Origin: an uncultured delta proteobacterium
Lineage (GTDB): Bacteria > Desulfobacterota > Binatia > UBA9968
Direction: 5' to 3'
Length of the DNA stretch: 64,000 nucleotides
NCBI GenBank assembly: GCA_963804165.1
Contig: CAWDPO010000008.1
Span: forward strand, 32,001-96,000
A program made the translations under genes and the position numbers. Shown one piece after another: positions 1 through 64,000 of this stretch. The notes under the pieces are model-generated. The model searched no databases, had not been told where the DNA came from, and saw only the letters and a list, made by a program, of their open reading frames with translations. Positions within the stretch are counted from its first letter, which is position 1. Every line of letters starts with the position of its first letter.

Positions 1-2
1 GC

Positions 3-968
3 GCGCTGCAATGGATAGAACGCTGGGGTGATCGAGATGGCGACGGATATGTCGAGTACCTCCGCGAGACACCGCGCGGTCTTGGTAACCAAGGGTGGAA
101 AGATTCGTTCGATGCAATCTCGCACGTCGATGGCACGCTGGCGCGAGCGCCGATCGCCCTCTGTGAAGTGCAAGGCTACGTTTATGCGGCTTATAGCTCC
201 ATTGCAGAAGTTGCGATGCGCCTTGGACATGACGCACTCTCAGACCGATTGCTGCAACGTGCTGCCACGCTTAAAATCGCCTTTTCCCGCGATTTTTGGT
301 TTCCCGACGAAGGGACTCTTGCGCTCGCGCTCGACGCTGAAAAGCGACCGTGTCGTGTCATGGCCTCGAATGCGGCTCATTGTTTGGCAACAGGCATCCT
401 CGATAACCATCAGGCGATGGCGCTGTCACAGCGTCTTTTAGGAGACGAGATGTTTACGGGATGGGGCATCAGGACGTTAAGCACTCGGGAACGGCAATAC
501 AATCCAATGAGCTATCACAACGGTTCTGTCTGGCCGCACGACAACGCGATTGCGGCATGGGGGTTATCGCACTTCCAACAGCGCACGCAACTACTTCGTT
601 TGATGGACGGACTATTGGATGCTGCGGTGCATCTCAACACGGGCAGCCTGCCGGAGCTTTTCTGTGGGTTTCCACGGGATGAACGGCTGGGTCCGGTGCC
701 ATATCCGGTGGCTTGCCATCCTCAGGCTTGGTCCGCGGCGAGCGTTTTCATGCTGCTGCAGGCGGCGCTTGGACTGCAAGTCCTTGGGTTCGAGCAGAAG
801 CTCGTTATCCATTCGCCGATTCTGCCTACAAGACTGGACTGGATTAAGATAGAAGACCTAAAGGTCGGCGCCGGGACAATTTCGTTAACCATTCACCGCA
901 CGGTTGCCGGAGCGGCTGTCGAGATGACGAAAGTAGGGAGCGATGTTAGCCTAGAAATCAGGCAATAG
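3..968 (+). CDS. Amylo-alpha-1,6-glucosidase / glycogen debranching enzyme family (5' end outside window)
   Basis: Frame open from base 3 (ALQWIERWGDRDGDGYVEY...NQGWKDS); YNPMSYHNGSVWPHDN, LPELFCG and ACHPQAWSA motifs of the GDE_C family. Confidence 0.9.
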   Translation, partial: ALQWIERWGDRDGDGYVEYLRETPRGLGNQGWKDSFDAISHVDGTLARAPIALCEVQGYVYAAYSSIAEVAMRLGHDALSDRLLQRAATLKIAFSRDFWFPDEGTLALALDAEKRPCRVMASNAAHCLATGILDNHQAMALSQRLLGDEMFTGWGIRTLSTRERQYNPMSYHNGSVWPHDNAIAAWGLSHFQQRTQLLRLMDGLLDAAVHLNTGSLPELFCGFPRDERLGPVPYPVACHPQAWSAASVFMLLQAALGLQVLGFEQKLVIHSPILPTRLDWIKIEDLKVGAGTISLTIHRTVAGAAVEMTKVGSDVSLEIRQ

Positions 969-1332
969 CTTTTCGCCCCGTTGGTAGAACACAGCTAAAA
1001 TGCGATCCAATCTCGCGAGGAGGAAAACTCATCCACATAGACCCTTGGTCGGGAGAGCGACTCCTTTTCTTCTTTCCGCCAAGGCAGCAACGATAAATCC
1101 ACGAGCTAAACGGATTCGCGGCAGCACCCTATCGACAGCCGTACAAACGAATTTAGATTTTTCATGGCTCTCACCGCCCCTTTGGCGATGGATCACACAT
1201 AATCGGCACCACCGAGCGACAACTCACTAATCCACCGATGTTAGACGGTGAGGTTAGCTCGGAACCGGAAATCGAGGATGGTGGATTCGATCGATTGGCT
1301 GCGTGCATCTTGCGAATAGCCCACATCCATTT

Positions 1333-2568
1333 TTAGCGCTCAATTGTTGATGGTCTCAACGCTGACTTCCGGTAGATGCGATTGACGCGCGGAGTAGCGG
1401 GCAAACACTGGATCGTCTTTTGGACGTTGGGCCAACTTGACGTTCGCTGCCTCTTCCAATAATTCGCGGCGAGCTGATAGTACACCCCTTCGTAGTTTGC
1501 AGCCATTACCTCGCTCGTGAAACGAGTTTCGAATTCCTCACGGCATTGTTGTCGCGAAATATCACTAATTTTATGAACCGCGGTGACAAGGTCCGCGATC
1601 GAACGACCGAGGAATCCGGTTATCCCATCACGCAGCACCTCAGGGACTGACCCACACGGTCGCGCAATTACCGGAGTGCCGCAGGCCAGCGCTTCGATCA
1701 TGACGAGCCCAAATGGCTCGGGCCAGTCCACCGGAAAAAGCAACGCAACTGCGCCCCCTAAAAACTCCTGCTTCTCGGTCTCGCCTATTTCCCCGACGAA
1801 TTCGACGTCAGAACTGGACAGCAAAGGCTTGATCACCGTTTCATAATAGTCGTAATCGACCCGGTCGACCTTGGCGGCAATTTTAAGCGGTACGCCAGTG
1901 CGTCGTGCGATCTCGATGGCTAGGTCCGGACGCTTTTCAGGAGATATTCTGCCGAGGAAAGCCAAGTAGTTATTGGGTTTCGGCCTGAATCTTAATAGGT
2001 CGCGTGGTAAACCGTGATATATGGTGCGCACCCAATTCAACTCACGGATTGGACGGCGCTGATCGTCACTGATCGAAACTAGCGGCAGATCCTTATAACT
2101 TCGGTAGATCGGCAACATTTCTTTAAGGTCAAGCCGGCCGTGCATCGTCGATACTGTAGGCACCTGCGCTTGGCGAGCGAGTGGAAAGCTTAAACAGTCA
2201 AGATGCGAGTGGATGATATCGAAACGGCCCGCATTGTCATACACATCACTGAGCATCGGCAAATGATAAAGCGGCCCGAGATGATCGAGTCCACTGAGCC
2301 TCAAGGACTGGGGCCATCCTGGTACAACCGGAACACTTGTAGTCGAATCGCCCGATGCATAAAGTGTAACCTCATGCCCGCGGCGTAGCAGTTCTTCAGC
2401 CAAATACGACACGACTCGTTCCGTCCCGCCATAAAGCTTCGGTGGCACGCTTTCGTAGAGCGGTGCTAATTGAGCGATACGAAGCGGTCGAGCCGATGCA
2501 GGAAAATTGGCTGCAAGCGTCCTCTCATATTGTATTTTGTTCATACAATCTACTCTGAAAAAACTCAC
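1333..2568 (-). CDS. Glycosyltransferase family 4
   Basis: VPPKLYGGTERVV, LGRISPEKRP and EPFGLVMIEALACGTPV motifs; true start may be further downstream. Confidence 0.9.
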   Translation of the reverse strand: MSFFRVDCMNKIQYERTLAANFPASARPLRIAQLAPLYESVPPKLYGGTERVVSYLAEELLRRGHEVTLYASGDSTTSVPVVPGWPQSLRLSGLDHLGPLYHLPMLSDVYDNAGRFDIIHSHLDCLSFPLARQAQVPTVSTMHGRLDLKEMLPIYRSYKDLPLVSISDDQRRPIRELNWVRTIYHGLPRDLLRFRPKPNNYLAFLGRISPEKRPDLAIEIARRTGVPLKIAAKVDRVDYDYYETVIKPLLSSSDVEFVGEIGETEKQEFLGGAVALLFPVDWPEPFGLVMIEALACGTPVIARPCGSVPEVLRDGITGFLGRSIADLVTAVHKISDISRQQCREEFETRFTSEVMAANYEGVYYQLAANYWKRQRTSSWPNVQKTIQCLPATPRVNRIYRKSALRPSTIER

Positions 2569-2936
2569 TGGTTGTGCCGCAGGTCGCGGTGAAAAAAATA
2601 CAGAGCGAGTCTTCGAGCGACTCTTCGTACACGACTTTGTTATAGTGCGACGCGACCAGGCAATTCAAGCTCTCCACTAAGGAAGGGCCCAAAATCTCTC
2701 TTCTTCAGTACGGCCAGATCGACTCAAACAAATCGCGCTGTTAAAAGAATTATCCGCGGTAGGGCTCATTCGATTGAACTGATCGAAGGAAGTTTCACGC
2801 CGGCTCGTGTGCGATATTCCCGAACCAGCTGTAAGGATTCACCTTAAAGATGCCGTCGGAACCGGACTAGCGTTGCGAAGTAATATGCGATTTGCTATCG
2901 CTCACTCGCCGGCAGAATCAAAAAGGAGTCCTTTTC

Positions 2937-4148
2937 ATGTCCGCTTCGGGCCGTTTCGGCGATTCATCGTCGACGGACGCGCTGAAAAAATTCATCCTGC
3001 TCTATGCCGCGATGTATGCCGCGTTTGGAGTCGCTTCGCCATTCCTGCCCGCCTTTTTGAACGCTAGAGGGTTGGCACCCGAGCAGCTCGGCCTGGCGCT
3101 CGGCGCAGGCACAGCGGTCAGATTGCTTACGGCACCGCTCGCGGGGCGCATTGGCGATCTGATGCAGGCCCTCCGCATGGTGCTCGTCACGTGCATGGCG
3201 CTCGCCGCTGCCGTGACAGTTGGCTATCTGAAGGCACATGGATTTTGGATTTTAGTCGGAACCAGTTTGCTCCATGCCGCGTCGCTGGCGCCGATTACAA
3301 TTTTAGCGGATGCATTGGCGCTTGGATCCGCGTCGCCGACGCCTAAAACTGAGCGTCGTGGCTTCGAGTATGGATGGGTGCGCGGCACCGGATCGGCTGC
3401 CTTCATCGCCGGCACCTTGCTGTCTGGACAGGCGGTAAGCGCATTTGGCCTCGACGTGATCGTGGGCTGGCAGGCCACGCTACTCGGCGTGGCAGCTTTG
3501 CTCGCCACCCTGGTGCCGGAACTGAATCACGATCGCACGCCCGATGCTGTGCGCGCGCCGGCGCGCGGTGTTCTCATTCTGCTACGGCTGCCGCCGTTTC
3601 GGAATACCGTTCTGATCGCAGCGCTTATCCTCGGCAGTCATGCGATGCACGACGCGTTCGCGGTGATCCGCTGGAGCGCCGCAGGTATCAGCCCCGTTAC
3701 GATAAGCTTACTTTGGTCGGAGTCGGTCGCTGCGGAAGTAGTCGTGTTCTTTCTCATCGGCCCGTCGCTCGTGATTCGGCTGACGCCGGCTGGGGCGCTC
3801 GCCGTTGCATCGCTGGCCGGCATGCTTCGTTGGGTGGTAGCTACCCAGACCACCGATGTGATCATCCTTGCATTAGTTCAGCCGCTACACGGCATCACGT
3901 TTGCGCTCCTTCATCTCGCCTGCATGCGTTTGCTCGCCCGCATCGTGCCGCAAGGCCTCGAAGGGACGGCGCAGGCGGTCTACGGCACGATCGGCATTGG
4001 TGCAGCCAGCGCATTGCTCACGTCTATCTCCGGCGCCCTCTACGGACACCTCGGTGCGGGAGGGTTTTGGGTCATGGCTGCACTCTGCGCGCTTGCCTTC
4101 CCGTTGACATGGAAGCTAAGGCAAGCCCAACGGTTTCTTAGTATTTAA
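2937..4148 (+). CDS. MFS transporter (HcaT/3-phenylpropionate-permease-like)
   Basis: About 12 hydrophobic segments, YGWVRGTGS and QPLHGITF motifs; AAGGAG RBS upstream of ATG 2937. Confidence 0.85.
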   Translation: MSASGRFGDSSSTDALKKFILLYAAMYAAFGVASPFLPAFLNARGLAPEQLGLALGAGTAVRLLTAPLAGRIGDLMQALRMVLVTCMALAAAVTVGYLKAHGFWILVGTSLLHAASLAPITILADALALGSASPTPKTERRGFEYGWVRGTGSAAFIAGTLLSGQAVSAFGLDVIVGWQATLLGVAALLATLVPELNHDRTPDAVRAPARGVLILLRLPPFRNTVLIAALILGSHAMHDAFAVIRWSAAGISPVTISLLWSESVAAEVVVFFLIGPSLVIRLTPAGALAVASLAGMLRWVVATQTTDVIILALVQPLHGITFALLHLACMRLLARIVPQGLEGTAQAVYGTIGIGAASALLTSISGALYGHLGAGGFWVMAALCALAFPLTWKLRQAQRFLSI

Positions 4149-4197
4149 GAATAACAAAAGCTGATACCGCCGGCATTTTTTGTCAGGGGGTTGCTAA

Positions 4198-4527
4198 TCA
4201 GGCAAAATGTCCTCTGCCGTTCCCGTTTTTGTTTGTAAGTATGGCCCTAGCCTTCTGTGCCGCCGTTTGAAAAAGGCCCAGACTACCGCGCCGGATAGCG
4301 GCTTTGCTCGAATACGGAGACTCAGGGTGATGGTCGTCGATGAATCTTGATTCTTTCTCAGCCAGCCGTGTGATTTCGGTCAGGCAATCAGCATCCCTCA
4401 GCCTCACGGCACACTGTAAGCCAACCAAGAGTAGATGATAGGCGATATTATATTCGCCTTCAGTAAAGGTGGCGCGGTTGGTGATCAAGGACATTTGGTA
4501 AATCTCTCTAATCCGGCGCTCGTTCAT
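4198..4527 (-). CDS. Hypothetical protein (~109 aa)
   Basis: ORF with globular helical composition (YNIAYHLL...IDDHHPESPYSS); start uncertain (4527 or 4569). Confidence 0.5.
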   Translation of the reverse strand: MNERRIREIYQMSLITNRATFTEGEYNIAYHLLLVGLQCAVRLRDADCLTEITRLAEKESRFIDDHHPESPYSSKAAIRRGSLGLFQTAAQKARAILTNKNGNGRGHFA

Positions 4528-5374
4528 GACAAAGTCTCGCTTTTCGATGTTTACCGGCCCCATAAACATGACGGCCTATCTTTAATCAGAGCGTGATTTA
4601 GACTGGCGGGCTCACAGACTAGTCCAGCAATCCAGAAACTTTGAGAGCCGCGCAGATAATCAACATTAGGGTTGGGTGGCTGCCAATCCCGAGAAACGAT
4701 AAAACCATCCACACTTATATGATTGCCGTTGCCCACAGGACGTAAGGACCTCTGTTGGCAACGGATGAATGCCCAGCAAATTCGATTCCGCCGAGCAAAA
4801 ATCGGTTCCGCACTATATTCCGGTTACTTACGTTTTGATTGGCCGCATGTTTGTCGGCCAAACGCCTTCGATACTGAATGATCATTCCAACAGTCGAAAG
4901 ATGCCGCGAAAATAAAGCGTCTGCCGAGTTTTACGGTATGTTCTGTTCGACCAGAATCGCCATGCAACGACGCGCTCGCGATTGAACCTATAGCGCGTGT
5001 TAAAGGGCCTAAAAAACGCTCCAAGCGCCGGCTAGTTGCTTACTTAAGGCGGTTAAAGCGGGGGTAAGGGCCTACTAAGGCTAAAATCCAAAAACGCGCC
5101 GGTTTATATAACCGTAGCGGCGTATTAACTAGTTAATTTGCAACCTGAAATAAAACGCTTTAACTAAAGTTTAGCTAACCTGCCAGAATCAACCGCGGCA
5201 AATAAACCGAGTCTATGGGCGTTTTTCCGCTCCAAATTGTCAAACACCTTAAGCCGCAAATACGACACTTGTCACGGGAAAATAGTTCAAGCGAGAACTC
5301 GGACTAGACCTCTTGAATGCCATTCGAAAATCATTCGTGACCACAGCCTGAAATAGCCACCGAAGCCCAACAAA

Positions 5375-5420
5375 AACAAGCCCCGAGCACTGCCGTAAAT
5401 GGTAGTTCTTGGGGCTTGTT
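5375..5420. repeat. 20-bp imperfect inverted repeat (hairpin) abutting the truncated LysR gene
   Basis: aacaagccccgagcactgcc-gtaaat-ggtagttcttggggcttgtt. Confidence 0.7.
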
Positions 5421-5424
5421 GTAG

Positions 5425-6042
5425 CTCCTGCGGGTCGGGGGAAGCTATGCGCCCTCCGCGACGTTTCTTCCGCAAGTTCTCGCGGCATTTCGAAAGAGAT
5501 ATCCGACCGTCCAGCTCAATTTAAAAACACACGATAGCGCCACACTAGAGCGAATGCTGCTAGAATCGGAATTGGATGTCGCGTTACTCAACCATCGTCC
5601 GAAATCCGCTGCCCTTGCTTCAGAGCCCTATAGTCTTGAGAAGCTTGTGCTTTTTACCCAAGCAAATCACGCACTGGCAAAGATAAGACGGTTAAGCTTG
5701 CGCGAATTAGCCCGTGCTCCACTAATCATCAGGGAGGGCACGGGATCACCAACTTTAAGCGAGCGCATGTTGAGGGAAGCAGATTCAGAATTACGGCCAA
5801 ACATCGTGCTTCGTTGTGAATCACCAGCTGCCGTTAAGGCAGCGGTTAGAAATAATATGGGCATCGGTCTGCTGTTTCTCAGCAGTGTGGAAGCAGACTT
5901 TCATAGTGGCAGATTCAAACGACTTAGGCTTATCGATGCAGACCTAGATGTTCACACTTTTATCGTCCATCGGAGCGAATCATTAGCGCCCATCGTCTCC
6001 AGTTTTTTAAGCATTCTCCGTCAAAGACGCGATAGGCGTTAA
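5425..6042 (+). pseudogene. LysR-family regulator remnant: substrate-binding domain only, HTH lost
   Basis: Frame reads LLRVGGSYAPSATFLPQVLAAFRKRYPTV... directly after TAG at 5422-5424; IIREGTGS and AVKAAVRNNMGIG motifs; no HTH-coding sequence seen upstream. Confidence 0.8.
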
Positions 6043-6165
6043 TCCCATCCGAAGTTTCGCAGACCGACCACAAGATTTCTAACCGGCTTCGGTACTTTGC
6101 CACCTTATGTTGTCGAATCAAAAAGTTGCCCTGGTCCGACCCGCGCTCGGCGATGTTGCTTGCCA

Positions 6166-7182
6166 TCAGCGCGACTTCATGACCTCAGTATAGCTCTTAA
6201 TCGTTCCCTCGTAATCCTTGTACCCCTCGGGATGCACCGCGATGCGTTTGTAACCGCGCAATAATCGCGGCGGCTTGGGCTCGACATCTTTGCGCACGGG
6301 GACCCGATTGGAGTCCCAAAGCAATTCTTGGCCTGCTTTCGACAGGCTGAAGTTAATAAAAAGCTTCGCCGCGTTTGGGTTGCGCGCCTTGTCCGCCAAC
6401 TGAACCGTCGTGATTGAAAGCACCACCGGTTCGAGGGCCAGCCAATCCAGAGGCGCGCCTCGGTTCGCGTAGTTTTGAATAATCGGAGCGTACGCAATCA
6501 GCATTGGGTGTTCGCCGGCCGCTGCAAGCTGCACCCTGACCGTAGTCCCTCCCATAACCGCGAGGTCTTGGGCCGCAAGTTTCTTCAGATAAGCGACGGC
6601 CTTTTCGCGGCCCCATGCATTTATAAGCCCCTGCAAAAAAGTAAAATAATTGTCATCGAAAGATATTTTCCTGCCTTTGAATTTCGGGTTCAGAAGATCG
6701 TCATACGTGCGCGGCGCTTCGGCGGCTTTAACCAGATTCGTGTTGAATCCCAGCACGACAGGGTTGACGTAGACAGCGGTCCAATGGCCGTTTGGATCCT
6801 TCAAATCCTCATCGATCATCTTGGCTTCCGGCGAGAAAAACGGGGCAATAAGATTTTTTCCCTTAAGCGGCATCACCATGTCGCCAGTCCCGTGAATCAC
6901 GTCCCATTCGTGTTTCCCGGCATTGGCTTCCGCGATGGCTCGGTTGAGCAAACTTCCGCCGCCGGACCGCAGGACGACTGGTTTTACAAACGGATATCTC
7001 TGGTGAAATCGGTCCGCGAATTGTTTGCTGTGATCGGTACTCATGGTCGTGTACCAGACCACTTTCCCCTCGCGCCGCGCCGCTTCGATCAGTTTTGCGT
7101 CGTCGGATTCCTGGGAAAATGCGGAGGCGGCCTTGATGAGCACCAGGGCCATAAAAAGAGGCCTCCAGGAATTCAGTTTCAT
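6166..7182 (-). CDS. ABC-type extracellular solute-binding protein (Fe3+/thiamine-like family)
   Basis: Signal peptide, AARREGKVVWYTT and NPNAAKLFINF motifs; GGAGG RBS before ATG 7182. Confidence 0.85.
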   Translation of the reverse strand: MKLNSWRPLFMALVLIKAASAFSQESDDAKLIEAARREGKVVWYTTMSTDHSKQFADRFHQRYPFVKPVVLRSGGGSLLNRAIAEANAGKHEWDVIHGTGDMVMPLKGKNLIAPFFSPEAKMIDEDLKDPNGHWTAVYVNPVVLGFNTNLVKAAEAPRTYDDLLNPKFKGRKISFDDNYFTFLQGLINAWGREKAVAYLKKLAAQDLAVMGGTTVRVQLAAAGEHPMLIAYAPIIQNYANRGAPLDWLALEPVVLSITTVQLADKARNPNAAKLFINFSLSKAGQELLWDSNRVPVRKDVEPKPPRLLRGYKRIAVHPEGYKDYEGTIKSYTEVMKSR

Positions 7183-7214
7183 GGCGCACCTCCGGCACGC
7201 ACGCAATTCTCTTC

Positions 7215-8375
7215 TTACAAGGCAAACAGCCGGCGTGCGTTTCCGACCAGGATCCGCTGTTTGTCGGTGTCCGAAAGATGCGGATTTCCGCGAATTAATT
7301 TCACGGAATTCGGCCAGGTGCCGCTCGCGTCAGCGTGAGGATAATCGCTGCCGAGCACTATATTGTGTTCCGGCCATGCCTCAATGAGGTGGTGCAACCA
7401 CTTCTCGTTGGCCGTGGCTCCGGGAAATATGTGATCGGTAAAATATTCGCTCGGCTTGCGTTTGATTCTGTGGCGCTTCCATTTCACCTGGTCCAGCGCG
7501 TCCATGAGCGCGGAAACGAAAGATGGAACGCGGCCTTCGAGCGTACAGATGCGGACGTTTGGAAACTCATCGAATGTTTTAGAAAAAATCAGACTGGCAA
7601 TGTCGCATGCGTAGGTAAAAGGAAAGGTGTAAAGCAGCCCTAATTCGTTCACCTTCTGAACCGCGGGGTGATTGGTCGCGACCATCGTGCTCAAGTTGAT
7701 CGTCTTCAGATTGTAGCTGCTCCAGTCCCGATACGCCTTGATACTTGTGTGAAAAATGATCGGCATGTTGAATTCGTTCAGTGCATCAAAAATAGGCCAG
7801 AGACTCGGCGACCCCAGATCGAAATCGGCGTAGCGTTCACCGGTGGCGGTGAGAAACACTCCCTTGAAGCCAAGGGCATGCATGCGGCGAATTTCTCTGA
7901 CCGCATCTTCGACCCAGGGCCAATAGATCGCGGCGACCGGAATGAATCTGTCCCGATGCTTGGATTCTTCTAGCAATTCGACGACCCCGTCGTTAAAAAC
8001 ACGGCAGACATCCGCGCCGATCCCCGCTGGGTAATGGGATATAAGAACGCCCTGATCAAACCCCAGCACCTGCACGCATTTGGGATCTTCCTTGTTCATA
8101 TCCGCAACCTTGGTATCGAGATTGAGCCGGCCGTGCGCGGCTGAACCGAGAATGTCGTCATCCGCCCGGCTCCTGTGGATCACCCGGCCTTCGTAGAGAA
8201 ACTTGATAATTTTCTCTTCCACTATGAGCTGGAAATGGCCGGGATAGAGTTTTGCGAGCTTCTCCAGAGCGGGCATCGACAGAAAATGCGTATCGCAATC
8301 GATAAAGGAAACATCGTCGGGGAGTCGAAAGGTTGATTCCTTCCGGGCGACACTGGTGAGTTGCGCCATAAACAT
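7215..8375 (-). CDS. Amidohydrolase_2 family protein
   Basis: IDCDTH metal motif, GSDYPHAD, NARRLF C-terminus; AAGGAGG RBS. Confidence 0.85.
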   Translation of the reverse strand: MFMAQLTSVARKESTFRLPDDVSFIDCDTHFLSMPALEKLAKLYPGHFQLIVEEKIIKFLYEGRVIHRSRADDDILGSAAHGRLNLDTKVADMNKEDPKCVQVLGFDQGVLISHYPAGIGADVCRVFNDGVVELLEESKHRDRFIPVAAIYWPWVEDAVREIRRMHALGFKGVFLTATGERYADFDLGSPSLWPIFDALNEFNMPIIFHTSIKAYRDWSSYNLKTINLSTMVATNHPAVQKVNELGLLYTFPFTYACDIASLIFSKTFDEFPNVRICTLEGRVPSFVSALMDALDQVKWKRHRIKRKPSEYFTDHIFPGATANEKWLHHLIEAWPEHNIVLGSDYPHADASGTWPNSVKLIRGNPHLSDTDKQRILVGNARRLFAL

Positions 8376-8529
8376 GTCCTCCTTAGCTGATCTTCGTTTA
8401 AGCCACGCGTCTAGAACTTAGTCGGCGGATTTCTCAATCGCGCATTGGATTCGATACCCGCGCAACCCGTTTGTCAAGATTAAATCTTTGCTGTATGAGC
8501 TTTAAAAGAATTTAAGATAGAATGGCGCT

Positions 8530-9435
8530 ATGGACTTAAAACAGCTTCAAGCGTTTTACCTGGTTGGAAAACACGGCAACCTCGCCAAAGCGGGCAATTA
8601 CTTGCAATTGACTCCTCCGGCTATTTCAATCCAACTAAAAAAACTCGAAAGCGAATTGAAGGTCAGGCTCTTCGAGCACCAGCCAAACAAACTGGTTTTG
8701 ACAGACAAGGGTCGCGTTCTGGTCCGGGAAGTTAAGAATGTGTTCGACGCAGTTACAAAAATGCAGGTGGCATTGGGTACCAAAGAAGATGGTTATGAAG
8801 AAACCATTACGATTGCTTTTGGAAGACACCGGGCGAGGGTTTTTGCGCCGCAAATCGCAGCCTTCAAGAAAAAATATCCTCGCTTAAGGATTTCAATTCA
8901 CTCCAAAACGTCATCGGAAGCGCTATCGATGCTTTTAGAGGGAGATCTTGACCTCGGGATCAGCAGTTTGCCGCGCGTGCCGCGTGGGATTCAAAAAAGA
9001 ATGCTTCTCGACAACAAACTGCATCTTATATTCTCCAAGACCAATGCATTGGCAAACAAGCGATCGATATCGCTCGCGCAGGTCGCCGAACAGTCAGTCG
9101 TCTTGCACCCGCGAGGCGTAACCACCAGGAAAATTATCGACGCCGGCTTCGCCGCTCAAGGATTAGATCTTGAGAACATTCTGGAAGTCGGACACTGCGA
9201 GTCGATCATCGAATTCGTTCGGGTAGGGCTGGGCGTAGGATTCGTACACGGGACCTGCTTGCCGACACTGGATAGGCGAAATATCGGATGGCACGACATG
9301 ACAGAGCACTTTGAGCGTATGGAGCTCTCGCTCGTCTACCGGAGGTCATCGGTTCTCAAACCTATGCACCGTGCGCTTTTGGAAAATCTGACGCAATCGG
9401 CAAAGAAGATGCTGCTATTGCCTCCACGGACCTAA
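8530..9435 (+). CDS. LysR-family transcriptional regulator, divergent from the amidohydrolase
   Basis: MDLKQLQAF...LTPPAISIQLKKLESEL HTH plus substrate-binding domain. Confidence 0.92.
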   Translation: MDLKQLQAFYLVGKHGNLAKAGNYLQLTPPAISIQLKKLESELKVRLFEHQPNKLVLTDKGRVLVREVKNVFDAVTKMQVALGTKEDGYEETITIAFGRHRARVFAPQIAAFKKKYPRLRISIHSKTSSEALSMLLEGDLDLGISSLPRVPRGIQKRMLLDNKLHLIFSKTNALANKRSISLAQVAEQSVVLHPRGVTTRKIIDAGFAAQGLDLENILEVGHCESIIEFVRVGLGVGFVHGTCLPTLDRRNIGWHDMTEHFERMELSLVYRRSSVLKPMHRALLENLTQSAKKMLLLPPRT

Positions 9436-9555
9436 TTTTATTCCAATCGTGAGTCTATTCCCGTAAATTACCGCGACGCTCTTTGAACGCCTTGAACCAG
9501 TGCAGCCTCTGAGGATCTGCTCAGTAGAGGCTTCAGAATAGTTTTGTTTCCGACC

Positions 9556-9888
9556 TTAGCGAGGCATAGGCCCGGGGCCCACCAGTTTCTTGAAAAGCTC
9601 AATAACCTCGGCATCCCGGGGAATTTCTCTGACTGCTCGTTCTTGGTCTTCGGGCAGAAGCGGCGAGGGATCATCTCCCGTGAGCTTTTTATAGTATCTG
9701 AGGAATTCCGGATCCTTGTAGGCTTGCCGGAACGCCGCTTTCAGAATATCCGCCCGTTCTTTGGCCACGCCCGGCGGAAGCACAAACGGCCCGCCCGTCG
9801 CGCGAAACGTACGTTGCATGGCAATCAATTTTTGCTCTTTGGCGGAGCGCGCAAAGCCTTCGAGCTCAGGCAGATGGCTGAAAGCCGG
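9556..9888 (-). pseudogene. C-terminal remnant of a TctC/Bug-like tripartite tricarboxylate transporter substrate-binding protein
   Basis: SHLPELEGFARS...GGPFVLPPGVAKERADILKAAFRQAYKDPEF; N-terminal part absent. Confidence 0.6.
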
Positions 9889-10003
9889 GAATATTGAAGC
9901 ATTGATCTACGCGGTCAAGCTCAACTCTCCTTCGGAAAAAGTCGGCCCCATCGAAGATTTGTACACGGAAAATTTTGTGAATAAGGCACTGGCGGGACAA
10001 TAA
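9889..10003 (+). pseudogene. C-terminal remnant resembling a NitT/TauT-family SBP
   Basis: NIEALIYAVKLNSPSEKVGPIEDLYTENFVNKALAGQ* resembles the SBP C-terminus; no upstream gene body. Confidence 0.35.
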
Positions 10004-10133
10004 GAACATGCGGTAAGTCGCACCGCGAAATTTTAGCTGACGACCTTGGTCGGGCCATATCACTACTTTGTTCATCCAACGCGATATATCTTTCCAAGAC
10101 CTGAGCCCGAAATTTTCCCACGGTAGTATCCAA

Positions 10134-11132
10134 CTAGCGGTAGAGCTGATCAACGAAACCGCTATCTATTTGCCGCTGAATAAACGAATTATTTAAAAGC
10201 TCACCTATATTAATATCCTTTATGCTAGGATTTTCCTCGGCCAAATCTGCCATAAGTTCTTCTAATGCAAAGCGAGGGAAAACAGGCTCCTTTGGAACCT
10301 GTTGTAGGACGTATGCTTGGTAGTTAAGTTCCAGGGTAACATCGTCACTGACTCGCAGGTTCTTCGCATAGACCCTTTTTGCTAGCTCCTTGTTCTTTCT
10401 TGCCAAACTAATCCCTTCCAGAAACGCTCGAACAAATCGATTCATGACATCCGGCTGTCCTCGCGCGAAATCCTGAGTAGTTATAAGAGCACTGCCGTGA
10501 TCCTCAACTCCGGCCTTCGTCACTTCTACCAGTCTATTGACCTTAAGTGAGATACTCGACAAAGTTGTTTCCGTCCCTAACGTACCTTGTATTCTGCCCT
10601 GCCCGAGCGCAATGAGTCGATCTAAGGAAGGACCGGCCGAAACGATTTTGACATCCTTATCTGGCGAAAGCTTAAGTCTCTGAAGCAGTCTGCGAAGTGA
10701 GTAGTAATCTGGCGAACCTATCCGACCAACACCGATTGTCGCGCCCTTGAGCTGCGACACTTCTTTAATTTCGGGGCGAGTAAAGAGTACATAAGGTGTT
10801 GAACCGAAGGTGCCAAACACCGTCAGCTTTGCTCCTTTTGCAACTGCTTGCAGAACAAGCGACACTCCACCGGCGAGAACTTGCACATCCCCGCCCATTA
10901 GTGCGGGTAAGCCGACGGGCACATTACGCATATAGATCAAGGCGACGCGCAATCCATGCTTTTCAAATAACCCGGCCTCCTGAGCAATCCAAAAAGGAAT
11001 CCTATTGCCGGTAATGGATGTATAGGCAACACTAATAGAAGGTGGCGAAGTAGCGCTTAATGCAAATTCCCCGGTGATATACAGAAAGACAAGCATGCAG
11101 CACAGCCGAAGAGAAGCATTGAAGAGTTTCAT
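10134..11132 (-). CDS. NitT/TauT (SsuA/THI5-like) ABC substrate-binding protein
   Basis: Signal peptide, PFWIAQEAGLFEKHGL, LKGATIGVGRIGS and GFVDQLY motifs. Confidence 0.88.
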   Translation of the reverse strand: MKLFNASLRLCCMLVFLYITGEFALSATSPPSISVAYTSITGNRIPFWIAQEAGLFEKHGLRVALIYMRNVPVGLPALMGGDVQVLAGGVSLVLQAVAKGAKLTVFGTFGSTPYVLFTRPEIKEVSQLKGATIGVGRIGSPDYYSLRRLLQRLKLSPDKDVKIVSAGPSLDRLIALGQGRIQGTLGTETTLSSISLKVNRLVEVTKAGVEDHGSALITTQDFARGQPDVMNRFVRAFLEGISLARKNKELAKRVYAKNLRVSDDVTLELNYQAYVLQQVPKEPVFPRFALEELMADLAEENPSIKDINIGELLNNSFIQRQIDSGFVDQLYR

Positions 11133-11331
11133 CCTCCTAGTGCCTCATTCAACAAGATTCCGCCGCTGTCCCAGAAGAAACAGCTGGTCGTCTAAATAGC
11201 GGGCCCCATCCTTCAGCCGCTTCAACACGCTAAGGCTATCGTCAAGCGGATGCGACGGTAGCACTTAAACCGGTATGCACGCGAACCCGACCAAATTGTA
11301 CCACCGTAGTTTCTTGTTTTCGCAATTTCTA

Positions 11332-11748
11332 TTAATCGAGCACGGCTACAATATCAGCTTGAAACAGAGTTTCGCCTCTACCGGCAGCTCCTACGAAGCC
11401 AAAAGGATTCCATTTTTTTGCGTTCCGGGCTGGCCTGTCGTTATCGTTTGGAAACATTCTTAGCCATTCCTTGTTAATGGCTTCCATGCATTCTTCGTGC
11501 TTGCCCTCCTTAATCCACAACGCAATATGAATAATGTTAGCTGGAGAACCGCCCGCTTGCTCTAAGAACGTTCTTATATTTTTGAATAGATTTTCTGCTT
11601 GCCGACTCGGTTCAGCAGGCATTTCACCGGTCACCGGATCTCTGCCAGCCAGATCCGACGAGCAAACTACATTGCCGATTTTCGCTCCGAGCGGAATGGG
11701 ATGGTGAAAAAATCCCCGCGGCGCCGGGATAGTCGTTCTCTTGGCCAT
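11332..11748 (-). CDS. RidA/YjgF family protein
   Basis: HPIPLGAKIGNVVCSS, QAENLFKNI and MFPNDNDRPAR (conserved Arg); GGAGG RBS. Confidence 0.85.
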   Translation of the reverse strand: MAKRTTIPAPRGFFHHPIPLGAKIGNVVCSSDLAGRDPVTGEMPAEPSRQAENLFKNIRTFLEQAGGSPANIIHIALWIKEGKHEECMEAINKEWLRMFPNDNDRPARNAKKWNPFGFVGAAGRGETLFQADIVAVLD

Positions 11749-11942
11749 AATTCACCTCCTGAATGGTTTGAGACTAATTTAAATCCAGCACGTCTTTTCG
11801 CCGCGGTAATATCACCACAGCAAAGGGCTGTCAAATTAAATTCCATCTGATCTCGTTCGCTTCCCAAAATTCTGGCGCACCTGCGGGAAATTGTGTCTTT
11901 CAACCTTCACTTCCTCTTTCAAGATCAACCCAATCTTCTGCC

Positions 11943-11972
11943 TTGACAAGAAAAGTGGTCTCCGAATAGATT
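11943..11972 (+). promoter_or_regulatory. Putative sigma70 promoter of the cupin gene
   Basis: TTGACA-N18-TAGATT. Confidence 0.4.
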
Positions 11973-12080
11973 ACGCCTGACAAGCGAGCATCAGAAAAAA
12001 TACGGAATCAGCGAGCCAAATTACTTTGCTCGCGTTCTAGGGCTTAATGGCACATCGATTCTTTAGGAGGTCGCCGTCCC

Positions 12081-13173
12081 ATGAATAATAAGCCGACTAA
12101 TTTTGATGACTGGTATATCGGTAGCACGTATCGACAGTTTGTCGAACGAGAAGGAGTACCGTTGTATGAAGGAAGCTACCTCGAAGATCTCGCAACCTTA
12201 CCATTGGCAGACTGGGAAAGAAGAGGGGGCAAGGCTGCATATACTCGCTTAGGCGATCAAGAAACAAATGGACTTCATATTGTGGAAATACCACCCAAGT
12301 CGGAACTACGGCCTGAGAGGCATATGTACGATGAAGTCATGTTTGTGTTTAGCGGGCGAGGCGCGACTACAGTATGGCAGGAAGGAGAGCCAAAGCAGAC
12401 GATCGAGTGGGGACCAGGCGCTCTTTTGGCGATACCGCTTAACGCGTGGCATCAGGAATTTAATGGCTCTAGCGACGAACCCTGCCGCGTTATTTTCGGC
12501 TCGAACATTCCTCACGTACTGAATTTTTATCATAACGTCGATTTTGTATTTAACAATCCTTACACGTTTAAAGACCGATATTGTGCTGAAATGCAGAATT
12601 ATTTCTCGGCGGGAATGAAGTGGAAACCAAAGGTTTACGAAACAAACTTTATCCCAGATGTCAGACGATTTGAATTAGATCTTCTTCCAGAAGGTGGTTA
12701 CCGAACCAAAGTGATGCGAATTTCGATGGCGAGCACATCGTTGGGGCTCCACATCAAAAGTGTCGCTGAAGGAACCTATACGAACGCCCACAGACACCGC
12801 GCGGGGGCGCACGTGATGGTTATTTCGGGCGAAGGCTACGAGCTTTTATTTATGCCGGGTCAGGAAAAAAATAGACGGAAAGTATTAACTAAGCCGTACT
12901 CGGTATTGGCTCCGAAAGATAATGAGTTTCACCACCACTTCAATACTGGAAAAGGTGAATATGTGCAACTCGCTTTCAGGGGTGGTCCGGCAAAATATGG
13001 CTTAGGCAGGAAGTATGAACCCGAGCCTAGCTTTCAAGATAGGACCCCAATGCGGCGTCATTTAAAATCAGCTACGAGAAAGAGGATCCCTCAATCAGAG
13101 ATGAGTATTATCAAGAGCTGAGAAAAGAGGTATTACCTTGCGGCTGCCTCCAATCGACCAAGGACGAGATTAG
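12081..13173 (+). CDS. Bicupin protein (gentisate-dioxygenase-like fold); frameshift(s) near the C-terminus
   Basis: ERHMYDEV...NAWHQEFN and AHRHRAGAH...EFHHHFN cupin motifs; AGGAGG RBS; coding continues in a shifted frame to TAG 13173. Confidence 0.75.
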
Positions 13174-13218
13174 CACATATTTATGAATAGCGAATGAAAC
13201 GTCGGAAAGGGCGTGAGT

Positions 13219-14355
13219 ATGCGAAAATTGTTGGCTAGTTTGATATTCGGCCTCAGTTTGGCGTGCACGATGGTTCCGACCGACTGGCGGTGTTTTCGCA
13301 GCTGACGCAAAAGGTGAGCCTTCTCAGTGGAAAGGTTTAGTCAATGCAGCAAAAAAAGAAGGCCAATTAAATCTGTACATCGGTCGCTTAAGCTGGGCAG
13401 ATATCATTTCCAAAGCATTTGAAAAAGCTTACCCGGAGATTAAGAGTACCACGTTCTATGGTCGGGACAACTTTCTCAATGAACGGATTATGACAGAACG
13501 AAGAGCGGGTAAAAATATCGCCGACATATCCGCACAAGGTACAACATCGAGTATACAGTTGTTAAAGGCTAATGTGCTTGAGCCGATAAAATCCGTGTTA
13601 CTTCTTCCCGATGTACTAGATCAACAGAACTGGTATGGCGGAAAGCACCAATACATGGATCATGAGGGATATGTATTTTTATTTGTTGCCAATTCCCAAT
13701 CGGAATCAGCAGTTCAATATAACTCGAAACTAGTTGACCCGAAGGAAATCAAATCATACTGGGACTTCCTGAATCCTAAATGGAAGGCCAAGATGGAGGC
13801 GCGAGACGTAAGAACTTCCGGTCCGGGGAACGGTGTGATGCGATTTTTCTATCATAACTCGGAGCTCGGCCCAAAGTTCATCAAACGCCTGTTTAGCGAA
13901 ATGGACATCACGCTCTATCGAGAGTTGCGGCAAGGTGCAGATTGGCTCGCTACAGGCAAATTCGCGATATGCCTTTTTTGCGAGATCCGCCAGGCGACCG
14001 AACAAGGTTTACCGGTTGCTGCGTTCGGCTGCATTAAAGGAGGGGGCCGGCGTTTCGGTTGGTGACGGAGCTTTAACTCTGCCCTCAGGGAGAGCGCTCA
14101 TCCGAACGCCGCTAAAGTTTTTGTTAACTGGTTCCTTTCCCGGGAGGGACAGCTCGCTTTCCAAACAGCAGCAGCAAAATTTCCGAATGATGCCGTAGAC
14201 TCACGGCGGGTTGATATTCCCAAGGATAACGTTCCTAGCGATAGACGACGTGTACCGGGCTATAACTATATTGATATCGACACTCCCGAACGCCGTGATA
14301 ATGGGCCGCCATGAAAATCTTCCTTGAAGCTTTGGAAGAAGCCAAGAAAATGTAA
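13219..14355 (+). CDS. ABC-type extracellular solute-binding protein, several frameshifts
   Basis: Signal peptide from ATG 13219, AAKKEGQLNLY, SYWDFLNPKWK and HPNAAKVFVNWFLSREGQ in successive frames. Confidence 0.75.
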
Positions 14356-14395
14356 TCGGAGTTGCCCCACACACAATGCCGAAGGATTTTAGCGT

Positions 14396-14424
14396 TTGAC
14401 AGGACTGGTACGCCGCAATAGGAT
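14396..14424 (+). promoter_or_regulatory. Putative sigma70 promoter of the Rieske oxygenase
   Basis: TTGACA-N17-TAGGAT, followed by an AAAGGAGG RBS. Confidence 0.5.
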
Positions 14425-14464
14425 CATCTACAAGACGAACTCCAATTTATAAAAGGAGGATCAC

Positions 14465-15607
14465 ATGTTATCCCGAGAAGAGAATGAGACGATGACTAGG
14501 GTTGGTCCAGGAACTCCTGCTGGCGAGATGCTTCGGCGTTATTGGTGGCCTATTGGATTTGCCGAAGAAGTAAAGGCCAAGGCCCGCCCCGAAAAGGTCA
14601 AGCTATTAGGCGAGGAGTTTGTGCTCTTCCGGGACGGCACTCGTAAATTGGGTCTTTTCGGGATTCACTGCTGCCACCGCGGGGCACCACTGGAGTTCGG
14701 CAGAGTCGAAGATCAAGGAATCCGGTGCTGTTATCATGGTTGGGTTTACGATGTTGATGGTAAATGCCTGGAGCAACCTGCTGAACCCGATGACAGTACC
14801 TTTAAAGATCGGGTGAAGCAGCCAGCCTACAGAGTGCAAGAATTAGGAGGGCTAATATTCGCCTACATCGGCCCAGAGCCGGCACCTATACTTCCTCGCT
14901 ACGACTTGCTGGTTAATGATGACGGCACCCGCGTCTTGAGCGGGTGGGAAGAGCATTGCAATTGGCTCCAGCGTGCTGAAAACCACGTGGATCAATCGCA
15001 TATACCGTTCTTACACGCGAGCGGTTATCCTGATATGGCATTCAAAAAGCCGATCCTTGATTACCAGAGGACGTGGTATGGAGTTAGAGCATCGCTCTCG
15101 GTAGATGGCAGAAGTAAGCCCAAAATTAGTCATTGCATTTTCCCCTCTCATTTGCGATTTTCTTCTGCGCGTGTCAGCCATAAACCTCAGCATCGTTTGG
15201 CATTCCGTGTCCCGGTCGATGATACCGAAACCATATCTTACACTGTGACTTTTTATCCCGGGTCCGGCTCTGGGCTGGTCCTTACGACTAAAGGCTTAAG
15301 AAGAAGATCCGCCGGACAGTATGGCCGTGTAGAGGATGGTTACTGGGGCATTGAATCCAACGACCAAGATGTGGTTGTGCTCGAGGGACTCGGGCCAATT
15401 TTCGATCGCAGCAACGAGCATCTAGCCGTCACTGACCGTGGCGTCGTGATGCTACGCAAAATGATACAGGAATCGATCGAGGCGGTATCCAAAGGAAAGG
15501 ATCCTATAGGGGTGATTAAGGATGAGAGTCAGCAACCGCATGGGATCATTTCTTTTGACGCAAGCATTCAAGAAATTGAGCCGCTGAGCAAAGCCGCAAG
15601 CGCATAG
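14465..15607 (+). CDS. Rieske non-heme iron oxygenase alpha subunit (phthalate 4,5-dioxygenase/LigXa-like)
   Basis: TRVGPGTPAGEMLRRYWWP; Rieske CxH...CxxH (CCHRG, CCYHGW); ENHVDQSHIPFLH mononuclear Fe site; EHLAVTDRGV. Confidence 0.92.
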   Translation: MLSREENETMTRVGPGTPAGEMLRRYWWPIGFAEEVKAKARPEKVKLLGEEFVLFRDGTRKLGLFGIHCCHRGAPLEFGRVEDQGIRCCYHGWVYDVDGKCLEQPAEPDDSTFKDRVKQPAYRVQELGGLIFAYIGPEPAPILPRYDLLVNDDGTRVLSGWEEHCNWLQRAENHVDQSHIPFLHASGYPDMAFKKPILDYQRTWYGVRASLSVDGRSKPKISHCIFPSHLRFSSARVSHKPQHRLAFRVPVDDTETISYTVTFYPGSGSGLVLTTKGLRRRSAGQYGRVEDGYWGIESNDQDVVVLEGLGPIFDRSNEHLAVTDRGVVMLRKMIQESIEAVSKGKDPIGVIKDESQQPHGIISFDASIQEIEPLSKAASA

Positions 15608-15634
15608 ATGCCGAAGGGAGCAGCGGAGGCGTTC

Positions 15635-16629
15635 TCATTCTTTAATCCGCCAACTGTTTTCAAAAAATAGGTGCTTAGGACTTAGCTGGCGGTCACTGAT
15701 TCCTTGTGAATGACAATACGTCAAAAATTTATTTACGACATGCATGTTAGCGTCTAAGCCATAAGTCCACGCATCACCATTAAATAGTTTCCTCTCTTCG
15801 CTTAGCTCGCTACCCGGCCACACTCTCGGCAATTCTGGATTAGTTCGATTGCGGCTTCTTTTCGAATCCACGAAGAGTTTAAATAGCTTCTCCGGAAGAT
15901 CCGGGAAACACTCGAGAAGCGCAGTCCGTGCAACCACAAGGTGCATTATCGGAAAGATCCCTGTCCTCTTGAAATAACCCATCTCGACGTCTCTGTAAGG
16001 TTCAAATAGTCGTTTTATTCGCCGTCCCCTGATACAAAAGAAGCTGGAGCAGGAACCATCCCAAGTACGTCAATCCGGCCGTCAAGCAAAGCCAATTCCG
16101 CGCTTTCACCGGGATTCTGTCCGTACTTTTCCAACCAATGAATTTCAAATTCCCCTGCAGAATTTAGGTTTGCATCGTGACCGCCGTCCCAATGGTGCAT
16201 TGAGACTGTGTGCCAAGTAGCATTAGTTGGGCGAAATTTTGTAATCCTCCGAGAGTATTCCCCTAATCCAGACGCTTGCTGTTTCGACCCACTGTCGAAA
16301 GCCGATTTTTTTTCCCCTTCAAATCCTGCGGGTCCTTTAAGAGGAGCACTGAGCATTGTAAAAAATAAACCCGTGTCTAAATGCTCGTGTTGGGAATACA
16401 GGGATGGCCTAGAAGGTCAGTGCGATCGCCTGCGATATTGTTGACGAGTTCAGCGAGAGAAAATTCCCCAGCGTCATATTCTCCCGCCAATCAGACCAGA
16501 GAATAGTTTTTGTCCATCGCTCACTTCCAGCGGCAAGAAATTCATTCCGCCGATTTTCACGTCACCGTTTAGGATAGCGGCTGTTCTTTCTGAGCGTCTG
16601 CAAGCTAATTTAATCAATGAATTGTCCAT
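15635..16629 (-). CDS. 4,5-dihydroxyphthalate decarboxylase-like protein, frameshifted
   Basis: LACRRSERTAAILNGDV N-terminus, ALLDGRIDV, YFKRTGIFPIMHLVV and DAWTYGLDAN motifs across frames. Confidence 0.7.
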
Positions 16630-16723
16630 TGGCAATTACGTTCCGTGGATGACAAGCCCGGTGTCGATCGACACGGGATCAATTTCGATTAATATTTTTC
16701 TTCCAGCAGAAGCCGCTTAACTA

Positions 16724-17130
16724 TTAAACGACGGCAAGAACCTCAGCCATAAATTGGCAGTCTGGTTTAGCATCGAAAAGATAAAGATCCGCCCACATTG
16801 TATGCCGAGCCGGACGGTGATTTTCATCGGGAAACATTTTAAGCCAAGGTCTATTTAAAGCATCGTGAGCCTCGCGATGGCGCTCTTTTCTAATGAATAC
16901 TCGCAAGAAAACGATATTTTCAGGGCCGCCACCCGCCTGTTCCAAGAAATTGGTAATGTTTTTAAAGAGCAACTCGGCCTGTTCCTCGAGATTGGCCGGA
17001 AATGTTTCGTATCAAAGTTCATTCCCCAAAGACTTGAGGAGTGTACGACATTTCCTACCTTAGCTCCCATCGGAATTGGGTTCGCTCGCGCTCCGACCCC
17101 AGGTAAATATATAGAGTTCACTCGTGCCAT
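16724..17130 (-). CDS. RidA/YjgF family protein (one frameshift)
   Basis: ANPIPMGAKVGNVVHSS joined to LFKNITNFLEQAGG...MFPDENHRPARH. Confidence 0.8.
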
Positions 17131-17456
17131 AAAAGTATCCTTTCCTATTTACGGTTTTTAACTGAGCGACGCGGCGATCTATATCACGACGAAACGGTAT
17201 CATGTCAACACCGAAAAACAGTCAAGATCAGAGAGTTAGCTGCGCCTTCCGTCTCCGCAAGCGATTTAGATTGTTCAACAACACTGGTCGCCAAAGATGT
17301 ACAGTCCTGCGCAAAACATGGTTAGAATTCTCACAGTTGGCCTAAATTACATTGACAGACTGCGAATTGCGGAATTAATATCCAGTGCTCGTAAACACCA
17401 GTAACGTTAAAGGCGGATTCGTAACACTGCATTGACGAGAGGAAACGGATTCCAAC

Positions 17457-18254
17457 ATGCAGCGGCAAACCTTCTTTAGGTCGCCAGAGAATTATCCGGA
17501 TTTGACTCCTGCGGCCGCTAGAATTGGTGATTTTCTTTTTTCTTCGGATATTTTTGGATGGGACGATTCGCAAAAACAAATTCCGCACGAGCCGCTAATT
17601 CAGGCGGAGGCGCTATTCCAAAATATAGAAGAGCTGTTACAAAAAGCCGGTGGTTCATTGGAAGATATTGCTTACATGATGGTATGCACCAGAAAGGACC
17701 GACACCGAGAAGCGCTTCCTGCGTTCAATCAGCCATGGCTGAAGCCTTCCAGACCCAAATCAGAGACCAGCACGCCACGCCTTTCAAGAAGACGCGTTTC
17801 CCTTAGAGGCAATGCTGTTAAGAGTCAACTTGATCGCGGTCCTCGGGACTGACAAACGAGAAACGATTCACTTCGAAGACCTGAGCCACACCAACCCAAT
17901 TCCAATGGGTGCACGACGCGGTAAATTTGTATTTTCATCAACAATTTTTGGGGCTTCATCGGGAACTGATTCCGAAAGCAAATCTATCCGAAGGATCCGA
18001 TTGAGCAGGCGGAGATCATGTTTCAAAATATCAGAAATTTCTTGGATCAGATCGATGGCACGCCAGATGATATAGTACGGCTTAGACTCTTCATCCGGCG
18101 CGGCCAAGAGCAGGACGTCTTGCTCAAGGCAATTGATCAGGAATGGGTAAAGATGTTTCCGAATGAAATGGATAGACCTGCCCGACCATGTACTCAGGAA
18201 GATTTCGTTCCTGGCGGCATGCTATTTCGTGCCGAAATAATAGCCGTGCGCTAA
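17457..18254 (+). CDS. Tandem double-domain RidA protein (two frameshifts)
   Basis: Domain 1 PAAARIGDFLFSSDI...PDPNQRPARH continues without a stop into domain 2 HTNPIPMGARRG...MFPNEMDRPAR. Confidence 0.72.
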
Positions 18255-18288
18255 TTAAAGCTTTATAAAAGTCGCAATTCAAAACTGT

Positions 18289-18579
18289 GTCCGCCGCTAC
18301 CGTAATGTTCGGTCGAATCGGAAGGCAGATGTCGTCTTTCGAACAGCGAAAGTATGCGTATTCATTGATGGATGCTTTTGGCATGGTTGCCCAACGCATT
18401 TTCGACCGCCAAAAACTAACGCTGAATGGTGGTTAGAAAAACTGCAGGACAACAAGAACCGAGACGAGAGAAAGGCGCTAATAATCAAGAAACATCGTTG
18501 GGTCGTTTTGCGTTACTGGGAGCATGAAATCCGACAAGACAATTTAATTAAGATTGCCAAAAGGATTATCAGCTCGTAA
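18289..18579 (+). pseudogene. vsr: Vsr (very short patch repair endonuclease) remnant lacking the N-terminus
   Basis: Not in the ORF track; translates RKADVVFRTAKVCVFIDGCFWHGCPTH...WWLEKL..N..RD...WVVLRYWEHE; no start codon after the upstream stop. Confidence 0.85.
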
Positions 18580-18771
18580 TGAGGCGTGTTTCTAGAAGTC
18601 GACATGAATTGTCTTCTAGCCCCAGATTCGAGAATGGTTTGAACCAAAGACATCGGCTCAGTGCTTCAAACGCGAAGCGAATCCCAGCATCTGAGAAGAC
18701 ATACATAAAGATCCTGAGAGGCGCAAAAGTGAAAGGTTCCGTCTAAAACCACACTCCGCATTAAGGAACAG

Positions 18772-19380
18772 ATGCGTAAGTCTAACCTAAAACAAAATCA
18801 TGTGGGATTTGACATAGCAGTGATCCGATATCGTGCTTTTATGGATAAGATTATTAATGCTCAAAGAGTTATTAGCAATGCTGAAGAAAAAAGAGACATC
18901 GCGGAATCAGTCCTGCTACGGCTTTGCGCCGTTTGGGAGCGCTTCGTAGATGAACATTTGGTGGACTGTGTAAATTGCGATCACACACAACTTTCCAAAC
19001 ACTTCGCCGTTAAAATTCCGGAGCATCCTTCTTGGAACCTCTGCCATGCCCTGATTATAGGATCGTCATACACCGACTTTCGCAGCTTTGGCGATCTCAA
19101 GGGATTCACGAAAAAAATTCTGCCCGATGCCAGCAATCCATTTCTCCAAGTAGGGCCAGCGCATGCAAAAAAAATTGATGAGGTTTATAAAATCCGTAAT
19201 TACTTATCCCATTATAGTGCTGCCAGCACCCGCAGCCTCCACCACATCTACCGGACAGAATATGCGATGGAGCGATTTTTGGAGCCGGGGCAATTCGTAT
19301 TAGCTTATAGTGCCCGTCGTCTTTGGGCATACTTTGATGCTTTTCAAGGTGCATCAACCGACATGAAGGCTTGGTACTGA
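18772..19380 (+). CDS. HEPN-like protein (putative RNase)
   Basis: N-terminal helix LLRLCAVWERFV and Rx4H motif IRNYLSH; AAGGA RBS. Confidence 0.6.
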   Translation: MRKSNLKQNHVGFDIAVIRYRAFMDKIINAQRVISNAEEKRDIAESVLLRLCAVWERFVDEHLVDCVNCDHTQLSKHFAVKIPEHPSWNLCHALIIGSSYTDFRSFGDLKGFTKKILPDASNPFLQVGPAHAKKIDEVYKIRNYLSHYSAASTRSLHHIYRTEYAMERFLEPGQFVLAYSARRLWAYFDAFQGASTDMKAWY

Positions 19381-19740
19381 CGTGGGGCTAACCTTGGCCG
19401 CGAGCGAGCAGGTTAAGCAGAAAGTTGCTTCGGTTTTTGCGCGTGGTTAGTCAAACGCTGCTCACTACGACGGAGACAATGGGTTAAACTAATCCTTGGA
19501 ACACAAACGGATTCGCACTTTAACATTGTGGGGCTTGCTCGTCACCGCCACAATCGCAAACGCGGCGACCGCCGACGATGAGACCGAGTGGAAAAGCGCA
19601 TCATGGTCGCATGGAAGCTGCCGACGAAGAGCGACGGGCTAAAGGTGACGCTCCGCTATACGCTCGCCAAGAACGACTCGGGTGTCGTGGTGCGCGTGGA
19701 AAAATCTTCAGGGGTGGAAAAATCGCTCTGAACGGAGTAT

Positions 19741-20043
19741 ATGAACGGCCCCGGTCGACTCTGGACGATTTCTTTTGGCTTAATGGTGGTGAGTTTTATG
19801 GTTCTACCTGAAATCAAGAGAAATCCTCCCGTGAGACGCGGCCGCTTTGGCCAAAAGATTCGCCGATCTGGCCCTGCTGCAGTAGATCATCACGGCGTGT
19901 GGCCGCTTCTGCTCATTGGCCTGATCAATGGTATCGCTTTTACTCACGGCGGACTGACGTGGGAGATTGTCATGACTAGCGTTAATTTTTTGGCCACGCT
20001 ATTCCTAATTTTGGTGACTATCGAAAGACTATCGAAGAAATAG
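19741..20043 (+). CDS. Small membrane protein, hypothetical
   Basis: GGAG RBS, three hydrophobic segments. Confidence 0.35.
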   Translation: MNGPGRLWTISFGLMVVSFMVLPEIKRNPPVRRGRFGQKIRRSGPAAVDHHGVWPLLLIGLINGIAFTHGGLTWEIVMTSVNFLATLFLILVTIERLSKK

Positions 20044-20260
20044 AGCCTCATGTTTCAGTGCGCCTTGCACGTTTCGTCGCGCTTGGCGCGCCGATCTTGC
20101 TTACCGTTGATCAAGAACCTGTGTTTCTTGTCGGCGCCGCGCGTGCTCACTGAATTTCAAAACCGGCAGACCGCCGACCGATAACAACTAGCGCTGGATT
20201 ACATCAATTTGCCATATCATCCAATGCAGAAGTCTGTCGGATGTATTCTCGCTAAGCGTT

Positions 20261-20709
20261 TTATTCCCGCCTAACTCCATGCGCCCTCACATACCGCTCA
20301 AAAAACCTGTTTCTAAGTACACTTGGCCGCATCTCTCTCGCCCGACGGATTGCTTCGGCGGGGTCGCAGCCAGTCAAATTAATAATCGATAGAATCGCGA
20401 TCAGTGCCGACCTATTACAGCCTTGATTGCAATGAATCATCACACTGTTACCGCTATTCACTTCCGCCACTACGGTTTGCACCAGCCTCTTCACCTCGTG
20501 TTCAGCGACGCAAGAATTATCCCGCAAAGCAGCGTGGCAGTAGGTTATCCCGGCAGCGTCCGCCGCTTCGACAAACGTAGTGTCGCTGGTGGAAGCAACG
20601 TTCAATACAAGCTTTACGTTCCTTTTTGCAGCTCGTTGATTAGCCGCTCAGTTGATATGTACTTGGTGTGTCGGCGGATATAAATGTTCTCATGAAGTCG
20701 TAGGATCAT
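20261..20709 (-). CDS. Dual-specificity / protein-tyrosine phosphatase family (frameshift in an A-run near 20625)
   Basis: VMIHCNQGCNRS CX5R motif, AIRRAREMRP; GAGGAG RBS before GTG/ATG 20712/20709. Confidence 0.8.
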
Positions 20710-20876
20710 CACGTTTCCGTCTCCTCGTTCTGGGAAATTATTTTTAATCGCTTTAACTAAACTTTAACTTAATCAGGGGCGTACACCCGCAACCAATCAG
20801 CAATTGCAGTCGCGTAAACTTAACGATATAGCGGGGTAGTGGCGGGTAGGTTTTGCTAGGTAAATATTTATACGGT

Positions 20877-20931
20877 CTCAAAATCCGGTAGGGGTAACCC
20901 TGTGGGGGTTCAAGTCCCCCCTCCGGCACCA
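20877..20931 (+). mobile_element. 3' half of tRNA-Leu(CAA): probable att-site duplication at the right end of an integrated element
   Basis: CT-CAA-AA anticodon loop, long variable arm, GGTTCAAGTCC T-arm and ctccggcACCA end; the expected 5' half (GCCGGAG..., D-arm) is absent upstream. Confidence 0.85.
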
Positions 20932-21119
20932 TGATCATCGATATTTCGATTGTCTGACACTCTCAGTTTGCGCCACTTCCGCGCCTTCTACTAATTCGTG
21001 CGCCGGACCTTAGGCTGCTCGCTCTGTATGTCTACAGCGTACGAGTTTTGTCTCTCTGACGATTTACCGAAAGAATACAGCAGACGGGAAACGAACGAAC
21101 GAGGCAGCTCCGATTACTG

Positions 21120-24100
21120 CTACCGAAAATTACCTGCCGTCAACGGAAATCTAGCGGCTTGAGTTGGTGCGGGGTCTACGATCTGAGATAATTCCATCTT
21201 GATATCATCGGCCTGATCGGAATGGTTACTTTCTTCCGCAGCCTCCATCTCCGCACAGAGAAGCGGAGCCCATGCGTCGATGTAGACTTTTTCTCGCAAT
21301 TCCAAGTGGTCACCGGGAACCTCGAAAACCTTGAACTGTCCCATAACCAGGGACCCCCATCCCACTTGAGGGTTGGATCGGTTCATTGCGGATTTGAAAA
21401 AAATCACCCGTCCGGGGTAAGGCTGCGGCACATAAAACCGTGCCGCTCGCCGATAGACGTTCAGGATGTAGGGACTACGAAGCTGAAGAGGAATCGAATA
21501 CCCCAAGCTCGCGTACACTTGAGATAAAGCCGTCTTTACCCGGACGACTACGTCGCGGAAACATCGCCCGGCGAAGATTCGCACAAAATCACTGAGACCA
21601 ACTCGCGATCGAGGCGGGATTGCATGAGCGCGATGGTTCGCCGGATCGGACATCTCGCGAATTGTTGATTCGTAGACACGCGAGATTTTCTTGGCCGCAA
21701 CTGTAATCCGCGACATCAAAGATGGCGTGTCGTGCTCGCGATCGACGGTCATCGTATCGAGCAAGGCGAGGAGCGCAACTTCCTGTTTTTCGCTCTGTAG
21801 ACGCTGGGCAATCTCAAAGGCAATCACCCCGCCGAAGGAGTAGCCGGCGAGCAGATAGGGCCCTTCCGGCTGCACTGTACGAATCTCTTCAAGATAATGC
21901 GCCGCCAATGTTTCGACCTGCGTGTAACGGGCTTTCGTGCCATCTTGGCTCTGATGCTCCAATGAAAAGACCGGTCGATCCTTACCGAGATAGCCGGGCA
22001 AGAATAGATTGATGGTATCCGCGTGAATCAAAAATAGTGGGGTCTTGGAGCCGTCCGCTTGAATAGGCACGAGGCTCGACCACGGTTGCGGTTGATCACG
22101 GTCAGCTAGGATTTCTGTCAATTGCCGTATGGTCGGCGCTCTGAAAAGTGTCGCCGCAGGAATCGTAGTACCCGTTAGTTTTTCGATCTGGGCGATCAAC
22201 CGGATTGCCAGCAGGGAGTGTCCTCCCAAGTCAAAAAAGCTATCTGTGACCCCCACTCGGTCGACCTCGAGAAGCTCCCGCCAAATCTTGACGAGCTGTA
22301 ACTCCAAAAGCGAATGGGGCGACGCCTTGCCATGAGGAAGTTCTGGCAGCGGCTCCGGCGCCGGTAGTCTGTTGCGGTCTATCTTGCCGTTCGGCGTGAG
22401 TGGGAGTGAGTTCAGCAGGATGAAACTGGTAGGTATCATGTAGTCCGGCAATTTCTCTCTTAAGTATCCCTGAATCTCACTTTGGTTTACCACTTGGTCG
22501 GGTACCGGAATGATATAGCTGACCAAATGGTTTTCTCCCACCGCGTCCTGCTTGGCAATCACGACACACTGCTTCACCGACGGGTGCTCGGTCAACGCCG
22601 ACTCGACTTCGCCGAGTTCAATCCGGTAACCGCGAAGCTTTACTTGAAAGTCGCTTCGTCCAAGATGCTCGATCGTGCCGTCCGATAAGTAACGCGCCCG
22701 GTCGCCGGTCTTGAATAGTCGCGCCGATGCCGCGCGGCTAAAAGGATCCCGAATGAACTTCTCACGCGTCAACTCGGGATTACCTCGATAACCCCGCGCC
22801 AAGCCGATTCCGCCGATATAGAGATCCCCTTCAACGCCGATTGGCAAAGGCTGCAGGTTTGCGTCCAATACATGAATCTCGGTGTTCGCGATGGGATGAC
22901 CAATGACAATCGGGCCACTGTCCGCTGCCACTTTCCACAACGTCGACCAAATCGTCGTCTCCGTCGGTCCGTACATGTTAAAAACCGACGCGCTTCTGGC
23001 GAGCAGGGCTTCGGCAAGGTCTCTGGGTAGCGCCTCTCCGCCGCATAGAATCTTGAGGTCACGTTTTCCATGCCAGCCGGCTTCGAGCAGCATGCGCCAT
23101 GTCATCGGCGTCGCCTGCATCACGGTCGCGCCATTAGCGTCGACACGCTCTTTCAGCAACCTCCCATCCACAACAATTTCCCGTGGCAGTAGGTTCACCT
23201 GCGCCCCGACCGTCAACGGCAAAAAAATCTCCAAGGCGGCAATGTCAAAAGCCAAAGGAGTAACCGATAGCATGACATCGTTGCTGTCGATCCCGGGCTC
23301 TCTCGCCATCGAATCAAGGAAGTTCACCAGAGCCTTATGCGTGACTTCCACGCCCTTCGGTCGCCCCGTCGATCCGGAGGTGAAAATCATGTAGGCAAGA
23401 TCGTCCGATGCTCCCGTCGTCGTTAGGTTCCCGTCCCCTCGGCGAGAGATGTCAGGCCAGTCCTGATCGACGCATACGACACGGGCATTGTTCTTAGGCA
23501 TCCGGTGGCGCAATTTCGCTTGCGTCAGAATAACCGGCGACGCGCTGTCCTCAACCATCATCGCGATGCGCTGCGCCGGATAATCAGGGTCGAGCGGTAC
23601 ATACGCTCCGCCCGCTTTGAGAATCCCGAGCAGGGCGACAACCGTTTCCGCGGATCGTTCCATAAAAACGCCAACGGGTGTCTCGGGACCGACACCCAAT
23701 GTGCACAAATGGCGGGCCAATTGGTTGGCTCGGGCATTTAACCCTTTGTAAGTTACCCGATCGCCTTCGAAGATGACGGCTACAGAATCCGGCGAGCGCT
23801 CGACTTGCGCTTCGAACAATTCATGCATGCGTAGATTCGATGGGAAATCCGCTTGCGTGCGCGCGGATGATTCAAGTAAAAGCTGCTTCTCAAACTGAGA
23901 TAGAAAATTGACACGGTCGATCTTTTCATCCGGATCATTGATAAATGCATCGAGCAAATTTGTGTAGTGCTCCAACATTCTAGTGGCGCGCGATTCATCA
24001 TAGAGGTCCGGATTGTAAACCAGCACGATCTTGTTCAGGACATTCGGATCCACCGCTAGACATAGATCAAATTGCGAAGCTCCCAGCTCAAATTCAAACG

Positions 24101-27100
24101 GCGTCCACTCCAAACCATGCAGCTTGACTTCACCCAACGGTGCGTTTTGAAAGTTAAACAGGACTTGCACCAAAGGTGACAGGCTGGTGTCACGTTGCGG
24201 GTGGAGTTCCTCGACAAGTTTTTCAAATGGCGTCTCTTGTCGGGCAAAGGCATCGATCGTGACATCACGCACCCGGGCCAGAAGGTCACGGAAGCTGGGA
24301 TCGCCGCTGAGATCAGTGCGCAATACAAGTGTATTGACAAATGTCCCCACGATATTCTCGACAGCGAGCCAATTGCGATTCGCAATCGGCGAGCCGACGG
24401 CAATATCCGTCTGACCGGAATATCGGCGAAGCAAGGCCTTGAATGCGGCCAGAAAGGTCATGTAAAGCGTAGCGCCTTCTTGCGCGCTCAGATCCTTTAA
24501 GCGATCGATCAAAATTTCGGGTATATCGAAAGTGAGGTAAGCACCATTAAAAGTCTGTACGGAAGGCCGTGGCTTATCTGTCGGTAAAGCAAGCGGCTGC
24601 AGTCCTTTAAGTTTTTCTTTCCAATACGCCAGTTGTTGTTGTAACACTTCGCTAGACAGCCATTGTCTTTGCCACACTGCGAAGTCTGCGTATTGCAGTG
24701 CTACCGGTTTTAGCTGCGCTTGTGAGCCTGTAGAGAACGCGCTGTACAAGTGAGTTAGTTCCCTCGCGATGATACCCATGGACCATTGATCGGAGGCGAT
24801 GTGGTGCATGTTGACAGCTAACACATGCTCGTTTTCGTCCACTCGGACCAGCAGAACGCGGATCAGCAGATCGCGCTCCAAATTGAACGGCCGCCGCGAT
24901 TCCTCAGAAACGAGTTGCTTAGCCTTCGCCAATCGCTGATCCAGCGGCAAATTTTGCAGATCGATCAACCGGACATTGACCGGTTGCCATTCGGTACTAA
25001 CTTGTCGTGGTTGGCCGTCTACTGACGGAAACACGGTCCTGATGGCTTCGTGACGCCTGACGATCTCATTGAGGCTATTTGTAAGGGCGACGCGGTTCAG
25101 TCGGCCCTCGAGTCGCAGGGCCACCCCGAGGTTGTATGCGGGGCTTTCCGGCGCAATCCGGTGCATAAACCACATGCGCGCCTGTGAAAAAGAGAGGGGC
25201 AGCTCTTGAGAGCGGCTAACGTGGACGATCGGCGGACGTTCTACTGCGCCGCGACTGTTCTGCAATGCCAATTGAATTTGGTTTGCCAGTCCGGCGATCG
25301 TCGGTGTTTCGAATATCGAACGCAGCGGCAGATCCACATGAAAACTTTCTCGCGCCCGGGACATGACCTGGGTCGCGCTCAGGGAATGCCCCCCCACTTC
25401 AAAAAAGCTCCTGTGAATGTCGATTTGCTCGGCACCTAAGATCTCGCTCCAGATATCCGCCAAGCGTTGCTCGATGGGAGAGCGCGCAACGACTGCGCCG
25501 GCATCGGCAGTCGTTATCGATGATACCGGAGCGGGCAGAGCCTTGCGGTCAATTTTACCGCTTGCAGATCTGACAAATTGCTCGGTAAAAACGATTGTTG
25601 CCGGAATCATGTACGCGGGAAGCTTCCTTGATAGATACGCTCGTAACTCATCAGCCGTCACGTCCGAGCCTGCCTGGAGGATGACGTAGGCTGCTAGACG
25701 TCGTCCGTCATTTTCGCCGTCGAACGCCGTTACGATCGCTTCCTTCACCCCAGGATACCGCGTCAGTGTGCTCTCTATTTCCTTTGGCTCAACGCGATAG
25801 CCCATAATCTTGAGCTGATCGTCCGATCTGCCAAGAAATTCCAGTTGGCCGTCCGACCGATAGCGGACGATATCGCCAGTACGATAAAGTCGTTCTTCCA
25901 AACCCAAGTCGAAGGTCTTGGTGATAAAGTTCTGCGCGGTTAAAGCGGGCTTGTTGTGATAACCCAGCGCCAGACCAGCGCCCGCGATGCACAATTCGCC
26001 CGCAACGCCGATCGGCACTGGATCCAGGCGTCGGTCTAGGACGTAGGCTCGAACATTCGCGATCGGTCTCCCGATGGACACGGGTTCTGAAAGCACCTGA
26101 GCGTCGCCGGCATCATCGGTCAGGTCACAAGCCGTGGTGACAACGGTCGCTTCCGTCGGTCCATAGGTATTCACCAGCCGGCAGCGTCTTGAAACCAATT
26201 TTTGCCATTCCGTCAATCGCTTCGGCGAGGCTTGTTCGCCACCGATAATCACCAACCGGATTGACTCCGGCAGGGCAGCGTTTTCGCGATAAAGTGTTTT
26301 CGTCAGCTCATGCCAATAACTCGTCGGCAGATCCAATACCGTCACTTTCCAGTCGCGGCAATTGTCTACGAACGCCCGGATTGACGCCAACGATCGCTCC
26401 GTGCGCAGCACCAGCGCGGCACCCCGAATAAGCGTTGGAAATATTTCTTCAATTGCCGCGTCAAAACTGACAGCGGCGAATTGTAACACTCGGTCGCTCG
26501 GTTCGAGGTTATAGGCTACGGTCGCCCACGACGAAAAGTTCGCGAGCGCTCCTTGTGAGATTTCGACACCTTTGGGATCACCGCTGGAACCTGAAGTGTA
26601 AATTACATAGGCGAGATCATCGCTATTCGGCCTAGTGCCGAGGTTTTGATCGCTTTCGTGAGATATCTTGTCCCGGGCGGAGTCGAGACAAATAACGGCA
26701 CTCGGGATTTGCGGCAGTCTTTCCATGAGCGCCCGCTGAGTGAGCAGCAACGGTAGCCCCGTATCGTTGATAACGAATTCCACGCGGTCAGCGGGAGAAT
26801 TTGGATCGATCGGAACGTAAGCTCCTCCGGCCTTGAGAACGGCCAGCATCGCCACCAGCATTTCGAAGGAGCGATCTAGATGAATTCCAACCAACGTGTT
26901 TGGCCTGACACCGGCTCTCTTGAGGTATCGGGCCAATTGATTCGCGTGCTGGTTGAGCTCGCCGTAAGAAAGCGTGCTGTCTTCGCTCACCACAGCAATA
27001 GCGTCGGGATTTTTTTCCGCTTGCTCCTCGAACGCCGCATGCACGCACGGATTCGGTAACGCCGCGGTCTCTGTCGCATTCCATTCACGGAAAAGAAGCC

Positions 27101-28415
27101 GACAATCGTTTGGAGAGATCAAATCAAGCCGAGCAATCGCTCTGTTCGGGCTCACCGCCATGGCGTCCAGCACAGCGAGGAAATGACGCATCGCCGTTTC
27201 CGCCTGCTGTTCTGAGAACACTTCATCATGAAAATCGAAGCTCAGAAGCAACCGACCGGCGGAGCTGAAGTCGTGAACCTGCAGCATGAAGCTTTCAAAA
27301 CCATGGCCGGTATGAATCCATTCGGGGTGAGCCGGCATGCCGCCAAAATCATTGAATGCGGCCTTGTGATAATTCAAAACCACGTCATAGATCGGCCCAT
27401 GAGTAGGGTTGGTGACGGGAAAGTTCCCATGGCGCACAGTTTCAAAGACTTCCGCACTAATTTTGCGCGCCAGAGACGCAAAGCTGTCTTCTTCGTCCAC
27501 GCTCACACGAACGGGTAGAACCTCAGAAAAAAATCCAATGGTCCGCTTTGAAGCGTTTCGGCGGCGGTTGTGCGAGGCTATGCCGACAAAACAATTCCAG
27601 TGATCATGAAAACGCGCCAGATACGCGCAAAGCACCGCATAAAACGCGTTGAGCAGTAAAACATCGTCGCCGGCGTCCCGATGCTCAACTTCGCGGATAA
27701 CTCTCTGTAGCTTCTCGGATCGCTCGCTTCCAAGGTCGTAAACCCTTCTAGTGACGCGAGTGCCGGCTTTGTTGACCGCCATCCCGTAAAAACGCAGCGG
27801 ATCAGAGTCGCCGCTCAATTTCCGCTTCCAGTACGCCTCCGCTTTACTCGCGCGGGGCGAATGTCCCACGCGGCCTTCCGGAGCTGCAACGACCTCAAAT
27901 GAATTTAGAGCGATTTTATGGGGCAGGTTTCCGTCGATCGCCAGCCTATAGAGTTGGGCCATGGATTGATAGATCAATTGGACCGACCAGGCATCGCTGA
28001 TGAGGTGATGCATGTTCAGGTACCACACGAATGTATCAGCGCTCACCTTGAGCAGCGCCGTGTCGAACAACCTACGCTCCAGATCGAACGTCGTTATCGC
28101 ATTCTTTTGTAGCCAAGTCCGCGCGGCGGCCGGCGGATCGGATCTAGTGGAGAAATCAAAGAACGGCAGGTCGTAGCCAAGCTCAGGAACGACTCGCCGG
28201 ATCGGTACCCTTCGGACGTCTTCAAAGACCATCCGAAGGGCATCGCTCGAGTTTACCAGGGTTTGGAAGGCGCGCTGAAAATGGACAGGGTCAATGTTCC
28301 CGGAGATAGTTAGGGCAACGGGGAGATTGTAAACGGGCTGATTGGACAGCAATTTCTGCGCGATCCACACCTGCAGCTGGCGTGGCGGGAGATTTGACTC
28401 GTCGAATTCGCTCAT
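21120..28415 (-). CDS. Two-module non-ribosomal peptide synthetase, C-A-T-C-A-T-TE (2431 aa)
   Basis: HHLISD and HHIASD C motifs; YTSGSSGDPKG and FTSGSTGRPKG, YGPTE A motifs; two GGHSL PCP serines; GYSFGG thioesterase. Confidence 0.95.
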   Translation of the reverse strand: MSEFDESNLPPRQLQVWIAQKLLSNQPVYNLPVALTISGNIDPVHFQRAFQTLVNSSDALRMVFEDVRRVPIRRVVPELGYDLPFFDFSTRSDPPAAARTWLQKNAITTFDLERRLFDTALLKVSADTFVWYLNMHHLISDAWSVQLIYQSMAQLYRLAIDGNLPHKIALNSFEVVAAPEGRVGHSPRASKAEAYWKRKLSGDSDPLRFYGMAVNKAGTRVTRRVYDLGSERSEKLQRVIREVEHRDAGDDVLLLNAFYAVLCAYLARFHDHWNCFVGIASHNRRRNASKRTIGFFSEVLPVRVSVDEEDSFASLARKISAEVFETVRHGNFPVTNPTHGPIYDVVLNYHKAAFNDFGGMPAHPEWIHTGHGFESFMLQVHDFSSAGRLLLSFDFHDEVFSEQQAETAMRHFLAVLDAMAVSPNRAIARLDLISPNDCRLLFREWNATETAALPNPCVHAAFEEQAEKNPDAIAVVSEDSTLSYGELNQHANQLARYLKRAGVRPNTLVGIHLDRSFEMLVAMLAVLKAGGAYVPIDPNSPADRVEFVINDTGLPLLLTQRALMERLPQIPSAVICLDSARDKISHESDQNLGTRPNSDDLAYVIYTSGSSGDPKGVEISQGALANFSSWATVAYNLEPSDRVLQFAAVSFDAAIEEIFPTLIRGAALVLRTERSLASIRAFVDNCRDWKVTVLDLPTSYWHELTKTLYRENAALPESIRLVIIGGEQASPKRLTEWQKLVSRRCRLVNTYGPTEATVVTTACDLTDDAGDAQVLSEPVSIGRPIANVRAYVLDRRLDPVPIGVAGELCIAGAGLALGYHNKPALTAQNFITKTFDLGLEERLYRTGDIVRYRSDGQLEFLGRSDDQLKIMGYRVEPKEIESTLTRYPGVKEAIVTAFDGENDGRRLAAYVILQAGSDVTADELRAYLSRKLPAYMIPATIVFTEQFVRSASGKIDRKALPAPVSSITTADAGAVVARSPIEQRLADIWSEILGAEQIDIHRSFFEVGGHSLSATQVMSRARESFHVDLPLRSIFETPTIAGLANQIQLALQNSRGAVERPPIVHVSRSQELPLSFSQARMWFMHRIAPESPAYNLGVALRLEGRLNRVALTNSLNEIVRRHEAIRTVFPSVDGQPRQVSTEWQPVNVRLIDLQNLPLDQRLAKAKQLVSEESRRPFNLERDLLIRVLLVRVDENEHVLAVNMHHIASDQWSMGIIARELTHLYSAFSTGSQAQLKPVALQYADFAVWQRQWLSSEVLQQQLAYWKEKLKGLQPLALPTDKPRPSVQTFNGAYLTFDIPEILIDRLKDLSAQEGATLYMTFLAAFKALLRRYSGQTDIAVGSPIANRNWLAVENIVGTFVNTLVLRTDLSGDPSFRDLLARVRDVTIDAFARQETPFEKLVEELHPQRDTSLSPLVQVLFNFQNAPLGEVKLHGLEWTPFEFELGASQFDLCLAVDPNVLNKIVLVYNPDLYDESRATRMLEHYTNLLDAFINDPDEKIDRVNFLSQFEKQLLLESSARTQADFPSNLRMHELFEAQVERSPDSVAVIFEGDRVTYKGLNARANQLARHLCTLGVGPETPVGVFMERSAETVVALLGILKAGGAYVPLDPDYPAQRIAMMVEDSASPVILTQAKLRHRMPKNNARVVCVDQDWPDISRRGDGNLTTTGASDDLAYMIFTSGSTGRPKGVEVTHKALVNFLDSMAREPGIDSNDVMLSVTPLAFDIAALEIFLPLTVGAQVNLLPREIVVDGRLLKERVDANGATVMQATPMTWRMLLEAGWHGKRDLKILCGGEALPRDLAEALLARSASVFNMYGPTETTIWSTLWKVAADSGPIVIGHPIANTEIHVLDANLQPLPIGVEGDLYIGGIGLARGYRGNPELTREKFIRDPFSRAASARLFKTGDRARYLSDGTIEHLGRSDFQVKLRGYRIELGEVESALTEHPSVKQCVVIAKQDAVGENHLVSYIIPVPDQVVNQSEIQGYLREKLPDYMIPTSFILLNSLPLTPNGKIDRNRLPAPEPLPELPHGKASPHSLLELQLVKIWRELLEVDRVGVTDSFFDLGGHSLLAIRLIAQIEKLTGTTIPAATLFRAPTIRQLTEILADRDQPQPWSSLVPIQADGSKTPLFLIHADTINLFLPGYLGKDRPVFSLEHQSQDGTKARYTQVETLAAHYLEEIRTVQPEGPYLLAGYSFGGVIAFEIAQRLQSEKQEVALLALLDTMTVDREHDTPSLMSRITVAAKKISRVYESTIREMSDPANHRAHAIPPRSRVGLSDFVRIFAGRCFRDVVVRVKTALSQVYASLGYSIPLQLRSPYILNVYRRAARFYVPQPYPGRVIFFKSAMNRSNPQVGWGSLVMGQFKVFEVPGDHLELREKVYIDAWAPLLCAEMEAAEESNHSDQADDIKMELSQIVDPAPTQAARFPLTAGNFR

Positions 28416-28471
28416 TGCTGGACCACCGTCGGCGTAAGGAACTGCTGCAAATGCGTTGAATGGATGATTCG

Positions 28472-28488
28472 AGCAATACTTAAGCCAG
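28472..28488 (-). promoter_or_regulatory. Putative sigma54 promoter of the NRPS, with an IHF-like site at ~28504-28516
   Basis: Minus strand CTGGCTTAAGTATTGCT (GG-N10-GC, TTGCT); TTTCAA-N4-TTA just upstream. Confidence 0.65.
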
Positions 28489-28671
28489 AATCCCGGCTAA
28501 CTATAAATAGTTGAAAAATAATATAATTATGGCTCTAGCTGTCGGTGTTCGGAAGGCGCCCGCGCAGTCCTGAGACAAAAGTGACAAGAATTACTGACAT
28601 GATGAAGAACGCGTGGCAAAATCATTTCTCACCTAATTTTTGTCATTCCTCACTTGCGCGACGCCGCGCAC

Positions 28672-28688
28672 CTGGCACTCAGTACGCT
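28672..28688 (+). promoter_or_regulatory. Putative sigma54 promoter facing the fatty acid hydroxylase
   Basis: CTGGCACTCAGTACGCT (TGGCAC, GG-N10-GC; imperfect -12). Confidence 0.45.
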
Positions 28689-28939
28689 TAAAGCCACCGG
28701 GACTCATGAAGTGAGGAATTCATGTGACATGGAATTTCAGCAGTTGTCTTTAGAAGTACAGCCTTCGACAGAGGCTATTCGGCACCCGCGCCTCGGGAGA
28801 AGTTCTCAGATGAATGTGGGTATTTTGTGTTTACCGAACGTGCTGCGCATGGTTTTTACGTTGCTGGACAAGGAAGGTTCGATTGAATCTCTCCGCCGAA
28901 AATGAGCATGATGACGAATCGCCGTCCAATTTTGTAAAA

Positions 28940-29665
28940 ATGAATAAATTTCTCTTCCCCTACTTGATGTTCTGGAGCTTGGGCGTGCTGGCCTTCACTG
29001 CTGAGTGGTTCTTCCCCGAAAGGCGAGTTGCCTATCGATCCGTTTTTCTCCGAGATCTAGTCGCCCTCGGAGTGTACAGCCTTTCTTTCGCGCTCGTTGT
29101 GCAGTTTACCGACCGCGTTCCGATCCCGAATTACGCGCCGACGAATCTCGCGGGAATGCCAATCGCCTTCAAGTTAATTCTATTTTACATTGTTGAAGAT
29201 TTCGGCCTCTATTGGGTTCATCGCTTGATGCACACGAAATACCTATGGCGGACCCACAAATGGCACCACTATCCGACGTATATGTACTGGCTTGCCGGAA
29301 TCCGTACGTCCATCCCTCACATCATTCTATTCAATTTGACCTATGTGGCGGCAAAGCCCTTGTTGGTGGGAGTACCCGGATGGGTATTTCCGCTCATCGC
29401 TTTTGAGCACATCGGCCGAAACAACTGGATGCACCTGAACGTGTCCTGGAGATCGACGTGGTTGGAGTGGCTAATTGTCACGCCGCGATACCATCACATT
29501 CATCACAGCAACGACCCGGTGCATTATCGCTCCAACCTCGGGTCGTTGTTCACTGTGTGGGATCGACTCTTTGGAACGTATTTGGACCCGGATAAAGTAA
29601 AGCACGAATTTACCTTCGGCATCGGTGAAAGAGTACCCCCCCTGCGGCTGGTCCTGGGAGTATAG
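28940..29665 (+). CDS. Sterol desaturase / fatty acid hydroxylase family membrane di-iron enzyme
   Basis: His boxes YWVHRLMH, HKWHH, HLN and YHHIHH; WDRLFGT. Confidence 0.9.
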   Translation: MNKFLFPYLMFWSLGVLAFTAEWFFPERRVAYRSVFLRDLVALGVYSLSFALVVQFTDRVPIPNYAPTNLAGMPIAFKLILFYIVEDFGLYWVHRLMHTKYLWRTHKWHHYPTYMYWLAGIRTSIPHIILFNLTYVAAKPLLVGVPGWVFPLIAFEHIGRNNWMHLNVSWRSTWLEWLIVTPRYHHIHHSNDPVHYRSNLGSLFTVWDRLFGTYLDPDKVKHEFTFGIGERVPPLRLVLGV

Positions 29666-29798
29666 GCGGGCAAAGACAGAAACAATTTTTAGCTCCCTAG
29701 GGATCGATTCTTCCTTGGATCGAATCGACCATCGAGAGCTTTGGACTGGCGCAGATCATCCTTGCTGTTTGACAGTTCGCGGAATGGAGAATTAGCGC

Positions 29799-30920
29799 AT
29801 GGCAAAAAACGGCTTCAAGATCTTGGACAGCGACATGCATATCATGGAGCCGCCGGATCTTTGGGAGCGCTACATCGATCAGAAATTTAAAGCGCGTGCG
29901 CCGCGCGGCGTCACCAGTAGTAACATACGTGATCTACGCATGGTCTATCCTGACGGCCGCGATTGGGCGCGCACCACGACGCGGCAAAACGATTCAGCGC
30001 GCGGGCATAACTTTGAAAGAAATCAGAACGTCTATCGCGCTGACGCGGCGCGCGGGTGGACACCGGAGGTTCAGCTCGAAGCCATGGATGTTGAAGGCAT
30101 CGATGTCGCTGTTCTCTATCCTACTCGGGGACTGCGTGCGTTAGTCGTACCGAACATGGAAGCTGATTTCGCCGCGGCGATCGCGCGCGCTTACAATGAT
30201 TGGCTTTATGATTTTTGCAAGAAGCAGCCGCTGCGTTTGATCGGCGCCGGCATGCTCTCACCGTATGATATGAATGATGCGGTTGTCGAGGCGCGGCGCT
30301 GCGCCGAAGAACTTGGTTTCCGCGCGGTTTTTCTGCGCGCGAATCCACTCGTGCAGCATCAGTGGCACACTCCTTACTATGAGCCGCTTTGGCAAGCGCT
30401 TGCGGATCTGAATCTCGCTTTGGGCTTTCATGAATCCACAGGCACCGGCAAGCAACAAATCGGTGAACGCCTCGAACCGAACCTTATGTTGCGCCGAGTT
30501 TATGCGCAGCCGATGGAGCAAATGTTGGCGCTCGGCAGCTTTTGCGCGGGCGGCGTGCTGGCGCGCCATCCGAATCTGCGGGTCGCGTTTCTGGAAGCGA
30601 ACTGCAGCTGGTTACCGTGGCTATTGTGGCGGTTGGACGAAGGCTGGGAACGGGAAGGTGATGTCTGGGCACCAGATGTAAAAATGGCGCCGAGCGAATA
30701 TTTCAAGCGCCAGTGCGTTGTCTCTGTGGAACCGGACGAAGTTACTATTGCCTATGTGATCGAATACACGGGCGGCAAAAATATTGTTTTTTCCACCGAC
30801 TACCCGCATGGCGATTCAAAGTATCCAAAAGCAGTCGACCACTTCCTCAACTTGCCGATCAGCGAAGCCAACAAGAAAAACATTCTCTGGGACAATTGCG
30901 CGACCTATTACGCGATGTGA
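29799..30920 (+). CDS. Amidohydrolase_2 family protein
   Basis: DSDMHIMEPPDLW, AMDVEGIDVAVLYPT and STDYPHGD motifs. Confidence 0.9.
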   Translation: MAKNGFKILDSDMHIMEPPDLWERYIDQKFKARAPRGVTSSNIRDLRMVYPDGRDWARTTTRQNDSARGHNFERNQNVYRADAARGWTPEVQLEAMDVEGIDVAVLYPTRGLRALVVPNMEADFAAAIARAYNDWLYDFCKKQPLRLIGAGMLSPYDMNDAVVEARRCAEELGFRAVFLRANPLVQHQWHTPYYEPLWQALADLNLALGFHESTGTGKQQIGERLEPNLMLRRVYAQPMEQMLALGSFCAGGVLARHPNLRVAFLEANCSWLPWLLWRLDEGWEREGDVWAPDVKMAPSEYFKRQCVVSVEPDEVTIAYVIEYTGGKNIVFSTDYPHGDSKYPKAVDHFLNLPISEANKKNILWDNCATYYAM

Positions 30921-30940
30921 TTTAATTTTGTCACTGTCCA

Positions 30941-30970
30941 CCCGCTCCGGCATTTCGAAGCGGGAGCGGG
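30941..30970. terminator. Hairpin between convergent genes
   Basis: cccgctcc...ggagcggg followed by tatatattt. Confidence 0.5.
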
Positions 30971-30982
30971 TATATATTTGAT

Positions 30983-31093
30983 TCACCGCGAATAGTATCC
31001 ATTGGAATAATTGTGACGGTGGTGGCGTCCGTGACAACCCGACGCAATGAAGAGTCCGACCGTCAACAACGCCAAAAGTGCGATAGTTTTCAT
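30983..31093 (-). CDS. Small His-rich lipoprotein (36 aa)
   Basis: AAAGGAGG RBS; MKTIALLALLTVGLFIASG-C lipobox; mature part CHGRHHRHNYSNGYYSR. Confidence 0.6.
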   Translation of the reverse strand: MKTIALLALLTVGLFIASGCHGRHHRHNYSNGYYSR

Positions 31094-31593
31094 AGTGCCT
31101 CCTTTCTGTAAGCGCTTTTCATACAATACAGTCCAAAGTGGATCTGCGAGTTGTGTTTCGTTCCACTCCACTTCTTAGACGTTGCTGGCAGTTGTTTGTA
31201 ACGGGCGAAAAAACTGAAAATGCTCAGCGAGTCCAAAACACGTCACCGGCCTGGGCCGCGAGCCATTTTCGCTAAAATCCGCGGCTGCTGCGAACCGATT
31301 GAAAACTTTTCAGAAGACGCTTCTCGCTGCAGACGGCGCGTAGGCCTAATAATCAGCGCAGGGTGCTACGAGTTCTTGTGGACGTGACTGTGCGTGCTGA
31401 CTCGATCCCGCAATGGGTCGGCCGACCCGGTGATGATCACATCGAGTTCACGATGCGTGTCACTCAACAAGGAAAAGGCACGACATCACTCGTGTGTCGC
31501 GCAGGTGACGTTTCATCTGCGCATGGATGGTTACTGGGGCTAGATTCGCATGGGTTGCTTTAGTCGGATTCGGAAGCTTAGCACAGAATAATC

Positions 31594-31866
31594 TTAGTCT
31601 TCACGACGATCCCGCCGTTGTCTATCATAACGCTGCTTGATTCGGTCGCGCTCGTCCTGTGGTAAACGCTGCCAGCGATTCCATTCACCGCGCAGGTGCT
31701 CTTTGTCTTGCGGGGGCAACCTCTGCCAACGCTGATAGTTTTCCCGGACTTTGTCTTTCTCCGTCGGCGTGAGATTGCGCCAATTGTCGTTTGCCGCCAT
31801 GACTCGCTGAGAACTCGCGAGCAATAGCAAACCAAACATCAATGCTAGGAAATTTCGCCTTTTCAT
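31594..31866 (-). CDS. DUF3106-like periplasmic protein
   Basis: Signal peptide plus repeated W..LPP..K/R helices. Confidence 0.75.
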   Translation of the reverse strand: MKRRNFLALMFGLLLLASSQRVMAANDNWRNLTPTEKDKVRENYQRWQRLPPQDKEHLRGEWNRWQRLPQDERDRIKQRYDRQRRDRRED

Positions 31867-31896
31867 ATTACTGTCGATCTAACCGAGAATTAAAGC

Positions 31897-32457
31897 CTAG
31901 GCGACTGCATGTTCCAGCCGCACTCGACTCGTCTGGGTATTCGTCGAATCGGTGTCGAGGTCGTCCTGCTTCTCAAGTGTGCCGAGGGATTCGAGCAAGT
32001 CCATCGACTCGAAGAATTGCAACTGGTTTTCATCGGCCAAAATTTCTTGTGGTATTCGTTCTGATGTCCGATGCACGAACGAATTTAAGTTGCCTTTTCC
32101 GAATAACAAACCGACGACGAGAATCGCCACTGCAACCGTGCCGAACGCCGGCACCATCCAGACTTGCCTTGGCGCGAACAGCGCGCGCCACCAGTGTTTG
32201 CGCGCTTCTTGTTGGGCCAACTTAGCGACTGTTTCCCGATAGTACTCATCCCAGAAAGACGGCGGCATCTGAGCCGATTTCGCTATTTGCGGCAATAATC
32301 GCCGCAAGTCTTCGACAAAGCCTTGACAAGGGACACATTCCGCGAGGTGCTGATTCACTCGGCGCCGTTCGCTATCGCCTGTCTCGCCGTAGTAGTAAAG
32401 CACGAGATCTTCTTCGAAGTGCTTGCATGCGCTTTGGAGTGGTTTTCGATATGTCAT
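31897..32457 (-). CDS. zf-HC2 anti-sigma factor, single TM
   Basis: C...HLAECVPC zinc motif, TM helix, directly downstream of the ECF sigma gene. Confidence 0.85.
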   Translation of the reverse strand: MTYRKPLQSACKHFEEDLVLYYYGETGDSERRRVNQHLAECVPCQGFVEDLRRLLPQIAKSAQMPPSFWDEYYRETVAKLAQQEARKHWWRALFAPRQVWMVPAFGTVAVAILVVGLLFGKGNLNSFVHRTSERIPQEILADENQLQFFESMDLLESLGTLEKQDDLDTDSTNTQTSRVRLEHAVA

Positions 32458-32468
32458 GATTCTTTCCC

Positions 32469-33044
32469 CTAAACAAATTCCAGGAGGCTTTGGCGCAGCG
32501 CCGCTACGGCCCGATGTAAATAAACTCGAACTGTGCCTTCTGTCGTTTTCATGACCTTGGCAATATCCGCTATCGATAATCCCTGATGGTTTCTTAATAA
32601 GAAAGCGGTGCGCTGTTTATTCGGCATCGCTTCCAGAGTTTGATCGGCGCGCCGTTTTGCCTCGCCCGCCATCGCCGCTTGCTCGGGCGCGAATGTTGAA
32701 TCGGCTAATCGCTTCTGATCGCTCGGCTCCTCACTCATACCATCGAGAGACTCCCAGGTCACGCGATTGTGACGGCGCGCATGATCCAGGCAGAGGTTCA
32801 CCACGATACGGTAAAACCACGTGTAAAAGCTCGACCTGCCATCAAACTGTTTGATGTTAGCAAACGCCCGCAAAAACGCGTCTTGCGATAGATCCTTTGC
32901 CATCTCTGGATCCCGCGTGAAATTAAAGGCGATATGAAAAGCTTTTTGCATATACCTTCGCACAAGGATCTCGAAGTAGTGCCCCTGGCCTTGCTGGCAC
33001 ATGGACGCCAACTCTTCGTCTCCGAGTTCTTGGGGGTCAACCAT
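32469..33044 (-). CDS. ECF RNA polymerase sigma factor
   Basis: DLSQDAFLRAF, SSFYTWFYRIVVN and region 4 IADIAKVMKTTEGTVRVYLHRA. Confidence 0.92.
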   Translation of the reverse strand: MVDPQELGDEELASMCQQGQGHYFEILVRRYMQKAFHIAFNFTRDPEMAKDLSQDAFLRAFANIKQFDGRSSFYTWFYRIVVNLCLDHARRHNRVTWESLDGMSEEPSDQKRLADSTFAPEQAAMAGEAKRRADQTLEAMPNKQRTAFLLRNHQGLSIADIAKVMKTTEGTVRVYLHRAVAALRQSLLEFV

Positions 33045-33085
33045 TTGCGTTACGCGCCGCGAAGTTTCCTACCCGCTACAATCCT

Positions 33086-33114
33086 TTAGACGCCAGAATA
33101 CGCCAAAGGTTAAC
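33086..33114 (-). promoter_or_regulatory. Putative ECF autoregulatory promoter
   Basis: GTTAAC-N16-CGTCTAA upstream of the sigma gene; a similar CGTTAC-N16-CGTCTAA lies at 31175-31203 upstream of the small lipoprotein. Confidence 0.55.
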
Positions 33115-33221
33115 AGCGCCGAGCGCTTCAACTGGATTGAGATAAGCTGCTAAAACTATGGAAAAAATTCGTGTGATGGCGGCCAGCCCGATGGAGCCTG
33201 GCCGCCCAACTTGGGAGTTCG

Positions 33222-33653
33222 CTATTGCCCGGTGGCGAGGGCAATAACGTTTTCGATTATGTCAAGAATATGGTTGGTGCGCCGGTCGATGAGAATAACG
33301 TCTCTTTCAAGGACTACCCGTTCCCAATATTCGGGGAGCCGCGGCAGCCTGCGATCCAGGTCAGCCGGCAGGGGCTCGAGCCGCTTTTGTAATCCGGGCG
33401 GAAGCTGGCCGTTCTTGTCCAACTGCTTCTGTAACCCCGGAGGCAGCTTTCCGCCGCGTTTGGCCAACCCAGGCGGCAGACCTTTGGCTTTACTCTTTTT
33501 CCCCTGGCGATAGTAATCTTCTATGGCTCGGCGCTCCTCCGGAAGAAAATGAGACGGCCGATTGACGTCCAATGCCAGCGCCGAACCCCTGGTCCAGGGA
33601 ATCATGGCGACAGAAAGAGAAAACGCTAGGAATAATCGTCTTTGGTAATTCAC
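33222..33653 (-). CDS. Exported protein with LPPGL repeats (RcnB-like)
   Basis: Signal peptide, three LPPGL(A/Q)K repeats, C-terminal beta strands; GGAGG RBS before GTG 33653. Confidence 0.7.
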   Translation of the reverse strand: MNYQRRLFLAFSLSVAMIPWTRGSALALDVNRPSHFLPEERRAIEDYYRQGKKSKAKGLPPGLAKRGGKLPPGLQKQLDKNGQLPPGLQKRLEPLPADLDRRLPRLPEYWERVVLERDVILIDRRTNHILDIIENVIALATGQ

Positions 33654-33685
33654 GGTAATCCGCCTCCGGTAATTCACCTATCGAC

Positions 33686-34600
33686 CTATTTGCCGTGGCC
33701 CTTGCCATTCGCCATGCCGTTGCCATTGCCGCCACCGGCGGAAACGATTCCTCCATTCGAACCAGCGCCGCTGCCGGAACCGGTCACAATGCCGCTTCGG
33801 TTGAGGCCGTAGGCGTTGCCGTTCCCCTTGCCCGAAGCCGTAACGATCCCGTCGCCGGAGCCTTTACCACTGGAAACGCCGTGGTTCGAGCTACCGTGCG
33901 ATTTTCCGCTACCCGAAACGATGCCGCTTTCCGTTTTTTTGCCGCTCGCCGCGGTCACTCCACCCTTACTAGACGACGGATTTGTGGTGCTCGCCAAATT
34001 GTGGTTTGCGCTCTTCATTCCCGCGATCACCGGCCCGAGCTTGTATCCTAGTTTCTGAGCGATCTGTCCCCAGCCCATGTTCTGACTGCGCATGGTGAGG
34101 ATGCCTTGTAAATTGGTTGTCGTCGTCGTTGCGGTGGCGCCTGTGCCGGTCGTCTGTGTGATCGATCCACCGGTGAGGGCAGCCTGCAACTGTTCCGGTG
34201 TCGGCTGGGTGATTCCTAATGTACTCAGTTGCTGCTTTGCCAGCGCCAACGAAATATAGACGTTGCCGAAACCCATGTGACCAGTAGGCGGAGCGATCAC
34301 GGTCGTATTGGTCGTGGTCACTGGCAAACCGCCCGGTGTGCTACTCGGAGTCGTACTTGTCGACGTCAGCGTTATCGGCGTACCATTCCTGAGACCCGTG
34401 ACGACTGCGGGTGCGTCGGAGCCGAGAAATGAATTAAAATCGCTGCTGATCTTGTTGATAACATTCGTTTGCCCCTGGTTTGCCGTTGCGTTGTTCATCG
34501 TGGTCACTTGGCTGTTCAAATCCGAAGCGGTCTGGGCCAGGGCCAAAACTGGCGCTGCGACCGCCAGGCTCACGGTTAAAATCGCTGCTGAAAGCTTCAT
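33686..34600 (-). CDS. Secreted Thr/Gly/Ser-rich hypothetical protein
   Basis: Signal peptide, MGFGNVYISL and MGWGQIA motifs, low-complexity GIV(T/S)xSG repeats; GAGGAGG RBS. Confidence 0.75.
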   Translation of the reverse strand: MKLSAAILTVSLAVAAPVLALAQTASDLNSQVTTMNNATANQGQTNVINKISSDFNSFLGSDAPAVVTGLRNGTPITLTSTSTTPSSTPGGLPVTTTNTTVIAPPTGHMGFGNVYISLALAKQQLSTLGITQPTPEQLQAALTGGSITQTTGTGATATTTTTNLQGILTMRSQNMGWGQIAQKLGYKLGPVIAGMKSANHNLASTTNPSSSKGGVTAASGKKTESGIVSGSGKSHGSSNHGVSSGKGSGDGIVTASGKGNGNAYGLNRSGIVTGSGSGAGSNGGIVSAGGGNGNGMANGKGHGK

Positions 34601-34622
34601 ACTTTTCCTCCTCGGTTTCTGC

Positions 34623-35057
34623 TTAGCTGATTCCTAACGCCCTTTCAGTTTGAATGATAATCTCTGTCGCGGTCGCACGATCTTTGAAGAAAAAGCCTTG
34701 CTTTGCCACCGTGCGAATACGCGTGGTTTTATTACTGACCATCTCCAGCTCGATCTCGATATCACGGTCGTTGGACACCGCCTTGATTGCTTTGCCTTGA
34801 TCGATCTTAGAGGTCGCTTCGACTTTGATGCCCATCCGGTCGAGCGCAGTCCGCGTGGCGTTTTCGACCTGCGGCAGCGGGGCCGTAAATGTCTTATACG
34901 CAATGCCATCCAGCGTGTACGCGACCGATGTGCCTGTGGTGACTCCTGCGCCGACGCCAAGTAGAGTTAAGCCTACGCCAGCGGCGCAACCCTGGAGCGT
35001 CAAAAGAATAGCTGCGAGAGAAATAACTTGGGGGATTCGACTGTTTTTGTTTGCCAT
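34623..35057 (-). CDS. DUF3568-like lipoprotein
   Basis: LQG-C lipobox, Gly-rich helix, alpha/beta body ending DRATATEII. Confidence 0.7.
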   Translation of the reverse strand: MANKNSRIPQVISLAAILLTLQGCAAGVGLTLLGVGAGVTTGTSVAYTLDGIAYKTFTAPLPQVENATRTALDRMGIKVEATSKIDQGKAIKAVSNDRDIEIELEMVSNKTTRIRTVAKQGFFFKDRATATEIIIQTERALGIS

Positions 35058-35073
35058 ATGGCGATTGACCATA

Positions 35074-35090
35074 GGCAATTAACGAGCCAG
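35074..35090 (-). promoter_or_regulatory. Putative sigma54 promoter of the lipoprotein/secreted protein genes
   Basis: CTGGCTCGTTAATTGCC (GG-N10-GC, TTGC). Confidence 0.5.
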
Positions 35091-35238
35091 AGCGGTCGTA
35101 ACGATATCTAGGGAACGGCTTGGAATTACGTTGACTGCGAGGGCGGTTGTGAGCCTGGACGCACAGACAAAAATGTTTACGGTACCGGAAATAATTACTG
35201 GCCGAAGTTCGCCCGGTAACGATTCCTTGGGGAGGTTT

Positions 35239-35892
35239 TCAGTGGCCGCCGATGCCGGTGATTTTGATGCTGCCGTGCTTGGATTTGTATTTGCGGTTGA
35301 GGGCAATGATGACGCCGGTCAGCCCCTCTATCACGTACGCATTGCTTGCGGGCCCGGCATCGTAGGCAGCAGCACCGATGCGTTGAATAATCTCCATAAC
35401 ACGCAGCTTCGCGGTCGCATCGTCACCGCATACCAGGACATCGCCGAGCGGCGCATCGACGTCGCCTAAATCGACGGCGGAGATGTTGTGCAGCGCGCCC
35501 ACGACCGGTGCTTCGCCCTCGAGAATATGCTGCGCTTCCTGCAATGCCGACCCCGCCGGCGGAACAAACGGCTTCACCTTGTTGAGCGGCACCACAGTAT
35601 CGATAACGATCTTGCCCGCGAGCTGTCCTTTGAGGTCGGAAACCATTTGCGCGTGCCCTTCGTAAGGGACGGCAATGACGACGAAGTCGGCGCCCTTTAC
35701 CGCTTCCTGGTTGGTCTTGCCGACTAATTCACCCGCGCGTAATTTAGGCTTCAACGTCTCGACTGCGTTTTTGGCTTTCTCCGGGTCGCGCGAACCGATA
35801 ATAATTTTTACTCCCGGCGCGCCGAGGCGAAGCGCCAAGGCGCTGCCCAAATTGCCCGTACCGCCGACGATTGCCACACTGAATTGATCCAT
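35239..35892 (-). CDS. npdG: NADPH-dependent F420 reductase (F420H2:NADP+ oxidoreductase)
   Basis: GGTGNLG, IIIGSRD, DTVVPL and ALHNISA motifs; F420 operon context. Confidence 0.9.
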   Translation of the reverse strand: MDQFSVAIVGGTGNLGSALALRLGAPGVKIIIGSRDPEKAKNAVETLKPKLRAGELVGKTNQEAVKGADFVVIAVPYEGHAQMVSDLKGQLAGKIVIDTVVPLNKVKPFVPPAGSALQEAQHILEGEAPVVGALHNISAVDLGDVDAPLGDVLVCGDDATAKLRVMEIIQRIGAAAYDAGPASNAYVIEGLTGVIIALNRKYKSKHGSIKITGIGGH

Positions 35893-35906
35893 AGTTTCAC
35901 CAAGAA

Positions 35907-36659
35907 CTAGCGAAAGAGATCCTCGGCCCTCGGCCGAAGAAGCTCCTGCGCCGATCCATGCTCCTTTTTTTCCGCCTCAAAGCCGCGCACGAGTACTACG
36001 GGTACGTCGTCGCGCTTGCCCATCACTAATTCCGCCGCGGCGGCAATTTCATCCGCCACGGCGGCCACTGCTGCCTTGAGTTGGTAGCCATGGCGATCAT
36101 GCGTCCCTCGTTCATCTTTGATTGCCTTCATCCCGGCGATGCCGATCGCTACATCGACGGTGCCCAAGCGCCACGGGCGACCAAAGCTATCACTGATAAT
36201 AATAGCCGGGCTCTTGCCAGAGCGTTCGTGAATTTCGCCGAGCACTTCGCGCGCCGAGCGATCCGGATCCTCCGGCAACAGGGTAACTTGCTTCAAGCCG
36301 ATGTTCGATTGATCGACGCCCGCGTTGGCGCAAATAAACCCGTGCTGGGTTTCAACGATCAATGCTCGGCCGCCGGTGCGAATCACGCCGCGGCTCTCGC
36401 CGAGAATCACCTCGACCAGTTCCGCTTCTTTGTCGAGTTCGCGCGCCAATTCTTTAGCGCGCTCCGAGGGTTGAACGTCTTTTAAGTCAATTATGCGCCC
36501 TTCAGCCTTGGAGACGATTTTCTGCGCAATGACAAGCACATCGTTGTCGTTGATCTCAATGCCCTGACGTGAACAAGCATCAACAATTAAATAACCTAAA
36601 GAATCGCCGGGGCGAATCTCCCCGATGTTTTCAAGGCCAAGCAACTCGAGCCTCTTCAT
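35907..36659 (-). CDS. cofE: Coenzyme F420-0:L-glutamate ligase (stand-alone, no nitroreductase domain)
   Basis: QKIVSKAEGR, CANAGVDQSN, SDSFGRPWRLG and DLFR motifs. Confidence 0.93.
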   Translation of the reverse strand: MKRLELLGLENIGEIRPGDSLGYLIVDACSRQGIEINDNDVLVIAQKIVSKAEGRIIDLKDVQPSERAKELARELDKEAELVEVILGESRGVIRTGGRALIVETQHGFICANAGVDQSNIGLKQVTLLPEDPDRSAREVLGEIHERSGKSPAIIISDSFGRPWRLGTVDVAIGIAGMKAIKDERGTHDRHGYQLKAAVAAVADEIAAAAELVMGKRDDVPVVLVRGFEAEKKEHGSAQELLRPRAEDLFR

Positions 36660-37345
36660 ACGTCACCCGAGCGTGAGGATTCACTTGCGTGCTGTTCGGC
36701 CAAAAGTTTCAACGCTACTTGCGTCGCCTCGCCGTCTTTAAGCCCGTAGGAAAGAAAACGTTCGAGATCTGTTGGTTCGTCGATGTCTAGAGCGATGTGC
36801 TCGTTCTCGACATAGCGAGCCGGCAAACCTCGCGCGACCACCTGGCTTAAGTGAAAGGTAAAGCTGTCGTAGCCGAAGCGGAGCTTGATGACATCGGGCG
36901 GCGCCAACAGCAGCGCATTGGTCCCGAGCCGGTCATGCGACGGCACCAACAAAGCAAATGGTGCTGCCGCATCATCCGGCACTTGCGCTATGACGTACTC
37001 GATATCGGTCGCGCGCACCAGCGGCATGTCGCCGGGAATAATCAATACGGACTCGCGGCCGAGGCTCTTCAATTCCGTCCTGGCGAAGTCGACCGCCGTG
37101 GTTTCACCATTCTCCGCTTTCTCGCGAATCACCTCCGCGCCGGCAGCCGAGGCAATAGTCGCAACTCTGTCGTCGCCGGTGACGACAAACGTCCCGGCAA
37201 GTCCGCGCGCTAGTCTCGCTTGACGCAAAACATCGCGAAACATCACTTCAGCCAAAAGTTCGCGCGCGGCGCAACTCAAGACAGGGCTGAGCCGTTGCTT
37301 GGCGTTACGAAAACCCTTCACAGGCATCAGTGCGACGACGTTCAT
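36656..37345 (-). CDS. cofC: 2-phospho-L-lactate/PEP guanylyltransferase
   Basis: PVKGFRNAKQRL, PGDMPL, GTNALL and LDIDEPTDL motifs. Confidence 0.92.
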   Translation of the reverse strand: MNVVALMPVKGFRNAKQRLSPVLSCAARELLAEVMFRDVLRQARLARGLAGTFVVTGDDRVATIASAAGAEVIREKAENGETTAVDFARTELKSLGRESVLIIPGDMPLVRATDIEYVIAQVPDDAAAPFALLVPSHDRLGTNALLLAPPDVIKLRFGYDSFTFHLSQVVARGLPARYVENEHIALDIDEPTDLERFLSYGLKDGEATQVALKLLAEQHASESSRSGDV

Positions 37346-37371
37346 GCGCGGTCCAAAAGAGTTTGTTTAGA

Positions 37372-38298
37372 CTATTTTTTAACTAACGCCAAGACCTCGC
37401 GGGCGAGGCGTCTCTTATCGGCGAGAGTCGTCATGCGGATGTTCGTACAGACAGTTTTAATATTCGCCGCCGCAATGAGCTCAGCCAGGTTCCTATCTTC
37501 TTCCGCGATCAGAAATGCGTCGAGGAAATCGCTGTACCACTGCGCCACGCCGAGCGCGGACGCTTCCCGGCCGCTGGCTTTCATTAATTTATGCGCCGGA
37601 CCCGAGAACGCCGTTGTGCCGATCAATGGGCTGACGCCAACGACCGCTGCGGCGGTTTCCGTCAATGCCGAGCGAATTCCCGGCACGGCAAGAATTGGCC
37701 CGATGCTCGTGATCGGATTGCTCGGACAGATGATGATTGCTTCGGCGCGGAGAATCACCTCAAGCACACCTGGTGTAGGATGGCTGCTCTCGACGCCATT
37801 AAATCGAATTTCTGTCACCTCACGCGACCATCGCTCTTTGACAAAAAATTCCTGAAAGGAAATTTCTCCATGCGGCGTGTCGACGCGGGTTTCAACCCGC
37901 TCGTCGGACATCGGCAAAATGATCGATTTGATCCCAAGGGCTCTGCGTATTCTGTCGGTTGCCTGCGACAGCGTCAAACCTTCATGCATGTATCGCGTGC
38001 GCGTGATATGCGTCGCCAGATCTCGATCGCCAAGCTTGAACCACGTATCGGCGCCCAAGCGGTGTAGCTGATCTAACGTGTTGAACGTGTCATCTTTGAT
38101 GCCCCAGCCTTTGGCCGTATCAATCAAACCCGTCAACGTATACGTGATGGTATCGACATCAGGCGAGACGTAGAGGCCATGGAAGATCGCGTCGTCGCCC
38201 GTGTTCCCGATGATTGTCAGGTCGGCAGGATCGATTTCGGCAGCGAGCCCCTCGATTAGTTTAGCGCCGCCGGTGCCGCCGGTGAGAGCGGCGATCAT
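37372..38298 (-). CDS. cofD: 2-phospho-L-lactate transferase
   Basis: GGTGGAK, NTGDD, SPDVDT, WFKLGDRD and PSNPITSI motifs. Confidence 0.93.
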   Translation of the reverse strand: MIAALTGGTGGAKLIEGLAAEIDPADLTIIGNTGDDAIFHGLYVSPDVDTITYTLTGLIDTAKGWGIKDDTFNTLDQLHRLGADTWFKLGDRDLATHITRTRYMHEGLTLSQATDRIRRALGIKSIILPMSDERVETRVDTPHGEISFQEFFVKERWSREVTEIRFNGVESSHPTPGVLEVILRAEAIIICPSNPITSIGPILAVPGIRSALTETAAAVVGVSPLIGTTAFSGPAHKLMKASGREASALGVAQWYSDFLDAFLIAEEDRNLAELIAAANIKTVCTNIRMTTLADKRRLAREVLALVKK

Positions 38299-39515
38299 CC
38301 AGAGGGCCCTGGGGTCGATGGAGTCTTGGAGTGATGGGAGAATGTCGTCAGCGGCCCGTTGTTTCTCGCCAAGCCGTCCGGACCGGAGAGCTGCTCAACA
38401 TATGGAATCAGCGATGGCGCGAGAAATTTCTCAGCACGCCGAATAAATTCCGGATAGATCGGCAGACGCGCCTTGAGCTCGAAGCCGGCTTGCGCGCTCT
38501 TTTCCTGCAACAATCGTAGCGCCGGCCAAGGCGCTTCGGGATTGATGAAATCGGGAGTCAGCGGTGACACGCCGCCCCAGTCGTTGATGCCCGCGTCCAA
38601 GTAAAGCTCGTAACCGTCCGGCGTTAAATTGGGCGGCGCTTGGATGTTCATTTCTCCGCCGAGTATGAGACGGGCGAGAGCAATGGTTTTCATCATATCG
38701 TCGCGGCTGGCATCGGGATGAGCGTGCATTGGGATCGTCGACTTGGCGCGGAAATTTTGCACGATGACTTCTTGAATGTGGGCGTAGTGACCGTGCAAAT
38801 CGCGAATCGCCAGTAGCGAATCGATCCGCTCCTGCCAATTTTCGCCGATGCCGATGAGGATTCCCGTCGTGAATGGGATAGCGAGCTTGCCCGCTTCTTC
38901 GAGCGTTTTCAGCCGCACGGCGGGCGTTTTATCCGGCGCATTATCGTGCGCGGCGCCTGGCCGCAGCAATCGCTCGCTGACGCTTTCGAGCATAAGCCCC
39001 ATGCTCACGTTTACTTGTTTAAGCTTTTGCAGATCGCCTTTGCCCATCACGCCTGGATTAGAATGCGGTAGGAGCTCGGTTTCCTCCAAGACGATTCGAC
39101 AAGCATCGCGCAGATAATCGAGCGTGCGCTGATGACCGCGCTCGGCTAAGAATTGCTTCATCTCCGGATAGATCGCTTCCGGCTTATCGCCGAGACTGAA
39201 CAGTACTTCGGTGCAGCCGAGAAGCTTGCCCTGGCGCACCACTCGAAGCACGTCGTCCAACGTCATCGTCTTCGCGCCAGGCTCATCCGGCGCTTTGCGA
39301 AACGTGCAGTAGCCGCAGAAGTCGCGGCACAGATTGGTCAGAGGTACGAAGACTTTTGGCGAGAACGTGACGACTCGCCCTTTGTGATGATCTCGCACAC
39401 GTGCCGCCGTGGTGATCAAAGCTTGCAGCTCGTCGCCACTCAAAGCGGCGAGCCGGTGCGCTTCCGTGCGATTCGGCAATTTGCCTTGCAGGCAGTCTTT
39501 CAAGATTTGCAGCAT
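38295..39515 (-). CDS. cofG: FO synthase subunit CofG (radical SAM)
   Basis: TFSPKVFVPLTNLCRDFCGYC, PHSNPG, QAPPNL and GINDWGGVSP motifs. Confidence 0.93.
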   Translation of the reverse strand: MLQILKDCLQGKLPNRTEAHRLAALSGDELQALITTAARVRDHHKGRVVTFSPKVFVPLTNLCRDFCGYCTFRKAPDEPGAKTMTLDDVLRVVRQGKLLGCTEVLFSLGDKPEAIYPEMKQFLAERGHQRTLDYLRDACRIVLEETELLPHSNPGVMGKGDLQKLKQVNVSMGLMLESVSERLLRPGAAHDNAPDKTPAVRLKTLEEAGKLAIPFTTGILIGIGENWQERIDSLLAIRDLHGHYAHIQEVIVQNFRAKSTIPMHAHPDASRDDMMKTIALARLILGGEMNIQAPPNLTPDGYELYLDAGINDWGGVSPLTPDFINPEAPWPALRLLQEKSAQAGFELKARLPIYPEFIRRAEKFLAPSLIPYVEQLSGPDGLARNNGPLTTFSHHSKTPSTPGPSG

Positions 39516-39599
39516 CTGCTTGCTTGCATATCGAATCGGTCGGCCAGTTTCAAATCACGACTGCTGCGGATCGCCAAGGGCGCCTCTTAAGATTTCCAG

Positions 39600-40946
39600 T
39601 GTCGTAGCAACGTCAATATGTCATGTTAACAGCAACGTAAAAATGTCAGGGTGACACCTCAGGTTGAATGGCCAGCATAGAAAGCGGACCATAGCGGAAC
39701 CCCTCCTTTTTGCCGTTCGTTCGATATAGGCCAATTGTGTGCGTTGTTTTTGAATCGAAGGTTGCGATTTTCTCGGTCTTGTAGAAAAACTCCACCGCGC
39801 CATCGAAAGCACGATGCACATCGATTCTCTTGTTGGCATGAGAGCGAAAGGGCGATGTCTTAGGGATCTGCAAGACCGTCCCTTCGAAAGTCACCGTGTT
39901 GTCCTTAGCCACCGTACGCTGTTGTTTGAAACACAAAGCCCGTTCGATCTGAAGAGCACTGACTTTTCTCCAGGCCGGCTGTGCTTTAGCGGGCTTAGCA
40001 AATTACGGTTATGCACGGGGAGATAACGATCCAGGACGACGGTTGCCTGTTCCATGGTCTTGGCCTTGGCCAGCCGCAGCTCACTGACCAGCCGGTCCTG
40101 GAAAGTGTTCCACAGTCTCTCGATTCTGCCCTTGGCCTGAGGGGAATGGGCTAGGATCAAGGTCACCCCGAGCTCTTCTAAGCCTCGGCCGACTTCGGTG
40201 GTGGGTTTTCTGTTGATCAACTGCTCCTCTAACGTCGGTTCCCGGTCGGTCCAGAATACCGAGTGACAGTCGGTATAGATCGACTGGGACACTCCATGCT
40301 GCTTGAAGATCTCGGAGAACAGATGGAAGTAACCCCAGGAGCTCTCGGCCTGGGCAAAAAAAGCTCCCATCACTTTGCTCGTGGCATCGTCGATGGCGCC
40401 GATCAGACACAGACGCGGCCCTCGGCCTTGGAGCCAGTCATGCGGGGAGCCATCGACCTGGAGCATCATCCCTTCACTGGCCCGTCTTTCTCGGCGGCTT
40501 CGGTGCTTGATCCCGCGGCGCTTCTTGGGTGAGGCGATCCCGTGGGCACGAAGGATACGGCGCACTTTCTCACGGCTGAGCTCGATCTGTTCTTGTTCTT
40601 TGAGCTTCTCGGTCAGATGATGATCGTTGAAGTCTTTGTATTTACCTCGGGCTAATTCCACGACCGTTTGACCGTCTTCTCCTTGATCTTGCGTTTACAC
40701 CGCCGTCCGCGGTTGCCGTGAACCACTCCCTTGGCTCCGGCCTTACCGACCCGTGCTTTGATCCGGTAACACTGCCGTTCGCTTACTCCCATCACCAGTG
40801 CGGCTTGCACCACGGTCAGCTCGCTTCGATACACTCGTTGTATTACGTCTAGTCGCTTCTCGTCTTGCATTGTCAGGGTTGTCATCCTCCCACCCTGACA
40901 TAATTACGTTGCCGTTAGCCCCTGACATAATCACTTTGCTACTACA
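39600..40946 (-). mobile_element. IS1202-family (ex-ISNCY) insertion sequence, 1347 bp, with a 16-bp target-site duplication
   Basis: Ends TGTcGTAGCAA / TTGCTACtACA; internal repeated TGACAT-type sites; ctcttaagatttccag at 39584-39599 and 40947-40962. Confidence 0.88.
39646..40885 (-). CDS. DDE (rve-type) transposase, frameshifted
   Basis: N-terminal HTH...HGNRGR, QVDGSPHDW, IDDAT, YTD and SPQAKGRIERLWNTFQDRL across three ORF pieces. Confidence 0.9.
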
Positions 40947-41050
40947 CTCTTAAGATTTCCAGTTGCCCGAAAGACTTTCGCTATGGTAGGTCTTGAGCGA
41001 CTATCGATAAGATGTCGCCGCTAGCAGACAACGACCCGGAGGATAGTGTG

Positions 41051-42250
41051 ATGGACAATTTGGATAACGTTCTCGTCATCGACGCCGACGGCCATGTTTA
41101 CGAAGGCAACGTCGATTTATCGCCTCGCATGCCTGAAAAGTGGCGCTCCCAGGCGCCGGTGCGATTAAAAGACAACGAAGGCAATTCGCGAATCCTGTTG
41201 GAAGGCCGCTTGTGGTCTGCTTCGCAAGGGCTTGCTCCCGGTGTGTCAGGTCCCATGACGGAAAAAGCGCGCGGCTATCGCGCCGGCATGGTCGATCCTG
41301 TCGCTCGGCTCAAAGACATGGACGAGGAAGGCATCGACGTCGCAATTTTGTTCGGTACCCAGATCGCGCTCACGGTCAACGGTTTAATGCACAAGGAATT
41401 GGCCGCTGTGCTGTGCCGCGCGGTGAACGAGTGGCTGGTTGAATACTGTTCCGCGGATCCCAAGCGTCTGCTCGCGGTCGGCTTGGTTCCCTGCCAAGAT
41501 CCGCCGGCAGCGGTTAAAGAATTGGAGTATCTCAAGAAGGTTGGCGCGATTACGGCGATGCTGCCGACCAACGTTTACGGCTTGAATAACATGGGCGATC
41601 GCATGTTCGACCCGATTTATGAATGCGCTCAGGCGATCGAAATGCCGCTGAGCGTACATCCGCAAACCGGCCACGACGGGGTGCTCGGTGTCTCGGGCGT
41701 CATGGGCGCCGGCAGCGAGCGCTTTCGTAAATACGCCTACGTCCACATGACCGCGTTTCCATTCGAATTGATGATTGCCATGATGCACATGATCGGCGAA
41801 GGCGTGTTCGATCGCTACCCGGGATTGCGCGTCGGCTTCATGGAAGGCGGCGCCGGTTGGTTGCCATTTTGGGCCGAGCGATTCGACGAGCATATCGAAA
41901 AGCTCGCGCCGCAGATGCCCGAGCTGCAACGTCGGCCGAGCGACATCATCCGTGGCGAACAGATCACGTTAACCTGTGAATCAGAAGAAACCGGCCTCGA
42001 CCGCGTATTCGCAGCCAATGGCGAGAACACCGTGATGTATGCTTCGGACTATTGCCACTGGGATTGCCACTTCCCTTATTCGGTCAAAGACGTTGTCGAC
42101 GGCAAAGAGCTTTCCTTCGCCCAGAAGGAAAAGTTGCTGAACAAGACGGCCATCGAATTCTTTAAGCTCAAGAATCTGCCCCAAGCTAACGCGCTTAAGT
42201 TCGCGCGCCGGAGCTGGGAAAACGGCAAGGCGAAAGCAGCCAACGAGTAA
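41051..42250 (+). CDS. Amidohydrolase_2 family protein
   Basis: IDADGHVYE, DMDEEGID and ASDYCHWD motifs; GGAGG RBS. Confidence 0.9.
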   Translation: MDNLDNVLVIDADGHVYEGNVDLSPRMPEKWRSQAPVRLKDNEGNSRILLEGRLWSASQGLAPGVSGPMTEKARGYRAGMVDPVARLKDMDEEGIDVAILFGTQIALTVNGLMHKELAAVLCRAVNEWLVEYCSADPKRLLAVGLVPCQDPPAAVKELEYLKKVGAITAMLPTNVYGLNNMGDRMFDPIYECAQAIEMPLSVHPQTGHDGVLGVSGVMGAGSERFRKYAYVHMTAFPFELMIAMMHMIGEGVFDRYPGLRVGFMEGGAGWLPFWAERFDEHIEKLAPQMPELQRRPSDIIRGEQITLTCESEETGLDRVFAANGENTVMYASDYCHWDCHFPYSVKDVVDGKELSFAQKEKLLNKTAIEFFKLKNLPQANALKFARRSWENGKAKAANE

Positions 42251-42261
42251 GGAGCGAAAGA

Positions 42262-43197
42262 ATGAAGCTGGGAATACTCGCCTTCATCTTCTTTATTTGC
42301 TCCGTTTCTGCACAGGCCGCGGAGACTCCGTACAAAATAAGAATAGGCTTTCCCTCCCTGGCATTTTCCTACATGCCATTCTACGTGGCGCAGGAAAAAG
42401 GCATCTATAAAAAATATGGCATCGAGTCTGAATATATTCAGATGGGCACCACGATTCAGCCCCAGGCTGTGGTTGGCGGTAACATCAATTACTTCACCTC
42501 GGTCTCGACCGGAATTTCCGCCGCGGTGGCCGGACTGCCTTTAGTCATCGTCATCAACTTTTGCGACAGTTCGCCATGGGTGTTGGTCACGCACAAGGAC
42601 ATCAACAAGCCGCAAGATCTGATCGGTAAAACCGTCGCACTCTCCGGGATTCGGACGTCGCCATACTATTTCTTTCAGGCATTTTTAAAAAAATCCGAAA
42701 TCAACGAGAAGGACGTGAGCACCATCAGTACAGGCGGTACGGCGGATAGTTTTCGCGCGTTGACAACCAACCGTGTTGTCGGCACCGTCTTGACGCCGCC
42801 GTTCGACGACAAGGCGGTGTCGTTGGGTTATAAGAAATTCATGCAGCTCGGCGATCTGGCAGACATCCCTTACGTTGGATTGGTAACGTCGCAAAATGAA
42901 ATCAAAAACAATCGCGAGTCGGTGCGCCGAACGGTGATGGCAGTTACGGAATCGTTGGCCTGGCTGCGCGCCAACCGCGCTGAGAGCGCGAAGATGATCG
43001 TCGACAAGTTCAAAGTGAACCAATTGGAAGCGGAAAATACTTACGCAACGTTAATCCGGCTCTTGAATAAAGACAGCCGGCTCAATCCCAAGGTCGCGCG
43101 CGGTTATCTCGATATTCTCCGTCAGGAACGATCGATCCCGGCAGATTTCGATCTGGCAAAAATCGTCGACTTCTCGTTCCTGCCGGGAAATCGGTAA
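42262..43197 (+). CDS. NitT/TauT-family ABC substrate-binding protein
   Basis: Signal peptide, PFYVAQEKG and DLIGKTVA motifs. Confidence 0.85.
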   Translation: MKLGILAFIFFICSVSAQAAETPYKIRIGFPSLAFSYMPFYVAQEKGIYKKYGIESEYIQMGTTIQPQAVVGGNINYFTSVSTGISAAVAGLPLVIVINFCDSSPWVLVTHKDINKPQDLIGKTVALSGIRTSPYYFFQAFLKKSEINEKDVSTISTGGTADSFRALTTNRVVGTVLTPPFDDKAVSLGYKKFMQLGDLADIPYVGLVTSQNEIKNNRESVRRTVMAVTESLAWLRANRAESAKMIVDKFKVNQLEAENTYATLIRLLNKDSRLNPKVARGYLDILRQERSIPADFDLAKIVDFSFLPGNR

Positions 43198-43207
43198 GCA
43201 CCAGCCC

Positions 43208-43867
43208 GTGGAGCGAATGAGATTCCTGTTGATTGTTAAATTTCTGGTCGTTTTAGTTTTATTTTTCGTATCGGCCGGGAGCAGTCATTCGCAGACGCGT
43301 CGGCACATCAAAGTGGTTTTGGAAACCAAACAGTCCGGCACGAGTAACCAGGAGATCGTGCAAGGGTCTGGCGGCGTCGTCATTCGCCGCGGCACGGTAA
43401 ACCCTTCCGGGAGAATTGTCGCGAACGACCGCCAGATAACCGTACGGCGCTCGAGCGGTATCTTCACTCTGGTGCTCGACGGCAGCGAATCTATTCTCAC
43501 CGTGGCGACGCGGGTGCCCCAGAGCCAAACCGGCTATTTTTACAATTACGCCCTCGGCGTGGGCTACATCGAACAACGAATCGTCTTCAATGACGTCGGC
43601 ACTTCGCTTCGGGTAAACGCTGCGACGCTGGCGGACGGACAGATAAAATTACGCCTGACGCCTCGAATCAGCTACTTCTCAACGGAACGTCCCGGCGCCA
43701 TCGATTTCACCGAAGCCGCGACCGAACTGATCGTGCCCAACGGCCAAGCGGTCTCGTTGGGGGGTGCGACGACCAAGCTGCACGAGATTACGCGCCAAAT
43801 CCTCGGCTACCGCGAGCGCGCGAGCAGCGATGAAATCAGCCTTGTCGTAACAGCGACCTTGCAATAA
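43208..43867 (+). CDS. Short exported protein resembling the secretin (type II/III secretion) C-terminal beta region
   Basis: Signal peptide; DVGTSLRV...IKLRLTP...TELIVPNGQAVSLGG pattern. Confidence 0.5.
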   Translation: MERMRFLLIVKFLVVLVLFFVSAGSSHSQTRRHIKVVLETKQSGTSNQEIVQGSGGVVIRRGTVNPSGRIVANDRQITVRRSSGIFTLVLDGSESILTVATRVPQSQTGYFYNYALGVGYIEQRIVFNDVGTSLRVNAATLADGQIKLRLTPRISYFSTERPGAIDFTEAATELIVPNGQAVSLGGATTKLHEITRQILGYRERASSDEISLVVTATLQ

Positions 43868-43913
43868 TTGCGAGCTTTCGCTTACAGATTCTCCGCCAGT
43901 TGCCGCCCAACCG

Positions 43914-44994
43914 ATGACGAATAAAAAACAATTATTCTTGTCCCCGTGGTTTTACTGTTCGCTGGCATCGCTTTTGCCCAATCGAAGGAGGAAAAACTGC
44001 GGGTCGCGACTCGGCTGATTCGACCTTTCGTCTATGAACAACAGGGGCAGCTCACCGGCTTCAGCGTCGAGCTCTGGCAGGAAATTGCCAAGCAATTGAA
44101 CGCGCAGTCCGAATTTATCGTCAAGCCGACGGTCAAAGAATTGCTCGATGCAGTCAAGTCGAAGAACGTGGCTCTCGGCATCGCGGCGATTTCGATCACA
44201 GCCGATCGGGAAGTGGAGTTGGACTTTTCCCAGCCGATGTTCGATGCCGGGTTGCAAATCCTGACTCCCGTTCAAGGGAGCCGTGGCGCCTTTGTCGAAG
44301 CGATCATGGCTAATTTATTGTCAACCACCGTCCTGCTCTATGTTTTGGGAGTAGCCCTTATTCTTCTCATGATGGCGCATTTGGTGTGGTTTTTTGAGCA
44401 GCGCAATTCCACCGGCATGCTGACTCATCGAGAGTATTTCCCGGGCATCTGCGAGGTGTGCTGGTGGGCCGCTTCGACGTGGCTACCCAGGCCGATCAAA
44501 TGCCGCGCGCGGCGATGGCGCGGATCGTCGCCGTCATCTGGATGTTCATGAGCGTCATCTTCATCGCGTACTTTACTGCGGCGGTCACTTCTTCTCTGAC
44601 TGTGCAACAATTGCGCGCTAATATTAACGGCCCCGAGGATCTTCCCGGCAAACGCGTCGCCAGCATAAAGGGCAGCACATCCGTGGAGTATTTGCGGCAG
44701 CATAGCTTTGAGCCAGTAGAACTTACCAGGATGGAAGAAGCGTATCAGGCGATTCAGGACGGCCACGTCGACGCCATAGTCTACGACGCGTCGGTGTTGC
44801 TCTTTTACGCGGCGCACGAGGGCAAGGGCAAAGTTCAAACGGTTGGGGCGATCTTTCGTAATGAAAATTACGGCATCGTTTTTCCGTCCAACAGCCCGTA
44901 CCGAAAACCGGTCAACGAAGCGTTACTGAAGCTCAAAGAAAACGGCGTTTACGATCAGCTGTATACGAAATGGTTCCGCAGCAACGGCTCATAA
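43914..44994 (+). CDS. Amino-acid-binding protein / ion-channel fusion (GluR0-like), frameshifted
   Basis: S1 (GFSVELW, SITADRE, DFSQP), TM, VWFFE, pore WWAAST, TM FTAAVTSSLT, S2 (INGPEDL, YGIVFP). Confidence 0.8.
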
Positions 44995-45000
44995 TTTTCG

Positions 45001-45058
45001 GTTCCAGGGTTCTAGTTCCTAATTCACCGGAAACTAGAGACTTGAAACTAGAAACTCT
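45001..45058. repeat. Intergenic heptamer repeat hairpin
   Basis: gttctagtt... facing aaactag-agacttg-aaactag-aaactct. Confidence 0.45.
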
Positions 45059-45114
45059 TGACAAAATCGCCTTGTCTTGATGACCTGAGTATCGACCTGA
45101 AGGAGGACATAGCC

Positions 45115-46209
45115 ATGTCGTTTAACGGCCATACGATTGTCGACGCCGACGGTCACGTGATCGAAGACTGTCAAGCAATCATCGACTACATGCCCCAGCC
45201 CTATCGCGATAAGTACGAGACCCATAGTTTTTTTAATCCGTTTCCGCCGCTCGATCACCTGCACTCGTCGAACTTGCATGATTTCCAGCCCGGGGCGTTT
45301 AATAAAGTGGGGCCCGATGGCTGGGTCGATTTTTTAGAAGACGTTGGCATCGAGATGACCGTTCTCTACACGACTCTCGGCCTCGCCTTCGGCAAGATCG
45401 TCAGCCGCGATTGGGCGATCGACGTGGCGCGTGCCTACAACGATTGGCTTTACAACACCTATATGAAGCGCAGCTCGCGATTTAAGGCAATGGGGTTGAT
45501 CGCGCTGCAAGAACCCACAGCCGCGGTGGAAGAACTTAGAAGGATCGTCAAAGAACTCGGCATGTGCGGGGCGATGCTGCCGTCGACCGGCATCCAAGCC
45601 AATCTCGGCGATCAGCGCTATTGGCCGATTTATGAGGAGGCGAACCGGCTTGGCTGCGCCATAGCGGTGCACGGCGGCGCTCATGAAAATCTCGGATTGG
45701 ACGATCTCACTCCTTACGCGCCGGTTCATTCTCTGGGACATCCTTTCGGCCAGATGATCTCGTTCGGCGGCATGATATTTAACGGAATTTTTGAAAAATT
45801 TCCCAACGTCAAATTTGGCTTTATGGAAGGCGGCGTCGCGTGGTTTCTCGTCTGCCTGGAACGCTTCGATCGTTCATGGGAAACCCATATTCAGCATGAT
45901 CCGCGCAAGCGTTTTCTCGAGCTCCGACCCAAGGAAAAAGTCAGCGAATATATCGCCCGCCACATCGACGCCGGGCGGATCTTCGTCGGGTGCGAAGGCG
46001 AAGAACCGGACATCGCGCACGCGATTAAGAGAATCGGCAACAAACCCTGGGTCTACTCGAGCGACTACCCGCACGAAGTCAATAACGAGTTTTGCAAGCA
46101 CGAGATCAACGAATTTCTCGAAAACCAAGAGATCAGCAGCGCCGACAAGGCGGCGTTTCTACACGGCAACGCGCGGCGGTTTTACAATCTCGGAGCGGCG
46201 GGACTATGA
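45115..46209 (+). CDS. Amidohydrolase_2 family protein
   Basis: VDADGHVIE, AYNDWL and SSDYPHE motifs; AAGGAGG RBS. Confidence 0.9.
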   Translation: MSFNGHTIVDADGHVIEDCQAIIDYMPQPYRDKYETHSFFNPFPPLDHLHSSNLHDFQPGAFNKVGPDGWVDFLEDVGIEMTVLYTTLGLAFGKIVSRDWAIDVARAYNDWLYNTYMKRSSRFKAMGLIALQEPTAAVEELRRIVKELGMCGAMLPSTGIQANLGDQRYWPIYEEANRLGCAIAVHGGAHENLGLDDLTPYAPVHSLGHPFGQMISFGGMIFNGIFEKFPNVKFGFMEGGVAWFLVCLERFDRSWETHIQHDPRKRFLELRPKEKVSEYIARHIDAGRIFVGCEGEEPDIAHAIKRIGNKPWVYSSDYPHEVNNEFCKHEINEFLENQEISSADKAAFLHGNARRFYNLGAAGL

Positions 46210-46907
46210 GTACACCCGTCAGCATCGGCTTGATCATTCCTTCTGGGAACCGGCTCACTGAGCCGCAATTCAACGCCTATCTTCCGCCTAGCATTGGCGT
46301 TCATGTGACGCGGCTGCGCATGACCGGAAAATTTCGCAAGCCGCTCGGCGAGCTCAAACGTCCGCTCACCGAAGCCGCCGAGGCGCTCTCGGACATCGAT
46401 CCCGGCGTCATCGTTTTTCACTGCACGGCAAATTCCATGGAGAGCGGCCTGGCGCACGAAAAGGCGCTGGTCGACATCATTGAACAGGCGAGCGGCTGCC
46501 CGACGATCACGACGGCGCAAGCGCTCACGCAGGCGTTTGGTCAATCTGGCATCAAAAAGCTGGTCCTCATCAGCCCCTACGTCAAAGCCACTAACCAGCT
46601 CGAAGTCAACTATCTCACCGAGACGGGTTTTACCGTGCTCCACGAGCTGGGGCTTGGTCTGGAGCCCCATGCCTACTCGACCGTAACGCCGCAAGAGTGG
46701 AAGAGCATCGTGAAAGAAAACGCCCGCACCGATGCTGACGGCTATTTTCTAAGCTGCACCAACACGCGCATGATCGAAGCGATTGAAGATCTGGAAAAAG
46801 AGCTCGATAAGCCGGTCATCAACAGCAATCAAGCGACGATTTGGGCTTGCTTGAAAAAACTTGGCATTCCGCACACAAACAAAAAACTCGGACGTCTCTT
46901 TCAGTAG
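46206..46907 (+). CDS. Maleate cis-trans isomerase / arylmalonate decarboxylase family (Asp/Glu racemase fold)
   Basis: IGLIIPSGN, FHCTA, LSCTN and SNQA motifs; ATGA overlap with the upstream gene. Confidence 0.85.
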   Translation: MSTPVSIGLIIPSGNRLTEPQFNAYLPPSIGVHVTRLRMTGKFRKPLGELKRPLTEAAEALSDIDPGVIVFHCTANSMESGLAHEKALVDIIEQASGCPTITTAQALTQAFGQSGIKKLVLISPYVKATNQLEVNYLTETGFTVLHELGLGLEPHAYSTVTPQEWKSIVKENARTDADGYFLSCTNTRMIEAIEDLEKELDKPVINSNQATIWACLKKLGIPHTNKKLGRLFQ

Positions 46908-46992
46908 TGCGATTGCACACACCGGATGCGCGCGATTTAAGGCGTTTCGTCGTCGGGATTTTACGGCGGCAGAATTCGCCCTCTCGTCTCAG

Positions 46993-49272
46993 TCAGCCAT
47001 CCATTTCCTGCGTCGAAAGTTTACTCGGCCGCGCCATGCCGGCAAGCTTTTCCATCAACCCGGTGTTGCGCTTCTCGACGCGAAAATTGCGGATCGCCAT
47101 GGCCAGGGCTTTGCGGCTGCCGACGATGACGACCAGCTTTTTGCCGCGGGTGACGGCAGTGTAAAGAATGCTCCGATGCAGCAGCAAATAGTGCGACGTG
47201 TGCAACGGGATGACGACGACCGGGTACTCGCTACCCTGGCTCTTGTGCACGGAAGTGGCGTACGCCAAACCAATTTCGTCGAGCTCGTCGGACTCGTATT
47301 CGACGACCTTGTCTAAAAAATCGACTTTCACATTACCGACTTCCCGATCGATACCGACAATGCGACCCAGGTCGCCGTTGAAAACGCCTTTGTCGTAGTT
47401 GTTGCGCAGCTGCATGACCTTATCGCCCCAGCGCAATGCGGATCCGGCGCGCTCCAAAGCGGCGCCCGACGGATTGAGCAGAGCCTGAAGCTCGCGGTTG
47501 AGATTGATCGTTCCTAACAAGCCGCGATGCATCGGCGTCAGCACTTGGATCGCCTGGCCAACTTCATCCGAGTCCAATTGCAGCGAGCGCGGGATTTCCT
47601 CCCGCAATAACATCTTTACCGTTTCCAGGATTTCGTCTTCGGACTCCCGCGCCAGAAACGCAAAATCGCTGCCGCCCTCGTCGCGCAGCCAAAGTGACTG
47701 TCCCTGCAGGATTCGATGCGCATTGACGACAATCAGACTCTGGCGATCTTGGCGGAAGATTCGTCGCAACACAACTTTTGGCACCACGCCGGAATCGATC
47801 AAATCGCGCAACACGCTGCCCGGCCCCACCGATGGCAGCTGATCGACATCGCCGACGAGAATAAGATGGCTGTGCGGATCGACGGCGCGGAGCAAATGAT
47901 CCATCAACGGCAAATCGACCATCGAGGTCTCGTCGATAATGATAAAATCGACTTGCAGCGGATTGTCCTCGCTTCTTTGAAAGCCGCCTTCGCGCGGATT
48001 GTATTCCAGTAGTCGATGAATCGTCATCGCTTCTTCGCCGGCGCTCTCGGTCATGCGCTTTGCCGCCCGTCCCGTCGGCGCCGCCAGCGCGAACTTGACC
48101 TTGGCGCGCCGTAAGATCGTCAGCAGCGCGGTGAGCAGTGTAGTTTTGCCCGTGCCCGGTCCGCCCGTGATAACAAGCACCTTCTCGCGCAGCGCCTGCT
48201 CGGTGGCGCGCATTTGGTCTTCATCCAAAGTTACTGAGGCGGGTCCGAACAACTCAGGACTAACCAAATCGATTGCGCCCCGAGACGATTGGCCGAGCCG
48301 GCTTCGGGGACCGAAAATTGTTTCACCCTGCAGGTGCGATGGCGTCGACAAAAGACCTTGAAACGCCGCAGCGACACGGCGCTCGGCGTAATAAAGCTCC
48401 GCCAAATAGACTTGGGATTCGAGACTCTCGGGACTGTCGTGGAGAACCAATTCGGTTCGTGCGGCAAGTCTGGCCACCGCCGCGTCCACCGGATCTTCGT
48501 CGATATTCAAGAGCGCGGCCGCGTTTCGTTTGAGCGATGCGAGTGGCACGTAGCAATGGCCGCGATCCGCCATTTCGCGCAGCACGTGCAATACTCCGGC
48601 TTGCACGCGCAGCGGAAAGTCGCCGCGAATACCGATTTGATTGGCCAATCGGTCTGCCAAGAGAAAGCCGATGCCATGCACCTGCTGCGCCAGCGCGTAG
48701 GGATTTTCTCGAACTCGAGTAATCGTGTCGGCGCCGAAAACCCGATAGATTCGCAGTGCTAATGAGGCTCCGACGCCGTGCCCCTGTAGAAAAACCATGA
48801 CGTCCTGAATGCCGCGCTGTTCTTGCCACGCCTGTAGGATGCGGCGCGCGCGAACTTCGCCGATGCCGTCGACTTCCAGGACGCGGAGCGGCTGTTCCGA
48901 CAAAATTTTCAGTGTGTCCAATCCAAATGCCGCCACCAACCGTTTCGCGTACGTCGGTCCGATCCCTTTGATCAAACCGGAGCCGAGATATTTCTCGATG
49001 CCTTCGATCGTCGCGGGGTCGATCTTCTCCCAATGATCAACTTGAAATTGCAAGCCGTAACGCGGATGGCGCTTCCAGGCGCCGGTGACTTTGATCTCTT
49101 CGCCTTCCGTGACCGGGAAAAGCGTGCCGACGATGGTTGTGCCCGGACCGCCGTCGTCATCCAGACGCGCCACGGTGTAGTGCGTCTCCGGATGTTGATA
49201 GGTGATCCGGCCGATTGTGCCTTGGATCGATGTCGTCTCGTTCTGTTTTTCCGCCAATGGAATCTCCGGCAC
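46993..49272 (-). CDS. recD2: ATP-dependent RecD2-like DNA helicase
   Basis: N-terminal OB/HhH region, GGPGTGKT, APTGRAA, DETSM and HKSQGSEY motifs. Confidence 0.93.
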   Translation of the reverse strand: MPEIPLAEKQNETTSIQGTIGRITYQHPETHYTVARLDDDGGPGTTIVGTLFPVTEGEEIKVTGAWKRHPRYGLQFQVDHWEKIDPATIEGIEKYLGSGLIKGIGPTYAKRLVAAFGLDTLKILSEQPLRVLEVDGIGEVRARRILQAWQEQRGIQDVMVFLQGHGVGASLALRIYRVFGADTITRVRENPYALAQQVHGIGFLLADRLANQIGIRGDFPLRVQAGVLHVLREMADRGHCYVPLASLKRNAAALLNIDEDPVDAAVARLAARTELVLHDSPESLESQVYLAELYYAERRVAAAFQGLLSTPSHLQGETIFGPRSRLGQSSRGAIDLVSPELFGPASVTLDEDQMRATEQALREKVLVITGGPGTGKTTLLTALLTILRRAKVKFALAAPTGRAAKRMTESAGEEAMTIHRLLEYNPREGGFQRSEDNPLQVDFIIIDETSMVDLPLMDHLLRAVDPHSHLILVGDVDQLPSVGPGSVLRDLIDSGVVPKVVLRRIFRQDRQSLIVVNAHRILQGQSLWLRDEGGSDFAFLARESEDEILETVKMLLREEIPRSLQLDSDEVGQAIQVLTPMHRGLLGTINLNRELQALLNPSGAALERAGSALRWGDKVMQLRNNYDKGVFNGDLGRIVGIDREVGNVKVDFLDKVVEYESDELDEIGLAYATSVHKSQGSEYPVVVIPLHTSHYLLLHRSILYTAVTRGKKLVVIVGSRKALAMAIRNFRVEKRNTGLMEKLAGMARPSKLSTQEMDG

Positions 49273-49476
49273 TTTATCCTACGCGAAAGCATGGAAGCCG
49301 TAAACGACGTCCCCTTGCCTTTTACCAGTAGGCGGTTAGAATTCCAGCCAAGATTGTCAATGCCCGGACCTGCTTCCAAGTATTGGCCCGCTCTCGCTTA
49401 ATCCTTTGCTAAACGCGCAAAACACTCCCGCCGTTTCGCCGCTTTACAGACTGGCGAAAATTAGGAGAATTCAACG

Positions 49477-50790
49477 ATGACGATAGAGTTTTTTTGGCTT
49501 GAGGCGATCTGGATCATGGCTTTGATTATGGCGAACGGGTTTTTTGCCGCCTCCGAGATCGCCATGATCGCCATGCGCAAAAGCCGTATCGACGCTTTAG
49601 TCGAGAGAGGCGTCAAAGCCGCAGCCATCGTCGCACGGCTAAAGGAAGATCCCGACCGTTTCCTCGCCACCGTGCAGATCGGTGTCACCGTGGTCAGCTC
49701 CTTCGCTTCCGCCATCGGCGGCGCGGCGGCCATCGGCTACTTAAAGCCGCGGTTTGCCGCTTCGCCTTTGCCCCTCGTCGCGCAGTGGGCTGAAGTCTTG
49801 GCGCTCCTCGTCGTGGTCTTGCCGATCTCTTACTTATCGCTCGTCTTGGGCGAACTGGTACCGAAATCCCTCGCCCTGCGGTATTCCGAGCAGATCGCCT
49901 GTTTTGTCGCCCGGCCCATCGAATTCCTCGCGCGCATCAGTGCAATTTTTGTGAAAGTATTGACTGCCTCGAGCAACTTGGTTCTCAGACTCTTCGGCGG
50001 CAGCGAAAACGAGAGTGCTAGTTTCATCTCCGTCGACGAAGTCAAATCGTTGATTCGCGAGGGCGCCGCCAAAGGAATATTCAACGAGACCGAAGAACAA
50101 CTGATCCACAGTGTGTTCGAATTCACCGACACGCCGGTGAAAGCGGTGATGATCCCGCGCACCGAGATCCATGCCGTCGAAGCGCACGTCTCGTTCGCCG
50201 ACGTGGCGCAGAGTTTCGTCGAAAGCGGCTTCTCGCGCATACCGGTTTACGAGGGCGAATTGGACAGGATCATCGGCATACTCTACAACAAGGATGTTTT
50301 GAAAGCTTTGCAGGAAAAGAGTGAATTTCGCATTCGCGATCATCTCCACCCGGCGTTTTTTGTGCCCAGCACGCTGCCGGTCAGCGAATTATTGAAGCAG
50401 CTCCAGCGCCGGCGCCTCGCCATGGCCTTGGTGGTCAACGAATTCGGCGAAGTCGAAGGGCTCGCCACGTTGGAAGATTTAGTCGAAGAAATCGTCGGCG
50501 AGATTCGCGATGAGTACGATCGTGAAGAGCGCGGTCCGGTGGAACGGTTGCCGGACGGCTCGTTGGTGATCCAGGGCTCCGCCTTACTCAAAGACCTGAA
50601 GACCGACTTCGGCCTGCCATTCGAAGAGTCGCCGGATTACCACACACTGGCGGGTTTCATGCTTGCCAAGCTCAAGCGCATTCCGCGCGGCGGGGAGTGG
50701 GTCGAAGAAAATGGTTATAAGCTCACCATCGTCGACATGGAAGGACGACGCATCGTAAAAATAAAATTAGAGCGAATCGCGAGCGCGTGA
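49477..50790 (+). CDS. Hemolysin-family CNNM/CBS/CorC domain protein
   Basis: NGFFAASE, GELVPK, SRIPVY, VVNEFG and LEDLVEEIVGEIRDEYD motifs. Confidence 0.92.
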   Translation: MTIEFFWLEAIWIMALIMANGFFAASEIAMIAMRKSRIDALVERGVKAAAIVARLKEDPDRFLATVQIGVTVVSSFASAIGGAAAIGYLKPRFAASPLPLVAQWAEVLALLVVVLPISYLSLVLGELVPKSLALRYSEQIACFVARPIEFLARISAIFVKVLTASSNLVLRLFGGSENESASFISVDEVKSLIREGAAKGIFNETEEQLIHSVFEFTDTPVKAVMIPRTEIHAVEAHVSFADVAQSFVESGFSRIPVYEGELDRIIGILYNKDVLKALQEKSEFRIRDHLHPAFFVPSTLPVSELLKQLQRRRLAMALVVNEFGEVEGLATLEDLVEEIVGEIRDEYDREERGPVERLPDGSLVIQGSALLKDLKTDFGLPFEESPDYHTLAGFMLAKLKRIPRGGEWVEENGYKLTIVDMEGRRIVKIKLERIASA

Positions 50791-50809
50791 TCAATGCACC
50801 GCCGTAGCG

Positions 50810-51223
50810 TCAATAGCAGCGGATCTCGATCTCGTTGCCGTCCGGATCGAGAAAGTACACTGACGTCGCCCGTCCCCGCGCGCCCCAGCGCGAGACCGGC
50901 CCTTGGCGAATGGCGATTTGGTTGTCCTTTAGGCCCTCGATCACTCCGGCGAAGTTTTCCGCGTCGACAACTAAACAAAAATGATTTAAATTGCCGTTGA
51001 ATTTCTCGTCGGCGCGCGGATGCGAACTTTCTTTGCTTGGAAACAAATCGATGATCGTCGCATCGTTGATACGCACCGACGGAAACCCGACCTTGCCGGC
51101 TGTAAACTCCTCGACGCGTTCGCCGGCTAAACCCAAAACGTCGGTGTAGAATTTTAGCGAGCGGTGAATATCGCCGACGTTGAGGACGATATGGTCCAGC
51201 TCCGTAATTTTGATCCGCGCCAT
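50810..51223 (-). CDS. VOC/glyoxalase family protein
   Basis: LDHIVLNV, NHFCL and YFLDPDGNEIE motifs. Confidence 0.88.
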   Translation of the reverse strand: MARIKITELDHIVLNVGDIHRSLKFYTDVLGLAGERVEEFTAGKVGFPSVRINDATIIDLFPSKESSHPRADEKFNGNLNHFCLVVDAENFAGVIEGLKDNQIAIRQGPVSRWGARGRATSVYFLDPDGNEIEIRCY

Positions 51224-51247
51224 AACCGAACTCCTTTCCCGCGACAA

Positions 51248-52321
51248 TCAGCCGCGCTCGGCGCGCGACGACTCGATGACCGCTATTTCTTGCAACAACG
51301 CTTGAACCTCAGTCGCCGTCCCCACCGTGATGCGCAAGCAGTCTTGTAAACCGGCGACGTCAAAGTAGCGCACTAAAATCTTTCTTCGCTTGAGCTCTTC
51401 GTAGACACCCTTTTGATTCCGCCCGCTTTTTCGCGCCAGTACAAAGTTCGCATGGGACGGATACACGTCGTAGCCCGCGCGTTTGAGCCGGGTCGTCAAC
51501 TTTTTGCGGGTGCGCTGAATACGCCGCGCGTTGCGCGCCATCCACGGCAGATCCTGTAGCGCCGCCGTCGCCGCGATCAGACTCAGCCGGTTCACATTAT
51601 ACGAATCTTTGACCTTCATCATCCCAGATATAATCTGCTCGGATGCGAAAGCGAGCCCGATGCGCATTCCCGCGAGTGAGAATGACTTCGAAAATGTCCG
51701 TAGGACCACCAGATTGGGCAGTCGTTGGATCAACGGAATCGACGATGAGCCTTCGCTCGCGGCAAAATCGACGTAGGCTTCGTCGACAACCAAGATACCC
51801 GGCAGCGACCGCGCGAGTTTTTCGATTTCCGGCAAGGGTACGAGCGTTCCGGAAGGGGCGTTAGGATTGCACAGAAAAGTGAGCGCGGCGCCCTGCTCAG
51901 CCAGCGCGGGGGGCAAGGAATAGTCCGCAGGAAAGTCCACCGGCGCAGGGACTCCGTCTTGAATAGCCACCAAGGTATCATAGAGCGAATAAGTCGGAAC
52001 CGGAAACGCGACACGGTCGTGCGGACCGACAAAGCAGCGCAGCAGCATCGACAAGAGCTCATCCGAGCCGTTACCTACAATGATGTTGGCCGCTTTCACT
52101 CCATAAATGCTTCCCGCTCTGGTCCGCAGCGTGTCACTTCGCGATTCCGGGTAAAGGCGCAGCGACGCATCAATCGCTTTCCTCAGCGCCGCGCGAACTT
52201 TCGGCGACGGCGGGTAAGGATTCTCATTCGTGTTGAGTTTTATGATACCGCTATCTTGCGGCTGCTCGCCCGGGACGTAACCGCCCAATGCGATAATATT
52301 AGGTCGGAAATAGTGTCGCAT
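51248..52321 (-). CDS. hisC: Histidinol-phosphate aminotransferase
   Basis: KLNTNENPY, GNGSDE, DEAYVDF and TFSKSFSLAGMRIG motifs. Confidence 0.93.
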   Translation of the reverse strand: MRHYFRPNIIALGGYVPGEQPQDSGIIKLNTNENPYPPSPKVRAALRKAIDASLRLYPESRSDTLRTRAGSIYGVKAANIIVGNGSDELLSMLLRCFVGPHDRVAFPVPTYSLYDTLVAIQDGVPAPVDFPADYSLPPALAEQGAALTFLCNPNAPSGTLVPLPEIEKLARSLPGILVVDEAYVDFAASEGSSSIPLIQRLPNLVVLRTFSKSFSLAGMRIGLAFASEQIISGMMKVKDSYNVNRLSLIAATAALQDLPWMARNARRIQRTRKKLTTRLKRAGYDVYPSHANFVLARKSGRNQKGVYEELKRRKILVRYFDVAGLQDCLRITVGTATEVQALLQEIAVIESSRAERG

Positions 52322-52556
52322 GCGGCGAAATTCTATCGGCAGCGCCCGTCCTTTTCAAACCGTCATTTGACTAGCCTCTGTCGCGCTCGCATCGGATAAC
52401 GGGGCGAATTGCTAATTCGAATCTTGCCAAGTGACTCGCTCGAACACCCATGGTGCTCTAGCACACATCGCGACATTTTTGTCCAAGGATTCCCGACGTT
52501 GGCCAAAATTCCCCGTTTTGCCAAACCTATTACCAAAAACGTTGTTCTTCTTTCTA

Positions 52557-52610
52557 CTAAGTAGTTGAAATTGCGAAATTCCTAATTTCAGGCCTGGCAT
52601 GTTTTTGGCT
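52557..52610 (+). promoter_or_regulatory. Putative sigma54 promoter with an upstream IHF-like site
   Basis: CTGGCATGTTTTTGGCT at 52594-52610 (GG-N10-GC); TAAGTAGTTGAAA (reverse complement TTTCAA-N4-TTA) at 52558-52570. Confidence 0.55.
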
Positions 52611-52687
52611 ACAGCGACAGCGTTGGTAAAACATTTCCTAAGACTTGGCAAGCAAAGCGGAAAAATTGTAAACAAAATACGATTCCT

Positions 52688-55600
52688 ATGGATGCGCCCA
52701 AAATTCCCATAAACGACCCGTCTATCCTCTTACTCAATGAAATCGAGATCCTGCTCGCGCAATCGCGCCTGCTCGAGCTCTACCTAAAACAAACGCAAGC
52801 GTCGGCTGCCTACGAGACGGCTCGCGCCTATCATCGCCATCAGAGTGAGCTGGCCGAGCTCCGTGCTGCCCTTTCCGAGAAAGAGAAAATTGTCGTAGCG
52901 AAGGAAAACACGGTCGGCGCAAGAGAACGGGATCTTCAAGAAAGAGTCCAGAATCTGGAAACCGACTTGAGCGAAGCTCAACGTCGGCTCCAATACCGCG
53001 ACGTCGAATTCCAACGCGTCGAGTCTGAAGCGGCAGACCTGCGCGGGCTCATCGACCAACTGGAACTCTCGAAGGCACAAGCGCAAACCACCGCGCGAGA
53101 ATCCGCGATGGCTCGCCAAGAACTCACGGCAGAACTGGCGGTCCTGCGTGAGCGTCTCGAAGAAATCCAGGCAAACTTCCAAAATCAACAGCTGGCGTCT
53201 CGGCAACTTCAAGAGGATCTACAAACCCAGATCGCGCAACTCCAGGATCAACTTCGTGAAAAAGTGACTTGGTCGCGCACCGCCGACGGCGAGCTACAAC
53301 AAGCCAAGCGGGAGATCGCCGAACTGCACGAGCGGGTCGCGGAACTTCAAACGAGCCGCCAAGAAGCCCAATCGAGCGCGGCGCGCGAGCTGGCAGACTC
53401 GCGCGCACACTTTGAAATGCAGCTCAACGGCCTCCAGACCGCGCTTGCTGAGCGCGAGCATGTCCTCGAAGAAACCCACCATGCGATGATCGAACTCGAG
53501 CACGGCCTCAGAACCGAGATCGTCATGCTGCATAGCCAACTCGAGCAGAAGCAAGAACTGATCGGTTTTCGGGACGAGGAACTGCGCGGCAATCAATCGC
53601 AATTCGCTGCGCTCCAGCAACGGGTCGCAGAGCTCGAAGCGGCCGAACAAGCAGCGCGGGTCAGTGCCGAGCAAATCGAAGACACACGCCGCTCCTATGA
53701 GGACCGGGTCGTTGCCCTGCAGCATGAAGTCACAGCCCGAGAGCGAGCGCTGACGGAACGTCAGGAAGCCGTGAGCGCGGTGGAGCTGGCGTTGCACGGC
53801 AAAATCCAGTCTCTCCAGCAGGAGCTGGCCCTCAGCCACAGCTTGAACGAAGAGCGCGAAAACGCGCTGCGAAGTTCCCGCACCGAGAATGAAGCCTTGC
53901 GCGAACGGATCGCCGAACAAGAATCTGCCGCTTCCGCGGATCTGCTGGCGCGCCAGCGCGTTGAAGAGCACATGTCGCGGTTTGGAAACCGAAATATCCG
54001 GCTTGCACGCAACATTGGCGCAGAAGGAATACGCGCTTGACCACCAGGGAAAAGCCATCACCTCCCTCGAACAGCGGTTGACCACGGACATTGAACAGCT
54101 TCATCGCCAACTCGAACAGCAGCAAAATTTGTCGGACGCCGGCGCCGCAGAGGTCACGCGCTTGCGCTCGGAGATCGCTGCGGTCGAGGAACAAAAGACC
54201 CGGCTGGCGGATTCCCGCGACGAGCTCGAACGGAGCCGACAGCAAGAGGCGGTGACACGTCAGGAACTAGAAGCGCGCCTCCAGGTCAAGGATGACGAGC
54301 TGCGGGCAGTTCAGGCAAACGCCCAAGAACTTATGCAAGCCGCGCTGAGGGACCAAGAAGCTCACTTTAAATCACTCGCACAGCAAACGAGCGGCGATAT
54401 CGTCGGACTGCAAAATCAGTTGCAAGAGCAAGGGCTCGCGGCGCAACAACACCAAACTGAGCTCGTGCAATTACATGCCGAGATCGCCGGCTTGCGGCAA
54501 CAGATTGCGCAAACCGAACATTCCCGCGATACCCTCGAACAGGCCTTGCAACAGGCCGCCGCCCAGCGCGAGGAGTTAGCCGGGCGCTTACAAACTAGAG
54601 AGAATGAATTTAGCGCTACCCAGGTGCACGCGAGTGAACACTTGGCGGCTCTTGAGGAGCAGCAAACCCGCTTTAATTCCATCGAAGAAGAGCGATGCAA
54701 AGAAATCAGCGAGCTGCGTGGCCAATTGGACCAGCAAAGGCTTCACGCCGATTCACTGCACGAAGAACTTGCCCAACTGCGCTCGGAGAACGCTGGGATC
54801 CAGGAACAAAGGGTTCAAGCCGAGCAATTCCGCCAAGAGCTCGAACAAAACCGGCAGGAAACCTCAGCGCTGCGCGCGGAACTCGAAACGCGGCTACTGG
54901 CAAAAGACGCCGAACTTCAGGCGGCCCAATCCGACGCAACTGCACTAAAGAACCATTTCGATACCAAGCTCAACGAACTGCAGCTCCACCTCGCTGAAAA
55001 ACAGCTGCTCGTGGAGGGCAGAGCTGCGGAGTCCGAGAACCTCAAAGGCCAGCTGGATCGCTTATCGGAACAATTGACGCAGCGAGATTCCGCAAGCGCC
55101 GAATTCCAAGCGCAGTTTCAAAAAGAAACCGAATTGGCGCGCGCCGAGCATCAGACGGCAATCGCCGTGTTGCGCAATGAATTTCAGATCAAACAGAGCA
55201 ACCAGGACAATGAGCTCGCTCAGGAAAGGCAGCGAGTCGCCGAACTTACTCTTCAGATTGGTGAATTCGAGCAGCAGAAGGCCGCTACTGAAACGCAGCT
55301 CCAAGAGCGCCAGCGAGAGCACGAAGCCGCCGTGGTCGAAGCCGCGGCATTGCGATCGCGCTTGGATGAGCTGGAAACACGTCACCAGATGGAACTCTCC
55401 GCCGCAGAGCGGGAGCAAAATCAAGCTCGAAACCAGCTCGAAACAGAACTGTCCGCCGCGCGCGCCGAACTGCAACAGAACGCGAGGGTGGCGACTCAAC
55501 ATCAAGCGGCAATTGCCGAATTGCGGAATGAATATCAGATCAAACAGAGCAACCAGGACAATGAGCTCGCCCAGGAGAGGCAGCGAGTCGCCGAACTTAC

Positions 55601-56699
55601 TCTTCAGATTAGTGAATTCGAGCAGCAGAAGGCCGCTATTGAAACGCAGCTCCAAGAGCGTCAGCGGGAGCATGAAGCCGCCGTGGTCGAAGCCGCGGCA
55701 TTCCGATCGCGCTTGGATGAGCTGGAAACGCGGCGCGAGACAGAACTCTCCGCCGCAGAGCGGGAGCAAAATCAAGCTCGAAGCCAGCTCGAAACAGAAC
55801 TGTCTGCCGCGCGAGCCGAACTACAACAGAAGGCATGGTCGTCGGCCCAGCATCAGGCGGCCTTGGAAAACCTTGCTCTCGCCCACAAGGACCAAATCCA
55901 AAAACTCGAAGGTAGACTTACCGACCAGCAGAACAGCATCAAAGATCGCAATCTCGAGGTGGAGCGATCTCAGTCGCAAGCGCGATTACTGGAGCAACGT
56001 ATCGAAGGGCTCAGTACAGAGCTGCGACAAGCCGAACTAACCGCGATCAACCGAGCCGTGCAAATCAAGGAAGAATATGGAGTCCGCATCGCGGACTTGG
56101 AAAAGCAAGTCGCGCAAAAGACCATCGAGGTGCAGAAGCGCGGCCTGTCAAGGACGGAAGTGGAGCAAACACTTCGACTCGAGATCGACCGGCTGACTCG
56201 CGAAGGTCAAGAAAGACACCAAATTTTGCAGGACCGTAATGAAGAGCTCGTCCGAGTCAAAGTCGAGATGGATACGTTTCAGGAGCAATGCCGCAATTTA
56301 GAATCGGCGGCAAGCCAGAACGAAGCGTCTCTTGGCACCGAAATGGAGAAAATGCGCACGGAATTTCAAGCGCAGCTCGCGCTATTGCAAGCGGAACTAA
56401 GTCAAAGAGACTGGGCTCTAGAGGAGCAGCGCGCGGCGAAGAGCACCATAGAGCTGCAATTCCGTCAGGATCTCGAAACTTTAAACCAACAGTTGGCGGA
56501 AACCGAAGTGCGCGCCAAAGAAAATCAGGATAAGTTTGTGATGGGTGACGATAAGTTAACCCCCGAGCAACAGGACCGTTATCAAAAATACAGAAACGTA
56601 ATGGACGCTGTCGCTGTTGGAAGCGACGGATCATTTCCGGCGTCGGAAAATCGCCGTTGGCGCGGTCGTTTCGGTTGGAAGAGGCGTTGGAAATCATAG
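52688..56699 (+). CDS. Giant coiled-coil protein (~1,340 aa if the frameshift near 53970 is corrected)
   Basis: ORFs 52688-54040 and 53889-56699 join at ...ARQRVEE/STCRGLETE...; E/Q/L/R/A heptad-like pattern throughout; no Walker motif or TM; ends NRRWRGRFGWKRRWKS. Confidence 0.8.
55149..55850 (+). repeat. Tandem 351-bp (117-aa) duplication inside the coiled-coil gene
   Basis: Units start at 55149 and 55500 (catca(g/a) recurs at 55851); long near-identical stretch cagatcaaacagagcaaccaggacaatgagctcgc... Confidence 0.9.
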
Positions 56700-56812
56700 C
56701 GCACCAACCGGCATCATCGCGCGTGATTCTTTGAACGAACTCAATTTAAGAAACCAAGAGGACGTTGAGTAACCATTTGGCGAAATTATAGCTCAGCGGT
56801 CGAAGGACGGTC

Positions 56813-57539
56813 ATGTTACAAACAGAACGTGTATCCACTGGAATCGTCGGGCTCGACCCGCTGCTTGAGGGAGGTTTTCCCCAGGGCCGGTCGGTCCTCA
56901 TTACCGGGGAGCCCGGACACGGGAAAATCAATTTTCGCCCTGCAATTTCTTGGTGAAGGGCTCAATCGCAATGAGAAGGGTATTTTCGTGACCGCGGACG
57001 AAAGCCCGATGGACATACTCGAGCAAGCAGCTTCAATTGGCTGGGACTTTGAGCGGCATATCGAGACCAAAGATCTGTCGATTTTGAACGCCGGCACGTA
57101 TCTCAGCTCGCTGCCGGGTGCGGGCAAAGAACGTCATATCGACGTGCAAAAAGCGGTCAGCGACCTGGCGAGCTTCGTCAAACAACTCGGGGCCAAGAGA
57201 CTAGTGCTCGACCCCGCGGGGCCGTTTGTCCTATTGCGCGATAGCGCGGCACGCATCCAAGACCAGGTCCGCTTGTTAATAAAGTTGATGCGATCTTCGA
57301 TGCCGACAACCAACGTCCTTACCTCCTATGCCGTTCCGAGGACCGGCGAACGATCCATGCATGGCATGGAGGAGTATCTCGTAGCCGGTGCGATCGTCTT
57401 AGAGATGGTCTGGAAAAACGGCGAGCTCGCTCGCAGCCTGATCGTCGAGAAGATGCGTTGCACGGACGTGAAGCCGACTCAACTCGAATTCGATATCGTA
57501 AAGGGGCAAGGCATCGTGCTTCATCCCCCGCTTCGCTAA
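56813..57539 (+). CDS. Single-domain KaiC/RAD55-like RecA-superfamily ATPase 1 (frameshift at the Walker A G-run)
   Basis: [44 protein letters not shown] and VEKMR motifs. Confidence 0.85.
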
Positions 57540-57556
57540 AATTTAAAGTTTAGGGA

Positions 57557-58349
57557 ATGGATCTCCAGCGCATTTCAACCGGCATCGCGGGCCTCGACGC
57601 TTTGCTTCACGGTGGCTATCTAAGAGGGCGCACCTACCTGGTGACCGGCGACACCGGCACGGGAAAAACCATCGCTTGTTTGCAGTTCCTGCTGAACGGC
57701 CTCTAAGCGCGGGGAAAAGGCGGTCTACGTCACCGTCGACGAACGCCCGGGTGAGATTTTAGACTCGGCGGCGTCATTTTCCTGGGATCTCCAGCCGTAC
57801 ATTCAAGAAAAGAGCTTGGTCATCCTGGATGCCTCGCCCTATTTTGGCGCCCGGAGCGCGAGTGCGACGGAAAAAGGTATCGATCCGCAAAAAGTCGTCG
57901 CCGATCTTGGCAACTATGCAAGAAGGCTCAGCGCAACGCTTCTCATCATTGATCCGATAACGCCGCTCATCCTGCCGAACGACGCAACCAGCCCAAGCCA
58001 GGACCAAGCCCGCTCCCTTGTACAATTGATACAAACTCAACTAAATACGACCAATCTGTTTACCGCCCACCTGCCAAAAGTGACGGCCCAGAGCAGCGCG
58101 AACGGCATCGAGCAATATCTCACCTCCGGCGTGTTGGTTCTCAAAACCGATGAGATCGACGGCAAATTTAAGCGCACCGTGACCATCAAGAAAATGCGCG
58201 GCACACCCGTTGAACCTGGTAACTTTCCTTTTGCGATTCTCGCAAATGACGGAATTGTCCTGACGAGTTGTCGCGCCGGAGAAGTCTCGCGGATGGATGG
58301 CCCGGCGCCGATGTTTGAATTTTTTCACCTTTCCAAAAGACAATCCTGA
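57557..58349 (+). CDS. Single-domain KaiC/RAD55-like ATPase 2 (frameshift near 57703)
   Basis: MDLQRISTGIAGLDALLHGG, TGDTGTGKT, VTVDERP, LIID and IKKMRGT motifs. Confidence 0.85.
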
Positions 58350-58457
58350 CCCCGAAATTCTGAATTTGCGTTCGGCGGTCGACGCTCGACGGGATACCGA
58401 AGGCGCTCGGGCGTCGCCATGAATTATTTCGCTTTTCTCGCTGCGTTTCGGGCTTTC

Positions 58458-58486
58458 TTGACAGCCGGCGAAACGATGCTTAGATT
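58458..58486 (+). promoter_or_regulatory. Putative sigma70 promoter of clpB
   Basis: TTGACA-N17-TAGATT just upstream of the GAGG RBS. Confidence 0.5.
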
Positions 58487-58509
58487 TTTCCACAAATGAG
58501 GACTCCAAA

Positions 58510-61137
<2,628 letters not shown>

Positions 61138-61464
61138 GTCCGTCGTCGAAAAAAGTTCCGCCGGGGTTGGCGCGGGTGCGAAAAGAGATTCCTCGGCCAA
61201 GTCAGATTTTTAAGAAGCAAGAAGACCGATCAGCGCAGGCTGGCAAAAGAAGCAATTCGCCGGGAGCTAACAGAAACTCTCCCGCCAAAATCCTCTTAAC
61301 CGCAATCCACGGTTCTTTTTACCGGCGGGCGCGTGTCGCAATTTCGCGTCCGCCTTGGTTTTAAGCGCTGACAGCGAGCCGATGATTGTTCGTGCCTTTT
61401 TTGCCGTGCCACGGAGCCAAGATTCCCGCGAGTTTTCTCGTTTCGATCTCATGCGGCCAATTTG

Positions 61465-62908
61465 ATGAATCGCGCAGCGGACAGCACCGGTGTGGCGGTC
61501 CAGCAAAGACGGCTCACGTTGATTTTATTCAACGTTTGCGTCGGCCAGTTTATCGTCGGCCTCGACCAGCGCGCCTTGCTGGTCGCGCTGCCGACCCTGA
61601 CCGAAACATTTCAATACCAGCCTGACGACCATCCAATGGGTTTTATTGATCTATGATTGCTTTTGATCGGCACCGTGATCACCGTCGGCCGTTTGGGCGA
61701 TCTTTTCGGCCGGCGGCGGTTTTACGCCGTGGTTTTCTGGTTTTCGTTTTGAGCTCAGCGCTTTGCGGTTTCGCTCAAACCGCGGGACAAATCATTTTGT
61801 TCCGCGGCTTGCAAGCGCTCGGCGGCGCCATGATTTCAGCCAACGGTAGGGCGATCGCTCCGTCGCGTTTCCGTCCAGCGAGCGCGGCAAGGCCATGGGC
61901 TTCGCCTCTATGGCCTTCCATGTCGGGTTCTTGACTGGTCCAACCCTCGGCGGATTTTTGATCGACACGATCGGTTGGCGTTGGATTTTTTTCATCAATC
62001 TGCCGATCGGCATTTGGGGCGCGTTCCTAGCGCTGAAACTCTTGAAGAAAGCAAAGAAGAGGTCAAAGGAATTTCGGTCGATTTTCCCGGCGCGATCCTG
62101 CTCATGCTGACCTGCAGTCTTTTCATCTACGCCATGAATCAGCTGCCGCATGTCGGCTGGCAGGATCCGTTAGTGACCCGAACGATGTGGACTGTCTGTC
62201 GTGGCTCTGGCGCTTTTCGTATTCGCCGAGCTGAGATCGCCCATGCCGATCTTAAGCTTTTCGCTCTTTCGCAATCGGCTTTTCACCGCCTCCATGCTCA
62301 GCTTGTTTTTCATCACCTCGACGCAATCGGCCATCAGTTTTCTGATGCCGTTTTATTTGCAGAACATACTCCATTTTTCCCCGACACATATGGGCTGGAT
62401 CATCATCGCCAATTCTGCGGTCATCGTCATGGTCGCGCCCATAGCCGGATGGCTGTCGGATCGCATGGGTTCGCGTCTGCTGTGCACCGTTGGCTCCGGG
62501 TTGATCGTCGATCGGACAGTTCTTCATCGCATCGTTGGGAATTGATTCGTCGATTCCGCGGATCATTTTGCCGTTATTCTTGATCGGCTTTGGCTGGGCA
62601 TATTCAATTCACCGAACCAGAGCGCAATCATGGGTTCGGTACCTCGCGACAAACTCGGTACGGCATCGGGCATGAACACCGACCACTGCCCGGACCGGCG
62701 GCGCGATGGGCGTCGCCCTTTCCGCGACTTGTTCACCTACGGACTCGCCGCCGCGGCATGACCGCGAGCGCAAATCGAATCGCCGCAAACTTGGGGCACC
62801 GCGCCGGAAGTATTCGTCCATTCATTTAATCACACGGTGCATATCGTTAACATCTTCACGATTCTCTCGGTCCTGTTTTCGGTGGTGCGCGGTCCACGCC
62901 ACGAGTAG
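61465..62908 (+). CDS. DHA2/EmrB-like MFS transporter, multiple frameshifts
   Basis: VGLDQRALLVALPT, GRLGDLFGRRR, FRGLQALGG, GWRWIFFINLPIG and FRNRLF across frames. Confidence 0.8.
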
Positions 62909-62932
62909 CCCAACAATTTGTGAACGAGTTCC

Positions 62933-64000
62933 ATGACGACGGCGGAACAAACCATTTCACGACGGACATCGCGGCTTATCCTGTTAAGCGTCTGCATCGG
63001 CCAGACCATCGTCGGTCTCGATCAGCGCGCCCTCACGGTGGCTCTGCCCACTCTGACGAGCGCGTTCCACACGCCTTCACGACGATCCAATGGACGATCT
63101 TCGTCTATGATCTAGTGCTGATCGGCCTGATCATCACGATGGGACGATTGGGCGATTTGTTCGGGCGACGCCGTTTCTACAGCATGGGGTTTTTGATTTT
63201 CGTGGCCGCGTCCGCCATTTGCGGCCTGTCGCAAAGCGCCGGCCAGCTGATTTTTTTCCGCGCGCTGCAGGCGCTCGGCGGTTCCATGATCGCCGCCAAC
63301 GGCCGTGCGATTGTCTCGGTTAATTTGCCGCCGGAGGACCGCGGGCGCGCTCTCGGCCTGACTTCCACGGCGTTCCACATCGGTTTTCTCACCGGCCCGT
63401 CCTGGGTGGTTTTCTGATCGATACCATCGGCTGGCGCTGGATTTTCTACATCAACATGCCGTTCAGCCTGTGGGCGCTTATCTCGCGTGGAAGGTCGTTC
63501 CCGAGACACGCGATGGCGGAAAATCGGCGATCGATATTCCTGGCGCTCTGCTGCTACTCGTGACCAATGGCCTGTTTATTTACGCCATCGATCAACTGCC
63601 GCGGATCGGCTGGCGCCACCCGATGTTTCTACTGACTCTGGTGCTTTCGGTGATCTCGTTATTTTTCCTGTTGCGCATCGAAGCCAGGGCGAAGACACCG
63701 ATTTTGATTTTGTCGATGTTTCGCTCTCAACTTTTTAGCGCGGGCATTATGAGTCTGTTTCTAATCTCCGGCACCTTATCGGCAATCAATTTTCTCCTGC
63801 CGTTCTTCCTGCAGAACTTGCTTGGCTATTCGCCATCGCAGGTCGGCTGGATCATCGTCGCCGACTCAGCGATCATCATGATCATGGCGCCGATCGCCGG
63901 GGCCTTGTCTGATCGTCTTCGGCTCGCGATTGCTCTGCACAGTCGGCTGCGCCGTCGTCGCCGTCGCGCAATTCTTCCTGGCCACCCTGGACCTGCACTC
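62933..64000 (+). CDS. Second DHA2/EmrB-like MFS paralog, frameshifted, runs off the window
   Basis: VGLDQRALTVALPT, GRLGDLFGRRR, FRALQALGG and GWRWIFYIN motifs. Confidence 0.8.

Follow-up and report, generated by a model that had tools for sequence, protein, structure and literature searches.

The DNA analysed here, a stretch of 64,000 nucleotides from an uncultured delta proteobacterium (the window), carries a gene for a long coiled-coil protein, which we call the rod, followed by two genes for KaiC-like ATPases, K1 and K2 (Table 1). In a Pfam search, the neighbours of this unit were RecD2, CNNM, an aminotransferase that is also found in relatives and sister genera, ClpB, an unknown ORF and an MFS gene. 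In agreement with the original prediction made from the sequence, no kaiA/kaiB, archaellum, gas-vesicle or kinase gene adjoins the unit in the window, the Pfam-annotated neighbours all being of other kinds. The predicted spacing of the two ATPase genes also held, in that both are PF06745 genes and 17 bases lie between the K1 stop (57539) and the K2 ATG (57557), but each gene is frame-broken in the window. We found no convincing terminator candidate 3' of K2. A sigma-70-like match (TTGACA-17-TAGATT at 58458-58486) lies before ClpB, which is probably a separate transcription unit.

Table 1. Features at the rod/ATPase locus, in window positions.
Feature	Position	Strand	Basis and remarks
Aminotransferase gene, class I/II	51248..52321	(-)	Pfam; divergent, upstream of unit
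Possible enhancer (activator-binding) region	52479..52530	(+)	TTGTCCA at 52479, TTGGCCA at 52499
IHF-like site TAAGTAGTTGAAA	52558..52570	(+)	1 mismatch to consensus YAANNNNTTGATW
Sigma-54-type -24/-12 promoter element TGGCATGTTTTTGGCT	52595..52610	(+)	Motif match
Coiled-coil rod gene	52688..56699	(+)	Two ORF frames, extra base near 53968
Tandem duplication inside rod gene	55149..55831	(+)	351-bp unit (117 aa), 1.9 copies, 92% matches
KaiC-like ATPase 1 (K1)	56813..57539	(+)	PF06745; extra base near 56917
KaiC-like ATPase 2 (K2)	57557..58349	(+)	PF06745; extra T at 57704
ClpB	58510..61137	(+)	Pfam; downstream of unit

The original prediction took all three reading frames to be intact and the first to be a coiled-coil ORF of ~1,340 aa. 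No such ORF exists: the rod gene runs in frame 2 (52688-54040, 450 aa) and then in frame 0 (~53968-56699), and each of the three genes contains one extra base, giving three +1 frame changes that had been passed over. The K1 break falls within the Walker A codons, which read in frame as GEPGTGK[ST] in 14/14 relatives. K2 is broken after residue 49 by a TAA at 57704-57706, a site at which 11/11 relatives are single-frame and the closest reads GGCCTC-AAGCGC, and the rod site shows a one-base gap against the four closest metagenome relatives, which are ~82% identical. Three consecutive genes that seemed intact by eye, yet are each broken in this assembly, call for some caution.

Very probably, these breaks are assembly errors, to judge from how the rest of the assembly (81% completeness, 46 contigs) reads. 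Comparison with orthologues over 20,186 aligned residues revealed 18 frame changes, ~13 of them unique, with clusters of three or four in single genes, and a class I aminoacyl-tRNA synthetase gene lies in at least three frame pieces with four stops inside one match. Because such breaks occur genome-wide, even in an aminoacyl-tRNA synthetase gene, we read the three in the window as assembly noise. An unlikely alternative is that the insertions are true mutations and that the unit is decaying into pseudogenes in this organism while functional in relatives. The three breaks fall within 5.7 kb while ClpB, RecD2, the aminotransferase and CNNM are intact, as are rpoB, rpoC and an NRPS gene of 7.4 kb; accessory functions (MFS, GluR0-like, PrpD, CoA-transferase, amine oxidase and UvrA-like) account for the further broken genes that were identified, and no long homopolymer occurs at any of the three sites. 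So uneven a spread leaves room for real decay of accessory genes, and no sequencing read was found over any of the three sites. Set against this are the fragmented synthetase gene, the incomplete assembly, the clusters of breaks in single genes elsewhere in it, and two few-contig sister assemblies (G018 and G019) that are similarly broken, even in ClpB and RecD2. Programmed frameshifting, to which the shared +1 direction might point, was rejected as having next to no chance of being right, since no slippery motif is common to the three sites, all relatives are single-frame there, and many other genes of the assembly are shifted too, some by +1 and others by -1.

An IHF site and a sigma-54 promoter had been predicted upstream of the rod, and both are conserved in relatives. 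As the criterion for a sigma-54 element we used GG and GC dinucleotides ten bases apart in TGGCAC-N5-TTGCW, conserved 5' of the gene, and TGGCATGTTTTTGGCT, positioned 93 nt 5' of the rod ATG (52688), agrees with it, suggesting a sigma-54-dependent promoter. The element is identical in 10/11 genus loci, the 11th carrying the variant TGGCACGCAAATCGCT, and TGGCA[CT]N5TNGC occurred in every one of the 79 metagenome loci whose upstream sequence reached 200 nt or more, the median distance to the start codon being 94 nt. An IHF-like site with at most one mismatch was found in 61 of these 79 loci (perfect in 25) and stood exactly 37 nt before the -24 motif in 54 of the 61; a shuffled window segment matched the IHF consensus with at most one mismatch in 6.75%. 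Farther upstream, TTGTCCA precedes the -24 element by 116 nt and TTGGCCA by 96 nt, the block TTGTCCA..AAAT is conserved in genus relatives, and a similar element stands at equal distance before a paralogous operon described below. We regard this block as a candidate activator-binding region, and only as a lead; the TTGTCCA-type 7-mer alone showed no genome-wide enrichment at sigma-54-like sites (7 hits versus ~3 expected). The genome encodes 29 sigma-54 activator domains, with no activator gene within the window, and the nearest activator gene on contig C45 lies ~60 kb from the paralogous operon.

In relatives, the rod genes are single ORFs of 508-1685 aa, and across all sequences rod length ranges from ~240 to 1685 aa. 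The internal 351-bp tandem duplication in the window shows one way in which this length changes. The ends are fixed and the middle is variable: the protein keeps the N-terminal motif LLLNEIDILLAQTRLMELYLKQAQAT and a C-terminal block bearing the Arg/Trp tail RRWxxGFGWKRRWKS. In G021, the rod gene is reduced to its last ~290 codons. The residues E, Q, A, L, R and K make up 0.65-0.67 of the rod and proline is nearly absent, and a low-confidence AF2 model of a 993-aa orthologue (pLDDT 58.6) was helical almost throughout. That the rod has no transmembrane segment and no SMC head had been predicted, and we found the same. The maximum Kyte-Doolittle 19-residue mean was 1.21, with no TM-like segment. 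An SMC or Rad50 protein would have ABC-type ATPase head halves at both ends and a hinge or zinc hook; here only the coiled-coil arms of such models matched, at 19-43 bits against cut-offs of 567-1087 and without a head, and Pfam SMC_N was not listed for either rod piece. No Pfam family reached its cut-off for the rod. The intermediate filament family (Filament, PF00038) gave 19 bits against a cut-off of 40, and PspA_IM30 was not listed for either rod piece at E <=0.01, so that neither an intermediate filament nor a PspA/IM30 assignment was kept.

K1 and K2 are both of ~240-260 aa with a single KaiC domain, as predicted. Against PF06745 (gathering cut-off 26.6), the frame pieces of K1 scored 40 and 154.6 bits at profile positions 1-32 and 25-229 of 231, and those of K2 58.3 and 125.8 bits at positions 1-43 and 44-226, covering the whole domain above cut-off in each case. 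Their best matches among solved structures were KaiC CI and archaeal PH0186, SSO2452 and PH0284. K1 residues G35-T36-G37-K38, D62-E63, D133 and K213-M214-R215 do not vary among 38 sequences, and K2 conserves GdtGtGKT, VDERP, LLIIDP, KMRG and a C-terminal F-E-x-F motif in 24. The Walker A and KMR arginine-finger motifs predicted for both are thus conserved in relatives; in the window, the extra base interrupts the Walker A of K1. Both ATPases have DE where KaiC has EE, again as foreseen; the EY expected at the KaiC phosphosite position is seen in K1 (MEEYL), but K2 has QY (IEQYL). From these motifs, K1 and K2 are apparently active ATPases.

A circadian KaiC (NF006799 / TIGR02655) has two tandem KaiC domains, ~500 aa and a score above the model cut-off, with kaiB (and kaiA) adjoining. 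K1 and K2 were rejected as such, having one domain that aligns only to ~10-240 of 515. On NF006799, the window pieces matched profile positions 37-239 and 58-239 of 515 with scores of 91.4 and 78.7, and intact relatives scored 133.2 and 136.2, all below the cut-off of 408; for the NCBIfam KaiC models overall the figures were 91-136 bits against cut-offs of 408 and 546. The genome's only two KaiB matches lie elsewhere (G000:C40:167843-168445), beside a true two-domain KaiC with an open frame of 605 aa. ArlH/FlaH (NF052589, cut-off 215) was rejected likewise: the window pieces scored 28.6 and 26.6 bits and intact relatives 57.4 and 43.6, and there are no archaellum neighbours. None of the NCBIfam archaeal KaiC models reached its cut-off for K1 or K2. 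In a quick tree, K1 and K2 formed sister groups inside one clade of single-domain proteins, and the nearest outgroup of this bacterial clade was a pair of Bathyarchaeota proteins, which fits the single-domain affinity originally proposed.

The proposal that the three genes form a conserved unit was upheld, with the second ATPase optional. A complete rod gene followed by 900 nt or more of sequence is present in 34 metagenome loci, and in 33 of these, across 46-100% identity of the rod N-terminal segment, a KaiC-like gene adjoins it; of the 27 loci with at least 1900 nt downstream, 18 have two KaiC-like genes, nine have one and none lacks one. In the genus, K1 follows the rod gene in 14/14 loci and K2 is absent from two. 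From these comparisons, the rod, K1 and (K2) are a real and conserved unit. All linked loci share a wider synteny (RecD2-CNNM-aminotransferase / rod-K1-(K2)-ClpB), which indicates that they descend from one lineage and are not independent, so the adjacency could be inherited gene order. This lineage consists of uncultured soil bacteria that GTDB places next to Syntrophobacter, the deposited names varying. At the same genomic place, sister genera carry KaiC-like, REC-KaiC-like and REC-PAS-kinase genes without a rod; the ATPase clade thus needs no rod, and it occurs in signalling contexts. The arrangement had not been recognised when it was first noted, and we found no description of it in the literature; a rod with a KaiC-like ATPase is apparently undescribed.

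A second coiled-coil rod gene with a KaiC-like gene of the K1/K2 clade lies at G000:C45 in the same genome, behind a sigma-54-type element. Its rod product, of 630 aa and ending in GRWKARR, is non-homologous to that of the window, which suggests that the pairing of a rod with this ATPase clade and promoter type arose or was kept twice. This pair is kept in 6/8 relatives, beside CheY-CheD-CheA-CheW-MCP genes, and in the other 2/8 the paralogous ATPase is found without its rod gene. It resembles the window unit in its sigma-54-type promoter, variable rod and small KaiC-type ATPase, whereas the window unit has an unrelated rod, an extra ATPase and no chemotaxis genes beside it. The position of this second pair is the sole pointer towards the original suggestion that the window rod is a cytoskeletal or polar filament that may serve development or motility. 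The genome yielded no flagellin gene.

With roughly even confidence, we propose that the window locus is one copy of a conserved sigma-54/IHF-controlled operon encoding a headless rod, an obligatory K1 and an optional K2, with the ATPases acting as a rod-bound ring. An enhancer-binding protein would turn on transcription; K1, by itself or together with K2, would form a RecA-type ring that binds the rod's conserved ends and, at the cost of ATP, assembles the scaffold rod, releases it or signals through it; and the basic aromatic tail may hold the rod on the membrane or another polyanion. A bolder and rather unlikely version is a new scaffold system built on a coiled-coil 'ruler' of variable length (~240-1685 aa), whose head motif is constant and whose Arg/Trp tail would sit on the membrane; a KaiC-type hexameric ATPase of its own would assemble the ruler, release it or read it out. 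Both paralogous rod/ATPase modules would respond to a single sigma-54 activator, and pili or cell polarity may be steered by the module that is linked to a chemosensory array.

Other functions could be imagined for the unit. We think it quite unlikely that it is a stress module tied to ClpB, in which a sigma-54-induced helical protein would protect or mark membranes or aggregates and be sensed or remodelled by the KaiC-like ATPases alongside the disaggregase. The psp operon has an IHF and sigma-54 architecture that is loosely comparable to that of the window unit, but a PspA-family match was not listed for the rod pieces at E <=0.01. ClpB lies directly 3' of the unit in 14/14 genus loci and in the eight listed metagenome loci that extend that far, and it also follows the KaiC-like/REC/kinase operon in a sister genus; on the other side, ClpB has its own sigma-70-like promoter match, a sister family has the KaiC-like operon without ClpB after it, and the adjacency is limited to one lineage with frozen synteny. 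Pseudomonas KaiC homologues are tied to stress resistance in an excerpt of 10.1101/2022.01.26.477890, which speaks for such a module. It is improbable that the rod and ATPase genes share only a transcript and serve unrelated functions. While the single ancestry of all linked loci and the occurrence of the ATPase clade without a rod, in sister genera and at 2/8 paralogous loci, would suit this explanation, two non-homologous rods are each paired with a clade ATPase behind the same promoter type in one genome, and the pair is kept in 33/34 loci despite the divergence of the rod N-terminus. The original prediction had K1 and K2 as the CI and CII halves of a split KaiC, forming a clock-like hetero-oligomer that controls a filament. 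Two KaiC-domain genes 17 bases apart that both look catalytically competent are in keeping with this, but on KaiC models both fall within the CI half, the Ser/Thr pair of CII is missing from each, the two are sister groups in one single-domain clade, K2 is lacking in 9/27 metagenome and 2/14 genus loci, and the genome has a complete KaiC, accompanied by two KaiB genes, at G000:C40. We therefore consider a split KaiC very improbable and, from the alignments and tree, read K1 and K2 as CI-like paralogues of one clade.

The rod/ATPase unit of our proposal can be compared with several known systems. By type rather than by sequence, the rod is like crescentin and FilP/Scy-type scaffolds, which likewise have a long heptad-rich rod, no enzymatic domain, conserved ends and a variable rod. 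To our knowledge, none of these proteins is paired with a KaiC-type ATPase. The CI domain of the cyanobacterial clock protein KaiC belongs to the same family (PF06745), matching at ~residues 39-243 of KaiC chains, and has in common with K1 and K2 the Walker A, an acidic catalytic pair in the same place, the Walker B and the arginine finger; in contrast to KaiC, K1 and K2 have one domain, DE rather than EE, no CII, no Ser/Thr phosphosites and no adjoining kaiB. Archaeal PH0186 (2zts), PH0284 (2dr3) and SSO2452 (2w0m) share the one-domain architecture and size (E 6e-27 to 3e-20), whereas the window unit comes from a bacterium, stands under a sigma-54-type promoter and includes a giant rod. The nearest archaeal loci have a ~400-aa KaiC-related protein and small proteins where the window unit has its rod. 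ArlH/FlaH, also a single-domain member of the KaiC family, works on a partner machine, but the window unit has no ArlI/ArlJ neighbours and falls far below the NF052589 cut-off.

According to an excerpt of PMC5847659, Makarova, Galperin and Koonin (2017) put forward archaeal single-domain KaiC-like ATPases as hubs of signal transduction. Double-domain Pseudomonas KaiC homologues are described, in the excerpt of 10.1101/2022.01.26.477890, as wired to histidine kinases and response regulators, which recalls the REC-KaiC-like and REC-PAS-kinase genes of the sister genera. The window unit differs from this Pseudomonas type in that its ATPases are single-domain; it has lost kinase and receiver genes and gained a rod and a second ATPase. 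KaiC-family ATPases outside the cyanobacterial clock are common and mostly unexplained, those of archaea having been proposed as hubs with many partners, and here a bacterial ATPase clade has swapped receiver/kinase partners for a giant rod, apparently at two loci of one genome, under a dedicated sigma-54 promoter. The rod and ATPase are a concrete pair for asking what effect a single-domain KaiC ring has on a partner, for which natural rods down to ~240 aa can be drawn on. The lineage is plentiful in soil metagenomes, in which we counted 617 clusters of K1-like proteins at E <=1e-30.

We examined the three plus-strand genes that lie between the aminotransferase gene and clpB, which encode a coiled-coil protein (the rod) and two KaiC-like ATPases (K1 and K2). 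The original prediction had treated all three as continuous frames, but none of them (0 of 3) is an intact open frame in the window, and the breaks had been passed over unmentioned. The K1 Walker A reads GEPGHGKI... in frame 2 and ...GSPDTGKS in frame 0, and K2 meets a stop after 49 residues, with its remainder in the next frame. The K1 pieces match positions 1-32 and then 25-229 of the Pfam KaiC profile (PF06745), and the K2 pieces positions 1-43 and then 44-226; because these positions are consecutive, the pieces of each gene represent one KaiC domain.

Coordinates of the unit, its flanks and related features (window positions unless a contig, C, or locus, L, is named; G000 is the genome of the window)
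Feature	Position	Strand	Remark
NRPS gene	21123-28496	minus	Intact, 2457 aa, two modules (C-A-T-C-A-T-TE)
Coenzyme F420 biosynthesis row	35242-39554	minus	F420-dependent oxidoreductase, F420 ligase, CofC-like, CofD, radical SAM enzyme
Amidohydro_2 genes (four)	7218-8417; 29796-30917; 40997-42247; 45052-46206		Scattered
GluR0-like ligand-gated channel gene	43925-44991		With binding-protein domain; broken by frame changes
Aminotransferase gene	51248-52321	minus	Divergent, upstream flank of unit
Sigma-54-type element TGGCATGTTTTTGGCT	52595-52610	plus	GG and GC ten bases apart; 93 nt before start codon
Rod gene	52688-56699	plus	First frame to stop at 54040, remainder in next frame
K1 gene	ATG 56813	plus	Frame change within Walker A codons
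K2 gene	ATG 57557, end 58349	plus	17 bases past K1 stop
K2 in-frame TAA	57704-57706	plus
K2 C-terminal tail motif P-x-F-E-[FY]-F	58260-58346		Beyond ATPase domain; conserved in relatives' K2
clpB	58510-61137	plus	Downstream flank of unit
MFS transporter gene	62851-64000		Broken by frame changes
Class I aminoacyl-tRNA synthetase gene	G000:C42:78855-80539		At least 3 frame pieces; four stops within one match
Two-domain KaiC and two kaiB	G000:C40:167843-170201		605-aa open frame, kaiB genes directly downstream; sigma-54 activator gene ~5 kb away
C45 pair	L117 9475-12284 (G000:C45)	minus	630-aa helical protein ending GRWKARR, then 238-aa KaiC-like gene
C45 sigma-54-type element TGGCACACAATTGGCT	near L117 12354		Precedes 630-aa helical protein gene
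Rod remnant of G021, a genus relative	L027 8929-9876		Only last ~290 codons
Replacement sets	L118 6067-9903; L123 5284-8682; L120 4575-6506; L138 6104-9427		ClpB follows in L138
Bathyarchaeota loci	L049 424-2408; L050 1587-3520; L079 7989-9956		ATPase, then ~400-aa KaiC-related protein and small proteins; rod absent

The breaks could be errors of assembly or real decay of the operon in this organism. Each is a single extra base relative to all alignable relatives. K1 is a single frame in 14 of 14 relatives and K2 in 11 of 11; at the K2 break the window has a T that is missing from the closest relative (GGCCTC-AAGCGC; ~94% identical in K1), and the rod break corresponds to a one-base gap near 53968 against the four closest metagenome relatives (~82% identical). 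The assembly comprises 7.5 Mb in 46 contigs, with a completeness of only 81%. A genome-wide frame check compared 155 long ORFs from four relatives with this genome, and the 54 with an orthologue at ≥60% identity contained 18 frame changes over 20,186 aligned residues (~13 once the same gene matched twice is removed), among them groups of 3 and 4 within single genes. The broken channel, MFS transporter and aminoacyl-tRNA synthetase genes fit a picture of indel noise in this assembly; the intact long genes (rpoB, rpoC, ClpB, RecD2 and a 7.4-kb NRPS gene) count against a uniform error rate. Apart from the synthetase gene, the other broken genes identified are accessory. No gyrA-type domain was found in this genome. 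On balance, we regard assembly error as the likely source of the three frame breaks and real decay as an improbable one. Programmed frameshifting was ruled out, because the break sites have no common motif and relatives lack the breaks. Among public runs, three soil data sets held 5-8% of sampled words, with contigs that miss all three break sites, and no RNA run was listed as containing the sequence.

The 14 genus relatives present a recurring order of RecD2, CNNM and aminotransferase genes followed by rod, K1, K2 and ClpB. K1 and ClpB are each found in 14 of 14, and the rod gene, or its end at a contig edge, lies upstream of K1 in 14 of 14. In one of these, G021, only a rod remnant is left, preceded by unrelated DNA, and a scan of the ~6.9 kb before K1 found no sigma-54 element. 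K2 occurs in 12 of 14, being missing from G015 and from G005, an unpublished genome that is the sole basis for its own missing K2 and 508-aa rod and that gives one row each in the genus-order, K1-frame, promoter and rod-length comparisons and in the tree. Of the metagenome loci that contain the whole rod gene and ≥900 nt beyond it, 33 of 34 have a KaiC-like gene adjoining the rod; L189, the one locus that lacks it, has the same promoter as L190 and L192, which carry rods of ~1330-1450 aa, and therefore looks truncated. Where at least 1900 nt lie downstream (n = 27), two ATPase genes follow in 18 loci, one in nine and none in 0. Thus, of the proposed three-gene unit, the linkage of rod and K1 is conserved, whereas K2 is not always present. 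The nine metagenome loci listed gene by gene have an identical neighbour order (9 of 9; clpB reached in eight), and the linked loci therefore represent one lineage rather than independent evidence.

Upstream of the rod, 10 of 11 genus loci carry an unchanged TGGCATGTTTTTGGCT amid poorly conserved spacer DNA, and the 11th has TGGCACGCAAATCGCT in its place. We collected 80 metagenome loci by the rod N-terminal motif, 79 of which extended ≥200 nt upstream. The pattern TGGCA[CT]N5TNGC was present in 79 of 79 (68 distinct promoter sequences), its median distance to the start being 94 nt. A site within one mismatch of the IHF consensus, a match reached in 6.75% of shuffles, occurred in 61 of 79 (perfect in 25), and in 54 of those 61 the -24 motif followed it at a distance of exactly 37 nt. 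The predicted sigma-54 promoter with an IHF site stands. Sigma-54 activator domains number 29 in this genome, none near the unit. A long upstream pattern built from two operons, the unit and the second rod/KaiC-like locus of this genome (the C45 pair), was found only at those two places, a circular search because the pattern was derived from the same operons, and a short upstream 7-mer was not enriched at sigma-54-like sites (7 observed, ~3 expected); a regulon claim was dropped. Rfam gave no match over 51000-62000.

In relatives, each rod orthologue is one ORF, with lengths from 508 to 1685 aa, and complete rod ORFs in metagenome loci range from 233 to 1449 codons. What is conserved lies at the ends: an N-terminal region (residues ~10-46; LLLNEIDILLAQTRLMELYLKQAQAT), a C-terminal block (EFQAQLALLQAELSQKEWALEE) and the final 15 residues, RRWxxGFGWKRRWKS (RRW and KRRW invariant across 8 sequences). 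Of complete metagenome rods, 32 of 47 end in RRW...[KR]RRW, and the shortest (L226) still has the N-terminal motif as well as a tail-like end. The middle is variable, and the window copy carries a 351-bp tandem duplication. No Pfam or NCBIfam model matched the rod at its cut-off. In agreement with the original prediction of a protein with neither SMC head nor TM segment, matches to SMC/Rad50 models were confined to the coiled-coil arms, and composition and TM scoring of five proteins gave no TM-like segment and showed that proline is nearly absent between the two ends. For a 993-aa orthologue, AlphaFold2 run with no alignment gave a model that is nearly all helix, in stretches of up to ~240 residues, at low confidence (pLDDT 58.6). 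Profiles of both ends against solved structures (PDB) gave nothing below E 0.4, and the first 120 aa matched only unnamed clusters in Protein Atlas (scores ≤0.90).

K1 and K2 are single KaiC domains, and for each the alignment falls on the CI half of KaiC. Among solved structures, the top matches come from KaiC chains, in their CI part, and from the one-domain archaeal proteins PH0186, SSO2452 and PH0284; no NCBIfam KaiC, archaeal KaiC group or ArlH model matched at its cut-off. Across 38 K1 sequences, Walker A, D62-E63, D133 and K-M-R215 do not vary, while 24 K2 sequences conserve GDTGTGKT, VDERP, LLIIDP, KMRG and a C-terminal F-E-x-F motif. K1 lacks the P-x-F-E-[FY]-F tail, which is a candidate docking peptide in K2. 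A quick tree built by maximum likelihood from 40 rows recovered K1 (support 100) and K2 (93) as each monophyletic and joined them with the C45 paralogue and sister-genus KaiC-like proteins in one clade (support 100), with two Bathyarchaeota proteins as nearest outgroup. This placement indicates that K2 is a lineage-specific duplicate, with no equivalence to CII. KaiC-related proteins with a receiver domain (REC-KaiC-like), found in sister genera, form a distant long branch, and descent of K2 from such a gene was rejected on that ground. A split KaiC, as had been proposed, is not supported: both ATPases are CI-like members of one clade, and a real KaiC with two kaiB genes is encoded on contig C40.

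In a sister genus (G331) and a sister family (G029, G031, G033), the unit's place, divergent from the aminotransferase gene, is taken by a set without a rod, comprising genes for a 235-240-aa KaiC-like protein, a REC-KaiC-like protein and a REC-PAS-histidine kinase. The C45 pair is divergent from cheY-cheD-cheA-cheW-mcp, an arrangement kept in 6 of 8 relatives, with the ATPase alone in 2 of 8. No flagellin domain was found in this genome (81% complete), and T2SSE-type ATPases are present. Judged by these neighbourhoods, the ATPase clade shifts between signalling contexts, and at two loci it appears paired with a rod having a basic tryptophan tail. The two rods share only coiled-coil-type similarity (two-sequence BLASTP, best E 3e-4) and are not demonstrably homologous. 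The Bathyarchaeota layout resembles the bacterial KaiC-like and REC-KaiC-like pairs; the archaeal ~400-aa neighbour matches the REC-KaiC-like protein weakly (E 4e-7, 21% identity), making their possible kinship a lead.

The clade is narrowly distributed. Of 401 genomes sampled over the phylum, a C45-type ATPase query (E ≤ 1e-40) matched only two, namely this one and one from a sister genus. For K1, every genome of the family matched (24 of 24), as did 4 of 5 from a second family; a third family gave no match (0 of 11). Soil data yielded 617 K1-like proteins at E ≤ 1e-30, of which the best 120 were all at least 78% identical.

We propose that an activator, aided by DNA bending through IHF, would switch on the operon, and that K1, optionally joined by K2 as a further subunit, would form a RecA-type ring. 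This ring might bind one conserved rod end, ATP setting rod assembly or partner binding, and the Arg/Trp tail could anchor the rod to the membrane or another polyanion. Complex prediction of K1 with the rod N-terminal 90 aa or C-terminal 125 aa (with alignments) gave 0.00 and 0.00, which weighs neither way.

A 2017 proposal by Makarova et al., as cited in PMC5847659, casts archaeal KaiC-like ATPases as hubs, and Pseudomonas double-domain KaiC homologues are tied to kinases, receivers and stress in a preprint (10.1101/2022.01.26.477890). Full-text literature searches found no description of a bacterial rod/KaiC-like pair, in keeping with the original prediction, which did not recognise it as a described arrangement, although the text or supplements of the 2017 paper might list related bacterial families; the coiled-coil papers returned were unrelated. 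We group the unit with KaiC-like ATPase modules having lineage-specific partners. Elsewhere in the window, the Amidohydro_2 genes adjoin genes for NMT1-type and other solute-binding proteins.
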